Position numbers and translations under genes: made by a program
Source: Candidatus Cloacimonadales bacterium
GTDB lineage: Bacteria > Cloacimonadota > Cloacimonadia > Cloacimonadales > JAFGVF01
Direction: 5' to 3'
NCBI GenBank assembly: GCA_963677495.2
Contig: CAXXOU010000004.1
Span: 1,248,001-1,312,000, forward strand
DNA length: 64,000 nt
In this document: positions 1 through 64,000 of the stretch, one piece after another
How positions within the stretch are numbered: position 1 is the stretch's first letter
Layout of the letters: each line of letters begins with the position of its first letter
Notes under the pieces: model-generated
Databases searched by the model: none
Told to the model about the DNA's origin: nothing
The model's input: the letters and a program-made list of their open reading frames with translations, nothing else

Positions 1-238
1 TAAACACTCGATAGAATTAATGTGATTATTTCTTATCTACTAAGGTGCATTAATGAGTATAAATGTTGATTCAAGTATAGATATAAATCGGTGAAGACTG
101 AACGATATAAACCGGGTAGAGTAACCAATCCATTCAAGAGTATTAACAATATAAAAGAAGTTGTAAAAATATCTGAGTTTTTATTTGACATAGAGAAAGT
201 GTGTTGTTTTATGAAAAAAAGCCTATAAAGGGATTTAT

Positions 239-1087
239 ATGACTAAGAAAGCTAAGAAAATTAAACATAAAAAACCACCAGTCCAAGATTGGGTTGAAGC
301 AATACTATTCGCATTTGTAGTTGCTATGATTATAAGAAATTATACTTTCCAGAACTTTAAAATCCCTTCCGAATCAATGGTTAAAACTCTATTAGTTGGT
401 GACTATCTTGTAGCAAACAAGGTTAAATATTTTCTAACTGATCCTGAGCGTGGAGATATTGTGACATTCCGATATCCAGTTGACCCACCTAATCCAGCAC
501 ATTTAAAAGATCCTTCAAATCCCATTTCTAAATATTCTAAAGACCTGAAACCTTTATACCCACCTTTATATCTTAACAAAGGTGCTTTCATAGATTTACC
601 TGCATGGACTTTGTTTGGGATCACTTACTATGCTCCAAGAAATGTTGTTAAACGTGTGATTGGTATGCCGGGTGATGAAATTGAAATGCGTGATAAAGTC
701 GTTTATATTAATGGTGAAGCATATTCCCCGGAAACAGAAAGTTACTATATCCCAGAATATATTCGACAGCAGTACAATATGCATATTCGAGAGAATGAAT
801 GGGTAGATAATTCAATGTTTGAAATGAATCTAGATTATTTTGAGAAAATAACTATCCCTGATAACAAATACTTCGTAATGGGTGATAATAGAGACTATAG
901 TGCTGATAGCAGATATTGGGGGTTTCTTGATAGAAAGGATATTACCGGTACACCTGCATTTATTTTCTTCTCATCAGGAGAAAAATTATCTGCTGTTGAA
1001 TACAGGAATAAACATCCACGCAGTAACCAAAACTTACCAACAAAAAATGTTACTAGATGGAACAGGATATTCAAACTGATAAAGTAA
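239..1087 (+). CDS. lepB: Signal peptidase I
   Basis: N-terminal TM helix, catalytic Ser motif IPSESM, Lys motif VKRVIGMPGD, box E GDNRDYSADSRYWG. Confidence 0.95.
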   Translation: MTKKAKKIKHKKPPVQDWVEAILFAFVVAMIIRNYTFQNFKIPSESMVKTLLVGDYLVANKVKYFLTDPERGDIVTFRYPVDPPNPAHLKDPSNPISKYSKDLKPLYPPLYLNKGAFIDLPAWTLFGITYYAPRNVVKRVIGMPGDEIEMRDKVVYINGEAYSPETESYYIPEYIRQQYNMHIRENEWVDNSMFEMNLDYFEKITIPDNKYFVMGDNRDYSADSRYWGFLDRKDITGTPAFIFFSSGEKLSAVEYRNKHPRSNQNLPTKNVTRWNRIFKLIK

Positions 1088-2187
1088 TCAGACATATATA
1101 TATACATATCCCATTTTGTCTGAATAAGTGCGATTATTGCTCATTTTACTCAATACCATTTGATCAGTTTCTGTTAGATGAGTATTCAGGGAACTTATTA
1201 AGAGAACTTGAATATTTTAATTCAGAATACACTGTTATTCCAGAAACAATATATTTTGGTGGTGGTACACCCTCCTTGTTACAACCAAAACTAATACAAA
1301 TGATGATTGATGTCTTTCAAAAATCAACGCACCAGGAGATAACTTTAGAAGTAAACCCATCTTCACTAACCGATTCTTATTTAAGAAAACTTCAAACTAC
1401 TGATGTAAACAGGATTAGTATGGGAGCACAAAGTTTTGACGATGAAATGTTACTTTTGTTGGGACGAAATCACACTTCAAAAGAGATTGAAAAATGCTTT
1501 TCAATGCTTAGACAACACGGATTTGATAATATTTCATTGGACTTAATTTATGGAACACCCGGCCAAACTATTGAAGATGTGACTAAAGATTTAGAGAAAC
1601 TTGTAGAAATATCACCAGAACACATTTCAACATATTGTTTAAGTTTAGGTGAAGATGTACCATTAGCCACACGGAAAGAAGAAGTTGCACATGATAAAGT
1701 GATTAACCAAATGTATTATCAGATATCTAGATATTTGAGAAAACATGGATACCGTCATTATGAAATATCTAATTTTTCAAAAAGTAACAAAGAGTCAAAA
1801 CACAATCTTGCATATTGGCAACTAAAGGATTATATTGGTGCAGGGGCTTCTGCTTGTGGTTTAATTAGAAATATACATTATTGCAATCCTGCTAACATGC
1901 AAGAATACTATCGTAATGTTGTAAGAGAGAAAAAATTTCCCAATAGAGAGATTATGGATAGTACATTACTTCAATCAGAATATATAATTATGAACCTAAG
2001 AACAGCAAAAGGTTTTAAAATTAGTGATTTTGCAAGTAGGTTTGGACATGATTTTGAATTACACTATAAGGATCAGCTGTTAAAAATTGGGAAATATCTT
2101 AGTATTAAAAAAGGTAGAGTTAATCTAAAAAGGAGCTATTGGTTCGTTTCAAATAGTATTTTGGAAGAATTTGTTGAGGTAGAATGA
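1057..2187 (+). CDS. hemW: Radical SAM heme chaperone HemW (HemN-like)
   Basis: YIHIPFC-CxxxCxxC (CLNKCDYC), GGGTPS, YEISNF and HNLAYW signatures. Confidence 0.9.
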   Translation: MEQDIQTDKVIRHIYIHIPFCLNKCDYCSFYSIPFDQFLLDEYSGNLLRELEYFNSEYTVIPETIYFGGGTPSLLQPKLIQMMIDVFQKSTHQEITLEVNPSSLTDSYLRKLQTTDVNRISMGAQSFDDEMLLLLGRNHTSKEIEKCFSMLRQHGFDNISLDLIYGTPGQTIEDVTKDLEKLVEISPEHISTYCLSLGEDVPLATRKEEVAHDKVINQMYYQISRYLRKHGYRHYEISNFSKSNKESKHNLAYWQLKDYIGAGASACGLIRNIHYCNPANMQEYYRNVVREKKFPNREIMDSTLLQSEYIIMNLRTAKGFKISDFASRFGHDFELHYKDQLLKIGKYLSIKKGRVNLKRSYWFVSNSILEEFVEVE

Positions 2188-3434
2188 AAAGAATAATATT
2201 AATATTATTATCACTGCATATTGTCAGTGTTTTATTAGGTGATATCCTTATACCAATGGACGATGCTCAGACAAATCATTTGAAAGCTTATGGAGTAGCA
2301 TTCCATAGTTTAAGTGAAGGAACTGAAGTACAATGGTTGTTAAACTATAGAGGTGGATCTTTTTTGATTGAAGATCAATCATTCATCATTGCCAGATGCA
2401 AAGTCGCTGGTGTACTTTATGAAGTGATAAGTTCTTCTGATGTATCTGTGATTTTGCAAACGATACAAGAAAACAACATGGAAACTGTTAAGCTTGAAAA
2501 AGAACCTGCAATTGCTGTATATGCACCACCTAATCATCAACCATGGGATGATGCTGTGACTATGGCACTTACTTATGCTGATATCAAATTTGATACTGTG
2601 TGGGATGAGGAGGTTCTATCAGGACAATTAGGTGATTATGACTGGTTACATCTTCATCATGAAGACTTTACCGGTCAGTTTGGAAAATTCTATAGTTCGT
2701 ATCGAAACGCTGATTGGTATAAAACTACAGTATCTGTAAGTGAGAACTTAGCAAAAAAACATGGATTTTCAAAAGTTTGGATGCTCAAACATGCTGTAGC
2801 AGCGAAAATTAAAGAGTTCGTAATAAATGGTGGATTCCTGTTTGCAATGTGTGCTGCAGTTGACACAATTGATATTGCCCTTTCAGCAATGAATGTTGAT
2901 ATTGTCCCTGCTGAGATTGATGGTGATTGGTATGATAAAAACTACAAACAGAAACTTGATTTTGATAACACATTCGCATTTGAGAACTTTAATCTCATTA
3001 TGAACCCTATGGAATATGAATTCTCTGACATCGATGCAAGCAACTACGCTAAATTACGTGGTGCAGAAGCTGACTATTTCCAACTATTTGATTTTTCTGC
3101 TAAATATGACCCTGTTCCAACAATGCTCACGCAGTGCCATGTAAACATTATTGATGGTTTTCTGGGGCAAACAACATCCTTTCATAAGAATAGAGTTAAA
3201 GAGAATATTGTGTTACTAGCTGAAGTTCCTCAAAGTGAAGAAGTGAAATACTTACATGGAAATCTCGGTAAAGGTACTTTCACATTCTATGGTGGTCATG
3301 ATCCTGAAGATTATCAGCATCGCATTGGTGATCCAGAAACTTTACTTGACTTGCATAAAAGTTCTGGGGGATATAGGTTAATACTAAACAATGTTCTCTT
3401 CCCTGCTGCTGAGAAGAAAAAGCTTAAAACTTGA
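2184..3434 (+). CDS. Conserved exported protein with a class I glutamine-amidotransferase-like fold (family often mislabelled 'asparagine synthetase B')
   Basis: Signal peptide; motifs QTNHLKAYG, WLLNYRGGSF, PWDDAVT, HLHHEDFTGQ, FAMCAA, GGHDPEDY recalled from the FCB-group family. Confidence 0.7.
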   Translation: MKRIILILLSLHIVSVLLGDILIPMDDAQTNHLKAYGVAFHSLSEGTEVQWLLNYRGGSFLIEDQSFIIARCKVAGVLYEVISSSDVSVILQTIQENNMETVKLEKEPAIAVYAPPNHQPWDDAVTMALTYADIKFDTVWDEEVLSGQLGDYDWLHLHHEDFTGQFGKFYSSYRNADWYKTTVSVSENLAKKHGFSKVWMLKHAVAAKIKEFVINGGFLFAMCAAVDTIDIALSAMNVDIVPAEIDGDWYDKNYKQKLDFDNTFAFENFNLIMNPMEYEFSDIDASNYAKLRGAEADYFQLFDFSAKYDPVPTMLTQCHVNIIDGFLGQTTSFHKNRVKENIVLLAEVPQSEEVKYLHGNLGKGTFTFYGGHDPEDYQHRIGDPETLLDLHKSSGGYRLILNNVLFPAAEKKKLKT

Positions 3435-3441
3435 GGGGTAT

Positions 3442-4344
3442 ATGTCAGATTTTTATAAGGATAAGAAGAAAACCGAAGCCAAAGTAGGAATAACTTTACT
3501 TTTTGCAATTATTGCAATCATTGTTGGATACGCTTGGTTAACTAACAGTCTGAAAAAAGGTAGTATGAATGAACTTACTATCTCTTTCTCCAATGCTGCA
3601 AGATTGGAGAAAGGTGACGGAGTCCTGATGCGTGGTGTTTATTGCGGTGTTGTAGATGATGTTGCACTTGAGGAGAACGGGGTTATTGTGAAAGTTCTAC
3701 TTGAGAACCAATTTAATGTACCAGTTGACAGTAAGTATTTAATCAAAGATAAAAGTATGATGGGTGGACATCTTTTAGAGATAGTACCAGGTACTTCAAA
3801 TGCAACAATAGATTTCTCTGAGACACAAGTAGGTGACGTTGAACCAGGACTCTTCAGTGCAGTTAAGCAAGCTACAAACTTAATGGAGAATCTTGAACAT
3901 TTTTTATGGAGATTATCTAAGGAAGATGGATTGATTGCAAGCATTGAAGATACATCGAATCAACTTAACTCAATCACAAAGGAGACTAATGAATTAATTA
4001 AAACGAATAAAGATGCAGTAAATATAGCTATGGAAAACTTAACTGTTAGTATTGCAAAATTAGATTATCTGCTTTCGAAGAATGTAGAGAATATTGATAA
4101 TACGTTAACAAATATTCCATTATTAATCAACGATTCAAGAGAAGCACTCTCGGAGTTAAAAACATCAGTTAATTCACTTCAAGAGATTAGTGAAAAACTA
4201 AACAGTGAAGAGGGAACTGCCGGAAAACTGATTAATGATAAAGAGCTTTACAATTCACTCACAAGAACAATTAGTAACGCAGATTCACTTTTGCATGAAA
4301 TAAAGAAACATCCTCGTAAATATTTAAAAATAAGTGTGTTCTAA
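3442..4344 (+). CDS. MlaD/MCE family protein
   Basis: N-terminal TM helix, MCE domain (GDGVLMRGVYCGVVDDV), coiled-coil tail ending GTAGKLINDKELY...IKKHPRKY; ATG at 3442 follows GAGGGG. Confidence 0.85.
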   Translation: MSDFYKDKKKTEAKVGITLLFAIIAIIVGYAWLTNSLKKGSMNELTISFSNAARLEKGDGVLMRGVYCGVVDDVALEENGVIVKVLLENQFNVPVDSKYLIKDKSMMGGHLLEIVPGTSNATIDFSETQVGDVEPGLFSAVKQATNLMENLEHFLWRLSKEDGLIASIEDTSNQLNSITKETNELIKTNKDAVNIAMENLTVSIAKLDYLLSKNVENIDNTLTNIPLLINDSREALSELKTSVNSLQEISEKLNSEEGTAGKLINDKELYNSLTRTISNADSLLHEIKKHPRKYLKISVF

Positions 4345-7300
4345 ATGAAAAAAGTACTATTAACAGCCATCTTAGCTTTTCTGATTCTATCGATTTTCGC
4401 ATCTTTTGGACAAAACAAAGTACAACTTGAGAAAGAACAATGGGCCAAACTGGAATCAATGCATTTCGATATCTATTATCCCAAAGGTGAAGATGAGTTC
4501 GGGCAACTTGCACTATTAACAGCAGAAGAAGCGTATTATTATCTAAAAAAGGACTTTGTTAGACCTATAATTGGAAGAATCCCAATTATCGTTTATAAGT
4601 CTCATGCTGCATTTCAAACAACAAATGTTATTAATGCGTTACTCAGTCAAGGAGTAGCTGGATTTACAGAGAGTCGTAGGAATCGAGTTGTATTACCATT
4701 TGATGGGAACTACAAGAAGTTTGAAGAAGTTCTGACCCACGAGCTGGTTCATGCTTATGTGAACAACTTCCAACAGAGATACGCTTCAGCAAGATTTTTC
4801 TCCAATAACACCGGGTATATTCCTTTCTGGTTCTCAGAAGGATTACCGGAATTTGAAGCTGTTGGTGGGCGCAGTAGTTACAATAACATGTTTATTATAG
4901 ATATGATTATGAATGATTACATCTATCCTTTAGATAATCTGACAGGTTACTACGCCTATCGTGAAGGTGAATCATTTGTAACATATATCTCTGAACAATA
5001 TGGTAGAGAAAAGGTCATGGAGTATTTCCATGCTATTAGATCACTAAGTAATGTTGAGAAAGCAACGAAACAGCTCTTTGGTATGAAGTTTAAGCAACTT
5101 CAAAATAGATGGAGAACCTATCTAAAGAAGAAGTACTATTCTAAGATAAAAGACATTGATATTCCTTACGATGTTTTTGAACAACTCACTCATCACACAG
5201 AAGATAATACTTATTTCAACTTCTACCCTACAATTTCACCTGATGGGAATCGCTACCTGTTTATGAATAACAAAGGATATCGCAATAGTATCTGGTTAGG
5301 GGATATCGATGGTAACAAGAAACCTAAGCTGATAGTAAAAGGTGAAACCAGTAATAAGATTGAACAGTTTCATGTTCAACGTAATAATGTTGCCTGGTTC
5401 CCAGATAACGATAGATTCGCATTCGCTGCAACCAGTAACAAAGGTGATGTAATCCACATTGGAAGCGTTAGAAAAAAAGGCGTAATTGAGACTTATGAAT
5501 TCCCACAATTTGACGCTATCTTTGAAATATCAGTTTCACCCAATGGTGAATCTATCGCATTCTGTGGTCAAAAAGCAATGGATACAGATATTTTCATGTA
5601 TCATATAATTACAAAAGAACTTGAGCATATTACAAATGATAAATTCACAGATTCTCAACCTATGTTTTCACACGATGGTAACTTGATTGCATTTACATCC
5701 TTTAGATATTGTAATGCTGATAGCACAAGACAAGGTATCTTTTCTGCTTTATCTGAAGATGTTTTCATCTACAACATCTCTGAAGATAAGTTCTACCGTG
5801 TAACTAACGATAATTTTAATAATTCTAAACCTGTTTGGTCGAGTGATGATACTAGATTGTTAGTGCTCTCCAACCGAAAGGGATTATCGAATTACGATGT
5901 AATACAACTTGAGAATGGAGCTAGGGCAAGCTTGACTAACTCCTTTAGTGGTGTTTTTTCTGCTGACCTATCCGCTGATGACTCAACCATGCTACTGTCA
6001 GTTTTCTATAACAATGGCTGGGATATTTATAAAGAATACATGCCACTAAATGAATTGACTTTTATTGATTCTATAAGTATCTCACATGTAGACTTTAAAA
6101 ACGATTTTGGTTCATGCTTTGACCTAGACAGATATAAGCTCTTTGGAAAAGTAGATCGTAAATTGAAAGACGAGTTCATGAAAGCTAATCATCCAAGAAG
6201 CACAATTCTATCTATTAAAAATGTTGCTGTTTCCGACAGCTTAGTTCAATCTTATAATGATCAACTTGATGCTAAACCTGATTCTATATCAGTCTTACCG
6301 GTTAAAAAGCCATACAAGCCAAAATTCTTAATGGATTACCTTTATGGTGGAGGTGCTTACTCCTCTTCTGATGGTGCAATAGCTTTTATTGAAACAAACT
6401 TAACTGATTTAATGGGGAATCATACTATTGGTGCCATGTTAGGTGTTGCAGGAGATTTGGAAGATTCCAGTATTCAGCTAAGTTACATATACAGACCTAA
6501 CAGACTGGATATTGGCACAAGTATATATTATCTTTCCGACGAAACAGTATACTATGATGTACAAGTGCAAGATAAATATTATAGAGAGCGAGAAAGATTA
6601 GCCGGGGCAAATATTTTCTTCCGCTATCCATTTAGTAGATTCTGGAGAGTAGATGCAGGATTTGGCTTCCAACGCTATGAGACTTTATGGGATGAAGGTT
6701 TTGATAATGGTGTTGAGATTGAGTGGGGAAACAGAATCAAGAACTGGGAAGATGATGATTATCTATTTATACCAAGTTTTGAGATTGTGCATGATAATAC
6801 TCTTTATGGTTCAACAGGACCAATGACCGGGTCTCGTTCATATTACCACATAAGAAAGAGCTTTGCAGTGGAAGATAGAAACTATCTTACTCAAGTAATT
6901 GATACACGTCATTACTTCATGTTTGCCAAGAAATTCAACATTTCGGCTCGTGCATTTGCGGGTTGGAGTACAGGCGATAATCCTCAATCCTTCAGCTTGG
7001 ATACATGGTCTGGTTTCAGTATTGGTAACAGTTATGGAATCAGAGGTTTCACTAATGATGACTTAGAGGGTACTAAAAAAGCACTGGGAACATTAGAATT
7101 GCGAGTTCCTTTTATCGAGTATCTTAAGCTAGGGTTTCCTGCTCCACTGGCACTTGGAAATATTAGAGGAAGTATTTACACTGATATAGGTTCAGTATGG
7201 GATGATACAGAGTCATGGCGGGGAATGGAAAATGGTCGTTTCAAAGACATAATTATGGGTTTTGGAATGGGACCAAGACTTAATATGGGCTATTTTGTCC

Positions 7301-7383
7301 TTAAACTTGATATTTCTTGGAATACTGACCTTTATAATACAGGTAAACCAACTTATTCAATCAGTATTTCAGATGACTTTTAA
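4345..7383 (+). CDS. Omp85/BamA-like barrel protein with an N-terminal zinc peptidase (MA-like) domain and TolB/PD40 propeller
   Basis: Signal peptide, HELVH..WFSEGLPE gluzincin motif, SPDG/SPNG PD40 repeats, IRGF and YTDIGSVW barrel motifs, C-terminal Phe. Confidence 0.8.
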   Translation: MKKVLLTAILAFLILSIFASFGQNKVQLEKEQWAKLESMHFDIYYPKGEDEFGQLALLTAEEAYYYLKKDFVRPIIGRIPIIVYKSHAAFQTTNVINALLSQGVAGFTESRRNRVVLPFDGNYKKFEEVLTHELVHAYVNNFQQRYASARFFSNNTGYIPFWFSEGLPEFEAVGGRSSYNNMFIIDMIMNDYIYPLDNLTGYYAYREGESFVTYISEQYGREKVMEYFHAIRSLSNVEKATKQLFGMKFKQLQNRWRTYLKKKYYSKIKDIDIPYDVFEQLTHHTEDNTYFNFYPTISPDGNRYLFMNNKGYRNSIWLGDIDGNKKPKLIVKGETSNKIEQFHVQRNNVAWFPDNDRFAFAATSNKGDVIHIGSVRKKGVIETYEFPQFDAIFEISVSPNGESIAFCGQKAMDTDIFMYHIITKELEHITNDKFTDSQPMFSHDGNLIAFTSFRYCNADSTRQGIFSALSEDVFIYNISEDKFYRVTNDNFNNSKPVWSSDDTRLLVLSNRKGLSNYDVIQLENGARASLTNSFSGVFSADLSADDSTMLLSVFYNNGWDIYKEYMPLNELTFIDSISISHVDFKNDFGSCFDLDRYKLFGKVDRKLKDEFMKANHPRSTILSIKNVAVSDSLVQSYNDQLDAKPDSISVLPVKKPYKPKFLMDYLYGGGAYSSSDGAIAFIETNLTDLMGNHTIGAMLGVAGDLEDSSIQLSYIYRPNRLDIGTSIYYLSDETVYYDVQVQDKYYRERERLAGANIFFRYPFSRFWRVDAGFGFQRYETLWDEGFDNGVEIEWGNRIKNWEDDDYLFIPSFEIVHDNTLYGSTGPMTGSRSYYHIRKSFAVEDRNYLTQVIDTRHYFMFAKKFNISARAFAGWSTGDNPQSFSLDTWSGFSIGNSYGIRGFTNDDLEGTKKALGTLELRVPFIEYLKLGFPAPLALGNIRGSIYTDIGSVWDDTESWRGMENGRFKDIIMGFGMGPRLNMGYFVLKLDISWNTDLYNTGKPTYSISISDDF

Positions 7384-7395
7384 CGGAAACAAATT

Positions 7396-8199
7396 ATGAA
7401 AAAATCACCTAAAGAATATGCCTTAGAAAAGGCTATAAAGAAAGAGCTGTCCGGGAACGCTTTGAAAGCAGCCACATTGATTTTTAAAGATCCCGAGATA
7501 CATGCTGTACAAGAGCATGCAAATATCGTTTCAATTAAACGATTGGGCTATAATGATCATGGACCTGTTCATATGAGAATGGCTTCATTAAATGCAATTA
7601 GATTATGTAATCTTCTAATTGATGCAGATATTAAACTTACTTTACAAGAGGACTTAGAATTTAGTGCTGATGATAGTATGACAGCTGTTGTAATTGCTTC
7701 ACTTCTACATGATTTAGGAATGTCAATAGCTCGTGATTCGCACGAAATGTACAGTATAACCCTAGCTCTCCCCTACATTGATAAAGTCCTATGCAAAATC
7801 TATCCCGATAAGCTTGATAAGCGGATAGCACTTCGTTCAACAATTATTGAAGGAATTGCAGGTCACATGGCGACGAAGAAGATACACTCATTAGAAGCCG
7901 GACTTGTACTTATTGGAGATGGTTGCGACATGGAGAAAGGCAGAGCTAGAATACCTAGTTTAATCAGTAACTCACCAAAAGTAGGTGATATTCACAGATA
8001 TTCATCATCCTCTGTTGAACATGTAACAATCTCTAAAGGGGAAAATAAACCTATAAGAATTACAGTAGAAATGAGTGCATCAGTCGGATTCTTTCAAATA
8101 GAAGAAGTTTTATTCCCCAAAATCAGCTCAAGTCCTGTGAAGCCTTATATTGAACTTATTGCCGGTGTGATAGGTAAAGAACCAGCAAAGTATTTATAA
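7396..8199 (+). CDS. HD-domain metal-dependent phosphohydrolase
   Basis: YNDHGPVH, LLHDLG, IGDGCDM motifs. Confidence 0.85.
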   Translation: MKKSPKEYALEKAIKKELSGNALKAATLIFKDPEIHAVQEHANIVSIKRLGYNDHGPVHMRMASLNAIRLCNLLIDADIKLTLQEDLEFSADDSMTAVVIASLLHDLGMSIARDSHEMYSITLALPYIDKVLCKIYPDKLDKRIALRSTIIEGIAGHMATKKIHSLEAGLVLIGDGCDMEKGRARIPSLISNSPKVGDIHRYSSSSVEHVTISKGENKPIRITVEMSASVGFFQIEEVLFPKISSSPVKPYIELIAGVIGKEPAKYL

Positions 8200-8209
8200 A
8201 AAGGTAGTA

Positions 8210-9145
8210 ATGGAAACACATTTCAAGAATAGGATTGAACAAATCCAAAATCTATTATCACAAGAGAAAATCCAAGTTGTTATAGAAAAAGAGATAAAAT
8301 ATGGTTTCAAGATTCTACTCAAGTCATCTTCGAGTAACTCAACCTTTGATCTGCTCTATTCTGCAAGAAAAAAGGCCTTTTCTTTCACTTTTAAGAAAGG
8401 AAGTGAGAACTTTGCCGGCGTTATTGCAAAGTCCTTAGAATCTTTGGATATGAAAGTCACAACCCCTACTGTGTCTTCTCAACAGATCGAAAGCTTTGAA
8501 CATAAATACTCTAGTTGGACCGGTAGTGATGAATCCGGTAAAGGAGATTTCTTCGGACCTTTAGTTACGGCTGTCTTCCATTGTAGTAAAGATATTGCAA
8601 AAGTTTTAAATGCAATTGGAGTTACTGATAGTAAGGCTCTTAATGACAGAAAGATCGTCGAGTTAGCTAAGCAGTTATATAAGGCATATCCTGAGAGAAT
8701 CAATTGTATTGTTCTAAGACCTGAAAGATACAACACTTTATATGCTGATATGGTAAAACAAGGCAAGAAGTTAAATGAGATGTTAGATTGGCTTCACACA
8801 AAAACAATTGAACCGATGCTTTCTGATAAATCAATTGAAGGGATGATTATTGACCAGTACTCAAAATCAGGTCAACTTAGAAATAAGCTCTCGAAGCTAT
8901 TTAAAAATGATATAATTATAAGACCAAAAGCAGAGACTGATCCTGCTGTTGCTGCGGCCTCCATAATCGCTAGATACCAGTTCATTAATGCAATTGAAAT
9001 GATGGGACGAACATATAAAATGAAATTCCCTAAAGGTGCTTCATCTCCGGTCATCAGCGCAGCAAAAATATTTGTCAGAGATTATGATAAAGATTCGCTT
9101 TCAAAAGTCGCAAAAATACATTTCAAAACGATGGAAAAACTTTAA
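8210..9145 (+). CDS. rnhC: Ribonuclease HIII
   Basis: GSDESGKGDFFGPL, DSK, IIDQY, VAAASIIAR, PKGAS, AKIHFKT, plus N-terminal extension. Confidence 0.92.
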   Translation: METHFKNRIEQIQNLLSQEKIQVVIEKEIKYGFKILLKSSSSNSTFDLLYSARKKAFSFTFKKGSENFAGVIAKSLESLDMKVTTPTVSSQQIESFEHKYSSWTGSDESGKGDFFGPLVTAVFHCSKDIAKVLNAIGVTDSKALNDRKIVELAKQLYKAYPERINCIVLRPERYNTLYADMVKQGKKLNEMLDWLHTKTIEPMLSDKSIEGMIIDQYSKSGQLRNKLSKLFKNDIIIRPKAETDPAVAAASIIARYQFINAIEMMGRTYKMKFPKGASSPVISAAKIFVRDYDKDSLSKVAKIHFKTMEKL

Positions 9146-10092
9146 TGAAAACATTAGTCCTAAACAAAATGCCGGATTCTTTCTGGCAATTGATAAAAGA
9201 TAACCAATTAGAAGATTATTTTACAGACGATAATATCCTCTTCTCAGAGGAAATTGAGATATTCATTATCAGGACCGATATTTTCATCAATGAATCCTTT
9301 TTTAAAAGATTCCCAAATTTAAAACTCATTATTAGAGCCGGCTCAGGTGTTGACAACGTTGATTTTAATGCTGCTAAAGAATACAACGTAACTGTTTGTA
9401 ACACACCTTTTGCTAATGTTCAGTCAGCCTATGAACATACAGTAAGTCTGATAATGAATTTGATTAAGCGACATGATGATGCTAAGCAAGCTGTGCTTAC
9501 GAAAGAATGGAAGAAAACTTTGAAACCAAGTTTAGAGATCTCAGACCTTAATGTAATGGTCATGGGTCTTGGACGCATTGGTTCGAAAGTGGCATCTTTT
9601 CTCAAATCACATGGTGCTGTAGTTAAAGCTGTCGATCCATATGTAGATGATAGTGTTTTTGAAAATTTGGACATAGAAAGTATAAGCTATACTCAAGGTC
9701 TTAAGTGGTGCAACTTAATCACATTCCATTGTCCTTTAACCCATAACACGCATCATTACTTTTCAGAACCTGTTATGCATCTCTTACACAACCCAATATA
9801 CTTAGTGAATGTTGCAAGAGGAAGTATTGTTTGTGAGAAAGCTTTGGAAATTGGCTTAAAAAAGGGGTTAATTCTTGGTGCCGGGATCGATGTTTTCGAA
9901 GAGGAACCATGGGAAGTATTAGATTTTGCAAACGAGCCCAATGTTATACTCTCTCCACATACAGGAGCATTTACCGAAAAAGCTAAACAACGCTTATCTG
10001 GAGAAACCATTTCTGTTTGGAAAGATTTTGTTTTTAACAATATTGTTACATCCGAAGTTGTTATGTGGGATTTAATTATTCCTAAGAGATAA
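9145..10092 (+). CDS. D-isomer-specific 2-hydroxyacid dehydrogenase (SerA-like)
   Basis: RAGSGVDNVD, GLGRIG NAD motif, HCPLT, NVARG, DVFEEEP, SPHTG. Confidence 0.9.
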   Translation: MKTLVLNKMPDSFWQLIKDNQLEDYFTDDNILFSEEIEIFIIRTDIFINESFFKRFPNLKLIIRAGSGVDNVDFNAAKEYNVTVCNTPFANVQSAYEHTVSLIMNLIKRHDDAKQAVLTKEWKKTLKPSLEISDLNVMVMGLGRIGSKVASFLKSHGAVVKAVDPYVDDSVFENLDIESISYTQGLKWCNLITFHCPLTHNTHHYFSEPVMHLLHNPIYLVNVARGSIVCEKALEIGLKKGLILGAGIDVFEEEPWEVLDFANEPNVILSPHTGAFTEKAKQRLSGETISVWKDFVFNNIVTSEVVMWDLIIPKR

Positions 10093-10234
10093 AATCCTTG
10101 ACACTTCTGCATTCATTAATATTATCTAGTCATCATATGAGATAAAACTAAATCCAAATAGACTTATTTTGAAATTACCATTGTAATTTGTAAAAATACC
10201 TAAAAATATGGAATACTAATATACTGGAGATACC

Positions 10235-11068
10235 ATGCTAAGAGAAGTAGGAAGACTTACTATCGAAGATAACAAAGAGATTCATTTAAGAGTAGAAAAG
10301 ATATTCAAGCAAATAGATAAAGGTAGAGCAGACCTTGCAGAAAAGCGCATTCATGAGCTAGCAAATACTGCTAATTATTTCATCCGTGAGACAACAGGTA
10401 AGGAATTAGCTGAATATAAAGGTGAAGAACCTCAAAAGCTTGATGAAATCTGTTATAAAATGCTAGAAGATGAGATGTATGGGATAAGAGCTACTGCCCT
10501 TTTCTACTTCTATAATAAGTACCAGAAAGATCCTGAGAAGATTTTAGAGATTATGGGACGAGTTTTCGAGACTATTCCTTGGGAATCAGAAAGTCTATGT
10601 TTCTATATGTGGAAATCACATACAAAAGTTATGAAAGAAGTTATGATGAAATGGCAGAAATCAGAAAACGATAAGATGCGATCTCTTTCAATTCATGGTT
10701 TAGAAAATATTGCAACAAAAGATCCTAAGTATATTATGGAGTTCCTTAGTAATCTTCTTAATGATAAAAATACAGATGTTCAAAAGAAGGTTTCACATGT
10801 TCTTACTCAAACTTGTAGATTGCGATCTGCAACATGTTATCCTATCTTAAAAACATGGATTGAAGAGGGCGATGACACTGTTATAAAAACTGTATGGGTT
10901 ACCCTTAAGAAGCTTACTAACATTTTAGGGCAAAAAAGCAAAGCAAATAAATCACATGAATTTATCAGTTCTACTCAAAAGATTATTAAAGATTGGAGAC
11001 ATGACTCTAATCAATATGTTCAGGCAATGGGTAATAAACTCTATCATATTACAAAGAGCAAAAAATAA
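10235..11068 (+). CDS. HEAT/ARM-repeat protein (DNA alkylation repair-like)
   Basis: All-helical repeats ending in D/E-x-x-x-I/V-R/Q; GGAGA RBS. Confidence 0.6.
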   Translation: MLREVGRLTIEDNKEIHLRVEKIFKQIDKGRADLAEKRIHELANTANYFIRETTGKELAEYKGEEPQKLDEICYKMLEDEMYGIRATALFYFYNKYQKDPEKILEIMGRVFETIPWESESLCFYMWKSHTKVMKEVMMKWQKSENDKMRSLSIHGLENIATKDPKYIMEFLSNLLNDKNTDVQKKVSHVLTQTCRLRSATCYPILKTWIEEGDDTVIKTVWVTLKKLTNILGQKSKANKSHEFISSTQKIIKDWRHDSNQYVQAMGNKLYHITKSKK

Positions 11069-11088
11069 TATAAATATTTTTCAACAAT

Positions 11089-11124
11089 AAGAACTCGTCT
11101 AGCCAAGACGAGTTCTTTTGTTTT
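11089..11124 (+). terminator. Intrinsic terminator
   Basis: AAGAACTCGTCT-agcca-AGACGAGTTCTT hairpin followed by TTGTTTT. Confidence 0.85.
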
Positions 11125-11391
11125 ATAAAGAGCTTATAATTAGAACTGATTGTTTCTACATTATTTTCCGATTACTATTATCACCTCGGGTAGTAAAAGG
11201 GAATTGTTAGTTAGTTGTAGTGATGTTTATAAGATTACAATTAAGAGAACTTATCAACAACAAATCGCAAGCTGGTTAATCTTTCAGTTCTATAAATATC
11301 ATATTTGTACCATCAAATAAAACTACATCTATTTTATCGTCCACTTCTTCTCTTTACTTTGTCGCATCAAGAACCTTTTGGCACCGTTGGG

Positions 11392-11484
11392 AAAGTTATG
11401 CACACGATGTGGATAACTTTAGGGGTTCATAGGGAGGGTCTAGGGAGGCTAAAGGGAGGGACAAGCGAGATTCCAGGTTTTTGA
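11392..11484. repeat. 93-bp element, copy 1: inverted DnaA-box-like pair followed by 11-bp periodic AGGGAGG units
   Basis: TTATGCACA-cga-TGTGGATAA; AGGGAGG at 11431, 11442, 11453; ends TTCCAGGTTTTTGA; same layout at 21963-22055. Confidence 0.7.
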
Positions 11485-11707
11485 AGTAGCACGTACCAGA
11501 CTCGTAGCAATAACATAAAGAATAACATAAAGAAAAAATGGAAAATTGGAACATATGGAATTAATTGAGATAAATCCAAGGAAATAGTAAGATGCTATAC
11601 TCATCAAGTACTGATGCTTCAATGTAAGACAGAGGTAATGGAACAATTCTCAAGTGTAATTATCATTGACACACATAAGAAAGATTAAAACATTGCAACA
11701 TTGAGGT

Positions 11708-11784
11708 GCCCCTGTAGCTCAGCTGGATAGAGCAGTTCCCTCCTAAGGAAAAGGTCACGTGTTCGAATCGCGTCAGGGGTGCCA
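11708..11784 (+). tRNA. tRNA-Arg(CCT)
   Basis: Acceptor stem GCCCCTG/CAGGGGT, D arm AGCTCAGCTGGATAGAGC, anticodon loop CT-CCT-AA, GTTCGAATC, encoded CCA. Confidence 0.97.
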
Positions 11785-11942
11785 GACTACAATGATATCA
11801 TTCTAGATAATGCACTTCGTATGGATAATCCTAACACTATTGACTAGAGTAGAAACTACTCTAAGCTGGTTTTGCTATACTTTGACAGTTTAATTTAGTA
11901 GTATCACAATTGTTATAAGCAAATCAAGTATTCAATAACAAA

Positions 11943-11971
11943 GTAAAGGGTACCTAAATGGTACCCTTTAC
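11943..11971. terminator. Hairpin, probable terminator between the tRNA and the convergent gene
   Basis: GTAAAGGGTACC-taaat-GGTACCCTTTAC; T-rich run follows on the minus strand. Confidence 0.75.
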
Positions 11972-11991
11972 ACTCAATTGCAGTTAGTAAC

Positions 11992-14900
11992 CTATTTGAG
12001 CATAACTGATTTCTCAGTTATGATTTTATTATTAGTGATCATTTTGAAGATATAGACTCCTGATGAAGCCATCTTATTATCCGAATCTTTTCCATTCCAA
12101 GTTTCTAAGTGCCTACCTTCAGCTTTAACACCATCACACAATATTTTAATCAATTGTCCCTTCATATTGTAAACTGATATTCTCACATTCTGTTCTGATT
12201 TAAGTGAAAAAGAGATTGTAGTTGATGGATTGAATGGATTGGGGTATATACTATTGATTTCTGTTAGATAACTAATGTCTGGAGTGTCTCCTGGTTGTTC
12301 AATATCAGTTATTGTTACAGTGATTGGGCCGTATAATAAAGAAGAGCCATCAATATCAACAGACTCAAGCCAGTAATAATACTCATGTTCTAGTTCCACC
12401 TCTTCATCAATAAAGTTATATTGCTGTTCAGTAGATGTATTTGTGCTCGAAATGATACTGTTATTCACTCTATGTGAATTAGAAACTAAATTATCCATAT
12501 TTCTAAAGATATTGAATCCAATCAAATCTGTTTCTGATTGTGTAACCCAATTTATTTTTGCAGAATTATCTGCTGTAGAAACTGCCGTGAATGAGGAAAG
12601 TTCTACAGGTAAAGTAGATCCTCCACCACCATTAACTGCGAACTCTTCCTCACCTCTATCATTGGAAACCCAATCAAATTCAACTTGCCCTTGTGAAAAG
12701 ACAACATTGTTCGGTGCAATTGGAACAACTTCCCAAACTGCTCCATTGAGATGGACTAATTCAGTTGGTGTAAAACTGCCTAGAAAATTAAACACTATTC
12801 TGGTCAAGTTTCCATTTGGAAGAGTTAATCTAAGAGCAGCTCCACAATTGCTAGGATTTGGTAGTGGTACATCAGGTTGATCCTGAACTTGCAAAGGAAC
12901 ACTTAAAGCACTAACTTCAGAATCAAATGATAAATCAACAGTTGGAATTACATTTCCATCTCCTAAATCAATCAAAGGGAATGAGATTTGTGGTGGGGTT
13001 GTTCCACTGTACTCAATAACTTCTGCGTAAACAACTTCAGCTGGTTCCTGAGCAGTATTTGAAGGTTCTGGCATAACTGTAAATGACCATTCAACTGGAG
13101 ATTCGCAATCACCTGAGTCATTATATGGAATCACTTTCCAATTAACAATCTCTCCCCATTCTGCTATATTCAGTCTTTGATGGTAAAGGATATCAGAAGT
13201 ATATTCAATTATGTTTACAAGCGTATTTCCCTGGTATATTTTAAAATGAGTTGGTAACTCCAATCCTCTATATCTCCAGTTTACAGTCACTGTTCTAGGT
13301 CTATCTGTTGAAGAATCCTCTGGGAAAATATTAGTCGCAGCAGAAGGTTTTTCAGCAAAAGTTTGCCATTCTAAATATGGGTAACCATCATTCTTATTGG
13401 AATCTATTTCCCAGATTGGAGACGAGAAATCCCAATTTGCATCGGTAAATGTTGAAATTTGTTTCATCTCTGCATTTGATTTTCCTATACCACCATTATA
13501 ACTGCTACTTTGCCCTGAGGTCTCAGTATCCCAAAAAGAATCTGTTATACTATCAGATGAGTAATAGTTATATGCCATTAGGCCACCAGTATAATCATTA
13601 CCTGTAATACTTCCACTGTTATAGGAATTCGATATATTTATCGTAGCTTGGGCTCTTCCAACAAAACCACCACTAAAACTATCTCCAAAGGTCGATACTC
13701 TGTTGTAACAATTAGTAATTGTCAATGTGCCACTTCCAGCATAACCAACAAAACCACCAGCATTTGTATAGGAACCGTTAACCGTTCCTGTACTATAACA
13801 AGAAGTGATTGATGTGCTTCCAGATGAAGTGCCAATGAATGCTCCAACATTACCCCAGCATGTGAAGTCAACATCCACAAGTCCAAGATTTGAGATGCTT
13901 GCCCCATTTGTAGAAGTAAAGAAAGCTCTACCATATATTGCTTTATCTATGAACAGACCTGAAATAACATGACCTTGCCCATTGTACGAGCCGGAGAATG
14001 ATATTGCTGAAAGCCCCTCTCCTCCGTTCCAAGTTGAACTTTCTGAAGCATCAATGTCGGATGTTTGTATGAAGTGCTTATCCCAGTATCCACTATTTTC
14101 TGAAAAATTCCTAAGATCCGTTAGATCAGATATTATATAAGGGTCTCCAATTGTTCCAGAGCCACTAAACAAACTTACAAATGAAGTCGTAAAACTAATC
14201 TGATTACCATAGTATGTACCGGTAGTATTAGTAATATATGCTCTAACGTAATATGTTGTAGATGATGATAAACCAGATATATCAGATGTAAATGCTCCAA
14301 GAGATACTGCACTTCCTTCATCATTTGAAGAATCGAAGACAGTAGGACTTCCAGTAGTATTCCAGCACACTCCATGAGCAGAGATAGGAGAATCCAATGA
14401 GAGTATAGTTCCATTTCCGGTTGCTGTCGTCCCAGTAATTTCTGTTACTGCTTGCGTTGTAACTAGAGATTCGGTTGTAAAACTAACTTGATCACCATAA
14501 ATAGTTCCTGTATCATCTATTATATATGCTTTAAGATAATAAGTTTGACCGGATTCTAATCCGGTAACATTGGATGTAAATGTTCCAGTACTAATTGTTG
14601 CACCTTCATCGGTCGAAGAATCTAAGATAGTAGGATTTCCTGATATATTCCAACAAACTCCATGAGCTGTTATTGCTGTTGTTCCAATAGAAGTGATGTT
14701 ACCATTTCCGGTTGCAGTAGTAACACCTATATTCGACACTGCCTGTGTAGTAACAGTACCAGGAGTTCCCGGACAAGTAACAGTGTAACTTATATCTTGT
14801 GGAGTACTTTCATATTGCCCAGATTGAGCAACAACAGTACCATTATGATCTTTAATCTGATATTCATTTTCATATGAGTAACCACCTGCGAAGTATTGAG

Positions 14901-16257
14901 TTGTTATTACATCAGAACATGTTACTGAGAACTCAAATATTTGTGGACCGTAGCCAGTATTAAGTGTTAGATTAGACAAGACAACAGAGCTGTTAACTAG
15001 CAAGTTAATTGATCCACCATTCCAGCCATCTCCAAAGGAATCCGTTAGTTCGATAGTCCATGTTTGACTAACAGATGCAACAGCTGTGAAACTTACTTCA
15101 TTACCATAAGAAGTTCCCCCACTGTTAGTTGCATAGGCTCGGACATAATACGTCTCCCCTTCTGTTAGTCCTGTTATTGATGAGGAGAAAGATCCTGTAC
15201 TAGTTACACTTCCTTCAGTTGTATGATTATCATCTGTAGTTGGAGTTCCAGTTGTATTCCAACAAACACCATGTTCAGAAGGATTTTCTTCACCTAAATT
15301 CGTAATATTACCATTTCCGGTAGCAGTAGTAGCATCGATACCTGAAACAGCTTGTGTTGTAACTGTAGGAGGATCAATCTGCTGCCATCTATAAGCATAA
15401 ACTCCTCCACCTTCTCTATAACCAACAAAATCTTCTATGCTGTTCATACCACAAGCTTGTTCACTATTTGTTTGATCGTAAGCAAGTAACGAATAACTAC
15501 CTGAAGAAATTTCGTAAATGAAGTTGATTTTGACAGCTCCAGAAGTTTCATAATATGCTAAAATATGAGTTGCATTAACATCTTCAATATTCGTTGATTG
15601 GTACCAAGTCATTTGGGGACTGTTTGGATCTCCATCAACTCCATAATCAATAGATGTCCATGTGTCATTGCTGATGTTATACATAAATCCAGTATTTACG
15701 TTTGAGTAGTTATTCCCACTGTTTCCAATAATGACATTTCCGTATATACTTGTAAATTTTGTGTTTGCATAACTTGGTCTGTCTATTGTTGTCCATGTGT
15801 CAGTCCCTGAGTCGTATAAACAGCCATGATAATTAGTTCCATCATAATAGTATCCTATATAACTATCACCATAAACACCTAACATTTCTGTTTGATATCC
15901 GGATGTATGATCTAATTGTGTCCAAGTTATTCCATCATACATAAAGCCGTGTGATACAGCACCACTGTCTTTAAAGTATCCTACAATGTTATCCCCATCA
16001 ATTCCCTGTGGATATGTAAAATTTTCTCCCGGATACATAAGTGTTTGAAAGCTAGCTCCATTATTAGTTGTTTTGAATCCAACAACTGATGTATAAGTCG
16101 AATTAATAGACATTCCAATTATATTCTCATTATCAATATCAGTAGCCCATGTACTATCTCCATAATATTGGAAATATGTCATTGACTGGGCATTGAGAAA
16201 TGTAGAAATTAGTAATACACAAGCTATAATACAAAAAACTTTGATCTTTGTTTCCAT
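11992..16257 (-). CDS. Large secreted/surface protein with three FN3-like repeats, a GLUG-like region and a FlgD-Ig/T9SS-like C-terminal domain
   Basis: ATG at 16257 after AGGAGA, signal peptide; three VTTQAV..TATGNG..HGVCWN..TYY(V/L)(R/K)AY repeats; LPVELSSF motif; YPNPFNP...SGVY...MLK C-terminus. Confidence 0.85.
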   Translation of the reverse strand: METKIKVFCIIACVLLISTFLNAQSMTYFQYYGDSTWATDIDNENIIGMSINSTYTSVVGFKTTNNGASFQTLMYPGENFTYPQGIDGDNIVGYFKDSGAVSHGFMYDGITWTQLDHTSGYQTEMLGVYGDSYIGYYYDGTNYHGCLYDSGTDTWTTIDRPSYANTKFTSIYGNVIIGNSGNNYSNVNTGFMYNISNDTWTSIDYGVDGDPNSPQMTWYQSTNIEDVNATHILAYYETSGAVKINFIYEISSGSYSLLAYDQTNSEQACGMNSIEDFVGYREGGGVYAYRWQQIDPPTVTTQAVSGIDATTATGNGNITNLGEENPSEHGVCWNTTGTPTTDDNHTTEGSVTSTGSFSSSITGLTEGETYYVRAYATNSGGTSYGNEVSFTAVASVSQTWTIELTDSFGDGWNGGSINLLVNSSVVLSNLTLNTGYGPQIFEFSVTCSDVITTQYFAGGYSYENEYQIKDHNGTVVAQSGQYESTPQDISYTVTCPGTPGTVTTQAVSNIGVTTATGNGNITSIGTTAITAHGVCWNISGNPTILDSSTDEGATISTGTFTSNVTGLESGQTYYLKAYIIDDTGTIYGDQVSFTTESLVTTQAVTEITGTTATGNGTILSLDSPISAHGVCWNTTGSPTVFDSSNDEGSAVSLGAFTSDISGLSSSTTYYVRAYITNTTGTYYGNQISFTTSFVSLFSGSGTIGDPYIISDLTDLRNFSENSGYWDKHFIQTSDIDASESSTWNGGEGLSAISFSGSYNGQGHVISGLFIDKAIYGRAFFTSTNGASISNLGLVDVDFTCWGNVGAFIGTSSGSTSITSCYSTGTVNGSYTNAGGFVGYAGSGTLTITNCYNRVSTFGDSFSGGFVGRAQATINISNSYNSGSITGNDYTGGLMAYNYYSSDSITDSFWDTETSGQSSSYNGGIGKSNAEMKQISTFTDANWDFSSPIWEIDSNKNDGYPYLEWQTFAEKPSAATNIFPEDSSTDRPRTVTVNWRYRGLELPTHFKIYQGNTLVNIIEYTSDILYHQRLNIAEWGEIVNWKVIPYNDSGDCESPVEWSFTVMPEPSNTAQEPAEVVYAEVIEYSGTTPPQISFPLIDLGDGNVIPTVDLSFDSEVSALSVPLQVQDQPDVPLPNPSNCGAALRLTLPNGNLTRIVFNFLGSFTPTELVHLNGAVWEVVPIAPNNVVFSQGQVEFDWVSNDRGEEEFAVNGGGGSTLPVELSSFTAVSTADNSAKINWVTQSETDLIGFNIFRNMDNLVSNSHRVNNSIISSTNTSTEQQYNFIDEEVELEHEYYYWLESVDIDGSSLLYGPITVTITDIEQPGDTPDISYLTEINSIYPNPFNPSTTISFSLKSEQNVRISVYNMKGQLIKILCDGVKAEGRHLETWNGKDSDNKMASSGVYIFKMITNNKIITEKSVMLK

Positions 16258-16939
16258 TATATCTCTCCTTTCCTTATCTTGCATCCTTGTTTTCTTTTTA
16301 CAATATTTAAATTCCATTCATTTGATAATTTTACTGTAGTACTTGTTATACTTGCGATGGTTAGTATTGCATTTACGTTTGGATTTTCTAAGTAGAGTGA
16401 TTTTAAAATCCACTTCTATTTTCTTTAAGAAAACTAAATAAAGAAACTTGTAGATTTCATTAACCTAGCGACAAAACATTCTTGACTATGATAAAATCTT
16501 TGTTTTCCATTTTACTTTTGATGAAGTTGACAATTACTGAAACAATATTCAAGATGATTACTTCAATAATTTGATTGAGAACTTATTTCATATACTTGCA
16601 ATATATTATAGGGTAGTTATTTATTGTAAAGTTTTTTTTGCATTGTTGCTGAAGTAGTGTAAATTGTTGTCCATTACTTTTGATTTTCGTTAAAACTCAG
16701 AATAAACGAAGAATCTTGTATTACTATTTATTAAGCTTGTACAGATGAGAATGTTTAGTGCAATATAGTTACACCATAGCCAGTCTTCACTACATTTCAC
16801 TATTCAGTCTTACGCAAAAAAGTCATGCTCTCTCTGGTCATGTCTAACCGTAGTATCAGCTGTCCGTCTTTTGCCAGTCAACTTCCTTAATAGCTATCCA
16901 ATATACTACTAAGTAATATTTTACAATGTTAATCCCATA

Positions 16940-16984
16940 TCCTAAGGAAAAAGGTCGTGCGTTCGAATCGCGCCAGGAGTGCCA
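16940..16984 (+). mobile_element. 3'-half copy of tRNA-Arg(CCT); att-like island junction
   Basis: TCCTAAGGAAAAAGGTCGTGCGTTCGAATCGCGCCAGGAGTGCCA versus tRNA 11741-11784; begins in the anticodon loop with no 5' half. Confidence 0.8.
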
Positions 16985-17068
16985 AAATCAAAATATATAA
17001 CAAATATCTTGCCATTATCTTACAAGGCACCTTAATCTACTAAATTGATATTGAATTGGAGAAGATAT

Positions 17069-18136
17069 ATGAAACGACTGACTTATGTCAGCAGACTAAA
17101 TATGAGCATTTCTAACAAAGAACTAGAAGCTATGGGATTACATTCACAGGAAAAGAATCTGAGAGTAGGTATTACAGGTGTGCTCATCTATTTCAAGGAG
17201 CTATTTTTTCAGATTATTGAAGGAGCTGACAGCGAAATAGATACTTTGTTTAAAAAGATTCGAATGGATCTTCGTCACAAAGACATCTTATGTTTAAAGA
17301 CAGAGAATGATATTGGTGAACGTTTATTTCCCACATGGTCTATGAATGTTATAAATCTTGATAACAATACAGATATTCTCATGAGTCCGATCAAAAATCT
17401 CCTTCAGACGATAACTGAATCGCACAGAATTATTGAACAATACACTCAACCTACTGTATTAAATATAATCAATAAGGGATTGAACCCATTGCACATGCCT
17501 GCTAGGAAAGTCGAGAAGATAGTACTCTTTGCAGATATTGTCTCGTTTTCAGAGATTAGTGAACAGCTACCGGTTGAGTTTATAGTTGAGATTATAAACC
17601 GATTCTTTGAAATCACATCCAGAATAATTACTGCAGCAGGTGGAGAAGTTACAAAATACATTGGTGATTGTGTAATGGCCTATTTTGACCCTGAATTAGC
17701 TGATAATGCAATTCAAGGTTGTATTGACATTCTTCGTGAATTGAAACTGGCAAGAGAGAATGCAGCGAGAGATAATCCTATCAGTTTGCTACATTGTGGT
17801 ATTGGATTATCCCAAGGAGTTGTTATTGAGGGGAACATGGGGTCTGCTATTAAAACCGATTATACCATAATAGGAGATCAAGTAAACACTGCTTCGAGAG
17901 TTGAAGATCTGACACGGCAAGTAAAAAAAGCTATAGTTGTAACCGAAAGAGTAAAAAATAGTACAACAAGTACTTTCAACTTTGTACCACTTGGAAAGTA
18001 TAGTTTAAAAGGCAAAAATAAGGCATTCGAATTGTTCTATCCTGATCATGATTTGGTAAATGATTTTGATATTCAAGACATTATAAGTCAAAAGATGAAA
18101 AGACTTTACATTTTTAAAGGAATCTGTAAAGAGTAA
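17069..18136 (+). CDS. Photoactivated adenylyl cyclase (BLUF plus class III cyclase), bPAC/OaPAC-like
   Basis: BLUF Y6/N30/Q48/W90/M92; cyclase D156, D200, K196, T266, N273, R277; ATG after GGAGAAG. Confidence 0.95.
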   Translation: MKRLTYVSRLNMSISNKELEAMGLHSQEKNLRVGITGVLIYFKELFFQIIEGADSEIDTLFKKIRMDLRHKDILCLKTENDIGERLFPTWSMNVINLDNNTDILMSPIKNLLQTITESHRIIEQYTQPTVLNIINKGLNPLHMPARKVEKIVLFADIVSFSEISEQLPVEFIVEIINRFFEITSRIITAAGGEVTKYIGDCVMAYFDPELADNAIQGCIDILRELKLARENAARDNPISLLHCGIGLSQGVVIEGNMGSAIKTDYTIIGDQVNTASRVEDLTRQVKKAIVVTERVKNSTTSTFNFVPLGKYSLKGKNKAFELFYPDHDLVNDFDIQDIISQKMKRLYIFKGICKE

Positions 18137-18209
18137 CTTAAAACTACATTTGCTAAAAGTTGATAGCCAGAATACTGAAGCCATTGAAAAGAGCAAATAA
18201 GGAGATGTT

Positions 18210-18659
18210 TTGAAATTTGTTGAAATAACAAATGAAAATTGGGAAGAAGTGATTAGATTAAGACCTAAAGTTGAACAAAATGATTGTTTAAGGACAGATA
18301 TCGCCTTGCATTCGTTAGCTAGGGCCTATGTGCAGAAAGATAGACCAGATAGGTTAATCCCATATGCTATTGAAGAAAACGGGCAACTGATTGGAATGTT
18401 TCTTCTGAGAAATTATGGAATAGGATGTAACTTAACAAGTTTCTTTATTGACCATAATTTTCAAGGAAAGGGATTTGGAAGAGCAACCATGAATATGTTT
18501 ATCTCTTATGTAAAAGCAAACTATCCACATTCAGAGGAAATAGAACTTGCTGTTTCACCATGCAACAAGATTGCTGAGAGCTTATATTTGAGTCTAGGGT
18601 TTGAATATACCGGGCAAAAAACAAAGAAGGGGAATCTTTATATGGAGTTACATTTCTAA
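18210..18659 (+). CDS. GNAT acetyltransferase
   Basis: FIDHNFQGKGFG motif A, AESLYLSLGF; AAGGAG RBS before TTG. Confidence 0.85.
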   Translation: MKFVEITNENWEEVIRLRPKVEQNDCLRTDIALHSLARAYVQKDRPDRLIPYAIEENGQLIGMFLLRNYGIGCNLTSFFIDHNFQGKGFGRATMNMFISYVKANYPHSEEIELAVSPCNKIAESLYLSLGFEYTGQKTKKGNLYMELHF

Positions 18660-18833
18660 TCATCAATATCTAAGATACTGCTATTAACAATCTCTAAATG
18701 CTCATTATTCCTTATAGTTCCAAACCTATCGACACTTCTTACAAATGCCTTAACATAAATACCTTGTATAATGATTGAGTAACAACATTGAAACCTGAAG
18801 CTCTATTAGCTACCTATATTATTACTTTCATAA

Positions 18834-21497
18834 TTATACTCGTGCTTTATATATATCCTTTTTGAACTGTAAGGTCCATTTTAAACCGTTTTGATTTTCA
18901 AAAGATAACTTCCCATCAAGTTGATGGCTTCCTAACATGTTCACTAAGTTAAGCCCTAGTTTAGAACCTTTATTCAAATCAAAACCATTTTTTAAACCAA
19001 CCCCATCATCAGCAATTGAGATGCTAATAGAGTCATCTTCATCCAACAATGATATCATTAATTTACCGGTTCGTCGGTCAGGCCAAGCGTGTTTAAACGA
19101 ATTAGTGATTAACTCATTAATTATCAATCCTAGTGGAGTCGCAACATCCAGTAGAACAAAAGTATCATTCATATCATATTCAATATTGACTTTATTCATT
19201 TTACTTGAGTAACTTAACAATATTTGGTCCGCAAGTTCATATATATATTCTTTGAGATTTATCCTTGATAGGTCATTGGATTGATACAGTTTCTGATGAA
19301 CAAGAGCCATAGATTTAACTTTGAATTTTATATCATTTACTACTCTTTTTAAATCATCGTTTTGGAACTGCTCTTCAATCATATAGAGCAAGGAAATGAT
19401 AATCTGCATATTGTTCTTTGTTCTGTGATACAATTCTTTAATCAGAACATTTCGCTCATCTAAATCTTGTTTTATCCTATTCTGAGCATCTTTTATCTCT
19501 GAAATATCAACAATAAAACTTTCATAATAAGCTGTACCCTTTAGTGGGTCTCTTTGAATCTTAGAAGTTAATAGTACCCATATAGGTTCACCGGTCTTTT
19601 TTTTAAATCTGATCTCTGTATTTTGAATGCCATTACTACAGCTTAAGGAGAGTTTCTTTAACAACTCTTCTCTTTCGCTTTCATCGTAGTAAATCGCACT
19701 TTCATTCATTTGCATCAACTCATCAATACTTGAAAATCCTAATATTTGTGCAAAAGCATCATTAGCCAGAATGAAATCACCTTCATTGGTCGTTTGATAA
19801 TAACCAACAGGTGCTAGTGTGATAATTTCTTTGTATAGTTTTTCTTTTTGTTTTGCTTCTTCCTCAGCTAGTTTGCGTTCAGTAATATCCAAAATCATTC
19901 CATTAGCGTATTCTATCATGTTAGGGTCATCTTCATAAGGAATCCCATTAGAACGAATATCCAGCCATCTCAAACCTTTTTGAGGGTGATTATAGCGCAG
20001 TTCAATACTAAGTTTATAAGGTGGCTTCATCCCATCCTCGTTTGCCTTTAACATGGCCGGAAGGTCTTCTCTATTGACATAGGAGAACCATTTTTCAAAC
20101 ATATGACTATCTTCTTCTTTCACACCCAATACTTCCATAAAAGAGGGACTTACTTGGATTACTTCTATCTGTCCGTTATCTCTGTTCAGGCGAGTACGAT
20201 AAATCACATAACCTACAGGGTTTTCTACAAGAGAACGGAGATCTCTTTCATTACGCTTGATATCAATATCTGCTTGAATACGCTTAGTAATATCATAGTT
20301 TGTGCCAATCATATAAATCGGGTCACCATTATCATTACGCAAAACCACACCATCCGCTTTAATCCATCGAATAGATCCATCATGCCAAACAACCCTAAAC
20401 TCTATGTCATAGGTGTTCTCACCTTTTAATGCTTTGCTAACTGCTTCTTCCGCTACTACCCTATCATCCGGATGCAAACAGCTCTGCCAAAACTCATAAG
20501 TTAGTTCATTGGGAATTTCAACAATTCCATACAAATCAAAGATTCGCTTATCCCAGAACATACTATTTTGTTCTATATCCCAGTCCCAGATTCCCACTCC
20601 AGCAGCTTTTGTGGCTATAGAAAGTCTTCTCTCCCCTTTTATCAAGTTTCTTTCAGCTTGTTTCTGATTTGTAACATCGTTCAATGTTACAATCAGATTT
20701 CCGGTAATGAACTGAGCATATAACTCACATACTCTAACAGAACCATCTTTGCATGTGATTTTATATTCACCGGTATTTAAAGGTTCACCTGTTTCCTTTG
20801 CTTTCTCAAGAAAGTGTTTCCAACGATCAACAACTTCACTTCTGTATTTGGAATCCGGATAGGCTAATTCATACCATTCTTTGGCAGTCTTAGGCTTATG
20901 TTCAAACAAATCTATAGCACTTTTACTCCAAAACAGTATGCTTTCATTATCTTTATCCACCACAGCAACAGGGAAAGGACTATTATTAAGTATAGAGCGT
21001 ATTCTATATTCACTTTCCTCCAGTTTCTCTTGATTTGCTTTCAGTTTTTCTTCGCTTGCTGCAAGTTTTTGAATAGTTGTCTTTAATTCTTGCTCGTATT
21101 CCTCTTTTTGAATAATCTCTTTTTGGACTTCAAAAGACCTCTTTATTGCCGGTTCCAATTTAAATAACTTGTCCTTGATTATATAATCCCATGCCCCATG
21201 GTGTATACAGTTTACAGCTACTTCTTCACTCAGTGCACCCGTTACAATTATCACTGGGATCTGTGGGCAAATCTCCTTGGCAATTTTTATAACTTCCAAG
21301 CCATTCTCCGGGCCTAAATTGTAATCAGACAGGATGATATCAGGTTGAAACGATTTTACAGTTTCAGTAAAACCTCCAACTGATTCTAATATAACATGTT
21401 CGTATTGCTTGAATATTTTCTTGAGTTCAATCAGAAGTAATTCTGCGTCAAATTGATTATCTTCTAAAATCAATATCTTATAGTTTTCATAACTCAT
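18834..21497 (-). CDS. Hybrid sensor kinase: receiver, multiple PAS domains, HisKA_2 and HATPase
   Basis: ILILED..DIILSDYNL receiver; PAS/PAC repeats; ELYHRTKNN H-box; NELITNSFKHA, DDGVG. Confidence 0.9.
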   Translation of the reverse strand: MSYENYKILILEDNQFDAELLLIELKKIFKQYEHVILESVGGFTETVKSFQPDIILSDYNLGPENGLEVIKIAKEICPQIPVIIVTGALSEEVAVNCIHHGAWDYIIKDKLFKLEPAIKRSFEVQKEIIQKEEYEQELKTTIQKLAASEEKLKANQEKLEESEYRIRSILNNSPFPVAVVDKDNESILFWSKSAIDLFEHKPKTAKEWYELAYPDSKYRSEVVDRWKHFLEKAKETGEPLNTGEYKITCKDGSVRVCELYAQFITGNLIVTLNDVTNQKQAERNLIKGERRLSIATKAAGVGIWDWDIEQNSMFWDKRIFDLYGIVEIPNELTYEFWQSCLHPDDRVVAEEAVSKALKGENTYDIEFRVVWHDGSIRWIKADGVVLRNDNGDPIYMIGTNYDITKRIQADIDIKRNERDLRSLVENPVGYVIYRTRLNRDNGQIEVIQVSPSFMEVLGVKEEDSHMFEKWFSYVNREDLPAMLKANEDGMKPPYKLSIELRYNHPQKGLRWLDIRSNGIPYEDDPNMIEYANGMILDITERKLAEEEAKQKEKLYKEIITLAPVGYYQTTNEGDFILANDAFAQILGFSSIDELMQMNESAIYYDESEREELLKKLSLSCSNGIQNTEIRFKKKTGEPIWVLLTSKIQRDPLKGTAYYESFIVDISEIKDAQNRIKQDLDERNVLIKELYHRTKNNMQIIISLLYMIEEQFQNDDLKRVVNDIKFKVKSMALVHQKLYQSNDLSRINLKEYIYELADQILLSYSSKMNKVNIEYDMNDTFVLLDVATPLGLIINELITNSFKHAWPDRRTGKLMISLLDEDDSISISIADDGVGLKNGFDLNKGSKLGLNLVNMLGSHQLDGKLSFENQNGLKWTLQFKKDIYKARV

Positions 21498-21962
21498 ATT
21501 CCCATCCTCGCAAATTAGGTAAGGTTTCGTAGCATTTTCACACATTATATCTCATAAAATGATAATTACGTATACTCCTGTGTGTAATTTGTATCAAATA
21601 CAATAGATTTAGTCAATCTAATATTTCGATTATGTTTGAAAAGAAAATGAGATTTCTCAATTAAATTATGGTGCTTTCTCGACAGCCAAGCTCAGATTCG
21701 TAGTCTAATCATAACCTTGGAGTAAAGTATTGTAGTTAGACTTAATTTATCCTTCAAAGGTCATTATGAAGCACTACTAAACAGCACTGTAAAAGATTAT
21801 CTTCAGTTAATTTCGATAAAGTTGTTTATAATTCAACTGTTTCAAATATAAAGAATTTTTACGAATCATACTAGGCATTATAATCCTGTGCAAGATCTCA
21901 TTATCATCCCGGTTCCAGGTTCTATCCATGCCCCCGATTAAAAATATGCTTTAACGCTTGAA

Positions 21963-22055
21963 AAAGTTATCCACGCAATGTGGATAACTTTGGCCTTCGC
22001 CAAGGAGGGTCCTTGGTGGCTCCTTGGTGGTTCCTACTTGGTTCCATGTTTTTGA
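21963..22055. repeat. 93-bp element, copy 2: inverted DnaA-box-like pair followed by 11-bp periodic CCTTGGTGG-like units
   Basis: TTATCCACG-caa-TGTGGATAA; units at 22000, 22011, 22022, 22033; ends TTCCATGTTTTTGA. Confidence 0.7.
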
Positions 22056-22199
22056 TTGGGAGCAATAAGGGGTTAATAATGCTAAATGCTAAATGTAAAA
22101 GATAGGGTATAAAATATTAACTATTGACAGTATTAAATTAAATCCTTAATTATGAATTATATTCATGTAGTTATCTGTAAAGTAATTGTTGGATGGTAA

Positions 22200-23648
22200 A
22201 TGATGAATGCAAATGATGTAAATAGAGACGACATTAGCGAAGAAAAAAAATCATTATCTAATGATTTATCTATTTCAGATATTGAAGTTTTGCTCAACAA
22301 CTCTGAAACTGCCTATATCCTTATAAATGGAGATCTAACAATTCAAGCTTTTAACCGCAAAGCGAATCAAAACTCCCTTATTGTGTATGGGAAAGAATTG
22401 CAAGTAGGCAAATCTATGATTGATTTTACAATACAAGGTACAGAGGAAGACTTTCAAAAAGATTTTTATAGCTGCCTGCAAGGTAGAACAATTCGTGTAG
22501 ATTTTGGGACCCCGTCTGATAATCCAGTTTTTTGGTTTGATTTCCGTTACAATCCTGTCATAAATAGCTCAGGAAATATAGATAAAGTGCTTTTTTCTGT
22601 TAATGATATAACTGAACGAAAAATCGCTGAGATTAAATTAAAAGAGAGCGAAGAAAGGTTTAAGGCTTTACATAACGCCTCTTTTGGTGGTATAGCCATT
22701 CATGATAAAGGAATAATTCTTGAATGTAACAAAGGATTATCAGAAATAACAGGTTATTCCCAAAGTGAATTGCATGGAATGGATGGTCTTCTGCTTATTG
22801 CTCCACAAACTAGAGATTATGTTATGGATAAAATAGTTTCCCATTATGAGAAGCCATATGAAGCTTTGGGTATCAAAAAGGATAAAACAGTATATCCTCT
22901 TAGATTAGAAGCAAGAGAAATCCCATATATGGGAAAGACAGTCAGAGCAGTTGAATTCAGAGATATAACAGAAGAGAAAGAAAAAGAAGCAGAAATAAAG
23001 AAAGCACTTAAAGTTAAAGAAGCACTTTTAAGAGAGCTTTATCACCGAACTAAGAACAACATGGGTGTAATCTCCGCTATTCTTTTAATCAATTCAGAAA
23101 GAACAGATGACTTACAAACCAAAAATGTTTTACGAGAGATTAATAACAAAATTGAAGTCATGGCATTGGTACACCAAAAGCTCTACCAGGCTCAAGATCT
23201 AACTAATATTGAACTTGATAAGTATATTAGAGACTTAACTGAGTTGATTGTTAGTTCCTATGGAAAACTCTCAAATGACATAACTGTTAATTATAATTTA
23301 AGTGATGTTCAGATGTCAATTGATTATGCTATTCCCTTAGGATTAATTATTGCTGAGTTGATATCTAACACCTTGAAACATGCTTTTCCTGAGAACAATA
23401 ATGGAGTTATTGATATTTCGCTTAGAAATCAAGATAATAATGACCTTATATTTACCTACTCTGATAACGGAATCGGACTAGAAAAAAGCATAAACCCTAA
23501 ATTCAACGGCTCAATGGGTTTCACATCAATATATGCAATAGCAGAAGGGCAACTAAATGGAGAAGTTAGTGTAAATACAAATATGGGATTAAGTTGGACA
23601 ATAAAATTAAAGAATCTATCATCAACTGAGAGAGTTTATAATGAATAA
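22200..23648 (+). CDS. PAS-domain HisKA_2 sensor histidine kinase
   Basis: Two PAS domains; ELYHRTKNN; ELISNTLKHAF; SDNGIG. Confidence 0.9.
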   Translation: MMNANDVNRDDISEEKKSLSNDLSISDIEVLLNNSETAYILINGDLTIQAFNRKANQNSLIVYGKELQVGKSMIDFTIQGTEEDFQKDFYSCLQGRTIRVDFGTPSDNPVFWFDFRYNPVINSSGNIDKVLFSVNDITERKIAEIKLKESEERFKALHNASFGGIAIHDKGIILECNKGLSEITGYSQSELHGMDGLLLIAPQTRDYVMDKIVSHYEKPYEALGIKKDKTVYPLRLEAREIPYMGKTVRAVEFRDITEEKEKEAEIKKALKVKEALLRELYHRTKNNMGVISAILLINSERTDDLQTKNVLREINNKIEVMALVHQKLYQAQDLTNIELDKYIRDLTELIVSSYGKLSNDITVNYNLSDVQMSIDYAIPLGLIIAELISNTLKHAFPENNNGVIDISLRNQDNNDLIFTYSDNGIGLEKSINPKFNGSMGFTSIYAIAEGQLNGEVSVNTNMGLSWTIKLKNLSSTERVYNE

Positions 23649-24006
23649 GACAATACTGATTGTAGAAGATGAAGCTTTAATAGCGATGTTACTGAAAATT
23701 ATGCTTGAGAAAGAGGGATATCAAATCTGTGGTAGTTTTGCTAAGGGTGAAGAAGCAGTAGAATTTGTCAAAACATCAAGTCCTGCTTTAATATTAATGG
23801 ATATAAACTTAGCCGGGACTATCAACGGGATTGAAACTGCAAGAAGTATAAAGACTATTTCAGATATCCCCTTGATTTTTATGTCCGGTTATCATATCTC
23901 AGATTATCAAGAGGAGATAGACAAAATAAAACCGATAACCTACCTAACCAAACCGATTCGATTTGCTGATTTAAAACCATATCTAGAACAAGTTTTTAAT
24001 GAATAA
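23641..24006 (+). CDS. Single-domain response regulator
   Basis: LIVEDE, LILMDINL, FMSG, LTKP; overlaps the kinase stop codon. Confidence 0.92.
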   Translation: MNKTILIVEDEALIAMLLKIMLEKEGYQICGSFAKGEEAVEFVKTSSPALILMDINLAGTINGIETARSIKTISDIPLIFMSGYHISDYQEEIDKIKPITYLTKPIRFADLKPYLEQVFNE

Positions 24007-24337
24007 ACTAGATGCATACTAATCTAGTTATACAATTCAGAAATACCCACATGAATAAATTCATAAAGTGAATTTAAATCTCTCTTAGTTCAGACTTGTG
24101 ATTCTCTTCTGAAAGATATTAAAGATTTAACTGGGTTAAGTCACTTTTTGTTTTGAAACAACAATGATTGAAGTATACTTCCATGGAGGTGTGTCCCTTT
24201 ATAACTTTAGTTTACATCTAACTCAGACTGTATACTCAATTTATTGATTATCCTAAAAAAGAATCTTCATTTATAACTTGCCTACATTCAAATGAAACTC
24301 AATTAGTTCTTCAACAGAATATGTCAGGAGTTTCGTT

Positions 24338-24925
24338 ATGGACAAACATAAGGTAGTTAAAGTAGGAGTTATACACGGGAGATTCCAGCTATTGCATCTG
24401 GAACATGTTGAATACTTACTAGCAGCAAAGCAACGATGTGAGTTTCTGTATATATGTATTACTAATATAACCCCTCTTCTCTCCAAACAGTTTGAAGGAG
24501 ATTTAAATCGTACAAGCCTGAAAGCAAATCCCTTTACTTACTATGAACGATTGGATATGGTAAGAGATGCCATGCTATCACATGGAATCCCAAGAAATGA
24601 GTTTGAGATTGTACCTCTCCCCATCCGATATCCGGAGACTTATAGCTCTTTTGTCCCCTTAGATGCAACTTTCTATACATCAATCTACGATGATTGGGGG
24701 CGTAAAAAAGTTGAAATATTTAAAGCTCTACACCTCAAAGTTGAAGTCTTATGGGACCGAGATATTAGTGAGAAAAAAATATCAGGTAGCTATGTCAGAG
24801 ACCTAATTGCACATGATAATGAGTGGAAACATCTTGTTCCTAAATCAACTTATGATTATGTTATTAACAACAATTTGGTGCAAAGAATCAGAGATACTTT
24901 TGGAGTAGATCAGGATAGTGAGTAG
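24338..24925 (+). CDS. HIGH-superfamily nucleotidyltransferase (NMN/NaMN adenylyltransferase-like)
   Basis: HGRFQLLHLEH, NPFTYYER, ISGSYVR, WKHLVP. Confidence 0.75.
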   Translation: MDKHKVVKVGVIHGRFQLLHLEHVEYLLAAKQRCEFLYICITNITPLLSKQFEGDLNRTSLKANPFTYYERLDMVRDAMLSHGIPRNEFEIVPLPIRYPETYSSFVPLDATFYTSIYDDWGRKKVEIFKALHLKVEVLWDRDISEKKISGSYVRDLIAHDNEWKHLVPKSTYDYVINNNLVQRIRDTFGVDQDSE

Positions 24926-27148
24926 TGAACTCGAAAGACTCAGAAAATAGAATAAAATCCTACGAAAGATGCTTGGCTTGACTGATGATGAAGTAATCGA
25001 TGACTCTAGCTCTAATTTAGTTAACATCAACAGCCCAGTAGAAGAAAAGATAGCTCTATTTAGCTTATTATTCAGAGGACGTAAGGATGTATATGCAGTA
25101 CGGTGGGAAAGTAAACAGGGAAAGTCAGGTTATTCGCCTGTTTGTTTGAATCGTTGGAACAAGTCTAAATGTGCACTCCCAAAGATTAAGTGTGCAAATT
25201 GCAGCTATACAGAGTACTCCCCTATCACTGACAAGGTTGTTTTCAATCATCTCTCCGGAAGCTTTGTTATGGGGCTTTATCCCCTAAGTAAAAAGAATCA
25301 ATGCTGGTTTCTGGCAATTGACTTTGATGAAAGTACTTGGCGAGATGATGTACTAGCAACACAACAAACTTGTACGAATCTTAACGTACCTTCCTATATA
25401 GAAATCTCCCGCTCTGGGCATGGAGCACACTTATGGATATTCTTTTCAATTGCAATCCCTGCTGTAAGAGCAAGAGAATTAGGAGCTCATATCATTAAAA
25501 CAACCCTTCAATCCGGTAATATGCTGAATCTAAAATCATATGATCGTATGTTTCCGAGCCAAGATGAACTAATGAAAGATGGGTTGGGAAATCTAATTGC
25601 TTTACCTTTACAGAAAAATGCTAGGAATCAAGGCTACTCTGTATTTGTTTCCAGAGACTTCAAAGTCTATCCTGATCAGTGGGCTTTTTTATCCAATGTT
25701 AAGAAGATTACTCCCGAGCAATTAAAGAATGCATTAAACATTATCCCAAATAGTATTAGTGATTTGAAAAGGAACGATGAACCTGCCAAGATTGTGATTG
25801 CTAATCAAATCTATATCTCTAAAGATTGTTTACCTAAAAGTGTTTACTACAAACTAATACAATTAGCATCATTCAGTAATCCTGAATTCTATATCGCACA
25901 AGCTAGTAGAAGATCGACTCATAATATTCCCAAGTTTATTAATTGTAGTACTAACTACCTAAATTCAATATCCCTTCCATCCGGTCTACTTTTCAAAGTA
26001 ATGGAGTTGCTCAAAAGTAATAGGATTGAGTTTACTCTTCTAGATAATCGCTTTGAAGGAAATAGAATCAACATCGAGTTTATTGGTGAGTTAGTTGATA
26101 GTCAAAAGAGGGCAAGTTCAAAAGTCTTGTCAAAAAAATGGTAGTTCTATGTGCTTCAACAGGCTTTGGTAAAACCGTTGTTGCTATTTCAGTTATTGCT
26201 TCTAGAAAGGTTAATACTCTTATTCTGGCTCATAGGAAAGAACTTCTTGAACAGTGGATAGAGAAACTCAACGTATTCTCTGAATTAGATGAGATTGGTG
26301 TAATTGGTCAGTCAAAAAGAAGACTTACACATATTGTGGATGTTGCAATGATACAAAGCCTACGTAGAATGGATTCATCTGACTTTGATAAGTACGGGCA
26401 AATAATAGTAGATGAATGTCATCATATTGCTGCATATTCTTTCGAAAGTATTTTAAAGAAGTTCAGTTCCAGATACATAGTTGGATTAACTGCAACTCCA
26501 AAACGTAAAGATGGATTACATCCAATAATATATATGCAATGTGGAGATTTGATTAGTTTCAGTTCTTCTCATTTCCATTTTACACCCATGTATCTAATCA
26601 AAAGAGAAACTTCATTCTTTTCAAATGAAAAGAGCTTAAAACATGCTCAACTAATATCCGAAATGGCTTCCAATGAAAAGCGAAACTATATGATATTCGA
26701 AGATGTTATTGATGCATTAGAGCGGAAAAGATATCCAATCATTCTTACTGAGCGACTAAACCATGTAAATGCACTTGCTACAATTTTTAGTAAGACATGT
26801 AAGAACTTGATAATTATCAAAGGTGGAATGAGTAAAAAACAACGACAAGAACTTAAAACGACGCTTAAATCTATTCCTGATGGTGAAGAAAGGTTGATTA
26901 TAGCAACTGGGAAATATATAGGAGAAGGTTTTGATTATCCAATATTGGACACATTGTTTTTAACTATGCCAATATCCTGGAAAGGAACGCTACAACAATA
27001 TGTAGGCCGTTTGATGAGAAACTACAAGAATAAAGACTCGATTGAAGTATATGACTATGTTGATGTTGAAGTTCCTAAACTTACTAAAATGTATGAAAAG
27101 CGTTTTAGAGCTTATAGAAGTTTAGGTTTTACTGTAGAGAAAGAGTGA
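24918..27148 (+). pseudogene. Disrupted AEP-primase/SF2 helicase fusion (TOTE-conflict-system-like), given as ORFs 24969-26144 and 26138-27148
   Basis: LFRGRKDVYA, zinc-binding Cys, AIDFD, EISRSGHGAHLWIFF, GLGNLIALPLQ; then ASTGFGKT, DECHH, GLTATP, QQYVGR; in-frame TAG at 24948 and -1 shift at the A7 run 26132-26138. Confidence 0.75.
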
Positions 27149-27150
27149 AT

Positions 27151-28020
27151 CTACACAATATGTAAACTATTCTTAGTTACTTCCACAAACATCTCTTTGC
27201 ACCAAGCTTCGATCTCTTTAGATTCATGGATAAATGGTATGACATCCTGTTTAGCTTGTTCAAAATCTACTTCATTGAATCGTCTTATTAGAAGTTCATT
27301 TAAAACTTCTTGAGTAAGTCTTTTATTAAGTTTGAGATGCCCACTTTGCTTCATGCGTGATTCTAGATGCATAATATTGAGCTTTATTCCCTTACTTAAG
27401 TACCATATATAATCATAGAAATCTCTTCCTTTAACTCGACTACCCCAACTTCGACATAACAAGGCATGTACTTTTCCTGCAAAAAGAGAATCCAAAGTAT
27501 AGGTTTTAACTGAGAAAGCGATTGGATTCAGATGATACTTGTTCTCGAATGTGGCACCTTTCGGTGGGTTGATATCAACTTCAAGCTTTATCTTTATCAA
27601 CTCATCTGAATGAATGCTTTGGATTAAACTGTCAGATGGAACAATACGTAAAAGATGAACTTTGGTTCCACCCTTTATAAACGCAGTTCTTATATTTGAA
27701 TTTTGAGATTTGCTTTTTTCAATGACCTGCATATCAAATCCGAAAGAGCCTAATTCGTCTTTTACGTACTTAGAATACTTTGAAAGAGTAAAATCAGTAT
27801 CAGGATGAATCAGACTAAAATCCAAATCCTCTGAGAATCTATTCAATCCATAGAATATTCTTAAACACGTACCACCGTAAAAGGTAGCATAATTAAAGAA
27901 TCCGGAACGATACAAACCTAGTAGTGTAACTTCTTGAACTATCTCTTTGATAGCATGCTTTCTGTCCTCAAGATTCTTCAATTCATACTTCTCAAGCATA
28001 GACATTATACCACTATGCAT
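27151..28020 (-). CDS. abiEii: AbiEii-family nucleotidyltransferase toxin (type IV toxin-antitoxin)
   Basis: FYGGTCLRIFYGLNRFSEDLDFS, IKIKLEVD, KVHALLCR..VKGRDFYD. Confidence 0.92.
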   Translation of the reverse strand: MHSGIMSMLEKYELKNLEDRKHAIKEIVQEVTLLGLYRSGFFNYATFYGGTCLRIFYGLNRFSEDLDFSLIHPDTDFTLSKYSKYVKDELGSFGFDMQVIEKSKSQNSNIRTAFIKGGTKVHLLRIVPSDSLIQSIHSDELIKIKLEVDINPPKGATFENKYHLNPIAFSVKTYTLDSLFAGKVHALLCRSWGSRVKGRDFYDYIWYLSKGIKLNIMHLESRMKQSGHLKLNKRLTQEVLNELLIRRFNEVDFEQAKQDVIPFIHESKEIEAWCKEMFVEVTKNSLHIV

Positions 28021-28606
28021 ATATGAACTCCTTCAAATGCCATTCTGCAAACTTAATGCAAATGCGTTTCCTATACAGTTTAGCTAATGTAACAAGTGTC
28101 TGGGAGTTCAGGGATGCAACTCTATCCATATCGACGCGTAGGTCTGACTCAAGTAGCTCATGAAACTTGACATCAGCATTCTTAATTCGTGATAACTTAT
28201 CCAAAACCGCCTTCTCCGGAGTTGCTATTAAAAAACTATAATCACCTTCACTAGTGACAATTACTTCTAAGGGATATGCCTTTTCAGGGACATGGTAATA
28301 ATGAAAAGCTCCAATTGGTGTATTAAATATCTTGTTTTTATTCTTTCCATAAGATGCACATGTAATAGTTTTTACCTGTTCAGGAATCAATCCGTAATAA
28401 CTGAGAGCAGACTCAAAACTAACATAGGAAGGGCCATAAAGAATACCTGATATTGCTTTTAAAGAGTAATTCTGTTCATTACCTGGGATATATAATCCAC
28501 GCTTGATTTGAATGAGTTCTTCACTCTTTATCATTCTAGTTAGCTTCGACTTTGGAGAAGCGTACTCTTTTAATTCTTCTTTTAATCCAAGTGAAGTAAT
28601 TATCAT
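28013..28606 (-). CDS. abiEi: AbiEi-family antitoxin/transcriptional regulator
   Basis: IKRGLY wHTH, PSYVSFESALSYYGLIPE, IATPEKAVLD; overlaps the toxin start. Confidence 0.88.
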   Translation of the reverse strand: MIITSLGLKEELKEYASPKSKLTRMIKSEELIQIKRGLYIPGNEQNYSLKAISGILYGPSYVSFESALSYYGLIPEQVKTITCASYGKNKNKIFNTPIGAFHYYHVPEKAYPLEVIVTSEGDYSFLIATPEKAVLDKLSRIKNADVKFHELLESDLRVDMDRVASLNSQTLVTLAKLYRKRICIKFAEWHLKEFIYA

Positions 28607-28608
28607 TA

Positions 28609-28654
28609 TTCCTCCAATAAGTACAACTTATTCATACTTACTGGAGGAAGTCAA
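28609..28654 (-). promoter_or_regulatory. abiE promoter/operator: 15-bp inverted repeat over the RBS and promoter spacer
   Basis: TTCCTCCAATAAGTA (28609-28623) and TACTTACTGGAGGAA (28635-28649), one mismatch; TTGACT on the minus strand at the distal edge. Confidence 0.7.
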
Positions 28655-28764
28655 GTATTTTGTATTATTAATGCTATAGATAATATTTGACAGTCTTAAT
28701 TGCTTTTTGAATCATGAGCAAGAAACGAATATAAGGAAAGCTTTATTACATAAAGAGTTACACT

Positions 28765-29355
28765 ATGAATTACAAAATTAAATTAGAAAAGCCACAAGAT
28801 TACGAAGAAGTAAATCTACTTACCAGAAAAGCTTTCTGGAACGATGAAAAGTATGAAAAAGATGGATTAGGCTGTGATGAACATTATCTTGCACATCTAC
28901 TTAGAGATGCTCCTGAGTTTATTCACGAACTTGATTTTGTGATTGAAAAGGATGGCAAGATTGTTGCCAATATTATGTACACACATTGTAAAGTTATTGA
29001 TAATGTTGGAACAGTACATAAAGTTATTACCTTTGGACCTGTGAGTGTACTTCCTGATTATCAAAAACAGGGATATGGGACAATCATAATTAAGCATTCT
29101 CTTCAAATTGCCAAGGAGATGGGATTCCCGGCTGTGATTATTTTCGGTCATCCAGAATACTATCCTAGATTTGGTTTCAAAGAAGCAGGAGATTATGGTA
29201 TCACTACTTCTGATGGTCACACTTTCCCAGCGTTCATGGCTCTTGAGCTTGAATCAGGTTCACTTAAAAATGTTTCTGGAAAGCTACATATCTCCCCTGT
29301 CTTCACTATAGACCAGAAAGAAGCTCTTAATTTCGACAATCAATTCAAGGAATAA
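28765..29355 (+). CDS. GNAT acetyltransferase (YhbS-like)
   Basis: FGPVSVLPDYQKQGYG, FGHPEYYPRFGF, FMALEL. Confidence 0.9.
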   Translation: MNYKIKLEKPQDYEEVNLLTRKAFWNDEKYEKDGLGCDEHYLAHLLRDAPEFIHELDFVIEKDGKIVANIMYTHCKVIDNVGTVHKVITFGPVSVLPDYQKQGYGTIIIKHSLQIAKEMGFPAVIIFGHPEYYPRFGFKEAGDYGITTSDGHTFPAFMALELESGSLKNVSGKLHISPVFTIDQKEALNFDNQFKE

Positions 29356-29413
29356 ACATTGACGATATAAAATTACTCCTTAAAGTTCGGCAACACTACT
29401 TTAAGGAGTATCT

Positions 29414-30574
29414 ATGACTAAGATGTTGAAGACTGTAATGTTAGTTGTTGTTATGCTCTCAGTTTTCGGGGGTTGTTTTGCAACAGAACTGAGCACAACT
29501 ACTAAGCTTGAAGATGTTATCGAAGTTCAGAAGTATTTCCGTTCAATTCACATCATGGCTATGCTATTAGCCGGTTTCGGGTTCTTAATGGTATTCATTA
29601 GAAAGTATGGTCGAACAGCAATTACAGCTACATATATGATGGTTAGTATTGCTATCCCAACCTATTTTCTAGTTGAACACTTTGGATGGTTTGCTCATCC
29701 GGGAGCACCAATTAATAGCCTAATTCTTGCAGAGTTTGCAGCTGCTGCTCTTCTGATTAGTGCAGGAGCAGTACTTGGGAGATTAAAAGTATATCAATAC
29801 ATACTACTCGGTTTACTATTCGTTCCTGCCTACACCTTGAATGAATGGATTATGTTATCAGGTGGTTTTGGACTTATTCCTGAAGGCACGTTAGTTGATA
29901 CCGGTGGTTCAATTGTAATTCATACATTTGGTGCTATCTTTGGACTTGGGCTAATCTTCTCACTTACGACTAAAAAAGAGTTCGAGACTGAAGTTGAATC
30001 AGATGCGGTTAGTGATAGATTCTCTCTACTTGGCAGTATGATTCTTTGGATATTCTGGCCAAGTTTCTGTGCTGCTTTAGTTGCACCAAAGGACCTGATA
30101 CCGACTGTTATCAATGTAATACTTGCTCTCTGTGGTTCCACTCTTGCAACTTATGTTGCATCAGTTGGTCTTCGCAAGAAAGTATCTCCTGAAGACATTG
30201 CAAATGCTACTTTAGCCGGTGGTGTTGCTATTGGTTCAACTTGCGATGTGACAATAGCCCCTTATGCGTTCATTATTGGTATTCTTGCAGGATTACTATC
30301 TACATTAGGTTTTGCAGTTATTAAAGAGAAACTTCAAGCTGTTATCAAGAAGATGGATACATGTGGTGTCCTTTATCTTCATGGTTTACCCGGTATCCTC
30401 GGTGGTCTCGCAGCTCTCTTTGTTACTAAAGGCATCAATGTACAATCTCAATTATTAGGTCTTTTGATAACTGTAATTGTTGCACTTGTAACCGGTTTAA
30501 TTATTGGTAAAATCGTCTCATTTACAGGTAAAGTCACTCTACCTTATGATGATGAAAATGATTTAGAAGTATAG
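29414..30574 (+). CDS. Rh-type (Rh50) ammonium/ammonia channel
   Basis: HIMAMLLAGFGFLMVFIRKYG, DTGGSIVIHTFGAIFG, LWIFWPSF, NATLAGGVAIG, DTCGVLYLHGLPG (twin His). Confidence 0.88.
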   Translation: MTKMLKTVMLVVVMLSVFGGCFATELSTTTKLEDVIEVQKYFRSIHIMAMLLAGFGFLMVFIRKYGRTAITATYMMVSIAIPTYFLVEHFGWFAHPGAPINSLILAEFAAAALLISAGAVLGRLKVYQYILLGLLFVPAYTLNEWIMLSGGFGLIPEGTLVDTGGSIVIHTFGAIFGLGLIFSLTTKKEFETEVESDAVSDRFSLLGSMILWIFWPSFCAALVAPKDLIPTVINVILALCGSTLATYVASVGLRKKVSPEDIANATLAGGVAIGSTCDVTIAPYAFIIGILAGLLSTLGFAVIKEKLQAVIKKMDTCGVLYLHGLPGILGGLAALFVTKGINVQSQLLGLLITVIVALVTGLIIGKIVSFTGKVTLPYDDENDLEV

Positions 30575-30590
30575 ATTTTAAAAGAAGATT

Positions 30591-30614
30591 GGGAGTTCCT
30601 ATTACGGAACTCCC
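30591..30614. terminator. Hairpin terminator between convergent genes
   Basis: GGGAGTTCC-tattac-GGAACTCCC. Confidence 0.75.
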
Positions 30615-30622
30615 TTTCCAAT

Positions 30623-31501
30623 TTATATTGTATGTCTTAAGGGAACGCTGTTTAGCCTTTCAGCACTCATTCCGGCAATAGTATCATCTATTTTCTTTAT
30701 TATTTCTGTCTTATCGCGTGGTAAAACAGCATCAAATGAAAGTGAGTTGATGACATGGATTCCAAGATATGATACATTCTTTAAATCTATCAACTCAATC
30801 AACTTCTTCTGTTCTTCGAATACTTCCAACTCAGTAGCTAATTCGAACTTATCATTCGCTATATCCTTAGCTAATTGACTGCCTTCAGCAGGACTTAATG
30901 TTGTTGGTACAATGCCGACCGGATTAGTTGCATTGATTAGCTTAGCTGTTGCTATTGCATTATCGATACCCTTTCCCCTACCGGCTGCACCGAACATGAA
31001 TCCAAAGAGATAGTCAATCCCTGCCTTATTCAACCTTTTAAGCTGAACATAGGAATCTTGAAGACTGAAGCCCTTGTTGTGGTAGATCAATGCTTCTTCC
31101 AGTCCTGTCTCAGCACCAACCCATAATTCATTAATCTTTAGTTCTCTTAGCTCTTTCAACTCTTCATCTGTTTTCCCTTTTATATTGTTGATAGAAGCAT
31201 ACATTGTAATCACTTCTACTTCCGGGAAATACTTGATTACAAGCTCTGCAATAGGTTTCAATCTACTTGCAGCTAACACAAAAGCATCACCATTGACAAG
31301 AAAGACTCTTCGAACACTTCCATATAAGTTTCTAGCTTCAATGATATCTTTTTCGATTTGCTCTAATGATTCAGTTGCAAACTTCACGTCCCGATACATA
31401 TTGCAAAACGTACATTTGTTATGAGCACAACCAACAGTTACCTGAAGCAACAAAGTATTCGCTTCATATGGTGGTCTATATATTGGTCCTGTAAATTTCA
31501 T
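30623..31501 (-). CDS. Radical SAM protein of unknown function
   Basis: IYRPPYEA..LLQVTVGCAHNKCTFCNMY (CxxxCxxC). Confidence 0.88.
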   Translation of the reverse strand: MKFTGPIYRPPYEANTLLLQVTVGCAHNKCTFCNMYRDVKFATESLEQIEKDIIEARNLYGSVRRVFLVNGDAFVLAASRLKPIAELVIKYFPEVEVITMYASINNIKGKTDEELKELRELKINELWVGAETGLEEALIYHNKGFSLQDSYVQLKRLNKAGIDYLFGFMFGAAGRGKGIDNAIATAKLINATNPVGIVPTTLSPAEGSQLAKDIANDKFELATELEVFEEQKKLIELIDLKNVSYLGIHVINSLSFDAVLPRDKTEIIKKIDDTIAGMSAERLNSVPLRHTI

Positions 31502-31511
31502 AGCTTGTTTC

Positions 31512-31808
31512 CTAACCGATCTGTGTCATCTCACTGACGATAAATTCTTTAACTGCTCCTTCTGTAGCTTCCAGATATGCAGCAAGATGAGGGTTATTCA
31601 TATGCTTCTGCCAAAGCTCCCTATTCTCCCAATTCTCGAAGAACATGAAAGAATTTGGATTATCATTGTCCTGATGCAAATCATACTGCAGACAACCCTC
31701 TTCAGCTCTTGTTACATCAATAAGTTTTACTAATTCCTTCAACACTAAATTTCTTTTCTCTTCATGTGCCAATATTCTTGCAACAATCGTTAATTTTCCG
31801 TTTTCCAT
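31512..31808 (-). CDS. Putative quinol monooxygenase (ABM domain)
   Basis: TRAEEGCLQYDLHQD..FMFFENW..HMNNPH. Confidence 0.88.
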   Translation of the reverse strand: MENGKLTIVARILAHEEKRNLVLKELVKLIDVTRAEEGCLQYDLHQDNDNPNSFMFFENWENRELWQKHMNNPHLAAYLEATEGAVKEFIVSEMTQIG

Positions 31809-31955
31809 TTCATCTCCTATACTATTTCTTTTTACTATACTTTTTATATTTACTACATATTTTACTGATTAGACATATTGTCAAACAAATTTTTCATTTA
31901 TATCCCGTTCCTTTTGCGATAACGCAAACTTTTAGTAAACTCTTTAGCAAAACGC

Positions 31956-32270
31956 AGTCATCCCACTGTTTTCCCACTGTGCACGCACTGTGCTCCCAGT
32001 GAAACAGTGGGTTGGCAGTGGGTTCACAGTGCGTGCACAGTGCGTTGATGGATAGAGCAGTTAAAGGGTGTAAAAAGGGCAGGAAATGTAGCTAAGTGAT
32101 TACAAATGGCACTGTGTATGTCCATTTCGGACTTGCGTTGCAGCGATAGCGTGACGCGAGAACGAAATCAGGGACATGCGACTTCGGAGTGCATTTTAGG
32201 AAGTCCGTTGCCTTATCAGGCTGACAAACTCCCTGAAATGCGGTAAGTTATTGCAAATGGCACTGTGTAT
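31956..32270. repeat. Palindromic CACTG/CAGTG 11-bp-periodic element with modular tail (uninterrupted copy)
   Basis: Perfect 18-bp inverted repeat at 31975-31992 and 32025-32042; homologous to 56857-56910 plus 59271-59570. Confidence 0.85.
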
Positions 32271-32473
32271 GTCACCCTGAGCGGAGCTGAATGCAGTGAA
32301 ACGAAATGAACGGAGTCGAACGGGTCGCTCGGATGACTTTAGTTGATTTCCATTATTAGTACTCACTTATCTTTAGTTTTCATCCAAGAATAAGCTCTTC
32401 CTTAGCTAGGAAACTAAAGTTATCAGAGAGTTCCTTCAACTGCGTTCGCAAAACTCACTCCGTTCAGGATGAC
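32271..32473. repeat. MITE/REP-like element, copy 1
   Basis: Terminal IR GTCACCCTGAGCGGAG / CTCCGTTCAGGATGAC (14/16); near-identical copy at 32516-32764. Confidence 0.8.
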
Positions 32474-32515
32474 CTGTTTGGCTCTCGAACTTGCCAAAGC
32501 AAATTCCATTATCAA

Positions 32516-32764
32516 GTCACCCTGAGCGGAGCTGAATGCAGTGAAACGAAATGAACAGAATTGAACGGGTCGCTCCGGTGGCTTTAGCTGATTTCCATTA
32601 TTAGTACTGACTTATCCTTAGTTTTCTCCCCAAGAATAAGCTCTTCTTTAGCTGGGAGACTAAAGCTATCGGAGAGGTTAATAGTTGCTTGCAATGGCAA
32701 GCGAGCTCCTTCCGTTGGTCGTCGATTCGACTACGTTCGCAAGACTCACTTCGCTCAGCATGAT
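32516..32764. repeat. MITE/REP-like element, copy 2, with internal insertion
   Basis: Starts GTCACCCTGAGCGGAGCTGAATGCAGTGAAACGAAATGAAC; ends CTCACTTCGCTCAGCATGAT. Confidence 0.8.
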
Positions 32765-33756
32765 ATGGTGGGTACTCGGATTTGCTGTTGCAAATCCCTT
32801 TAGCTGTCATCCGGCTTGGAGTTGAGCAATCACGAGAAAAAGTAACATTACACCACTATGACTCCAACTTGCAAACTCGCTTTGACTCCTATGATGTAAG
32901 TTATAAAAAAAGTTTAAGTATTCATAATTTTTTTCTGGACAGAAAGATAGGATACTCATATTATCGGATTATATATGTGAGAATAATTAAATTGTGGGTG
33001 TAAACCCTCTGTTTAAGTATTCTCATCCGGAATTAATTATTTTGGGTGAGATTTTTCTATCTACACTTTCCAATATATTATTGGGACTCTCAAAATAATT
33101 CATTCCTATGATCTTTTATTGATTTGCTAATCACATTATTAGATTAGTATATATGTAATGAATTTTACAGCCCCAGATAAAGAATGGTGACTTTCATTGC
33201 CTGAAGTGTAACGTCCACTATGTTTCATACTGTGAAAGTCACTGTTTCAACTCTACACCAAATTAGTAAAACATCCCCCTACAAACTAAATTCATGATTC
33301 ATGTAAACAAAGTTACTTTATTGACATCGAACGATTCTCTAATATTTGGGACTAGTTACCCACCCTTACAAACATATCTTTAACTTAATATGTCCCAGTG
33401 CATTACATAACTTTAAAATGGTTCAATCCCCCGTAAACACATATAGAACAGCTATGAGATATAAAGAGAAAATACTCATACTTTTACTTTACACTATTCC
33501 ACTAACACATAGGTTTTGGCACAAAATATCTTATATTGATCGAAAAAAATCAGATTTGATTGAAAAGATAGTCGATGTTATTGAAACTAGCAAATCCTAT
33601 AAATATTATGTTAATTCTAATAATAATCGAAAGTGCATTGATTCTCAGTGGGAAAGCCCATTAAATCAAGGCGAACTGCATTGGAATGCATATTGCATAT
33701 GTCATAGACAATATAATGATAAAAGCAAAAACCCAAAAAAAGAGGTAACAAGAACT

Positions 33757-36700
33757 ATGAAAAAGAATCAAATTCTTTTACTCTTGGCAGTATTGTTATT
33801 TGTAGCATTACCATTAATGGCAAGCAACAATATTGAGAATGCGACAGTAAAAAACTTTGATGTATTGGAATCAACCAGTACATCAACAACCCTCCATTTC
33901 AATCTTCCTGAGTTCAAAGTAGCAACTCAAGAATTGAATGGAATGACTTTCAATAAGATTGAAACTGAATGTGACGGCTTTGTCCCTGAACTGGGAAAAC
34001 CGGAATTACCACTTTACTCAACTATGGTTGCTATACCATATAGTGGCTCAGTATCTTTAGAAGTTGTTAACAAAACCTCTTACCAGATAGACAATTTCAC
34101 AGCAGTTCCTGCACAGGACTATACTGTGGAAAACGAAATGGAAAGATCATTTGCTATCAATGAAGATTTCTACAACTCAAATGTAGATTATCCTGAAGTT
34201 GCTGAAAGAGTTTCAGAACCAATGATTTTCAGAGATTTCCGTATCGTTACTTTGACTTTCAGTCCTTTCACTTATAATGCATCAACTAGAAGTTTGACTG
34301 TAAATGAAGATGTTACATACAGACTGCATTATAATGATACTCCAGGTGCAAATGAAATGGAAGCTCCTACCATGTACTCACCTAGTTTCCAGCCAATCTA
34401 TAGAGATTTGATTGCGAACTATGACCTTGTAATGGATAGAAACATTCCAACTCATAACATGAGACTTCTCATTGTTCATGGTGGATCTAATGATGCTAGT
34501 TTCAATGCTAAACTTGATGAGTATGTAAAATGGAAGAAGCAGAAAGGTTATAAAGTTACAATTCAGTCAACAGACGTAATCGGTTCATCAACAAATGATG
34601 TGAAAGCATATATCCAGAGTAAGTATAACAATATTTACACAAGACCTGAATATGTTAATCTCATTGGTGATGTTGGTGGTGCTTTTGATATTAGCTGTTA
34701 CACTGTTCATGGTGGAGCATCAGACTATCCTTATACCTACCTTGCTGGTGATGATATAATGGGTGACGTTTTTATTGGTCGTATGCCAATTGAAAATGTT
34801 GATGACTTCCTGACAATGGCTAATAAAGTGTTTATTTTTGAAAGAGACCCAATTCCGGTACCTCCAACATGGTACAATCATATGTTGCTTGTTGGTTACA
34901 CAAACTCAGCGGGTCAGTCCTCAATGTATGTAAATAAGTTCATGAAAGATTCAGGATTAAAAATCAACCCTGATTACACATTCACAGAGCTTTATGGAAC
35001 ACCAAGTTCTACTACAATGCAGCAGACAATCAACCAAGGTGCAGCCTTCTTTATGTATAGAGGTTGGATTGGTATGAATGGTTGGGACACACCATCTGAA
35101 AGTGAGTTCAATAATGGAAACAAAATGACTCACTGCATTATTAATACATGTAGCACAGGTAACTTCAACAGTTCAGATGCTACTGACAAAATAGTTAGAT
35201 ATGGCTCCCCTGCAGCTCCTAAAGGTGCTATTACAGCTATCGGTATGGCTACTTCAGGAACTCATACACTAATGAACAACGTGCTTTCTTCACAGACTGT
35301 TAATGGTATTTTCAGTCTTGGTTATAGAAACATGAGTGCTCCACTTCTAAGTTCAAAGATACTACTTTATATGGTTTATCATGATTTCATAGCTGACTAT
35401 GCTGAGAAGTTCCCAGGCTGGTGTAATCTTATGGGTGACCCAACAGTTGAAGTATGGGTTAGCCCTCCTGATGCACTTAATGCTGAATACCCAACAGAAG
35501 TATTCCCTGGTCAGACATGCTATCCAGTTTATGTTGAAGATGCTAGTGGAAACCCAATTGAAGGTGCAATTGTAACTATTGTTAATGATAGCATGCATCT
35601 CATTATGGAAACTGATGAAAATGGTAATGCTGTATTTGAATTACCAAATGATTTAACTGAGAATACAACATTCACAGTAACAGCATCTCAGCATGATTAT
35701 ATCCCTCAATATGAAGACGTAACTGTGCATGGTGCTAATGGTATCCACGTAGCCAGCTTCGAGATTCTTGATGCTGATGGTGGAAATGGTGACGGCACAC
35801 CGGATGCAAGTGAAACATTCTTATTAAATGTTACACTTACAAACCCTGGTGATACTGAAATTAATGCAGCAAACGTTGAAATCAGTGCTAACGACCCTTA
35901 CATTAATATCATGCAAAACACTTCTGCTTATGGAACAATAGCACCAGGAGCAAGTGTAACAAATGCTACTCCTTATGAAATGCATATTTATGGTAGTACT
36001 CCACAAGAATATATGGCTTCACTTAAGCTTGAAGTTATTGGAGAAGATTATGAAACATTCTTAGGTTTAGATGTTCGCAATGGTAATATGGATGTTGCTT
36101 CTTATCAGATATACGATGATAATGGCATCCTTGAACCTGGTGAAACAGCTTGGATGAGTCTTAGTCTTGTTAATAATGGCGACCACATGATTGAAGGTCT
36201 TCATGCTGAGCTTTCAAGCACAAGTAACCTCGTGTTCTTCGATGATAACGAAGCTTATTATGGTTATGCAACACCTGGTACTGTGATTACAAATATTACA
36301 GACGGTCTTTATGTTACTGCAAGAAGTCAGCTTCTTACAGGAACAGACATTGTTATCGACCTTTACTTATATAATGATGATGGTTATGAAGAGTATGATA
36401 AACTCTATATTTCAACAGGTTCACAAGGACTAGGTCATCCATCAGGTCCAGACGCATTCGGTCACTATATCTACCATATGGATGATACTGACTGGGCAGA
36501 TGCACCAACATACAACTGGATTGAGATAGCTCCATCAGAAGGTGGACCTGGTACTGAATTTACAGGTCATAGTGATACCGGTACTGATGGTGGTGATGGT
36601 GACATCACAATGTCAGATACAATTGACAACACTAACTTACCATTTACATTTACATGGTACGGTGTAGACTATGATGAAGTTTATATCTGTACTAATGGAT

Positions 36701-38703
36701 TCTTCTCATTTGCACCAACAGAAGTAGGAACATTCAGAAACTACCCAATTCCAGGTACTATGACACCTCAACCTGTTATTGCTCCTTTCTGGGATGATAT
36801 GTTCTATACTGGTAACCAAGGTGTATTCCATTATTACGACACAACAAACAACTACTTTATAATCGAATGGTGGGGAACCAATGGTTTCACTGGCTCACAT
36901 CAAGAAAGATTCCAGGTAATCTTATATGATCCAGCTTACTACCCAACTTCTAACGGTGATGGTATGGTTAAGATTCAGTATCATACTCATAATGATGTTG
37001 ATACTGGTGACACATCAGCTTATCCACCAAGAGCAGGTCAATATTCAACTGTTGGTTTCTGTGACCACCATGGTGTAGACGGTCTTCAATATGTATTCGA
37101 TCAAGATTACATTTCTACAGGTCAGCCTATCTCTGATGGTACAGCACTCCTAATAACAGGTGAACCATATATTAATGCTGAGCCAAACCTTGAACTTGAT
37201 GGCTTAACAATTGAAGAAGCTAATGGTAACGGTTACGTTGAACCGGGTGAATCAATAGAGATTTTTGCCAGTATTATGAATAGTGGTATTGATGAAGCTG
37301 AAGATGTAGTTGCTACAATTAGTTCAACAGACCCAAATATTGCCTTTATCATAGATACTACAAACTATGAAGAGATTCCTGGTAGTGATGGTGTTGCTGT
37401 AAATCCAACTCCTTTCACAGCTATGATTTCTCCTACTGCTACAGAAGGTCTAGAGATTCCTGTTAATATCATGCTTGCAACTCAAGATGATTCATGGCAG
37501 ATTGATGGAACTATTACAGTTGCTTCTCCTCAGATTGGACTTACAAGCGCTATGCTTTGTGATTTCGAAGCTGGTAACAGTAATGGAATCGCTGATCAGG
37601 ATGAGAACGTAACATTAGTTCTTAACCTTCACAATCCAAGTCTTGCAGATATTGATAATGTTCAAGTAAACGTTTCAACTACTAACCCTAATGTAGCGGT
37701 TAATGGTGAAACTACTCTTGCTATGATTCCAGCAGAAGGAAATATGCAAGCACTTTGGGGATTGAATATCCTTACAGCAGTACCAACCGGAACAACTATA
37801 GATTTTGAGGTTGAAATCCAATCTGCTTCTTCTGTAACAACTAACGAAACAGTATCAGTTATCGTCGGACAATCAAGTCTTCAGGCTTGTGGTGTAATTG
37901 TTGGAACAGTAAGCGTAGATACTGGTGATGTTAACCTTGAAGATATCTATGTAACTGCCGGTGATTATGCGAGATTTGCATTAGCTGACGGTGAGTTCAG
38001 AGTTTATCCTCCAATCGGAATGTATGAAGTTGAAGCTTCTCTTGAATACTATGCTTCCGGTATCATGGCAGACGTTGCTATCTCTAATGGTAGTGAAGTA
38101 GCAACAGGTGTTAGCTTAGACCTTGAGTACTTAGCTCCAGCAACCGGTTTAGATGGTTCATGGGACGATTGGGATTACACACTTACATGGACTGCACCGG
38201 CATCAGATCAATCAATAGACCATTATGCTATTTATCGTAGTCATAATGAAGGTGAGTACATGTTAGTAGGTACATCAGACAATGAAGAGTATGAAGATGA
38301 ACTTGAAGAACATGGTCTTTATAATTATTTTGTTGTAGTTGAATATGATGCAGGCTATAGTGAAAACTCAAACGAGCATATATTTAACACTGCGACAGAC
38401 TTAGAAGAAGATGTAAATACTCCACACGTAACAGCTCTTTATGGTAACTATCCAAACCCATTTAACCCTGTTACTAACATCTCATTCTCACTTGCAAAAG
38501 ATCAAAATGTTAAGATTAATATCTATAACATCCGTGGTCAGCTTGTAAGAAACCTTACAAACGAAGTACATAAAGCCGGTAGAAATACTATCCAATGGGA
38601 TGGTATGGACAATGACAACAAAGGTTGTTCAACAGGTCTTTACATGTATCGTTTCGAAACAAAAGGTATGAACACAGTTAAGAAAGCGATGCTTCTTAAA
38701 TAA
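33757..38703 (+). CDS. Gingipain-like C25 peptidase family protein with propeptide, Ig-like domains and FlgD-Ig/T9SS-like C-terminal domain
   Basis: ATG at 33757 after AGAGG, signal peptide; GKPELP propeptide; LIGD, SDYPY, DVFIGR, NTCSTG, NLMGDP; GNYPNPFNP...LLK C-terminus. Confidence 0.9.
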   Translation: MKKNQILLLLAVLLFVALPLMASNNIENATVKNFDVLESTSTSTTLHFNLPEFKVATQELNGMTFNKIETECDGFVPELGKPELPLYSTMVAIPYSGSVSLEVVNKTSYQIDNFTAVPAQDYTVENEMERSFAINEDFYNSNVDYPEVAERVSEPMIFRDFRIVTLTFSPFTYNASTRSLTVNEDVTYRLHYNDTPGANEMEAPTMYSPSFQPIYRDLIANYDLVMDRNIPTHNMRLLIVHGGSNDASFNAKLDEYVKWKKQKGYKVTIQSTDVIGSSTNDVKAYIQSKYNNIYTRPEYVNLIGDVGGAFDISCYTVHGGASDYPYTYLAGDDIMGDVFIGRMPIENVDDFLTMANKVFIFERDPIPVPPTWYNHMLLVGYTNSAGQSSMYVNKFMKDSGLKINPDYTFTELYGTPSSTTMQQTINQGAAFFMYRGWIGMNGWDTPSESEFNNGNKMTHCIINTCSTGNFNSSDATDKIVRYGSPAAPKGAITAIGMATSGTHTLMNNVLSSQTVNGIFSLGYRNMSAPLLSSKILLYMVYHDFIADYAEKFPGWCNLMGDPTVEVWVSPPDALNAEYPTEVFPGQTCYPVYVEDASGNPIEGAIVTIVNDSMHLIMETDENGNAVFELPNDLTENTTFTVTASQHDYIPQYEDVTVHGANGIHVASFEILDADGGNGDGTPDASETFLLNVTLTNPGDTEINAANVEISANDPYINIMQNTSAYGTIAPGASVTNATPYEMHIYGSTPQEYMASLKLEVIGEDYETFLGLDVRNGNMDVASYQIYDDNGILEPGETAWMSLSLVNNGDHMIEGLHAELSSTSNLVFFDDNEAYYGYATPGTVITNITDGLYVTARSQLLTGTDIVIDLYLYNDDGYEEYDKLYISTGSQGLGHPSGPDAFGHYIYHMDDTDWADAPTYNWIEIAPSEGGPGTEFTGHSDTGTDGGDGDITMSDTIDNTNLPFTFTWYGVDYDEVYICTNGFFSFAPTEVGTFRNYPIPGTMTPQPVIAPFWDDMFYTGNQGVFHYYDTTNNYFIIEWWGTNGFTGSHQERFQVILYDPAYYPTSNGDGMVKIQYHTHNDVDTGDTSAYPPRAGQYSTVGFCDHHGVDGLQYVFDQDYISTGQPISDGTALLITGEPYINAEPNLELDGLTIEEANGNGYVEPGESIEIFASIMNSGIDEAEDVVATISSTDPNIAFIIDTTNYEEIPGSDGVAVNPTPFTAMISPTATEGLEIPVNIMLATQDDSWQIDGTITVASPQIGLTSAMLCDFEAGNSNGIADQDENVTLVLNLHNPSLADIDNVQVNVSTTNPNVAVNGETTLAMIPAEGNMQALWGLNILTAVPTGTTIDFEVEIQSASSVTTNETVSVIVGQSSLQACGVIVGTVSVDTGDVNLEDIYVTAGDYARFALADGEFRVYPPIGMYEVEASLEYYASGIMADVAISNGSEVATGVSLDLEYLAPATGLDGSWDDWDYTLTWTAPASDQSIDHYAIYRSHNEGEYMLVGTSDNEEYEDELEEHGLYNYFVVVEYDAGYSENSNEHIFNTATDLEEDVNTPHVTALYGNYPNPFNPVTNISFSLAKDQNVKINIYNIRGQLVRNLTNEVHKAGRNTIQWDGMDNDNKGCSTGLYMYRFETKGMNTVKKAMLLK

Positions 38704-38721
38704 GTTCTTACATATAATATT

Positions 38722-38758
38722 AGAGGTCGCTGAATCATCAGCGACCTCTTCCCTTTTT
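38722..38758 (+). terminator. Intrinsic terminator
   Basis: AGAGGTCGCTGA-atca-TCAGCGACCTCT followed by TCCCTTTTT. Confidence 0.85.
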
Positions 38759-38774
38759 ACAACTAATAAAGAAT

Positions 38775-39788
38775 CTACTTATTGTTAAGACCATCCTCTA
38801 GATTGATACCTGCCTTAATCAACTCTCTAACAGCTGTCTTAGTAACATCACTTTTGAGTTTGAACTCAGCTCTTACATCATAGACATAAGCTTTAATCTT
38901 CATATGAATTAATGATTTGTCTTCAAACATTTCATTAGCAAAGACTACTCCGATAGGTTTCTTAAGATATATATATCTTGAAACTGCAGCAGCTTTATAG
39001 CCAATCTCGAATGCTTTTTCTAAATCTGCATCAATGGGAAGATATATGTCTGATACAACCTGGCAGTTGTTCTCTCCAAAATTGGCATTCGAAACCATCT
39101 TGTTTGTAACTTCACTATTAGGTACAGAAACTACATTATCATCAGGTGTAACAATCCTAATAGATCTGAGTCCAATACTGGTTACTTCTCCGTAAAATCC
39201 ACCTACATCTATCTTATCCCCTACCTGGAAAGGTCTATCAAACAAAATCATGATTCCACTAAAGATATTCTTCAAAATATCTTGAGAGGCAAAACCAACT
39301 GCAACACCGGCTGATGTAACAACAGCAAAGAGAGTTTCAACCGGTGGGGCAATGACAACCTGTATAACAAAGTAGATTGCGAAAGTCCAACTTCCTATTC
39401 GAAAGATGGGAATAATCCTCTTTATTATAAGCCTCCAGTTATCACGTCTTTCTGAAATGGTATTCAAAATGTTACTAAAAAACTTGATTAACAAACCAAC
39501 CAAGAGTAGTAAAATTATTGAAGTAAATATCTTACCAAAAGAAAGCCTAAACGTTTCAGTAGTTTTTGGCATATTGGCAGGTTTAAGCTTCTTAATACCC
39601 AGATTACTCATTGTTTTATCAAGTGTACTCTGTTTCTCTGTTACAATTGCTGAATCTTTAGCTGTTATAGTAAGTGTAGTAGTATCAATAGTAGCTTTAT
39701 TCAATATGGGTTCAATATGCAATGAATCTTCAGATATAAGGGTCAGAATTGGAACTAACATTATCAGAAATACTATGAATCTTTTCAT
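38775..39788 (-). CDS. Small-conductance mechanosensitive channel (MscS family)
   Basis: GVAVGFASQDILKNIFSGIMILFDRPFQVGDKI..GEVTSIGLRS..VPNS. Confidence 0.92.
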   Translation of the reverse strand: MKRFIVFLIMLVPILTLISEDSLHIEPILNKATIDTTTLTITAKDSAIVTEKQSTLDKTMSNLGIKKLKPANMPKTTETFRLSFGKIFTSIILLLLVGLLIKFFSNILNTISERRDNWRLIIKRIIPIFRIGSWTFAIYFVIQVVIAPPVETLFAVVTSAGVAVGFASQDILKNIFSGIMILFDRPFQVGDKIDVGGFYGEVTSIGLRSIRIVTPDDNVVSVPNSEVTNKMVSNANFGENNCQVVSDIYLPIDADLEKAFEIGYKAAAVSRYIYLKKPIGVVFANEMFEDKSLIHMKIKAYVYDVRAEFKLKSDVTKTAVRELIKAGINLEDGLNNK

Positions 39789-39796
39789 CTTTCACC

Positions 39797-42700
39797 TCAC
39801 ATTAATAGATTCTTATTGGTTAAAACTTGAACTACAGGCCTAAACAGATAAGGATGAATCTTGTAGTGACCCTCATTCTCCAGTATTATGCTCTTATCAC
39901 AAAGGCTGTTCATAATCAGAGTAGCATTATCTAGTTTCATATTGAATATCGTAGCTGTTTGCTTAATGGATAGCACTCCATGTTGCAAGAGTGCTGTTAA
40001 TACATAAAAACTCTCTTCAGATAATGCATTTAGGAAGGATGAGTCAACTTTCACATCTGCATTTACAATAAGATAATCCTTTTCAACCTTCTCAATTGCC
40101 TGTAATGATAATTGCATTGCCACCATTAAATTACCACCGGATGCAGTCGCCAACCTGGAAAAGAATTTCTTAGCAAGAAACTTCTGTTTATCTTTAGGTG
40201 TCTTACATTTCTTAAAAGCCTTCATCTCTTTATCAGCCAGTGAAGGACGATACTTAACTTGATAGCCACTAATTCGTTGACGCTTTGTTATAACATTCTC
40301 AATCTCCTCAGCGTTCAGGTTACCAAGGTCAATTACTCGTGTAAAATGGGGTTTTATCTCTGCAACTACCTGCAAGTAATCCCAGCTATACTTGTTTCCG
40401 GTTACAATCCAGAAAATCTTCTTCTGCGTTTGATTCATTAATAGTAAAAAGTCGTTTAGTAATCCAAACCCTCCAACAGTCCTTAAGTAAAGATTGTGGA
40501 AGTTTTCACATATCAACACAACAGGTTCTTGAAGTTTATTCAAATGCTTTGCTAGTTCCGATGTATTCGAAACGTTCTCAATCTCAAAAGCTTGTGAAAT
40601 AATACTTACTAGCTCACTTGTAGTAGTTATTGTTTTATCAATGGTGATATCAATAACCCGTTCTTTCTTAAGGATATTGTTTCTCATAAAATTCAATAAA
40701 CTAGTCTTACCACTTCCTGTTTCTCCGTAAATCATTACCTTCGCTGCATGAGAATCCTTAAAATTCCTATACTGCTTATTGATACTCTCAATCTCTTTTT
40801 TCCTCATAACAAACAGTCTATTATCAGCAACAGGCTTATTTTCGTAGAGCTTCTGAAAGATATGTGGCAACTTCTCGAACAGAAGTTCGCTCTCGCGGAG
40901 AATATGTGCAATATGCTCTGTTACATCCTCTGATACTGTCTCAATTCCGGCCATCTCTTTGATTTTATGATACCTGCCAAGTAACATGGAGAAGATTCGA
41001 AGGATAAACTTCCAGACAATCTGTACATATTTCGAAAGGAAGGTTAAACCTGAAAATAGTACTTTTCTAAATTGCTCCCTCGCCATAGCTTTAGTTATTC
41101 TGTTACGGATACTGCTAACAGTCTCAGGATCCAAGAATGAAGTTAAACTTGTTCCACTGACTTGTGCCAGCTTCTTCATACTCTCTGTAACCTCATTCAC
41201 AAGCGCTGTATCATTCTTTTCTGACTCATTTAGTAATGTTATCACGCGCTGAATAGCTTCTACAATCATGTTTATTGCTTTGAGTTGTTCCTCTTTATCA
41301 TCGCTTTTCTGAAGGTGCTCAATTGCCATTTCGGAGTTATAAACAAGAATGTTATCCAACTCTGATATATTTCTTATTGTTTTGTTTTGCTTCCGTGTGA
41401 TTCGCTCTTTAATTAGTTCTACATCTTTCTTCAGGTCTTGAAGAATCTCCTCTTTTATTATTCGTTTTAAAGCTAAGTTAGCAGTAACTGAGTTAGGTAC
41501 TTCCTGTGACAGGTCAAATTGCAAAAGTATAGAGTAGTTTTGCGGTAATGCTTCTACATCCTTGTTCAGCTCTTCCCAGAAATTCTGGATAGCAGTTAAC
41601 AAATCGTTATGTATGAGCTGCTGCAGTATATCTGTGATAAGCTCTTCTCTCAGTTTCTTTCTAAAAACTGAAGTCTGTGAGTTTAACTCACTAGCAGAGA
41701 TAGATGAATCCTTGAATTGATTTACACCCTGAGAGAACCCTTCGATTGCTTCTCGTATCGCACTATATTTCTTTAGTGCATTGCTTTCAAACCTGTTCTG
41801 TATCTGTTCTAGCAAAGTGTTCTTACTTCTTCTCAATACAGCTACGGTTTTACTCATATCCAAGTCTTTAAGCCATTCACCTTTCTCCCCTATGAAGATT
41901 TGAGTCCAAACTTTTAATGCCTTCTCTATCTGCTGATCTAGTAGTTTCTCTTTTATATGAAGTATTCTACCTGTATACAACTTGGATGGAAGCAGGAAAG
42001 TTCCAGCATTCATAAAGACAATCTCCAGGATTTCACTAATCCCCGGGAATATTTTATCCTTACTTTCGATTATTTTTGCTTCTGATGCCTTAAAATCAGC
42101 TAATTTAGCTTCAAACTCTGTTTTCATAATAGATAATAGATCTTTAAGTTTGTTTAGCTCCTCAATGCTCTCTTCATCATCTTTCAGTCGAAAGCATCTT
42201 ACTGTCAGGTTCATGATTTCATGATTTAGATGAATGAGATATGCGTAAACCCGAATAAACTCGGGTATCTCATCAAATAGGAAGTTCCTAATCGGGATGA
42301 ATAGAAAGAAGTGCAAAAGCTCATGTTGGTCAAATGAGCGTGAATTATTTGCCTTCTCCACAATCTGTTCCTCAGACCAAGCCCTATTCTTTAGTTTCAG
42401 CATATTCCTACGCGATTTCCAAAGGAATCTTTGATTACTCTTCCAGACTCTCACTTTAAACCTGTCAGTTGGTAACTTCTTGTAGAACTCGTAAGGTAGG
42501 GAATATTCCGCAGTTTGTGGAATTCTGGAAATCATATCACCATAGGATGCTTGCCAGACTCTTTCAAGCTCTTCATCTCTTAGATTATCGAAAAAATTGA
42601 ATCCGGTGTTTAAGAATTTTCGATTCAGACTCAAAATCATCTCAAGATCTGTTAACTCAATCTGCGAATCATCTTTTGGATAGGATTGGTAAAGTCTTTC

Positions 42701-42805
42701 TAAACTCTTAACGTTTCTACGAAGTAACTCAAGCCAAGCCTTAATCTGATTTGATATACCTGTGTTGCATTTCAGAAGCAGTTCATTGATTTGTATTGGA
42801 TTCAT
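39797..42805 (-). CDS. Large helical protein with a C-terminal P-loop (AAA+/STAND-like) ATPase
   Basis: Walker A GETGSGKT, degenerate Walker B VVLICENFH, SGGNL motif, probable C-terminal winged helix. Confidence 0.75.
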   Translation of the reverse strand: MNPIQINELLLKCNTGISNQIKAWLELLRRNVKSLERLYQSYPKDDSQIELTDLEMILSLNRKFLNTGFNFFDNLRDEELERVWQASYGDMISRIPQTAEYSLPYEFYKKLPTDRFKVRVWKSNQRFLWKSRRNMLKLKNRAWSEEQIVEKANNSRSFDQHELLHFFLFIPIRNFLFDEIPEFIRVYAYLIHLNHEIMNLTVRCFRLKDDEESIEELNKLKDLLSIMKTEFEAKLADFKASEAKIIESKDKIFPGISEILEIVFMNAGTFLLPSKLYTGRILHIKEKLLDQQIEKALKVWTQIFIGEKGEWLKDLDMSKTVAVLRRSKNTLLEQIQNRFESNALKKYSAIREAIEGFSQGVNQFKDSSISASELNSQTSVFRKKLREELITDILQQLIHNDLLTAIQNFWEELNKDVEALPQNYSILLQFDLSQEVPNSVTANLALKRIIKEEILQDLKKDVELIKERITRKQNKTIRNISELDNILVYNSEMAIEHLQKSDDKEEQLKAINMIVEAIQRVITLLNESEKNDTALVNEVTESMKKLAQVSGTSLTSFLDPETVSSIRNRITKAMAREQFRKVLFSGLTFLSKYVQIVWKFILRIFSMLLGRYHKIKEMAGIETVSEDVTEHIAHILRESELLFEKLPHIFQKLYENKPVADNRLFVMRKKEIESINKQYRNFKDSHAAKVMIYGETGSGKTSLLNFMRNNILKKERVIDITIDKTITTTSELVSIISQAFEIENVSNTSELAKHLNKLQEPVVLICENFHNLYLRTVGGFGLLNDFLLLMNQTQKKIFWIVTGNKYSWDYLQVVAEIKPHFTRVIDLGNLNAEEIENVITKRQRISGYQVKYRPSLADKEMKAFKKCKTPKDKQKFLAKKFFSRLATASGGNLMVAMQLSLQAIEKVEKDYLIVNADVKVDSSFLNALSEESFYVLTALLQHGVLSIKQTATIFNMKLDNATLIMNSLCDKSIILENEGHYKIHPYLFRPVVQVLTNKNLLM

Positions 42806-42903
42806 AATCAGCCATCTCTTTACTAAAATTTGAGATAAGATACGTTATTTTATATATTATGTCACGCAAAAAACAAAAAAAATACTATAAAGTGTTAAAT
42901 TTC

Positions 42904-42932
42904 TCAAGAATGCTAAAGTTGTTAATCCGAAT
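42904..42932. repeat. 29-bp perfect inverted copy of 44329-44357
   Basis: TCAAGAATGCTAAAGTTGTTAATCCGAAT is the exact reverse complement of 44329-44357. Confidence 0.9.
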
Positions 42933-43116
42933 TTATTCCTGATTTCTTGCCTACAAAATTTGATAATTACGTAGAATAATCACCATTATTTTATAAGATT
43001 TGCCTAAATACTTACTGCTTTTTCATAATGTTTTACATGAAATTCAAATCAAAGAGGTTGGACTAGTTTTGAGGGTTAACGCCCAGTTTCTTCAAAAAAA
43101 GTATTATTGGAAGGGA

Positions 43117-44373
43117 TTAGCTATATATTTTACCTTTTCGAATCACACTCTTTATACTATTCAAAGCTTCAATGCCCTGATAAGGATTAAACAGATTAGT
43201 TCGTTCTTTTAGCTCATAACCATGATCAATATCTACTAAAATGAGATCAGCAAAGTATCCGGATTGAATTAAACCCTTATTATGTGATTCTCCGATGATA
43301 CGAGCCGGATTGGTGGATAGTAATCTGCATAGATGCATTAAGTTGTTATCATGCAAATCATGAATAACATTAAAAGCAAGGGGGATAAGATAATCAATAC
43401 CGCATAAACCGTTGGGTATCTTCATCAGTTCAGATTTATACTGCGTTTTATCAGAGATGCTAAATGGGCAATGATCTGTAGAAAGTAACTCAATAGCTCC
43501 TAACTGCACTAAACATATTAGGTTCTGTCTGTTTATAGCATCTCCGAAATAGGGACTACACAGATAGTTGTACCCATCACTTTTTTTGTAAACTTCATCT
43601 GTAAAAATCAGATATTGAGGACAAGTCTCATAAGTTACATATTCTGATTCAATATAGCTAACTGCATTGGATAGATGGACGACATGAAAATGTACCTTAG
43701 TTCTTTCAGCAATCTCCACTATTCTGTGAACAGCATATCTCTCGGCTCTTTGAGAATAGCTTGAATCAATATCTTCAACTTTTACGAACTGCTTTTCCTG
43801 TAATATCTCATCGTCCTGACAATGCACCATGATTGTAATCTCTTTATTTGAGAAACGCTTAGCAAAAGATTCTATCTGTTCATATGTTGAGAAGAGTCCG
43901 TTCTTTTTGTAGGTAGTATAGAACTTGAACGTATTCCAACCATTATCAATCAGTTCTTCAATATCTCTTAAGTCATTAGGAGAGAATGAAGTCGGAGTTA
44001 AGTGCCAATGAATATCTGTAGTAATTATGGATTTATACTTATTAACAGTGTCCTCTATCGTTTGTTTCAAAGTCATTCCCTTTTTTTGGGTAATGAAGCT
44101 ACAAATAGTAGTAATACCTGATTGCAACGCTACTTTAGAACCTTTCTCATACGTATCTGCTATATAATATTCTCCAATCTTATCTTGCAGATGAACATGA
44201 AAGTCAATAAATCCGGGAAAGAGGTGTAAACCTTTTGCATCAATTACTTGCACATCTTCGGCTAAGATATCAGGTTTTACTTGTTCAATCATATCCCCTG
44301 ATATTAAAACATCAGCATCAGTAACATGATTCGGATTAACAACTTTAGCATTCTTGATCAGTAATTTAGACAT
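43117..44373 (-). CDS. Cyclic amidohydrolase (dihydropyrimidinase/hydantoinase/dihydroorotase-like)
   Basis: PGFIDFHVH, GITT, TFKFY Lys, VHCQD, VVHLS, ETCPQYL, STDHCPF, PNGLCG. Confidence 0.85.
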   Translation of the reverse strand: MSKLLIKNAKVVNPNHVTDADVLISGDMIEQVKPDILAEDVQVIDAKGLHLFPGFIDFHVHLQDKIGEYYIADTYEKGSKVALQSGITTICSFITQKKGMTLKQTIEDTVNKYKSIITTDIHWHLTPTSFSPNDLRDIEELIDNGWNTFKFYTTYKKNGLFSTYEQIESFAKRFSNKEITIMVHCQDDEILQEKQFVKVEDIDSSYSQRAERYAVHRIVEIAERTKVHFHVVHLSNAVSYIESEYVTYETCPQYLIFTDEVYKKSDGYNYLCSPYFGDAINRQNLICLVQLGAIELLSTDHCPFSISDKTQYKSELMKIPNGLCGIDYLIPLAFNVIHDLHDNNLMHLCRLLSTNPARIIGESHNKGLIQSGYFADLILVDIDHGYELKERTNLFNPYQGIEALNSIKSVIRKGKIYS

Positions 44374-45517
44374 TCTTTTTTGCACTCTCTATATCTTTTA
44401 GTCCATGTCCCGTAACTAATAGGACAACTTGCTCATCTGCTTTTACTACACCTTTAAGACTATCTAAAGCTGAATATGTAACTGCAGCTGCAGGTTCTGC
44501 GAAAATACCTGATTTCCTGAAAAGGGCTTTTTGAGCTTTAAGTATCTCCTCTTCAGGTACATTAACTGTTATACCATTGAATTGTTTTACATAATCTGAC
44601 GCCATATAGACGTTCGAAGGAGCCTTAACACTGATTGAATCAGCAATTGTATTAGGGTTTATTGCATCTCTATAAACCCCTGTTTCAATACAATTATTGA
44701 TAGCATCAGAGGTAGCTGTTTGCACAGAAACCAGTCTTGGTAGTTTGTTAATAAAACCAACCGTATATAAATCCTCAAAGCCTTTTGCGACTCCGGAAAG
44801 AATAACACCATCACCTACAGGAATTACAATATAATCGGGGACTTTGAATCCATTCTGCTCATAAATTTCAAAAGCTACTGTTTTCTTTCCCTCAATAGTT
44901 AGAGGATGATATGCAGTGTTTCTGTTAAGCGTTCCATTAGTAATTGTATCATCAATTGATACTTTAAAAGCATCATCATAAGTTCCTTCTACTTCAATAA
45001 CTTCAGCACCGCTAAGTTTCATCTGTATCAGCTTTGCTTCAGGAGCAGAAGCAGGCACATATATCTTTGCTTTTATATCAGTTGAAGCACAGATTGTAGC
45101 TAAGGCAGATGCTGCATTTCCGGTCGAAGCACAAACAACCTCTTTCCTATTCAGTCTGTTTGCTTCCGCGACAACTAAAAATGAAGCTCTGTCCTTTAAA
45201 GAACCGCTTGGATTGCAACCATCAAACTTAATAGATACATTGAAGCCAAACTCATCACTTAACTTGTCAGATCTGAAGAAAGGAGTATTACCTATACTTA
45301 TTGGTGGGAAATACTTGCTATTCACAGGCGAAAAGAGATTCCAGTCAGGTTGTTTGAAATTAAACTCACGCTTAATCTTCTCGTAATCAAGCACAGTCTT
45401 CAAGACCCCTTTTAATGGAGTACCGGGAGTCCAATCTTTCCCACACACATCACATAAATAATGAATCTCTTCAGTTGAGTACTTCTTCCCGCACTCTATG
45501 CACTCATAGTACTGCAT
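44366..45517 (-). CDS. PLP fold-type II enzyme (threonine-synthase-like)
   Basis: N-terminal CxxC..CxxC, GNTP, NPSGSLKDR, ASTGNA, EGKKT, PVGDG, TGHGLKD. Confidence 0.85.
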   Translation of the reverse strand: MQYYECIECGKKYSTEEIHYLCDVCGKDWTPGTPLKGVLKTVLDYEKIKREFNFKQPDWNLFSPVNSKYFPPISIGNTPFFRSDKLSDEFGFNVSIKFDGCNPSGSLKDRASFLVVAEANRLNRKEVVCASTGNAASALATICASTDIKAKIYVPASAPEAKLIQMKLSGAEVIEVEGTYDDAFKVSIDDTITNGTLNRNTAYHPLTIEGKKTVAFEIYEQNGFKVPDYIVIPVGDGVILSGVAKGFEDLYTVGFINKLPRLVSVQTATSDAINNCIETGVYRDAINPNTIADSISVKAPSNVYMASDYVKQFNGITVNVPEEEILKAQKALFRKSGIFAEPAAAVTYSALDSLKGVVKADEQVVLLVTGHGLKDIESAKKNV

Positions 45518-45518
45518 T

Positions 45519-46721
45519 CTACTTACCGTTCAATTGTGCAACCAATCCGGCATAGAAAGCTGTAGCATCGCTTAAATCAGATACTCTTATTCTTTCATTC
45601 GGTGCATGAGCTTGATCTTCGTCACCGGGACCGAATCCCATACATTTAATTTCTGGATGTTTCCCCATTATGAAAACACAGTTTGTTGAGAAAGTCCATT
45701 TATCGATAAGTGGTTTCTTGTTAAATATATTAATAAAAGCTGATTCTGCTGTTTTAAGGTAGGGTGAATCCTTTTCTAAAACCCAGGTTGGATAATATTT
45801 TTCAACAGGATATACTTTTCCAGTATAGGCTTTTTCTTCGTAAGTAAGAACCTTAATGTTTGCTTCCACACCTGCTTTTTCTGCACATTCATTCAACTGC
45901 TTTACAGCAAGTTCCTTCGTTTCTCCATCGGTCAGTCTTCTATCAACTTGGAGATATGCATAATCAGCTACAGCACATTGAGAAGGGCTATCGGATTTGA
46001 ATACTGAAGTTGTAATTGTCCCTTTTCCAAGAAAATCATCATGCATGAGATTATCGTTCAGTTTTTCAATCTCTAATGCTATGCGAGCCATTTTGTAGAT
46101 AGCATTGTCCCCTCTTTCCGGAGCTGAACCATGACAAGAAATCCCTTTTACTTCAGCTGATATTTCCATTCTACCGCGTTGTCCACGATAGATATTAAGG
46201 GAAGTCGGTTCAGTGCTGACAACAAGCTCAGGTCTTATATTATCTTCCTTAATCATGTGTTCCCAGGCAATTCCATCGCAATCCTCTTCCATCACAGTCC
46301 CTGTAAAGAGGATAGTAAACTCATTATTCAAATCTAATTCTTTAATCAGTTTGGCAGCATAAACCATAGATGCTAAACCGCCTTTTTGATCAGAAGTACC
46401 TCTTCCCCACAGATACCCGTCAGCAATGTGTCCGCTAAACGGTTCAAAATCCCAATTCTCTCTGTTGCCGGGATATACTGTATCGATATGAGCATCGAAA
46501 GCTATGAGTCTTTTACCACTACCTATTCTGCCAATAATAGAGCCTAAAGCATCGATTTTAATCTCATCAAATTCAAGCTTTTCCATTTCTTTCTTGATTA
46601 CTTCTACTACATCTTTCTCTTTCATCGAAAATGAAGGAGTCTGAACTAAACGGGAAAGAAAGTCTGCTATCTCGGGTTCAATTTCTTTTGCTCTATCTAA
46701 AATCTTCTTATACATTTCCAT
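45519..46721 (-). CDS. ygeY: YgeY-family M20 amidohydrolase
   Basis: FDAHIDTV, GRGTSDQKGG, TVMEEDCDG, TEPT, HGSAPERGDNAIYKM, WTFSTN, GFGPG..AHAPNE. Confidence 0.9.
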   Translation of the reverse strand: MEMYKKILDRAKEIEPEIADFLSRLVQTPSFSMKEKDVVEVIKKEMEKLEFDEIKIDALGSIIGRIGSGKRLIAFDAHIDTVYPGNRENWDFEPFSGHIADGYLWGRGTSDQKGGLASMVYAAKLIKELDLNNEFTILFTGTVMEEDCDGIAWEHMIKEDNIRPELVVSTEPTSLNIYRGQRGRMEISAEVKGISCHGSAPERGDNAIYKMARIALEIEKLNDNLMHDDFLGKGTITTSVFKSDSPSQCAVADYAYLQVDRRLTDGETKELAVKQLNECAEKAGVEANIKVLTYEEKAYTGKVYPVEKYYPTWVLEKDSPYLKTAESAFINIFNKKPLIDKWTFSTNCVFIMGKHPEIKCMGFGPGDEDQAHAPNERIRVSDLSDATAFYAGLVAQLNGK

Positions 46722-46730
46722 TAATATCTC

Positions 46731-48059
46731 CTAAAATCTCTTCCATAATTCTTTTGATAACGCTCTTGACCTTTTATTTATCTCAACTTCATCTAAATCA
46801 AGAGTAAGTAACTTGTTTTCCATAAGGATTCTACCATTACAGATGGTCGTATCAACCGGGGTAGCACTTATCCCATATATTAAATGTCCAAGGGCAGTTG
46901 AACTGCTTAGTTCGGTTGGTGCAAGGTAGTCACATAGTATAACATCAGCTTTATAGCCTTTATTGATTTGACCTGTTTGCAGGCCATTAAACAGACGATT
47001 AACTATCAGGGCATTGTTCTTGTACAAAGTATTTGCAACTTGCATAAATGCAGCGGTAGGATTCTCTTGTTTAAGATGTTGAGCCCACATTGCTACTCGC
47101 ACTTCCTGAGCCATATCAACAGTCATAGCATCAGTACCTAATCCGGTTAGAATACCATGATTATTGAGCTTCACAAGATCAGCTATACCAACAGCATTAT
47201 TCATGTTTGATTGAGGGTTATGCACGATAATCGTATCTGTACTTCCCAGTATATCATACTCTTCTTCATTAAGATGTACACCATGGGCACAGATTGTTTT
47301 TTGTCCGAGTACCCCTGCTTTATGAAGTCTTTCAACGACACGCAAACCTGTCATTTTAATAGTTTCCTGCTGGTCACTTTCAGCTTCTGCACAATGAATA
47401 TGAAAGCCTGTGTCAAAGCCATTATTGGCATCAACAGCCTTTTGCATCGTCTTATCTGAGATTGTGAATGATGCATGCATTCCGAACATACCTGAGAGCA
47501 TATCACTATTCCGTTTTTTAGTATGCTTTATGAACTCAATATTCTCCTGAATACCTTCTTCCATTATCTTAGCACCATCCCTGTCGGAAAGCTCATAACA
47601 TAAGCTTCCTCTCAATCCCGTTTGGACAAAACCCTTCTCTATCTCGGAAAGTGAGCCTAACACAGCATAAGGGCTTGCATGATGGTCTATAAGAGTAGTG
47701 CAACCTTTTTTGATTGCTTCTATTTGCATGATTAATGCACTGTAATGTACATCTTCAAGCATCAGCTTTCTATCCAGACGCCACCATAGATTTTTAAGAA
47801 CTTCACTGAAGTCAGCTGATGGTTCAGCTTTCCCGAGACCTCGAACCATAGTGGAATAGAAATGCATATGAGCATTTATGTATCCCGGCATGATAACTTT
47901 TCCGGTTGCATCTATTTCTTTATCGAAAGAGCCATCTGCTGTACCTTTAGGATAGAATCCTTCTATCAATTCATCTTGAATCACCAGATCATGGTTGTAT
48001 AAAACATCCTGCTTAGTATTCAGGGTTATAATAATCCCATTCTTTATTCTAATTCGCAT
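46731..48059 (-). CDS. ssnA: SsnA-family aminohydrolase
   Basis: INAHMHFYS, LWWRLD, IDHHASP, YELSDRDG, GMHASFT, HNPQSNMNNAVG, GLGTD. Confidence 0.9.
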   Translation of the reverse strand: MRIRIKNGIIITLNTKQDVLYNHDLVIQDELIEGFYPKGTADGSFDKEIDATGKVIMPGYINAHMHFYSTMVRGLGKAEPSADFSEVLKNLWWRLDRKLMLEDVHYSALIMQIEAIKKGCTTLIDHHASPYAVLGSLSEIEKGFVQTGLRGSLCYELSDRDGAKIMEEGIQENIEFIKHTKKRNSDMLSGMFGMHASFTISDKTMQKAVDANNGFDTGFHIHCAEAESDQQETIKMTGLRVVERLHKAGVLGQKTICAHGVHLNEEEYDILGSTDTIIVHNPQSNMNNAVGIADLVKLNNHGILTGLGTDAMTVDMAQEVRVAMWAQHLKQENPTAAFMQVANTLYKNNALIVNRLFNGLQTGQINKGYKADVILCDYLAPTELSSSTALGHLIYGISATPVDTTICNGRILMENKLLTLDLDEVEINKRSRALSKELWKRF

Positions 48060-48068
48060 AATAAATCC

Positions 48069-50531
48069 TTATTCCTTCAAAGCTTCCGATTCTTCTTGAG
48101 TGCGCTCACGCATAAACATAGCTCCGGTAAAGCACTTTTGCACACAAATACTACATCCTATACACTTTTCAGGATTTGTTTCTGGAATACCCTCTTTATT
48201 CAATTCAATTGCCATATATGGACAACGAGCACAGTTTCCACACGATAAACATAACTCTGCATTTACATCTGAAATCTTCTTAACAGAGTTCAGGTCCAAG
48301 AAATCAGTAACAGGATTAGGTAATGCAACCCCTCGAAGTTCAGCAACACTTTTGAGCCCTTTCTCCTGCAAATAATATGATAATCCTTCATGCAAATCAG
48401 TTATATAATTAACACCATACTTAGTTGGTGCTGTACAGAACTGAACAGTTCCCGCACCCAAAGCTAAGAAATCTGCAGCAGCTTTGTAGTTCATCGGCCC
48501 ACCATTACCGGAGATATATAAACCTTCATTTGATGCATTAGCGAGTGTAAGATTAGAGATATTTCTAACCCCTTCCCCACTCAAACCAACGATAATACCT
48601 TCGTCCCACTCAGCTTTGCCAGTATCTCTAAATTCAAGAGATGGGAACGAATTAGCTAAAGTAACTCCTGCTTTTTTATTCGGATATTTATCCATTACGG
48701 CTTTTATGGCTCTAAGAATTGGCACGACAGATGTAACCGCGCCGGTGAGTTTAAATAGTTTAGGAACCGCAGGATTAGATACTTCCATGATCCACTCTAC
48801 AATCTTGCCTGTAAGCTTTGCGTTCTGAGAAACAATATCACCTTCAGTTCCATCTCCACCTTGAGGGCATGATAGCGAATACTCTACTCCATGCACTCCT
48901 GCAGCTTCAAGTTTCTTCGTATTTGATTGCCAAACTGCTTTATCCTCTTCATCATTACCAGTCACAGGTCCACCCGTAGATACCATTATCAGTCTATCAG
49001 GGTATTCCTCAACCAGTTGGGCTGCTTCCTTTGCTGCTCTTTCTAAAGGGTGACCTGAAACATTATCGCAATTTGCATAAGTATCATTTGTTATTTTAAA
49101 CATATACTCACCGGGGATATGGATATCAAGACCATCAAAGACAGTCTTCATTACTCCGCCTGCCCATCCGGCATCTAGGGCTTTCTTCATCTGCTCATAA
49201 CCATCAGATGGTGGGGCTGCTGAAAGAATAAAAGGAGATTGTAAAGTCTTACCAAAGAAATCACAGCTAATATCAATCGGGTGCTTAATAGTCCCATGTA
49301 ACTCAATATCTGAATGTAAATCATTCTCAGTCTTTGATATCACTATATTATTAATTGATGCATCAACTCGTTTTGCACAATTTTTACCTGATGCAACAGC
49401 TTCAACAACAGTGGATGCTCCATTCTTGTAATCACCTGCAAAGAACACATCTTTATGTTCTTCAAAATTGGTTTCTTGTCTTGAGCCTATCGCCCAGACT
49501 ATGTAATCATAGTTATTTATAAAATGCTCTGAACCTTTTATCGCTTTAATTCCCTGCAATGAAAACATTTCGCTTTCCAGTTTTACTCTTTCACCTGCTA
49601 CACTGAAATGCGTTGAGTTTGTTTTAGTGATAGCTGTAACACGCGTACGATAAATGGTATTAACATTGTTTTCTCTCAGTTCTTCTCGCTCTTTTTCTGA
49701 TAGTAGCATCTCAGAAGTGTTCTCAAGCATTATCATATCAACTAAAGCAGCTTCAGCTTTCTGGGCTGTCACTGCACAATCAAGAGCAATAGCTCCACCA
49801 CCAATCACGGCTATTGATTTACCGGAAAGGTCATCATCCAGCTTTAAAAACTTATCCCACCCGATTCCATATTCTTTACCGGGAACAGGTAAACTCATCA
49901 CATCCCAAAGACCTGTTGCTATAATCACTGCTTCATAGTCAGCTCTTAACTTATTTAAATCAGTAATCTCAGTATCGGGGAAGAACTGAATCCTATCCTC
50001 ATTCATAAAGTATTCGATATCCTCTCTCAGGATTGAATTATCAAGTCTATGGTCAGGTATATAAAGTATTGCCCCACCTATTTCTATCTCTCTATCATAA
50101 AGATCGATATTGTATCCCAATTGAGCTAACACTACTGTTGCACCCCATCCTGCCGGACCTGCACCCAGGATTGCTATAGTTTTATTGTTCCACTCAGGAA
50201 GCCTAAATTCAGGCATCGCATCCAATTCTCTTGCTTTTGCCATTATTGTAGCTTGGCAGTCAGGTATGTTAATAGCTCCATCAAAGAGTTTATGGGAACA
50301 TGCATCCATACAATGCTTATCAGGGCAGACATTCCCGCATACTGAACCAAGTGGATTCATAGAGAGTATCTTACTTGCAGCTCTTCTAAAACCACTCTTC
50401 TCCCCCATTTTTACTGCCATAAGAAAGTCTGCCGGACTACATCCGACCGGACAGGCAGTCATACAGGGTTTCTCTTCACAATAAGCACATCTTTCTATCT
50501 CGCTCTTTAATTGTGCATCAGTTAGTCGCAT
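48069..50531 (-). CDS. Single-chain dihydropyrimidine-dehydrogenase-like oxidoreductase (PreT-PreA-type fusion)
   Basis: CAYCEEKPCMTACP Fe-S, GAGPAG FAD, GGGAIALD NAD(P), FMN barrel GWAGGVMKT and YSLSCPQGG, C-terminal 2x[4Fe-4S]. Confidence 0.85.
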   Translation of the reverse strand: MRLTDAQLKSEIERCAYCEEKPCMTACPVGCSPADFLMAVKMGEKSGFRRAASKILSMNPLGSVCGNVCPDKHCMDACSHKLFDGAINIPDCQATIMAKARELDAMPEFRLPEWNNKTIAILGAGPAGWGATVVLAQLGYNIDLYDREIEIGGAILYIPDHRLDNSILREDIEYFMNEDRIQFFPDTEITDLNKLRADYEAVIIATGLWDVMSLPVPGKEYGIGWDKFLKLDDDLSGKSIAVIGGGAIALDCAVTAQKAEAALVDMIMLENTSEMLLSEKEREELRENNVNTIYRTRVTAITKTNSTHFSVAGERVKLESEMFSLQGIKAIKGSEHFINNYDYIVWAIGSRQETNFEEHKDVFFAGDYKNGASTVVEAVASGKNCAKRVDASINNIVISKTENDLHSDIELHGTIKHPIDISCDFFGKTLQSPFILSAAPPSDGYEQMKKALDAGWAGGVMKTVFDGLDIHIPGEYMFKITNDTYANCDNVSGHPLERAAKEAAQLVEEYPDRLIMVSTGGPVTGNDEEDKAVWQSNTKKLEAAGVHGVEYSLSCPQGGDGTEGDIVSQNAKLTGKIVEWIMEVSNPAVPKLFKLTGAVTSVVPILRAIKAVMDKYPNKKAGVTLANSFPSLEFRDTGKAEWDEGIIVGLSGEGVRNISNLTLANASNEGLYISGNGGPMNYKAAADFLALGAGTVQFCTAPTKYGVNYITDLHEGLSYYLQEKGLKSVAELRGVALPNPVTDFLDLNSVKKISDVNAELCLSCGNCARCPYMAIELNKEGIPETNPEKCIGCSICVQKCFTGAMFMRERTQEESEALKE

Positions 50532-52816
50532 CTCTTCTCCTCTTTTTTAGAAATAGCCATTAATACAGCTTCCGGAGTTGCCGGAAACTTCAAATTGTCA
50601 TTATTCGGATTACTCCTTTTCAAGACATCAAAAAGAGCTAACCACACTGATAGTCCATATATTAGCGGAGGTTCACCCACAGCTTTACTACCCATAACAC
50701 TTGCATGTTCACGCTCTACTGTTACCATTTCTACATTAAAATCATCAGGGATATCCATAATGCATGGAATCTTATAGGTTGAAGGATTTACTGCTAAATA
50801 GCGGCCTTTCCCGTCATAAGGCAGTTCCTCCATTGTACACAGTCCGAACCCTTGAGTAAAAGCTCCATAGATTTGCCCTTTATCAACTTCAGTGTTTATT
50901 GGCGAGGAGCTATCATGCACAATTGCAACCTTTTTGAGAGAGTATTCACCTGTATATAAATCAACTTCTACTACTGATAAAGCAGCCCCATAAACGAAGT
51001 AAGCAAAAGGTCTACCTTTTCCTTTATCATGGTCAAACTTAATTCCGGGTGTGTGATAAAAGCCATGAGCACCTAGATCAACACAATTGAAGTAGGCATA
51101 ATGAACCATTTCTGCAAATTGTACGACTGTAGTACCTGACACGAAACAATCATCTTCGATTCTAATCTCATCTACCCGATTAAGGCCTTTCTCATCCCAA
51201 TAGTTCCCTGCTATCTTCATTAATCTTTCTTTAAGTATCAAAGCAGCATTTCGGGCAGCATACCCATTAATATCACTACCGGTAGATGCAGCTGTTGGAG
51301 AGGCATTACCTACTCGTTTAGTATTAGCTGATTCGATTCTAATTCTATCCATACCAACACCAAGCGTCTCCGCAACAACCTGACAGACTTTAGTGTTAAC
51401 CTGTTGTCCCATCTCGATTCCACCATGTGATACAGAGATGGTTCCATCAGCATAAACCCAGATTAAGGAGGAACCCTGATTAAGAAATCCGGCAGTAAAA
51501 GATATACCAAACTTACCCGGAACAACTCCTATTCCCTGTTTAGTGTGAGAATGCTCTGAGTTGAAATTATCAACTTCCTCTTTGAGTTTATTGTACTGAA
51601 CATTATCCTTCAACACTTCCAGCATTTCACCACCCACAGGTTCAAACACTTCCATTCCATAAGGTGTGGTCTGATTCTCTTTGTAGCAGTTTATGCGTCT
51701 AATCTCTAAAGCATCTATTCCCAGTTTTTGTGCTGCGATATCAAGAGCATACTCGATACTCATGATACCCTGAGGTGCACCAAAACCTCTAAATGCTGTG
51801 TTTGGAGGTAGATTTGTCCTGCATGGATAACCAACAAACGATGAGTTCGGGATATAATAAGCATGGTCTGAGTGATACAACCCTCTTTCCAGTATTGCTA
51901 TTGATAGGTCTGTGTAAGCACCACCATTTGAATAGAGAATATTCTCAAAAGCTGTTATAGTTCCATCATTCTTAATACCAAGCTTAAACTTATTTTTAAA
52001 AGGGTGTCTTTTCCCCGTAGATTGCATATCAGTTGGTCTTCTCAATTGTAGTAGTACAGGCTTCTTTGATACATATGCTCCTAGAGCTGACAATGCTCCC
52101 CAAAGTGTGGCTTGTGATTCTTTTCCGCCAAATGCTCCACCTAACCTTTTCACATCAACAGTAATCTGATTAGATGTTAAACCTAAGACCTTAGCAGTTA
52201 CTTCCTGAGTCTCGGAAGTTGATTGTGTTGATGAATACAGAGTAAAACTTCCATTATCTTCAGGAATACTCAAACAGCGTTGGGTCTCTAAGTAGAAATG
52301 CTCCTGAGCCCCGGTTTCAATTGTCTTTTCAATAATCAGATCAGCTTCTTCGAAACCTTTTAACAGGTCGCCCCTCTTAATCATTCTGGGGTTTATATAG
52401 TATTCACTCGCTTCAACTGCATCATCTATTGATAGAATAGGTTTCAGTTCCTTAATCTCAAGTTTCACTTTACTTGCTGCGTATTCAGCGGTCCAGGCAT
52501 CATTTGCTAAAACAATGGCAATCGGTTGTCCATAATACTTAACTATCTTTTCTGGCAATAAAGGCTGATTATCCCCATTCCCATGGGCAATGTTATTCTC
52601 TCCCGGAATATCTTTAGCTGTAACTACTCTAATATTCCCTTCAATCTGCTTCAATTCGGAAGTATCAATTGATACAATCTCCCCATGAGCAATCTCTGAA
52701 GTGACAACATGGGCATAAAGCATTCCTTGCGGTATATTCTCCTCCCCTATGAACCTCGAAGTACCACAGACATGGAGTTTCCCGCTTAAATGTTTACTTT
52801 CTTTAACTTTATTCAT
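50522..52816 (-). CDS. xdhB: Xanthine dehydrogenase molybdopterin-binding subunit
   Basis: QEHFYLE, RLGGAFGGKESQ, TAFRGFGAPQG, FGISFT, SPTAASTGSD, SKAVGEPP. Confidence 0.92.
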   Translation of the reverse strand: MNKVKESKHLSGKLHVCGTSRFIGEENIPQGMLYAHVVTSEIAHGEIVSIDTSELKQIEGNIRVVTAKDIPGENNIAHGNGDNQPLLPEKIVKYYGQPIAIVLANDAWTAEYAASKVKLEIKELKPILSIDDAVEASEYYINPRMIKRGDLLKGFEEADLIIEKTIETGAQEHFYLETQRCLSIPEDNGSFTLYSSTQSTSETQEVTAKVLGLTSNQITVDVKRLGGAFGGKESQATLWGALSALGAYVSKKPVLLQLRRPTDMQSTGKRHPFKNKFKLGIKNDGTITAFENILYSNGGAYTDLSIAILERGLYHSDHAYYIPNSSFVGYPCRTNLPPNTAFRGFGAPQGIMSIEYALDIAAQKLGIDALEIRRINCYKENQTTPYGMEVFEPVGGEMLEVLKDNVQYNKLKEEVDNFNSEHSHTKQGIGVVPGKFGISFTAGFLNQGSSLIWVYADGTISVSHGGIEMGQQVNTKVCQVVAETLGVGMDRIRIESANTKRVGNASPTAASTGSDINGYAARNAALILKERLMKIAGNYWDEKGLNRVDEIRIEDDCFVSGTTVVQFAEMVHYAYFNCVDLGAHGFYHTPGIKFDHDKGKGRPFAYFVYGAALSVVEVDLYTGEYSLKKVAIVHDSSSPINTEVDKGQIYGAFTQGFGLCTMEELPYDGKGRYLAVNPSTYKIPCIMDIPDDFNVEMVTVEREHASVMGSKAVGEPPLIYGLSVWLALFDVLKRSNPNNDNLKFPATPEAVLMAISKKEEKRCD

Positions 52817-54273
52817 ATACGATTCCTAACTCTTTCAAAATGTTTCTTAATATGGTTCTTAATCAGTGTTGATCGATATTCGTCACTTCCCCTAACATCA
52901 CTGATAGGAGTGAACTCTTCAGCTGCAATCTCGGCAGCCTTCTCAATCACCTCATCTGTCAATGGCTTGAAGTTAAGGTACTCCATTGTTTTGTTTGCTA
53001 AGGCAGGATGCTCTTTCACGCCACCAAATGCTATTGTTACTCCTAAGATATCTCCCTCATCTATATACACAGACATGGCTGAGTTAACAGAAGATATATC
53101 CACGTTCTTTCGTTTGGAGCTTTTGATAAATCCGGAGTATGTATAGTTCTTTTTCGGCACTACAATAGCCTCAATATACTCACAATCATCTAAATCTATA
53201 TCTTTATATCCCTTATAGAACTCGCTCAGAGTAATGAACCGATCACCACATCCACCATCAAGTAGAAGCTTCGCTTCCAGTCCTAATAGCATAGATGCAC
53301 CATCAGCTACAGGACTTGCATTGCTGATGTTACCACCTAATGTGGCAACATTGCGGATTTGAGTGGAGGACATTATCTTGATTGTATCAACTAAGGCAGG
53401 GAAATACTTCTGTATAACTGCATTGTTCATTATGTCAGTAAGAGTTGCAGTTGAGCCTATCTTCACAACTCCGTCTAATTCATCTATATAGGTAAGCTCT
53501 ATCACCTCTGAAATATCTAAATACTCTTTACTGAATTCACGTCGTATGTTCGATTCGACATTCAAATCTGTGGCTCCGGCGATAAACTTATATCCACCTC
53601 TGCTAGTTAGCATATATAGTTCATCAAGATCCTTTGGCATTAAGTAACAATCAACCGGATAGTGATCTTCAACCTGCATCGGGAAGTTTTTTATCTCTTT
53701 CGGGATTGCCTCTAAATCTTTAATAATAGCTTCTTTGGATTCAGGCAGGATATCATTCTTATTGATCAGCTTGTTATGCATACTTTTGATCAGCTCTTCC
53801 CCGGCTTTGACAATATGTTTGTATCCTGTACATCTGCAAAGATTACCCTCTAAAGCAGTCTTAAAATCCGCCAAGGATGGGTTCCCATTTTCCATAAGCA
53901 AAGCGAATACACTCATAACAATACCCGGCGTGCAGAAGCCGCACTGGGTTCCATGATTGTCAAACAACACTTTCTGGATGAAGTGCATTTTATCAGGTGT
54001 ACCCAATCCTTCAGTTGTCACTACATGCTTGCCATGAAGCTTTGTCGCAGGATAGATACATGATGTAATTGATTTATAACGTAGCTTTGATTCCCAAATC
54101 TCTCCGATTGCGATAGTACATGCCCCACAATCACCTTCCGAGCAGACCTCTTTCACACTCTGCATACCAAATCTATGCAACAACTCCAACGCTGTCTCAG
54201 CCGGCTTACATTCTGTCTGCACCAACCACCCGTTCAATCTGAACTCAATTCTGTTAACCCTTATAGTTTTCAT
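52813..54273 (-). CDS. xdhA: Xanthine dehydrogenase small subunit (two [2Fe-2S] plus FAD)
   Basis: CSEGDCGACT, QCGFCTPG, GNLCRCTGY, AGATD, QIRNVATLGGN..ASPVAD, PISDVRGS. Confidence 0.92.
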   Translation of the reverse strand: MKTIRVNRIEFRLNGWLVQTECKPAETALELLHRFGMQSVKEVCSEGDCGACTIAIGEIWESKLRYKSITSCIYPATKLHGKHVVTTEGLGTPDKMHFIQKVLFDNHGTQCGFCTPGIVMSVFALLMENGNPSLADFKTALEGNLCRCTGYKHIVKAGEELIKSMHNKLINKNDILPESKEAIIKDLEAIPKEIKNFPMQVEDHYPVDCYLMPKDLDELYMLTSRGGYKFIAGATDLNVESNIRREFSKEYLDISEVIELTYIDELDGVVKIGSTATLTDIMNNAVIQKYFPALVDTIKIMSSTQIRNVATLGGNISNASPVADGASMLLGLEAKLLLDGGCGDRFITLSEFYKGYKDIDLDDCEYIEAIVVPKKNYTYSGFIKSSKRKNVDISSVNSAMSVYIDEGDILGVTIAFGGVKEHPALANKTMEYLNFKPLTDEVIEKAAEIAAEEFTPISDVRGSDEYRSTLIKNHIKKHFERVRNRI

Positions 54274-54572
54274 AATCTCTACCTCGTTTGATAGCTTAAG
54301 TTATCTGTTTTTGACCAACTGCCAATTATCAGGATACTTTTTTAGTTGTAAAGTAGAAAGTGGGGATTAACAATTAAAGAGCTATATTGTTACTCAGCTA
54401 GCGTCCATAGGAACTTGTGAGTACGACGCTAAGCGAAAGATATCAAGCAATTCTTCAGTAAGTTGTTCAATTCCTGTCATATATCCAATCATAGGACTAA
54501 TATTATTTAATGCATGTCAATACTAGTTTCAGAGCACGATTTGCTTCCCGGTTATAGCTCTATCGAGCTATG

Positions 54573-54642
54573 TGCAAGTGGGGACACTCGCACTACAAAT
54601 GTACTGCGACTCTCCTGAGTTGCTGTGCCGACAAAGTCGGCA
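54573..54642. repeat. REP-like palindrome doublet
   Basis: TGCAAGTGGGGACACTCGCACTAC (CTAC end) followed by GTACTGCGACTCTCCTGAGTTGC and TGCCGACAAAGTCGGCA. Confidence 0.55.
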
Positions 54643-54757
54643 ATTTCCACTGACCGAGACTTTGAAATCAATTACTCATGGAGAGGAAATCCTTATCAGT
54701 CGTATGGACTCGTGCTTTTTTGATTGTTTGTAGAATGCAAAATGTTAGATGAACAAT

Positions 54758-54985
54758 CATCTGTACCTTCGTAATGGTCGTAGACCTTCCGAATGGTACA
54801 CTTCGAAGGGACTGACTCGGACTTTCGTTGCGATGATAATGTGACGCGAGAACGGATCAGGTTTAGAGAACCGGAATTAGCAAACCAAGAACATATTCGA
54901 CCCACTTTGGGGTCGTGGATTCTAATGGGTCATTCAACCATGCATTTCATGCATGGCTACTCATATTTAATCACTCTGTGATTAT
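54758..54985. repeat. About 230-bp multi-hairpin repeat, copy 1
   Basis: Highly similar to 56344-56577 in the same orientation. Confidence 0.88.
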
Positions 54986-55077
54986 TCCTGCTTCAGTAGA
55001 TATATTCAGTACCTTTTGCAATGACTTACGATAATTCCGGTCACCTGTGTGAGTTTAAGATCATGGGGAACCGACTG

Positions 55078-55200
55078 AAAGGAGCTTGCTTGAGAAACGA
55101 AAGCAACTCATTTTCAAAGGAGCTTGCTTGAGAAACGAAAGCAACTCATTTTCAAAGGAGTTTGCTTGAGAAACGAAAGCAACTCATTTTCAAAGGAGCT
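55078..55200. repeat. Tandem repeat, 38-bp unit x3 plus a partial unit
   Basis: AAAGGAGCTTGCTTGAGAAACGAAAGCAACTCATTTTC repeated with no spacers. Confidence 0.95.
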
Positions 55201-55437
55201 CGTGAGACAGTTGTCGAACAACTTCTTGGAATTATACTTCGAAGTACGCAATTCCCAGAACTCCCGATGGTCGTAATAGTGACCGCTACTGTGCGATCCT
55301 ATGGTTAGATTATACTAAAATACTGACCCTGAAGGGGTAGTAGATTCTCGGTACGGGAAAATCGACCAAGGGTGGTTCGATTTACATCACAAGAGCACCA
55401 TTGAGAAGGTCTTAAGACCATTCTCAAGGTAGTTATT

Positions 55438-56250
55438 CTAAAACCTATAACTAACCCCAACAACTAAATAGTGGAACAGTGAGAAGGTATAGACTTCATC
55501 ATTATCAGCCCCACCTTCGAGGATACGATAGCCGGCTCGGAATCCGAGTTTTTTCTTGAGGTTATAATTCAAACTAAGGGCTACATCTTCAGCTCTGCCT
55601 TGTGGGGCAGCAAGTGCATCACCATCCAGGATTAAACTTAAATCATTGTTCAGTCTCCAATTCAATCTGAACTTTATGATTGGGACAAATCCCACATTCT
55701 TCTTCTCTGCTTTCTTCGCATCGTCTTCGAGGGTGATATACGCATCTCTAATCTTTGCTGTAAACCCAACCCCGAAAGTCAAATTATCTCTTCTTACAAA
55801 GTCATAGCGATATGAGATACGATATGAGTTAAACTGGTAAACCGACTCTAAATCACTGTTTGCAACGAATGTTTTACCCTGATAGATTATATCTCTATCG
55901 ACCTTACCGGTAGCTGTAACTGAAAGAGGAGCATATAGCATGGATATGTGATGTTTAGGATTGAAATGATAGATTAGCTTAGCTCTGAAATAGGGCTCAA
56001 CATCAGTTTCCAAATCATCTTTTAAAGAGAACTTAGTCCCTTCATCACCTGGAATCCTCACATCATTGTACCCTGTAAATAATGCCCCACTTTCCAAATC
56101 TAATTCGAACTTAGTCTTGTTATGTTTGGGCATATTCGCAGGTCCATATTCGGATAACCAACCACTATTATTTGAATCTACTTTATATTCACCCCACAAG
56201 CATACAGTTAAAACCATCAGCATAATCAAAGCTATAATTCTTCTTGTCAT
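55438..56250 (-). CDS. Outer-membrane beta-barrel protein, function unknown
   Basis: Signal peptide, alternating amphipathic strands, C-terminal VGVSYRF; AGGAGG RBS. Confidence 0.75.
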   Translation of the reverse strand: MTRRIIALIMLMVLTVCLWGEYKVDSNNSGWLSEYGPANMPKHNKTKFELDLESGALFTGYNDVRIPGDEGTKFSLKDDLETDVEPYFRAKLIYHFNPKHHISMLYAPLSVTATGKVDRDIIYQGKTFVANSDLESVYQFNSYRISYRYDFVRRDNLTFGVGFTAKIRDAYITLEDDAKKAEKKNVGFVPIIKFRLNWRLNNDLSLILDGDALAAPQGRAEDVALSLNYNLKKKLGFRAGYRILEGGADNDEVYTFSLFHYLVVGVSYRF

Positions 56251-56343
56251 CTTCAGCCTCCTGTGTCCTTTAATCTACATTTCTATTATCAACCGACTAT
56301 TTATAATCCTTCTATTTCACTTGTAAAGAAAAAAAACGATGGA

Positions 56344-56577
56344 CATCTGTACCTTCGTAATGGTCGCAGACCTTCCGAATGGTGCATTTCGGAGGGACTA
56401 ACCCGGACTTTCGTTGCGATGATAATGTGACGCGAGAACGAAAGTAGCTTAGAGAACCGGAATTAGCGAATCAAGAACATATTCGACCCACTTTGGGGTC
56501 GTGGATTCTAATAGGGACATACGTCCATGCATTTCATACAGTACATGGCTACTCACATTTTATCCCGCTGGGATAAT
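56344..56577. repeat. About 230-bp multi-hairpin repeat, copy 2
   Basis: Direct repeat of 54758-54985. Confidence 0.88.
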
Positions 56578-56647
56578 GACTACTAACAAAATCGAATCTA
56601 TTTTGATAAACTATTAACATAGATCTTACAACATAATGGGTATTTAC

Positions 56648-56820
56648 TAACTCTGAAAGAGTTACATATGAGTAGCTCCGAATGCAATTCTGGGTAATGT
56701 ATTCTCCAAAAATTACACAACCCCGAATGGGTTTGAATATTGACGGTATACCACGAACCACACGAAAAACACTAAATAATTCTGTCTCTTTTCGTGCTAT
56801 TTGTGCCTTTTGTGGTTTGA
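56648..56820. repeat. Further REP-like palindromes
   Basis: AACTCTGAAAGAGTT..ATGAGTAGC..CGAATGCAATTC..AACCCCGAATGGGTT (inverted relative of 56480-56577); ACCACGAACCACACGAAA..TTCGTGCTATTTGTGCCTTTTGTGGT. Confidence 0.55.
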
Positions 56821-56963
56821 TTATTTGCACTCAAACTAATCCTTCAATCAAAACATAGTCATCCCACTGTTTTCCCACTGTGCACGCACTGTGCACCCAG
56901 TGAAACAGTGTGTCAATGGCATTTTAAATTGGTACAGTTTGGCATTTAAAAATGGTACAGTCT

Positions 56964-57695
56964 TCATTTTTGAAAATTCCTTAGTCTAAAGCTGTCTCCG
57001 AGCATTGTAATTGGTTGTGAGTGATGGAGTAATCTATCAAGAATAGCAGTTGCTATCACATTGTCGTTAAAAATAGCTCCCCATTCATTAAACAACCTAT
57101 TCGATGTTATGATTACTGATCTAAATTCGTATAAGAGATGGATGAGTCTAAAGAACAGATTAGCTGCCTTTGTCTGGAGAGGAAGATACCCCATCTCATC
57201 TATAACTATCAGATCATTCTTGGCTATATTGCTTAGATATTTATCTATGTTGTTATCTGCTTCAGCTAGTACAAGTTCTTCGATAAGGTTGTTCAGATTA
57301 TAAAACACCACCTTATATCCTGCCTTTATTGCTTCATAACTGAGTGCTGTTGCAACATGAGTCTTACCTACTCCCGGAGGTCCCATTAAAATTATATTCC
57401 TCCTCTGCTCCAGCCAGACAAAGTTCTTCCACTCCTTTACTTGTCTTTTGGTTATTACTTGTTGATAAGCATAGTCGAACTCATCAAAGGTCTTTATTAC
57501 CGGGATGTGAGCCTGTTTAAGTCTTCTGTTGATATTGGTTTGATTCCTTCCTGAGTTCTCTTTTTCAAATAGATAATGTACGAACTCCAGATAAGTCATA
57601 TTCTGTTTCTCTGCTTCTAAAACTGCACTTTCAAGAGTATTCAAAATATGAGTACAACGAGCCCTTTTGATGTATGTTTTAGTTATCTCTATCAT
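56964..57695 (-). CDS. istB: IS21 helper ATPase IstB
   Basis: GPPGVGKT, LIVIDEMGY, ITSN, AILDRLLHH, GDSFRL. Confidence 0.96.
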   Translation of the reverse strand: MIEITKTYIKRARCTHILNTLESAVLEAEKQNMTYLEFVHYLFEKENSGRNQTNINRRLKQAHIPVIKTFDEFDYAYQQVITKRQVKEWKNFVWLEQRRNIILMGPPGVGKTHVATALSYEAIKAGYKVVFYNLNNLIEELVLAEADNNIDKYLSNIAKNDLIVIDEMGYLPLQTKAANLFFRLIHLLYEFRSVIITSNRLFNEWGAIFNDNVIATAILDRLLHHSQPITMLGDSFRLRNFQK

Positions 57696-57696
57696 C

Positions 57697-59172
57697 TTAT
57701 AACACCTTCATGTAGTCATCTAATGAGCGCTCTATTAATGAACTCTCTGAGTCTTGTTGTGGTTCTGATTCTGATAATTCATTTAGCTTCATTTGTCTTA
57801 CTTTTGCATTCAGAAGCTTCTCTATGGCTGTTGCCTTTACATGCGAAAGAGTCATTACCTCAGGAAGCACTGACTCCCATACATCTGTTTCATAGTTACG
57901 CTTAAACTTGCTTAAGGCTCTCAACTGATCCCTTGCTATTTTAGGGTTATCATTAACAAGCCTCTGGATTAGTTCTTCTCCTTGGATATATTCACTCATC
58001 TCATCCTTTACTCGCTCAATAAGCTCTTGTAGCACTACCGTAAAATCCCGATAATGATTAGTGTTTTTGATGATTTTGCCTTTTTCTGTGCATAGCTCAT
58101 GTTGGCAGATTTCCTTTCTTGTATAAATATCCATCACCACTAAAGTGCTCTTTTCTTTTTGCACATATACCTGTTTTCGCTGATACTCTAATGGAACAGA
58201 GTACTTATTACCCTCATACGAGATTAAGCCTGTTTTATCTGCATTACGAACTTCTAAAGTGAAGATAAACTCTGGAATATCTTTTAGCTTTAACCTCTCT
58301 TCTTGCCATACTTCTGATGGTACTTTACGGGTTGTGCCATGGGTTCTGCCGTTAAAGTGTAAAAGCCACTCAAGTCCGCGTGAACGCAGGTCTGCCAGGT
58401 CTTTGAACTCTTTGCCATACATAAAGCCATGCTTTACTTCTGAGACATTACGCTCTACTTTACCCTTGCTTTGTGGATCATAGCCTTCGCATACATGAGG
58501 ATGAAAGCCCGTTTTTGCTGCAAACTGATGGAACTGATTATTTAAGATTACTTCCCGATAGCGTTCCTGTATTACTACAAGCTTTGTCTGGTCGTAAACA
58601 CACTCTGAAGGGATACCTTCAAAATAGATAAAAGCTTCACGATGAGCTTCAATAAACCTTGATGTGTTATATGGTGTTGTGCTCCAATGGACATAGCTTT
58701 GACGCGAGTGGGAAAGCACAAAAACTATAAAATAAACTCTTTGACGTTTATTACCCAAAACTACTTTCATCTCACCTGGATCAACTTGAACCTGAACACC
58801 GGGAGCCGTCTCGATTACTGCATAATTACGGTATTTATCGACAGGATAAGTCTGCTTTAGCTTACGAACAAAATCTCGGAAAGCTCTGTCTTTTGCTTTT
58901 ATCTCAGGGAACTTTTTCTTAACTTCTAAATATAGTACACTAGCTCTTAATCGTGGATATTTGCTAAGCCTTTCGCGGACATATTGCTCACATATGGCAA
59001 AACTGCTTTCACGAATGCTATTGTTTATTAGTTCCATGAACTCATCAAGTGTCATATTTATGTATTTACCTACTGTTGTCTTTGATAGAGACAACTCCTC
59101 TGCGATCTTACGCTGACTATGCCCTTGCTTATGCATAGTTTTTATTGAATGATACACTTCTACTCCAATCAT
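57697..59172 (-). CDS. istA: IS21 transposase IstA
   Basis: HTH, ETAPGVQVQVD, YDQTK, PQSKGKVE, HGTT, NKYSVP; ATG at 59172 after GGAGTAGG. Confidence 0.95.
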   Translation of the reverse strand: MIGVEVYHSIKTMHKQGHSQRKIAEELSLSKTTVGKYINMTLDEFMELINNSIRESSFAICEQYVRERLSKYPRLRASVLYLEVKKKFPEIKAKDRAFRDFVRKLKQTYPVDKYRNYAVIETAPGVQVQVDPGEMKVVLGNKRQRVYFIVFVLSHSRQSYVHWSTTPYNTSRFIEAHREAFIYFEGIPSECVYDQTKLVVIQERYREVILNNQFHQFAAKTGFHPHVCEGYDPQSKGKVERNVSEVKHGFMYGKEFKDLADLRSRGLEWLLHFNGRTHGTTRKVPSEVWQEERLKLKDIPEFIFTLEVRNADKTGLISYEGNKYSVPLEYQRKQVYVQKEKSTLVVMDIYTRKEICQHELCTEKGKIIKNTNHYRDFTVVLQELIERVKDEMSEYIQGEELIQRLVNDNPKIARDQLRALSKFKRNYETDVWESVLPEVMTLSHVKATAIEKLLNAKVRQMKLNELSESEPQQDSESSLIERSLDDYMKVL

Positions 59173-59270
59173 ACCTACTCCAAACTGTCTTGAAGTAGTC
59201 ATTTTTAAAGGTTGGCAGTTTTGTACCACTTTTCACTGCCATCGTGTACCATTTCTCACTGCCATTGACA

Positions 59271-59570
59271 AACAGTGGGTTGGCAGTGCCTTCACAGTGG
59301 GATCACAGTGCGTGCACAGTGCGTTGGTGGATAGAGTAGTGAAAGGGAGCAAAAAGGACAATAAATACAACTAAGTGATTGGAAATTGCACTGAGTATGT
59401 TGCTTTCAGATGACTCCTCCGAAGTGCATTTAAGGAAGTCCGTTCTCCTTTCAGTCTGACAAACTCCCTGAAATGCTGTAAGTCATTGCAAATTGCACTG
59501 TGTTGCGACTCCGGAGTGCATATTAGGAACTCCGTTTCCTTATCAGGCCGACAAACTCCCTGAAATGCTG
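59271..59570. repeat. Right part of the CACTG/CAGTG element interrupted by IS21, with two tail modules
   Basis: Continues 56857-56910 and aligns to 32003-32270; GTGCAT..AGGAA.TCCGTT..CCTT.TCAG...GACAAACTCCCTGAAATGC occurs twice. Confidence 0.85.
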
Positions 59571-59602
59571 TAGTTTAATAAAATACTTGTGTATAAAGTA
59601 AA

Positions 59603-59626
59603 AGGCTGATGCAATTACATCAGCCT
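59603..59626 (-). terminator. Intrinsic terminator of the PEGA gene
   Basis: AGGCTGATG-caatta-CATCAGCCT with T-run on the minus strand. Confidence 0.75.
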
Positions 59627-59648
59627 ATGTTCATATAATGTTAAACTT

Positions 59649-62375
59649 CTACCATAGTCTCCAAGACAACTCAGCTTTTAAACCGAATATGTTCTGTTCA
59701 ACAAATTGCTTCCAATCTCCATTATAATCATCTTCATAAGAATCTCCATACACATTCCTTTGATGAATAAATGCACATAGGACATTAAAGAAGAGCTTGT
59801 GTGTATTGTTATTAACTAGCTTAAACTCAGCTCCAAGATCAGTCTCATAAATAGCAGCACCATTACAAAAGATTGCTCCATTATACCAGTATGGACTAAA
59901 GTTTTTACTAAAAACCGGTTTAAAGTTTGCGTAAACCATATAGTAGATAGACTCTTCTGATATCGGAGCCCATGCAATAACATAATCACTGGGATTTTCA
60001 TTAGCATTATCAATGCTATCAGATAAGGGGTTAGTATCAAGTTTCAAGAAATGGAATCCATTCAGATATGAAGCCAAGGCATTCTTAACAAAGCTTGAGC
60101 TATAATAATCAAGATCCTCATCCTCCTCAACTTCCCAGACTCCGAGAGAGCAACCAAGTTCTACAAATCCATCCTCCCCTTTTCGTTCTCCACCTTCAAG
60201 AATTCCAATATCGACTAAATAGGCAGTCTGCTCATCTTCAACTGAGCCATATCCCAATCTAGCCCGAAAAGCATTTATCCCATACTCGAAGTTCACTAGT
60301 GCTTTCGTACCTTCCTCATTCGTAATACCATCTATGAGATAATAATACTTCTTATCTATCTTATGTTTGAAAGAAAAAGAGATATGAGGATTCTCGTGAG
60401 TATCAAAATTTGTGAGATCACTTGTTTCTTCACTATAGCCAAGAGCAACTGGTCTGGATGCATACATAGCTTTCAGATCAATTACGTCTGATCTCAGTCT
60501 AAACTGGTATCCTATACCACCCCAACGTTCAATATAAGCATATCTGTTTATAGATCTTAATCTTCCATAATGAGCTGAAAGCATAACATCTTTCGTATCA
60601 ACAAACAGTTGCCCCTCTAAACGTTCTGCACCATACATGATTTCATCTTCATACTCTTTTATGGAACTATTTGGAAAATGAGTTTTACTCTTTCGGTAAA
60701 TCTTTGCTCCAATATTAGCATCAGCTTGTAAACCAACTATACCATATTTGAAACGGGAGTGGGCATAAATATCATCGTAGATAATCTGAGTGTTGCCTTC
60801 AACATTCTCTGTATCGAATATTTCTGAATACTCATATTCATCTTCATAGTCTCTTCCTATATGCTGAACACCACCCAAATAGAAGAACCTGGTAGTTAGA
60901 GTATTGTTTAATCGTGCTCTAAAGCCACGTTCTTGGAGTTTAAAGTTTACGGTATGCTTTTTATTCTTTTTAATCGTAATGATTTCACTCTTTTTAGTAT
61001 AACCCTTAGCAGTTGCTTGAACTTTATATTTACCAACTGGTAAATCCTCAAGTTTCTTGCCCGGTACTGCTTTGTAGGTCTTTTTATTCTTCAAATTTGT
61101 AACGACAAGCTTTGCATGTGAAGGCTTAATATTTAGAGATAAATCACCTTCACCTTCAAGCTCTTTAAGTTTACATTCATGAATTTCCATACCATCTTCG
61201 GTCATTGTTCCGGTAACTCTGTAGTCTTCATAATCTTCTCTTGAACATACAATAGTGTAATCTCCAATACAGATATTATCAAAACTAACAAGACCGGTAT
61301 CTTCATGCCTTTTTCCCAAAGCGTCTGTTAAAACAATCTTAGTATTATGACTAGGGAATGCTTTAATATCTACAGTTCCTGATTTAATCTCAGGCTTGTA
61401 TGTCCTATCGATGGTTTTTAGGTCGTTTGTTACTTCAAATCCATCCATAATATCTTCACCTACTGGATTCATGATTCTAAGACTATATGTACCGGGTTTT
61501 AATTCAATTCCAAGTCCGCTCGAATAACTTCTCCCATCAATGTACAGTTTACAATAATCAGGAATATCAATATTTACTTTTGCTACATCTTTAACAAGTG
61601 TGAAATGTAACTGCTGTTTATCTTCGATGTTGATTATGCGTGTCTGCTCCTTATAATTGACTTTTTCAACTACAACTTCATGTCTACCGGAATGAAGTAG
61701 ATCAGCACAAGGAGTTTGCCCTATAAGCTTACCATCAACTCTTACAGTTGCTTTTTCAGGTGATGACGAAAACTCTACTTTATACTTTTTAGCATGTTTT
61801 AGACGAAATTCTAAAGATGTATCTTTTTGAATATCAATCTCAGCTACATCAGATACGAATCCTACTTTACTTATTTCAAAAGTATGTTTCCCTTTCACTA
61901 GTTTAACAAAATCTTGCTCAACAATCACTCCATCAATCAAGACTTTAGACCCAACAGGTTTAACGTCTAAGATAACTGTAAGAAGATCCTCTTGTTTAAT
62001 AGCTTCACCGTGTGATTTAAGCTTTAAAGTGTATGCTTTTTTCCCTTCCAGGTTGAATGGAAACGGGTAGCTCATAGGCATATAGTTTTCTGCTGTTATC
62101 TTAATTTCCTGCTCCCTAAAAGAGATGTAAAAATAGAAAACACCGGGAGATTTCTTAACTTTCTTAGCTACCTCTACATTTACAAAATGGATTTCTGATG
62201 TAACATCTGTTTCGACTTTAATGATTGCACAATCATCACCATTTGAATCAAAGACTGACTCAACTGTTGCAGTAAAATCCAAATTATCTTGCTTGAAATC
62301 TTCAACGATGAATTCAAGTGCTATCAATGACATTACATTAATAATGAGAAATATAAACACATAATATTTCTTCAT
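59649..62375 (-). CDS. PEGA-domain protein with probable C-terminal beta-barrel
   Basis: Signal peptide, DSNGDDCAIIKV N-domain, SSPEKATVRVDG..GQTP PEGA repeats, C-terminal LKAELSWRLW. Confidence 0.8.
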   Translation of the reverse strand: MKKYYVFIFLIINVMSLIALEFIVEDFKQDNLDFTATVESVFDSNGDDCAIIKVETDVTSEIHFVNVEVAKKVKKSPGVFYFYISFREQEIKITAENYMPMSYPFPFNLEGKKAYTLKLKSHGEAIKQEDLLTVILDVKPVGSKVLIDGVIVEQDFVKLVKGKHTFEISKVGFVSDVAEIDIQKDTSLEFRLKHAKKYKVEFSSSPEKATVRVDGKLIGQTPCADLLHSGRHEVVVEKVNYKEQTRIINIEDKQQLHFTLVKDVAKVNIDIPDYCKLYIDGRSYSSGLGIELKPGTYSLRIMNPVGEDIMDGFEVTNDLKTIDRTYKPEIKSGTVDIKAFPSHNTKIVLTDALGKRHEDTGLVSFDNICIGDYTIVCSREDYEDYRVTGTMTEDGMEIHECKLKELEGEGDLSLNIKPSHAKLVVTNLKNKKTYKAVPGKKLEDLPVGKYKVQATAKGYTKKSEIITIKKNKKHTVNFKLQERGFRARLNNTLTTRFFYLGGVQHIGRDYEDEYEYSEIFDTENVEGNTQIIYDDIYAHSRFKYGIVGLQADANIGAKIYRKSKTHFPNSSIKEYEDEIMYGAERLEGQLFVDTKDVMLSAHYGRLRSINRYAYIERWGGIGYQFRLRSDVIDLKAMYASRPVALGYSEETSDLTNFDTHENPHISFSFKHKIDKKYYYLIDGITNEEGTKALVNFEYGINAFRARLGYGSVEDEQTAYLVDIGILEGGERKGEDGFVELGCSLGVWEVEEDEDLDYYSSSFVKNALASYLNGFHFLKLDTNPLSDSIDNANENPSDYVIAWAPISEESIYYMVYANFKPVFSKNFSPYWYNGAIFCNGAAIYETDLGAEFKLVNNNTHKLFFNVLCAFIHQRNVYGDSYEDDYNGDWKQFVEQNIFGLKAELSWRLW

Positions 62376-62402
62376 ACTTACCCCCTGCAATTATTTATTA
62401 AT

Positions 62403-63998
62403 CTAAAACTTTATGTCCCCCGGTACTATACCTCTAAGGGCTTCCTCTCCTATATGCTCCTGTTGCCAATATCTAAAGAAGATTTTGGGTTCTCCTTCTT
62501 GAGTAAAATCAATATAAAGCATTAGGTACCCTTCGTCTGAATAGTTTGTTGAATAATACAACTGATGTAATTGAATAGCATAAATTGGACGTCTAGAAGA
62601 ACGTCTGATTATCTCATGGTCAGTGAACTGAATATTTACACAGTCATTTTCTTTAAACACTTTGTCTTTTAATCGTGTTATGTAATCAGATTTGGATACT
62701 CTTTTCACTACTGTTTTACTACCAATTTGCAAATCAATTGCATCTTTAAGGTTTTCTGAAACTTCCTCTGTATCACTTACGTACCCGATGAATATAGCTG
62801 CACTATCGGCAAAGATTTGTTCTATTTTAACATCATCTTTCATTGCGAAGATTGTCTTATAATACTCTAAGAAGCTAATACATTGTAACCTTTCTTTCGC
62901 ATCCTTAGCTCTTTCAGCTTGTTTAAATGCAGCATCAAGATAAGAATCATCAAGAGCAAAGTTAACCCAAGTTACTTTACCATCTTCGTACGTAAATGAA
63001 AGCTTATCAATTAAAGTTTTCTTCCTTCTGTCATTAAGAGTAACAATAATGGGAACTGCCCTTATCTGAACTCGGTGCCCTAAGTTGTAGTAGTTTATTT
63101 GAAAATCTTTTTCTAAAACTCCAACTTCTCCATAGTTCATCATTTTTAGAAACTGATTGAATCCAATGTCTGAGAAATGATGTTGAACTGAGTGATAGTT
63201 CTTATTTTTAATAGAAGTAATAATCTCCGATACAATACTATTCAGTTTTCGTTTACTAACAGTATTGTCTGAAAAATTAACAAGCTTAGAAGAGATACTC
63301 TGTTGCTTATCGTCTTTAGGTGTAGTTTCTTTTCGCAGATACTTCAAGTTAGAAAACTTACCACCATTGATGATTTTAATAAGTTCCTTAATCTCCTCAT
63401 CGAAACCATCGGTTTCTACAAGATCTAAATACTTATAATCAATAGTAATCCTAAATCTATCTGTAGCAGCATAATATGACTTAGGGATATTAACAATCCC
63501 CTCGCCATCAAGTATATTCCCCCTAATCTGATCATCACCATTAAAATATGTGTAGCTTAAATCATTGATTACTGTATCATCAAAATATGCTTCAAAATAT
63601 AGAGATTGCGCATTAGAGAGTTCTTGTTTTTTTACTAGCTCAAATGAGATTCCGGTCAGAATCAGCTCAATTTTCTTTTGAAGATATAGCTTTAGACTAA
63701 CTTCACTTCCCTCATCATCAGTGATTTTGAAACTATCATACATGGGAATGCTTTTCAATAGTATTAAACCCCAATAGAAATCTCTGATTGCCCAACCTAC
63801 GTTCATCTCCTCTAAATGAGAGTTTCCTCTTTTGGCGTAGTCATAAACTTTCTTTTTCCTTATCTCAAATATCTTCTCTTTTTCTGTTTTCAAGAGATAT
63901 TTATAGATGATATATCCATCATCTGTCTCAATGACTTTCTTCTCTGTATTATCTAAATATGCAGTAGAAAATGTTTTTACAATTGACCTGGAATACTC
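62403..63998 (-). CDS. Hypothetical (possibly LPP20-type lipoprotein) gene, 5' end beyond the window
   Basis: Frame stays open from 63893 to the window edge (EYSRSIVKTFSTAYLDNTE..); C-terminal NYSDEGYL..PKIFFRYWQ. Confidence 0.6.
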   Translation of the reverse strand, partial: EYSRSIVKTFSTAYLDNTEKKVIETDDGYIIYKYLLKTEKEKIFEIRKKKVYDYAKRGNSHLEEMNVGWAIRDFYWGLILLKSIPMYDSFKITDDEGSEVSLKLYLQKKIELILTGISFELVKKQELSNAQSLYFEAYFDDTVINDLSYTYFNGDDQIRGNILDGEGIVNIPKSYYAATDRFRITIDYKYLDLVETDGFDEEIKELIKIINGGKFSNLKYLRKETTPKDDKQQSISSKLVNFSDNTVSKRKLNSIVSEIITSIKNKNYHSVQHHFSDIGFNQFLKMMNYGEVGVLEKDFQINYYNLGHRVQIRAVPIIVTLNDRRKKTLIDKLSFTYEDGKVTWVNFALDDSYLDAAFKQAERAKDAKERLQCISFLEYYKTIFAMKDDVKIEQIFADSAAIFIGYVSDTEEVSENLKDAIDLQIGSKTVVKRVSKSDYITRLKDKVFKENDCVNIQFTDHEIIRRSSRRPIYAIQLHQLYYSTNYSDEGYLMLYIDFTQEGEPKIFFRYWQQEHIGEEALRGIVPGDIKF

Positions 63999-64000
63999 AT

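Follow-up and report, generated by a model that had tools for sequence, protein, structure and literature searches.

A predicted light-activated cyclase in an apparent anaerobe

The locus studied here raises the question of why a bacterium of the Cloacimonadota that, judging by its gene content, looks like a strict anaerobe should carry a gene for an adenylyl cyclase activated by blue light (PAC), how it came by that gene, and whether the tyrosine at position 197 sets the enzyme apart from its relatives. Coordinates without a locus prefix refer to the window (i.e., the whole 64,000-nucleotide stretch of DNA that was analysed; see Table 1). Briefly, sequence comparisons make it probable, in our view, that the gene encodes a functional single-unit PAC which an anaerobe of the Cloacimonadota gained horizontally, long ago, and which now sits at a tRNA-Arg(CCT) insertion hotspot. 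If active, the protein would extend PACs to a phylum of fermentative anaerobes in whose 231 other genomes we found none; it represents neither a new mechanism nor a new architecture.

A BLUF domain followed by a class III cyclase domain, colinear with bPAC (Beggiatoa) and OaPAC (Oscillatoria acuminata), had been proposed in a preliminary description of this DNA and was borne out by domain searches, alignment and fold. Specifically, Pfam placed BLUF on residues 1–93 (E 8.5e-25) and Guanylate_cyc on residues 152–319 (E 7.6e-20), and the protein shares the BLUF-alpha3-class III cyclase layout of OaPAC (4yus, 5x4t, 9f1y; 50–53% identity) without a gap over residues 1–330 (E 2e-115), with key residues from Y6 to R277 numbered identically. 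Compared by Foldseek, an AlphaFold2 model (pLDDT 83.9, with a 25-sequence alignment as input) reached a TM of 0.90 against OaPAC 9f1y and of 0.89–0.90 against bPAC 5mbd/5m2a; bPAC (5m27, 5mbd) thus shares the fold, at 46–47% identity (E 4e-105). OaPAC differs in length (366 aa vs. 355 aa), in its Phe197 where our protein has Tyr197 (alongside Met22, Phe303 and Gln271), and in its host, a cyanobacterium rather than an anaerobe.

Table 1 Features of the PAC locus and stand-alone BLUF proteins of the phylum
Feature	Position	Strand	Details and basis
Intact tRNA-Arg(CCT)	11708..11784	+	
Protein with FlgD/T9SS-type tail	11992..16317	-	1441 aa; no second long ORF in the interval from tRNA to fragment
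Displaced 3' half of tRNA-Arg(CCT)	16940..16984	+	45 nt, anticodon loop to CCA
Shine-Dalgarno-like GGAG	17058..17061	+	7 nt 5' of PAC ATG; sequence
PAC ORF (P0001), bPAC/OaPAC family	17069..18136	+	355 aa; ORF translation, Pfam, homology, fold
BLUF domain, aa 1-93	17069..17347	+	Y6, S26, N30, Q48, H70, W90, M92; Pfam
Alpha3 signalling helix and handle, aa 96-146	17354..17506	+	L111, I115, R120, Y125, P140; model
Class III cyclase domain, aa 152-319	17522..18025	+	Pfam
PAC cyclase residues			D156, D200 metal; K196, T266 base recognition; N273, R277
Codon of Tyr197	17657..17659	+	TAC; equivalent to OaPAC F197 / bPAC F198
Predicted C-terminal helix, aa 336-350	18074..18118	+	AlphaFold2 model
GNAT acetyltransferase	18210..18659	+	73 nt 3' of PAC gene; domain match
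Stand-alone BLUF protein, genome G180	L123:1351-1779		142-143 aa class
Stand-alone BLUF protein, genome G154	L124:560-991		142-143 aa class

All ten photocycle, catalytic and base-recognition residues named in that description (Y6, Q48, W90, M92, D156, K196, D200, T266, N273 and R277) are present. The full photocycle set (Tyr6, Asn30, Gln48, Trp90 and Met92) is kept, as are Leu111, Ile115, Tyr125, Pro140 and Asn256 of the alpha3/handle relay, whose roles we took from a preprint (bioRxiv 10.64898/2026.03.06.709947). Numbering is offset by one residue from bPAC, as given by the ungapped alignment coordinates and by the preprint's equation of OaPAC F197 with bPAC F198. On this scale, 35 of the 40 bPAC residues named as functional in PMC8522238 and in the preprint are identical, the five exceptions being I122 (for L123), Y197, Y265 (for H266), I267 (for L268) and S276 (for A277). 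The protein departs at just 3 of the 86 columns conserved in at least 90% of the listed homologs (median 2), and its EVTKYIGD motif, correctly read beforehand as K-Y-IGD, stands where OaPAC has EVTKFIGD.

By homology with bPAC and OaPAC, the protein is expected to bind flavin, to be activated by light and to be specific for cAMP, and it would form a homodimer with active sites at the interface. Blue light would rearrange the hydrogen bonds of Y6, Q48 and the flavin, and the signal would pass from W90 and M92 through the alpha3 helix bundle and the handle/tongue to the dimer-interface active sites, where ATP would be converted to cAMP. The C-terminal tail may damp activity, as that of OaPAC does according to PMC6937261. 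Alternatively, the flavin domain might be mainly a redox or temperature sensor, with light incidental. The strictly anaerobic metabolism of the host and its lack of a photolyase would suit such a role, and the oxidation state of the flavin is reported to matter for BLUF photochemistry (bioRxiv 10.64898/2026.03.06.709947); however, nothing in the sequence indicates a redox role and the light-specific Y6, Q48, W90 and M92 are kept, as in nearly all 195 listed homologs including the cyanobacterial ones, and we regard this explanation as improbable.

The PAC gene was found in four sequencing runs from one sample and one study, none listed as RNA. One contig per run, in 4 of 4 runs, showed 0 differing letters over 11728–22005, which speaks against an assembly error at the locus, with the limit that this one sample is possibly the assembly's own source and the agreement hence not independent. 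That the gene turned up in just one of the 232 genomes and in a single sample could point to an assembly chimera or contaminating DNA. Such an origin is scarcely credible to us, since the genome is 99.5% complete with 0.5% contamination, the gene lies on a 1.5-Mb contig, a run contig of even depth joins it to a 1441-aa gene with an 83% identical ortholog in another genome of the genus (G001), and its codon usage is host-like. A promoter/terminator scan stayed at chance level (13 matches vs. 12.0 ± 3.2 expected).

Tyr197 is a common natural variant

Tyr197 had been put forward as a trait that sets this protein apart from bPAC and OaPAC. Within the wider family, our comparisons did not bear out a special status. 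We assembled 195 close homologs from the best 120 of 456 protein matches and from ORFs at the best 80 of 515 loci (77 of the 80 gave usable ORFs, L066, L087 and L119 gave none, and two duplicates were dropped). Of these listed sequences, 164 have Phe at position 197, 26 have Tyr and the other 5 have Leu. Nine of the 13 nearest homologs have the tyrosine, among them a protein that is 67% identical and comes from Desulfonema limicola, a cultured species. So do all 11 members of a Methylococcaceae-containing clade, Fimbriimonadia, and one protein each from Gemmatimonadota and Ilumatobacteraceae. Another search yielded 75 further new sequences, 8 of them with Tyr, and the residue equivalent to F198Y is present in no fewer than 34 natural sequences. 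In 48 distant single-unit representatives the position was occupied by Leu (20), Phe (15), Tyr (6), Ile (5), Val (1) or Met (1), and Tyr stood at the equivalent position in 9 of 14 non-BLUF cyclases of host relatives. Uniqueness of Tyr197 to this protein is therefore rejected.

On a 51-row tree the Phe/Tyr state changed 9 times (bootstrap 7–9, at least 5 forced), and a single origin of Tyr197 was rejected in a clade test on 27 rows (p-AU 7e-6). Given its frequency among the listed homologs, about nine switches on the tree and the commonness of K-Y-x-G-D in ordinary cyclases, the residue is not special: on the sequence evidence, Tyr197 is a common natural variant in the PAC family and one of several residues (F/Y/L/I) tolerated at the site. 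The near-identical sister PACs P0010 (Phe) and P0011 (Tyr), with branches of 0.015 and 0.053, form a natural test pair.

By contrast with these natural sequences, the three characterised PACs that we checked (OaPAC, bPAC and biPAC) each have Phe at this site, a point of interest to tool builders given that at least one Tyr sequence comes from a cultured species. biPAC (Beggiatoa sp. IS2, OQW94152.1), a natural PAC from a MAG that is 49% identical over 330 aa, was considered as an already assayed natural Tyr enzyme and rejected on account of its Phe. Our literature search, with most subscription journals outside its coverage, returned no assayed natural PAC of the Tyr197 type and no paper that deals with naturally occurring Tyr variants or with the PACs of strict anaerobes.

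Does Tyr197 imply low dark activity?

The description had named F198Y as an engineered low-dark mutation of bPAC, and PMC8522238 agrees: dark turnover fell to 4% (about 25-fold down) and light turnover to 18%, the light/dark ratio was about 7000 against about 1600 for the wild type in the same assay, and shut-off was 2.2 times faster. Tyr at 198 is engineered in that enzyme and in PACmn (PMC8522238), and natural in our protein, which has no membrane anchor. One may thus ask whether Tyr197 makes the protein a naturally low-dark, high-contrast cyclase, usable as it is for optogenetics. Besides the bPAC figures, this reading draws on Arg120, which is kept here, whereas R121S raises dark activity in bPAC, and on a simulation that ranks F198 among the top residues (both bioRxiv 10.64898/2026.03.06.709947). 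The Y197 and R120 pairing occurs in 13 of the 195 listed close homologs and an R121S-like Ser at position 120 in 67 of them; in the 9 nearest Tyr homologs, position 120 is Gly in 8 and Ser in one. If, on a broader reading that we hold to be unlikely, the Tyr PACs of anaerobes in general were working low-background switches, the protein with Tyr197 and Arg120 would offer optogenetics a high-contrast cyclase without further engineering, and both engineered states (dark-lowering F198Y and dark-raising R121S) would be represented in the family as in a natural library.

Several observations nevertheless make us doubtful of it. In the part of PMC8522238 available, the F198Y effect was tested solely in the bPAC background, a protein of about 46% identity with His at the place of our Tyr265, and PKA activity in neurons rose even with the soluble form of bPAC(F198Y). 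biPAC has Phe yet 3.5 times less dark activity than bPAC (PMC9624221), so other positions set dark activity, and the site toggles between the sisters P0010 and P0011. In a background this distant from bPAC a single residue is no predictor of dark activity. Of the proposal of a low-background optogenetic candidate, what stands is the Tyr at the F198 site; against it count the commonness of that residue, the loss of light activity in F198Y and the single background in which the mutation is described. Tyr197 may lower both turnover and dark activity, and it bears no mark of a uniquely tuned enzyme. Low dark activity of natural Tyr PACs is a guess, though one directly testable with the natural sequences at hand.

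Probable horizontal gain and phylogenetic placement

BLUF matches were found in 3 of 232 genomes of the phylum, and the BLUF-cyclase fusion in 1 of 232. No full-length PAC match was found among 60 host relatives, nor was the gene found in three other genomes of the genus (one complete, two 72–83% complete). At the best 80 of 515 loci, homologs came from groups as far apart as Desulfobacterales, Riflebacteria, Bacteroidota, cyanobacteria, Methylococcaceae and Acidimicrobiia, among others. With the fusion this rare in the phylum and its homologs this scattered, horizontal gain is the simple reading, and the host lineage likely acquired the gene in this way; vertical inheritance across the phylum, which would have counted against it, was looked for and not seen. 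Photolyase matches passed the cut-off in 3 of the 232 genomes of the phylum, and G154, one of the two with a stand-alone BLUF protein, is among these.

Alignment and phylogeny confirmed the placement in the OaPAC/bPAC family, and the tree tests singled out no donor. The protein grouped with a Desulfobacterales-containing set with weak support (82–89), and in tests on 27 rows its grouping with cyanobacteria (p 0.12), Bacteroidota (p 0.21) or Riflebacteria (p 0.28) was in each case not rejected. Methylococcaceae were rejected as the donor group (p 0.0012, same 27-row test). Nearest to it (65–67%) are D. limicola QTA81394.1, Desulfobacteraceae IS3 OQX12545.1 and a Desulfococcaceae MAG protein, which also have Tyr197; they differ in having Gly or Ser at position 120, shorter branches, another phylum and no shared neighbours. 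The Desulfobacterales homologs are already annotated as BLUF-domain cyclases in public databases, and our literature search returned nothing on BLUF in Desulfonema or in Cloacimonadota, or on a metagenomic phylogeny of PAC homologs. A light sensor in a non-phototroph is not new, since BLUF PACs are known from Beggiatoa, Turneriella, Leptonema and Naegleria (PMC12177928) and homologs occur in other anaerobe lineages.

Relative to the two nearest genomic homologs, pN was 0.21 and pS 0.77–0.79 (i.e., saturated). The gene has a GC3 of 0.293 (host 0.304 ± 0.041), and its codon fit, ranked among 730 host ORFs, falls at the 22nd percentile. Saturated synonymous sites combined with host-like GC3 and codon use indicate, as far as sequence can date it, that the transfer is old.

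The tRNA-Arg(CCT) site

The preliminary description had linked the acquisition to a tRNA att fragment, and the displaced 3' half of tRNA-Arg(CCT) is real, ending 84 nt before the PAC ATG. It matches the tRNA of G001 at 43 of 45 positions and the genome's own tRNA at 39 of 45; being nearer to the G001 allele, it looks like the displaced original tRNA end, in which case the tRNA would formerly have had the PAC gene as its immediate downstream neighbour. Fragments of the 3' end also lie downstream of tRNA-Arg(CCT) in G006, G010 and G011, which suggests that the site is an insertion hotspot.

A simple island is disfavoured. The PAC gene lies outside the interval between tRNA and fragment, we found no second tRNA-Arg(CCT) fragment further downstream of it and no integrase candidate ORF in 11785–17069, and the two tyrosine-recombinase matches in the host genome are both far from the locus. 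Inside the interval is the 1441-aa gene of the host lineage, whose G001 ortholog stands at another locus, and to either side of the tRNA the gene order no longer follows that of G001. Together with the host-like codon usage, this leaves the displaced tRNA half as the part of the att-linked account that holds. For 17000–28700, neither the complete G001 nor G002 showed a DNA match as long as a gene, and G003 showed a single match of 270 nt. Nor were neighbours conserved at the best 80 of 515 PAC loci: the GNAT acetyltransferase and three other neighbours were at 0 of 80, the 903-aa kinase and the response regulator at 1 of 80 each, and a tRNA, never for Arg, at 5 of 80.

Several further features were observed in the window. 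An AEP-TOTE primase (391 aa) and a helicase (336 aa), two ORFs overlapping by 7 nt at 24969–27148, are possibly a frameshifted or split primase-helicase, and an AbiEi/AbiEii pair adjoins them at 27151–28606. Two dispersed, partly palindromic intergenic repeat families (11392–11476, 21963–22050, 31948–32045, 56849–56913 and 59284–59410) recur many times in each of the other three genomes of the genus. A perfect 29-nt inverted repeat (42904–42932 and 44329–44357, 1396 nt apart), one arm of which sits inside the start of a dihydropyrimidinase-like gene (43117–44385), could mark a past or invertible segment. Genes for purine degradation cluster at 43117–54273, among them xanthine dehydrogenase subunits and the selenium-linked SsnA/YgeY, with a tRNA-SeC present in the host genome, and an IS21-family transposase with its helper ATPase lies at 56964–59229.

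Purifying selection or a drifting relic

The pN of 0.21 against a saturated pS fits long purifying selection on the PAC gene. Its branch is nonetheless long (0.40 vs. 0.06–0.15 for the named Desulfobacterales proteins and P0006/P0007), and its identity to each of six outgroups is 2–6 points below that of P0002, P0003 and L043. Divergence is strongest in the BLUF part (47% identity to L050 vs. 60% for P0003). V7, M22 and F303 were found in 0 of the 194 other listed close homologs and Q271 in at most one; at position 22, which presumably lines the flavin pocket, the close homologs have Ile or Leu.

This divergence raises the alternative that the gene came with an old insert and is a drifting relic whose product is by now poorly expressed, blind to light or almost without activity, in a host that is rarely lit. 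The long branch and unique substitutions, the missing photolyase and the failure to find the gene in the three other genomes of the genus all lean that way. An annotation as PAC is also no guarantee of activity, as the natural LiPAC had no measurable activity in oocytes (PMC8522238). On the other hand, the reading frame and Shine-Dalgarno sequence are intact, the photocycle and catalytic residues are all kept despite saturated synonymous sites and host-like codon usage, and two of the unusual residues recur among the 48 distant homologs (Met22 in 2, Phe303 in 4). Considering this, decay seems to us quite unlikely, and we retain the reading of a functional PAC. Among the homologs, one from a delta-proteobacterial MAG (L118:6001-7031) has a frame that stops at 221 aa though the match runs on, reflecting either a broken gene or a sequencing error.

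Host physiology and candidate cAMP outputs

A core protein of the window fell among Atlas clusters in which Candidatus Cloacimonadota is the most frequent taxon. In a domain search, COX1, cytochrome bd, the photolyase FAD-binding domain and the flagellar rod family were all without a match in the host genome, and [FeFe]-hydrogenase had five. The missing oxidase matches and the hydrogenases fit a fermentative anaerobe, in agreement with the earlier description of an anaerobic host of non-phototrophic type. The missing photolyase domain weakens the case for routine light exposure and, if the PAC is active, raises the question of why such an organism senses blue light.

Besides the PAC, the host has three other class III cyclase matches, and its cNMP-binding proteins are three, namely a histidine kinase with a cNMP domain, a SurE-cNMP fusion, and a cNMP domain that stands alone behind a K+ channel gene. 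Two of the three contain a GE...R(S/T)A cassette, no Crp-type HTH regulator gave a match over the cut-off in the host, and a PilB/PilT type IV pilus cluster is present. The likeliest role, itself speculative, would be to read blue light as a warning of a lit, oxygen-producing layer and to signal by cAMP to one of these three proteins, perhaps so as to direct movement by type IV pili; any link of the PAC to pili or to a cNMP protein is pure inference. In Leptospira, a light-linked cyclase without BLUF, LprA, is tied to motility (PMC9043183).

More broadly, the Tyr PACs of anaerobes (this one and those of Desulfonema/Desulfobacteraceae) might be low-background switches for which blue light is a proxy for oxygen, with escape by pili or gliding, a generalisation that we hold to be unlikely. 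Desulfonema are gliding filaments of oxic-anoxic mats, a habit for which our literature search gave no confirmation.

The SurE-cNMP fusion (L131:556-1851, on contig G000:C4 about 16 kb past the window end) joins a SurE 5'-nucleotidase to a C-terminal cNMP-binding domain in 431 aa; the GE normally found in the phosphate-binding cassette is missing from that domain. At L132:298-1917, an Ion_trans_2 and RCK potassium channel gene is followed directly by the stand-alone cNMP-binding protein, a pair that is possibly a split cAMP-gated channel.

Follow-up and report, generated by a model that had tools for sequence, protein, structure and literature searches.

Seven intact open reading frames on the minus strand of the window (the whole 64,000-nucleotide stretch of Candidatus Cloacimonadales DNA that was analysed) make up an operon with the order xdhA-xdhB-fusion-ssnA-ygeY-TS-like-cyclic amidohydrolase, in which the fusion joins PreT- and PreA-like halves and the TS-like protein is a PLP enzyme resembling threonine synthase (Table 1). 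The intergenic gaps are -4, -10, +9, +9, +1 and -20 nt, in full agreement with an earlier note that had described seven coupled genes at these positions. Rfam gave no match in the operon or in the second locus described below, and promoter-like sites occurred at chance level (41 observed, 38 expected).

Table 1. Genes of the operon (positions in the window) and of the second locus (G000 is the genome of the window)
Feature	Position	Strand	Description
xdhA	52813..54273	-	486 aa; 2Fe-2S + FAD subunit of two-subunit (Rhodobacter-type) xanthine dehydrogenase
xdhB	50522..52816	-	764 aa; molybdopterin subunit, full canonical xanthine-oxidising site
PreT-PreA fusion	48069..50531	-	820 aa; FeS/FAD/NAD(P)H half + FMN barrel/ferredoxin half
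ssnA amidohydrolase	46731..48059	-	442 aa; above NF005540 and TIGR03314 cut-offs
ygeY M20 amidohydrolase	45519..46721	-	400 aa; above NF009555 and TIGR03526 cut-offs
TS-like (threonine-synthase-fold) PLP enzyme	44366..45517	-	383 aa; phosphohomoserine phosphate site absent
HyuA-like cyclic amidohydrolase	43117..44385	-	422 aa from GTG 44385; alternative ATG 44373
Second locus	G000:C4:873835-880506	+	Mo subunit, 2Fe-2S subunit, ygeW, CysK-like PLP enzyme (486 aa), mocA-like, xdhC
ygeW (second locus)	G000:C4:876538-877725	+	67% identical to E. coli YgeW; 671 bits, cut-off 453

A conserved cluster split in two

The second locus lies about 410 kb from the operon, outside the window. In G001/G328, G353, G345 and G389 the two loci form one continuous cluster, and among the genomes viewed they are separated only in the genome of the window and its congener G357. 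The window thus holds the first seven genes, about half, of a conserved 13-gene cluster that is split in this genus. The absence of ygeW reported in the earlier note is correct for the operon itself, but not for the genome, and a replacement of YgeW is ruled out by the canonical copy in the displaced half. Carbamate kinase and GuaD are also encoded in the genome, and purifying selection was seen in each of the 12 cluster genes examined.

A survey of gene neighbourhoods, which the earlier note had proposed as a check, found the run fusion-ssnA-ygeY-TS-like in 19 of 80 related loci, many of which end at contig ends; the second Mo enzyme follows in 16 of the 19 and ygeW in 15. The order is conserved beyond chance. 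Two observations speak against the reading proposed below: the fusion does not adjoin ssnA in 33 of 67 testable loci, and the HyuA-like gene is missing from the run in two loci (L033 and L048). In several relatives guaD and a canonical xanthine dehydrogenase stand at the head of the cluster.

The recently solved reductive urate (2,8-dioxopurine) pathway of E. coli and C. sporogenes comprises XdhD-YgfM/XdhAC, YgfK, SsnA, HyuA, YgeW, YqeA, YgeY and YgeX (Liu et al. 10.1101/2025.04.24.650524; Li et al. PMC12507026). The present cluster and its genome share with it SsnA, YgeY, YgeW, carbamate kinase, a HyuA-like enzyme, MocA and two Mo-hydroxylases. They differ in having no YgfK, YgeX, YqeB, YqeC or NCS2 permease and no recognisable molybdopterin synthesis, in carrying instead the PreT-PreA fusion, two other PLP enzymes and a Rhodobacter-type two-subunit XDH, and in belonging to environmental lineages.

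Enzymes of purine oxidation, ring reduction and ring opening

XdhA carries the Fer2_2, FAD_binding_5 and CO_deh_flav_C domains (Pfam). The best model for each subunit is that of the two-subunit enzyme, at 389 bits for XdhA (TIGR02963, cut-off 467) and 795 bits for XdhB (TIGR02965, cut-off 849.5). The best PDB matches of XdhB are mammalian XOR (E 1e-158) and R. capsulatus XdhB, and it retains the motifs QEHF, GGKES, ERG, FRGFG, ISFT, PTAAS and GEPP. The XdhA+XdhB architecture and the XOR active-site residues are those of a two-subunit sulfur-type XDH, with model scores slightly under cut-off, and the best models and motifs uphold the earlier description of a Rhodobacter/eukaryote-like enzyme. 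XdhAB likely converts hypoxanthine and xanthine to urate.

The two halves of the fusion, also recognised in the earlier note, align with PreT (residues 11-389) and PreA (residues 420-809) at 29% each. Its best PDB match is pig dihydropyrimidine dehydrogenase (DPD, 1gt8). It shares with DPD and E. coli PreTA the domain set, here in the single-chain, pig-type order FeS-FAD-NAD(P)H-FMN-ferredoxin, and the catalytic Cys. It differs from them in its low identity (~29%), in its tie to SsnA and in the substrate pocket. In both pig DPD and E. coli PreA an Asn, presumably a uracil-binding residue, precedes the SCP motif in this pocket (Asn668 of pig DPD); all 73 aligned members of the fusion family have Ser instead, and the NxE of DPD/PreA has become NxD. 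The score against NF006183 is 202 bits (cut-off 335).

YgfK and YgeX, which the earlier note had described as lacking in the operon, are absent from the entire genome. YgfK reaches 122 bits against a TIGR03315 cut-off of 835, with only partial glutamate-synthase-like matches genome-wide and none to its N-terminal domain; YgeX reaches 24 bits against 532, with no genome-wide phmmer match at 1e-4. In 121 genomes of the same phylum (at least 90% complete), SsnA and the FMN half of the fusion are both present in 62, one of them in 3 and neither in 56, so that the pairing holds in 62 of 65 positive genomes, even when the genes are unlinked. Among 50 fusion-bearing genomes, SsnA is found in 48, the CysK-like enzyme in 46, the TS-like clade in 46 and ygeX in 1; all these co-occurrence counts come from related genomes and are not independent. 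Many Cloacimonas-type genomes carry the fusion on its own. The co-occurrence with SsnA and the altered uracil pocket suggest that the fusion is likely a 2,8-dioxopurine reductase replacing YgfK.

Replacement of YgfK by a PydA-type protein has already been published: in C. difficile, the PydA homologue UacX takes its place (Li et al. 2025, PMC12507026). In that work PF01180 near ssnA serves as the criterion for a UacX-type reductase; the fusion scores 28.2 against a cut-off of 27 and its gene adjoins ssnA, which places it among the UacX-type alternative reductases, orthology to UacX itself being a separate matter. Both systems use a DHO_dh/PreA-type FMN barrel for YgfK and a Mo enzyme without an FAD subunit. 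UacX, however, has no FAD/NAD(P)H domain, whereas this domain is fused in the Cloacimonadales protein, and the fused NAD(P)H module is the only new part of this replacement. C. difficile also has UacY where YgeW is kept here, possesses YgeX and requires selD/yqeB.

SsnA (521 and 490 bits, cut-offs 444 and 455.5; 36% identical to the E. coli protein), YgeY (553 and 536 bits, cut-off 321; 52%) and YgeW all exceed their NCBIfam cut-offs and are pathway orthologues. SsnA likely opens the six-membered ring, and YgeY likely removes the second ureido group. The cyclic amidohydrolase is divergent: its best model, D-hydantoinase, gives 223 bits against 393, it lies below every hydantoinase cut-off, and it is 26% identical to E. 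coli HyuA. All metal ligands are kept, and it likely opens the hydantoin ring.

The two PLP enzymes

The TS-like protein passes TIGR00260 (176 bits, cut-off 167) and keeps the PLP lysine motif SxKDR. It belongs with threonine synthase and CysK/CBS (8srt, 6c2h) to the fold-type II PLP enzymes with a Schiff-base Lys. Unlike threonine synthase, it has lost the equivalents of Thr88, Arg160 and Asn188 (T. thermophilus numbering), which we take to be phosphate-binding residues. They are kept in 4 of 4 solved threonine synthases aligned (1uim, 2zsj, 6cgq, 2d1f) and are replaced by Ala, Thr and Asp, respectively, in the protein itself and in 119 of 119 homologues; of 48 more distant copies, 11 have Asn in place of this Asp. 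A new Arg, R199, is invariant and could still bind an anion. The single-sequence fold of the protein (pLDDT 35) was of no use for placing R199 and D236. The genome has no homoserine dehydrogenase, and its best ThrB match has an E-value of only 0.01. The lost phosphate site and the missing homoserine pathway rule out threonine biosynthesis as the role of this gene, and the enzyme is not a threonine synthase, in line with the earlier note.

The 486-residue protein of the second locus, likewise a fold-type II enzyme with the Schiff-base Lys, is 25-29% identical to CysK, has long terminal extensions and scores far below the CysK cut-offs. In 80 metagenome loci with this enzyme, the TS-like gene is present in 47 (adjacent in 30), mocA in 7 and ygeX in none. 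The CysK-like gene abuts mocA in clusters of the type found in this genome, and the enzyme occurs in all six yqeB-positive genomes. One genome (G040) carries ygeX plus both PLP enzymes. In the phylum of another genome (G046), ygeY is present in 30 of 264 genomes (20 regions viewed). The only ygeX-rich lineage used in these comparisons was E. coli.

From this distribution we propose that YgeX is replaced by two enzymes acting as a pair, the TS-like and the CysK-like one, each being a candidate terminal lyase. The CysK-like enzyme and the second Mo-hydroxylase were beyond the reach of the earlier note, so the last step may not belong to the TS-like protein alone. That the TS-like enzyme is the one that deaminates diaminopropionate we would put at slightly under an even chance. 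Our guess for the CysK-like enzyme is that it takes the other enantiomer or an albizziin-type intermediate.

Molybdenum enzymes and the proposed pathway

The Mo subunit of the second locus shares only 26% identity with E. coli XdhD, whose Glu606 falls in a loop that cannot be aligned. Its best PDB match is 4-hydroxybenzoyl-CoA reductase, and it has active-site motifs of its own (GGKDD, SLGAEG and TTVAS). It retains the Arg and the catalytic Glu of purine hydroxylases and, as in clostridial DOPDH, is not accompanied by an FAD subunit. By its position this second Mo-hydroxylase is a candidate urate reductase, and of the two Mo enzymes we consider it the more promising.

Urate reduction in published strains requires selD and the selenium-insertion gene yqeB (Liu et al. 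10.1101/2025.04.24.650524; Johnstone and Self 2024). The genome-wide check for selenium genes suggested in the earlier note had a mixed outcome: selD, with an in-frame TGA, is present, but yqeB and yqeC are not. In SsnA-positive genomes of the phylum, yqeB is found in 0 of 63 and selD in 17 of 63; selD is absent from all 44 genomes of one family (f3), and a 99% complete single-contig genome (G328) has neither gene. Both yqeB and yqeC are present in 6 of 50 genomes.

MocA, XdhC and the motifs that bind the molybdenum cofactor (Moco) are retained. In five genomes searched, MoaC, MoaA above cut-off and MoeA/Mog were found in none, and the genome of the window gave no match to MoaD/E or ModA. Three PF00994 matches turned out to be CinA rather than MoeA/Mog. 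Matches resembling modB were set aside as evidence for a molybdate transporter, because the open reading frames around them look to us like a phosphate-type ABC set with PhoU. No NCS2 purine/urate permease is encoded in the genome. What is new here is that the cluster persists both without the selenium trait needed by published strains and without recognisable molybdopterin synthesis (5 of 5 genomes). Since purifying selection has been kept while the selenium and Moco-synthesis genes are missing, we predict a sulfur-type urate reductase working on imported cofactor.

The genes present, their order, families and residues, and the patterns of which genes occur together or are missing make it quite probable that the cluster encodes a variant 2,8-dioxopurine pathway for purine fermentation, in which we infer every substrate and which likely runs without selenium and likely on imported Moco. 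This supports the variant reductive purine pathway of the earlier note. XdhAB would oxidise hypoxanthine and xanthine to urate, with guanine fed in by GuaD encoded elsewhere. Urate would be converted to 2,8-dioxopurine by the Mo/2Fe-2S enzyme encoded in the second locus, which lacks FAD, would depend on MocA and XdhC for maturation and would carry a sulfido rather than a seleno ligand; the fusion would then reduce the 2,8-dioxopurine ring with NAD(P)H. SsnA and then the HyuA-like enzyme would open the two rings to give 2,3-diureidopropionate; YgeW and carbamate kinase would yield ATP and YgeY 2,3-diaminopropionate, which the two PLP enzymes would jointly turn into pyruvate and ammonia.

The entry point might differ. 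The lower pathway might act on a heterocycle of similar type, either purines that are oxidised or methylated and released by nucleic-acid turnover or 2,8-dioxopurine from another source, with the second Mo enzyme being no urate reductase. Its distance from XdhD and its own active site fit such a reading, as do the missing urate permease and the absence from most of these genomes of the selD and yqeB required in published urate reduction. Yet this enzyme keeps the purine-hydroxylase Arg and Glu and the DOPDH-like lack of an FAD subunit, it lies within the cluster in 16 of the 19 extended loci, and the xanthine dehydrogenase and guaD leading the cluster in several relatives fit a purine-to-urate feed. 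We consider a different entry unlikely. Alternatively, the M20 enzyme, together with the fusion and the cyclic amidohydrolase, could form a reductive pyrimidine pathway that turns uracil or thymine into beta-alanine and whose proximity to purine genes is incidental. The changed pocket (Ser, NxD), the tracking of SsnA by the fusion and the lack of a YgfK that could otherwise serve SsnA make this very improbable, even though DPD is the nearest solved relative of the fusion, dihydropyrimidinase is the closest relative by family model and the fusion often stands alone.

There is scarcely any likelihood that the purine pathway is right but its Moco comes from unrecognised enzymes, or its Mo proteins work without Moco, and that the CysK-like enzyme supplies cofactor sulfur rather than the last catabolic step. 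In its favour, Peng et al. 2018 (PMC6147048) consider new biosynthetic components or Mo-independent forms for orphan proteins of this kind, mocA is the immediate neighbour of the CysK-like gene in clusters of this type, and the product of that gene folds as CysK/CBS, a group that includes sulfide producers. Against it, mocA is a much less frequent companion of that gene than are the TS-like gene, ygeW, ygeY and carbamate kinase, the enzyme is found in every yqeB-positive genome, and the Moco-binding motifs, MocA and XdhC are all kept.

Within the favoured 2,8-dioxopurine reading, a wider version is possible, and we advance it tentatively. Much of Cloacimonadota and some Ignavibacteria would carry out selenium-free purine fermentation, with both Mo enzymes on intact Mo-molybdopterin obtained from neighbours; such bacteria would be Moco auxotrophs, their urate reductase would be of the sulfur type, and two enzymes would share a new diaminopropionate step. 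Earlier accounts present the pathway as dependent on selenium and enriched in the gut, and the screens published so far take YgfK and YgeX among their markers or score any PF00291 protein as YgeX. If true, anaerobic purine fermentation would extend to roughly half of a phylum that is common in both digesters and sediments, and cofactor sharing among bacteria could be tested directly. A selenium-free version would also offer simpler parts for urate-lowering probiotics, for which cofactor burden has been named as a limit (Li et al. PMC12507026). The analysis also corrects the labels of large protein families that currently pass as threonine synthase, cysteine synthase and dihydropyrimidine dehydrogenase.

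The proposal would likewise assign a role to what Peng et al. 2018 (PMC6147048) treat as orphan molybdoproteins, members of the XO family encoded in genomes that have neither Moco synthesis nor Mo transporters. Candidatus Cloacimonas acidaminovorans appears in Table S1 of that study as an orphan case with three XO-family proteins, and the available part of the paper gives neither function nor cofactor source for the orphans. In the present cluster, by contrast, MocA and XdhC accompany such proteins in a defined pathway, and purifying selection acts on them.

The window operon and its displaced half

The operon is real and conserved, and it probably encodes a new version of a known pathway. Its seven ORFs, all intact and spaced by -20 to +9 nt, stand in the order that the earlier note had read: xdhA, xdhB, an 820-aa flavoenzyme (the PreT-PreA fusion), ssnA, ygeY, a PLP enzyme and a cyclic amidohydrolase. 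SsnA and YgeY score above their respective NCBIfam cut-offs. XdhA/XdhB are nearest to two-subunit models, the type named in that note, and retain every XOR active-site motif.

YgfK, YgeX and YgeW had all been claimed as missing. The host genome (G000; 3.4 Mb, 99.5% complete; window at C4:1248001-1312000) resembles Cloacimonadota by its best named matches. We searched all of it with the E. coli cluster proteins and found no match to YgfK or YgeX anywhere. For YgeW the claim was wrong: a protein with 67% identity to that of E. coli is encoded in a second locus ~410 kb from the operon. Carbamate kinase (46%) and GuaD (37%) are encoded elsewhere in G000.

The suggested neighbourhood survey recovered the proposed order. 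Of 137 genome loci that carry the fusion, we used the best 80. In 19 of these the run goes on through ygeY and the threonine synthase-like (TS-like) gene, 16 get to the second Mo subunit and 15 to ygeW; ssnA adjoins the fusion in 34 of the 67 loci long enough to test. The window operon is half of a larger cluster. The two halves are joined in the relatives G001/G328, G353, G345 and G389 and split in both G000 and its congener G357; hence, the operon appears to lack ygeW because a genus-level rearrangement split the cluster.

Coordinates of the operon, the second locus and nearby features (window positions unless prefixed)
Feature	Position	Strand	Content
Operon	43117-54273	-	seven ORFs
Second locus	G000:C4:873835-880506 = L082:7836-14507		Mo subunit, 2Fe-2S subunit, ygeW, 486-aa PLP enzyme, mocA-like, xdhC
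Upstream of xdhA	54500-55430, 56300-56960		intergenic repeat mosaic, up to ~80 genome BLAST matches per 50-nt bin
Within mosaic	near 55080-55200		threefold tandem unit
Mobile pair	56964-59229	-	transposase, helper ATPase
Downstream of operon	38775-42805	-	MscS channel gene; 1002-aa protein with C-terminal AAA/STAND-like ATPase
Secreted protein	33346-38703	+	large
Secreted protein	L082:3910-7398		large

Several loci depart from this arrangement. In L033 and L048 (also L086, L089, L093), ygeY, the TS-like gene and the Mo subunit run without a hydantoinase gene in between. A second cluster type (L032, L044 and L050, from G021, G024 and G025) carries a pair of SsnA-family genes that each pass the cut-off, together with a 333-aa carbamoyltransferase and a Mo enzyme that includes an FAD subunit; no HyuA-like gene was seen in the viewed loci of this type, and the second SsnA may be a HyuA replacement. 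In loci L161, L162 and L169, from same-family genomes, a predicted exported protein of 281-285 aa, a candidate for outer-membrane uptake, is encoded between ygeY and the TS-like gene.

Proposed stand-ins for YgfK and YgeX

The fusion consists of a PreT-like part followed by a PreA-like part (~29% identity to each), the domain order of pig DPD, and contains no match to the YgfK N-terminal domain. The catalytic Cys is retained. In all aligned family members (73/73), Ser replaces the Asn that precedes the SCP motif in the pig enzyme (ELNLSCP) and in E. coli (ECNFSCP) and that presumably binds uracil; a bicyclic substrate would suit the roomier pocket that this change may give.

In 121 Cloacimonadota genomes at least 90% complete, strong SsnA (at least 410 bits, a threshold we placed at a score gap) occurs in 63, the curated cut-off is passed in 52, and the FMN half of the fusion is found in 64. 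Both occur in 62 of these related, non-independent genomes, only one in 3 and neither in 56, and the association persists where the two genes are unlinked. Li et al. (PMC12507026) already describe a replacement of YgfK in C. difficile by UacX, a PydA homologue without the FAD domain, whereas here the PreT-like part is joined to the PreA-like part. Many proteins of 361-374 aa (among P0121-P0240) resemble the FMN/ferredoxin half only (~60-68%); part of them could be UacX-like enzymes that stand alone, others contig-cut fragments.

The TS-like enzyme is barely above the TIGR00260 cut-off. At the positions of Thr88, Arg160 and Asn188 (T. thermophilus numbering), residues that all four solved threonine synthases compared share and that presumably bind phosphate, it carries Ala, Thr and Asp, and 119/119 database homologues share the substitutions. 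A new invariant Arg ahead of the motif, and Asn instead of Asp in 11/48 more distant copies, caution against over-reading them. The 486-aa CysK-like enzyme of the second locus has a confident predicted fold (pLDDT 87) and is nearest to CysK/CBS (25-29% identity). Both enzymes are candidates for diaminopropionate deamination.

From the 80 fusion loci we chose 50 genomes; the fusion has a cluster gene as its neighbour in 39 of them and none in 11. We found ygeX in 1 of the 50, the CysK-like gene in 46 and SsnA in 48. The TS-like clade gave 47 matches, one of them at 35% identity, and is counted as present in 46. Around the CysK-like gene in 80 metagenome loci, the TS-like gene is present in 47 (adjacent in 30), full-length YgfK in 14 and ygeX in none; hence, the replacements of YgfK and YgeX are independent. 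As Li et al. (PMC12507026) counted any PF00291 neighbour as YgeX, a replacement by the PLP pair would stay hidden there. The pair are the only fold-type II PLP enzymes in G000 above the Pfam cut-off, both belong to the proposed pathway, and homoserine dehydrogenase is absent from G000, which suggests that threonine and cysteine are taken up.

Proposed pathway, selenium and molybdenum cofactor

XdhAB would convert xanthine to urate and the second Mo enzyme urate to 2,8-dioxopurine, which the fusion would then reduce. SsnA and the hydantoinase would follow, then YgeW, with ATP gained via carbamate kinase, then YgeY and last the PLP pair, yielding pyruvate. If hypoxanthine were the start, four electrons released could offset the four consumed. 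Of these assignments the least secure is that of the second Mo enzyme, made by position; the enzyme is 26% identical to XdhD, and its best PDB match is 4-hydroxybenzoyl-CoA reductase. Since no NCS2 permease was found in G000, substrates may derive from nucleosides or turnover, not imported urate.

Liu et al. (10.1101/2025.04.24.650524) report YqeBC and SelD in every cluster-bearing strain of theirs and inactivity of DOPDH, the urate-reducing Mo enzyme, without selD; for C. difficile, published work gives selD and yqeB as required and yqeC as dispensable. The selenium genes that the earlier note wished to see checked are partly there: G000 has selD, and neither yqeB nor yqeC was found in it. 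Among the 50 chosen genomes, of unstated completeness, yqeB and yqeC occur in the same 6, none of them in G001-G039, and selD is in 19. The 63 SsnA-positive Cloacimonadota genomes include none with yqeB and 17 with selD (0/44 in one family); the single-contig genomes G328 and G312 have no selD. The second Mo subunit was present in 5/5 genomes checked (58-84%). If urate-reducing, the second Mo enzyme would work without the known selenium trait.

MoaB, MoaC, MoaD, MoaE, Mog, MoeA and ModA had no match in G000, and the MoaA query gave a weak radical-SAM match only. MoaC, and MoaA above cut-off, were each found in 0/5 genomes (G000, G328, G312, G353, G015), where three PF00994 matches proved to be CinA. 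The mocA-like gene has no ATG/GTG/TTG ahead of its conserved N-terminal motif. Peng et al. 2018 (PMC6147048) list 292 nitrogenase-free bacteria, Ca. Cloacimonas acidaminovorans among them, with molybdoenzymes and no Moco pathway, and leave the cause open. Between G000 and G357, the 12 cluster genes tested differ at 5-21% of non-synonymous and 64-87% of synonymous sites, which argues that the orphan molybdoproteins are maintained. Retention of MocA and XdhC while the Mo insertase is absent predicts import of finished Mo-molybdopterin by a putative uptake route.

Our literature search, mostly outside subscription journals, found no paper on the grouping of ssnA, ygeY and threonine synthase, a selenium-independent uric acid route with ssnA, cofactor uptake by molybdoenzyme bearers without Moco synthesis, or a phosphate-binding role of Thr88/Arg160/Asn188. 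It also drew on Percudani PMC12990295, PMC11448449, 10.1101/2022.07.24.501321, PMC7759655 and PMC11129491. The MAG tables of Liu et al. 2025 may include genomes of this type.

Surroundings of the operon

The MscS gene and the 1002-aa ATPase protein lie outside the conserved cluster. The transposase/ATPase pair is presumably IS21-like, and the start of its helper ATPase is found again at G000:C3 near 196.6 kb. We take both secreted proteins to resemble gingipain-type (C25) proteases, with a C-terminal sorting domain presumably common in G000.
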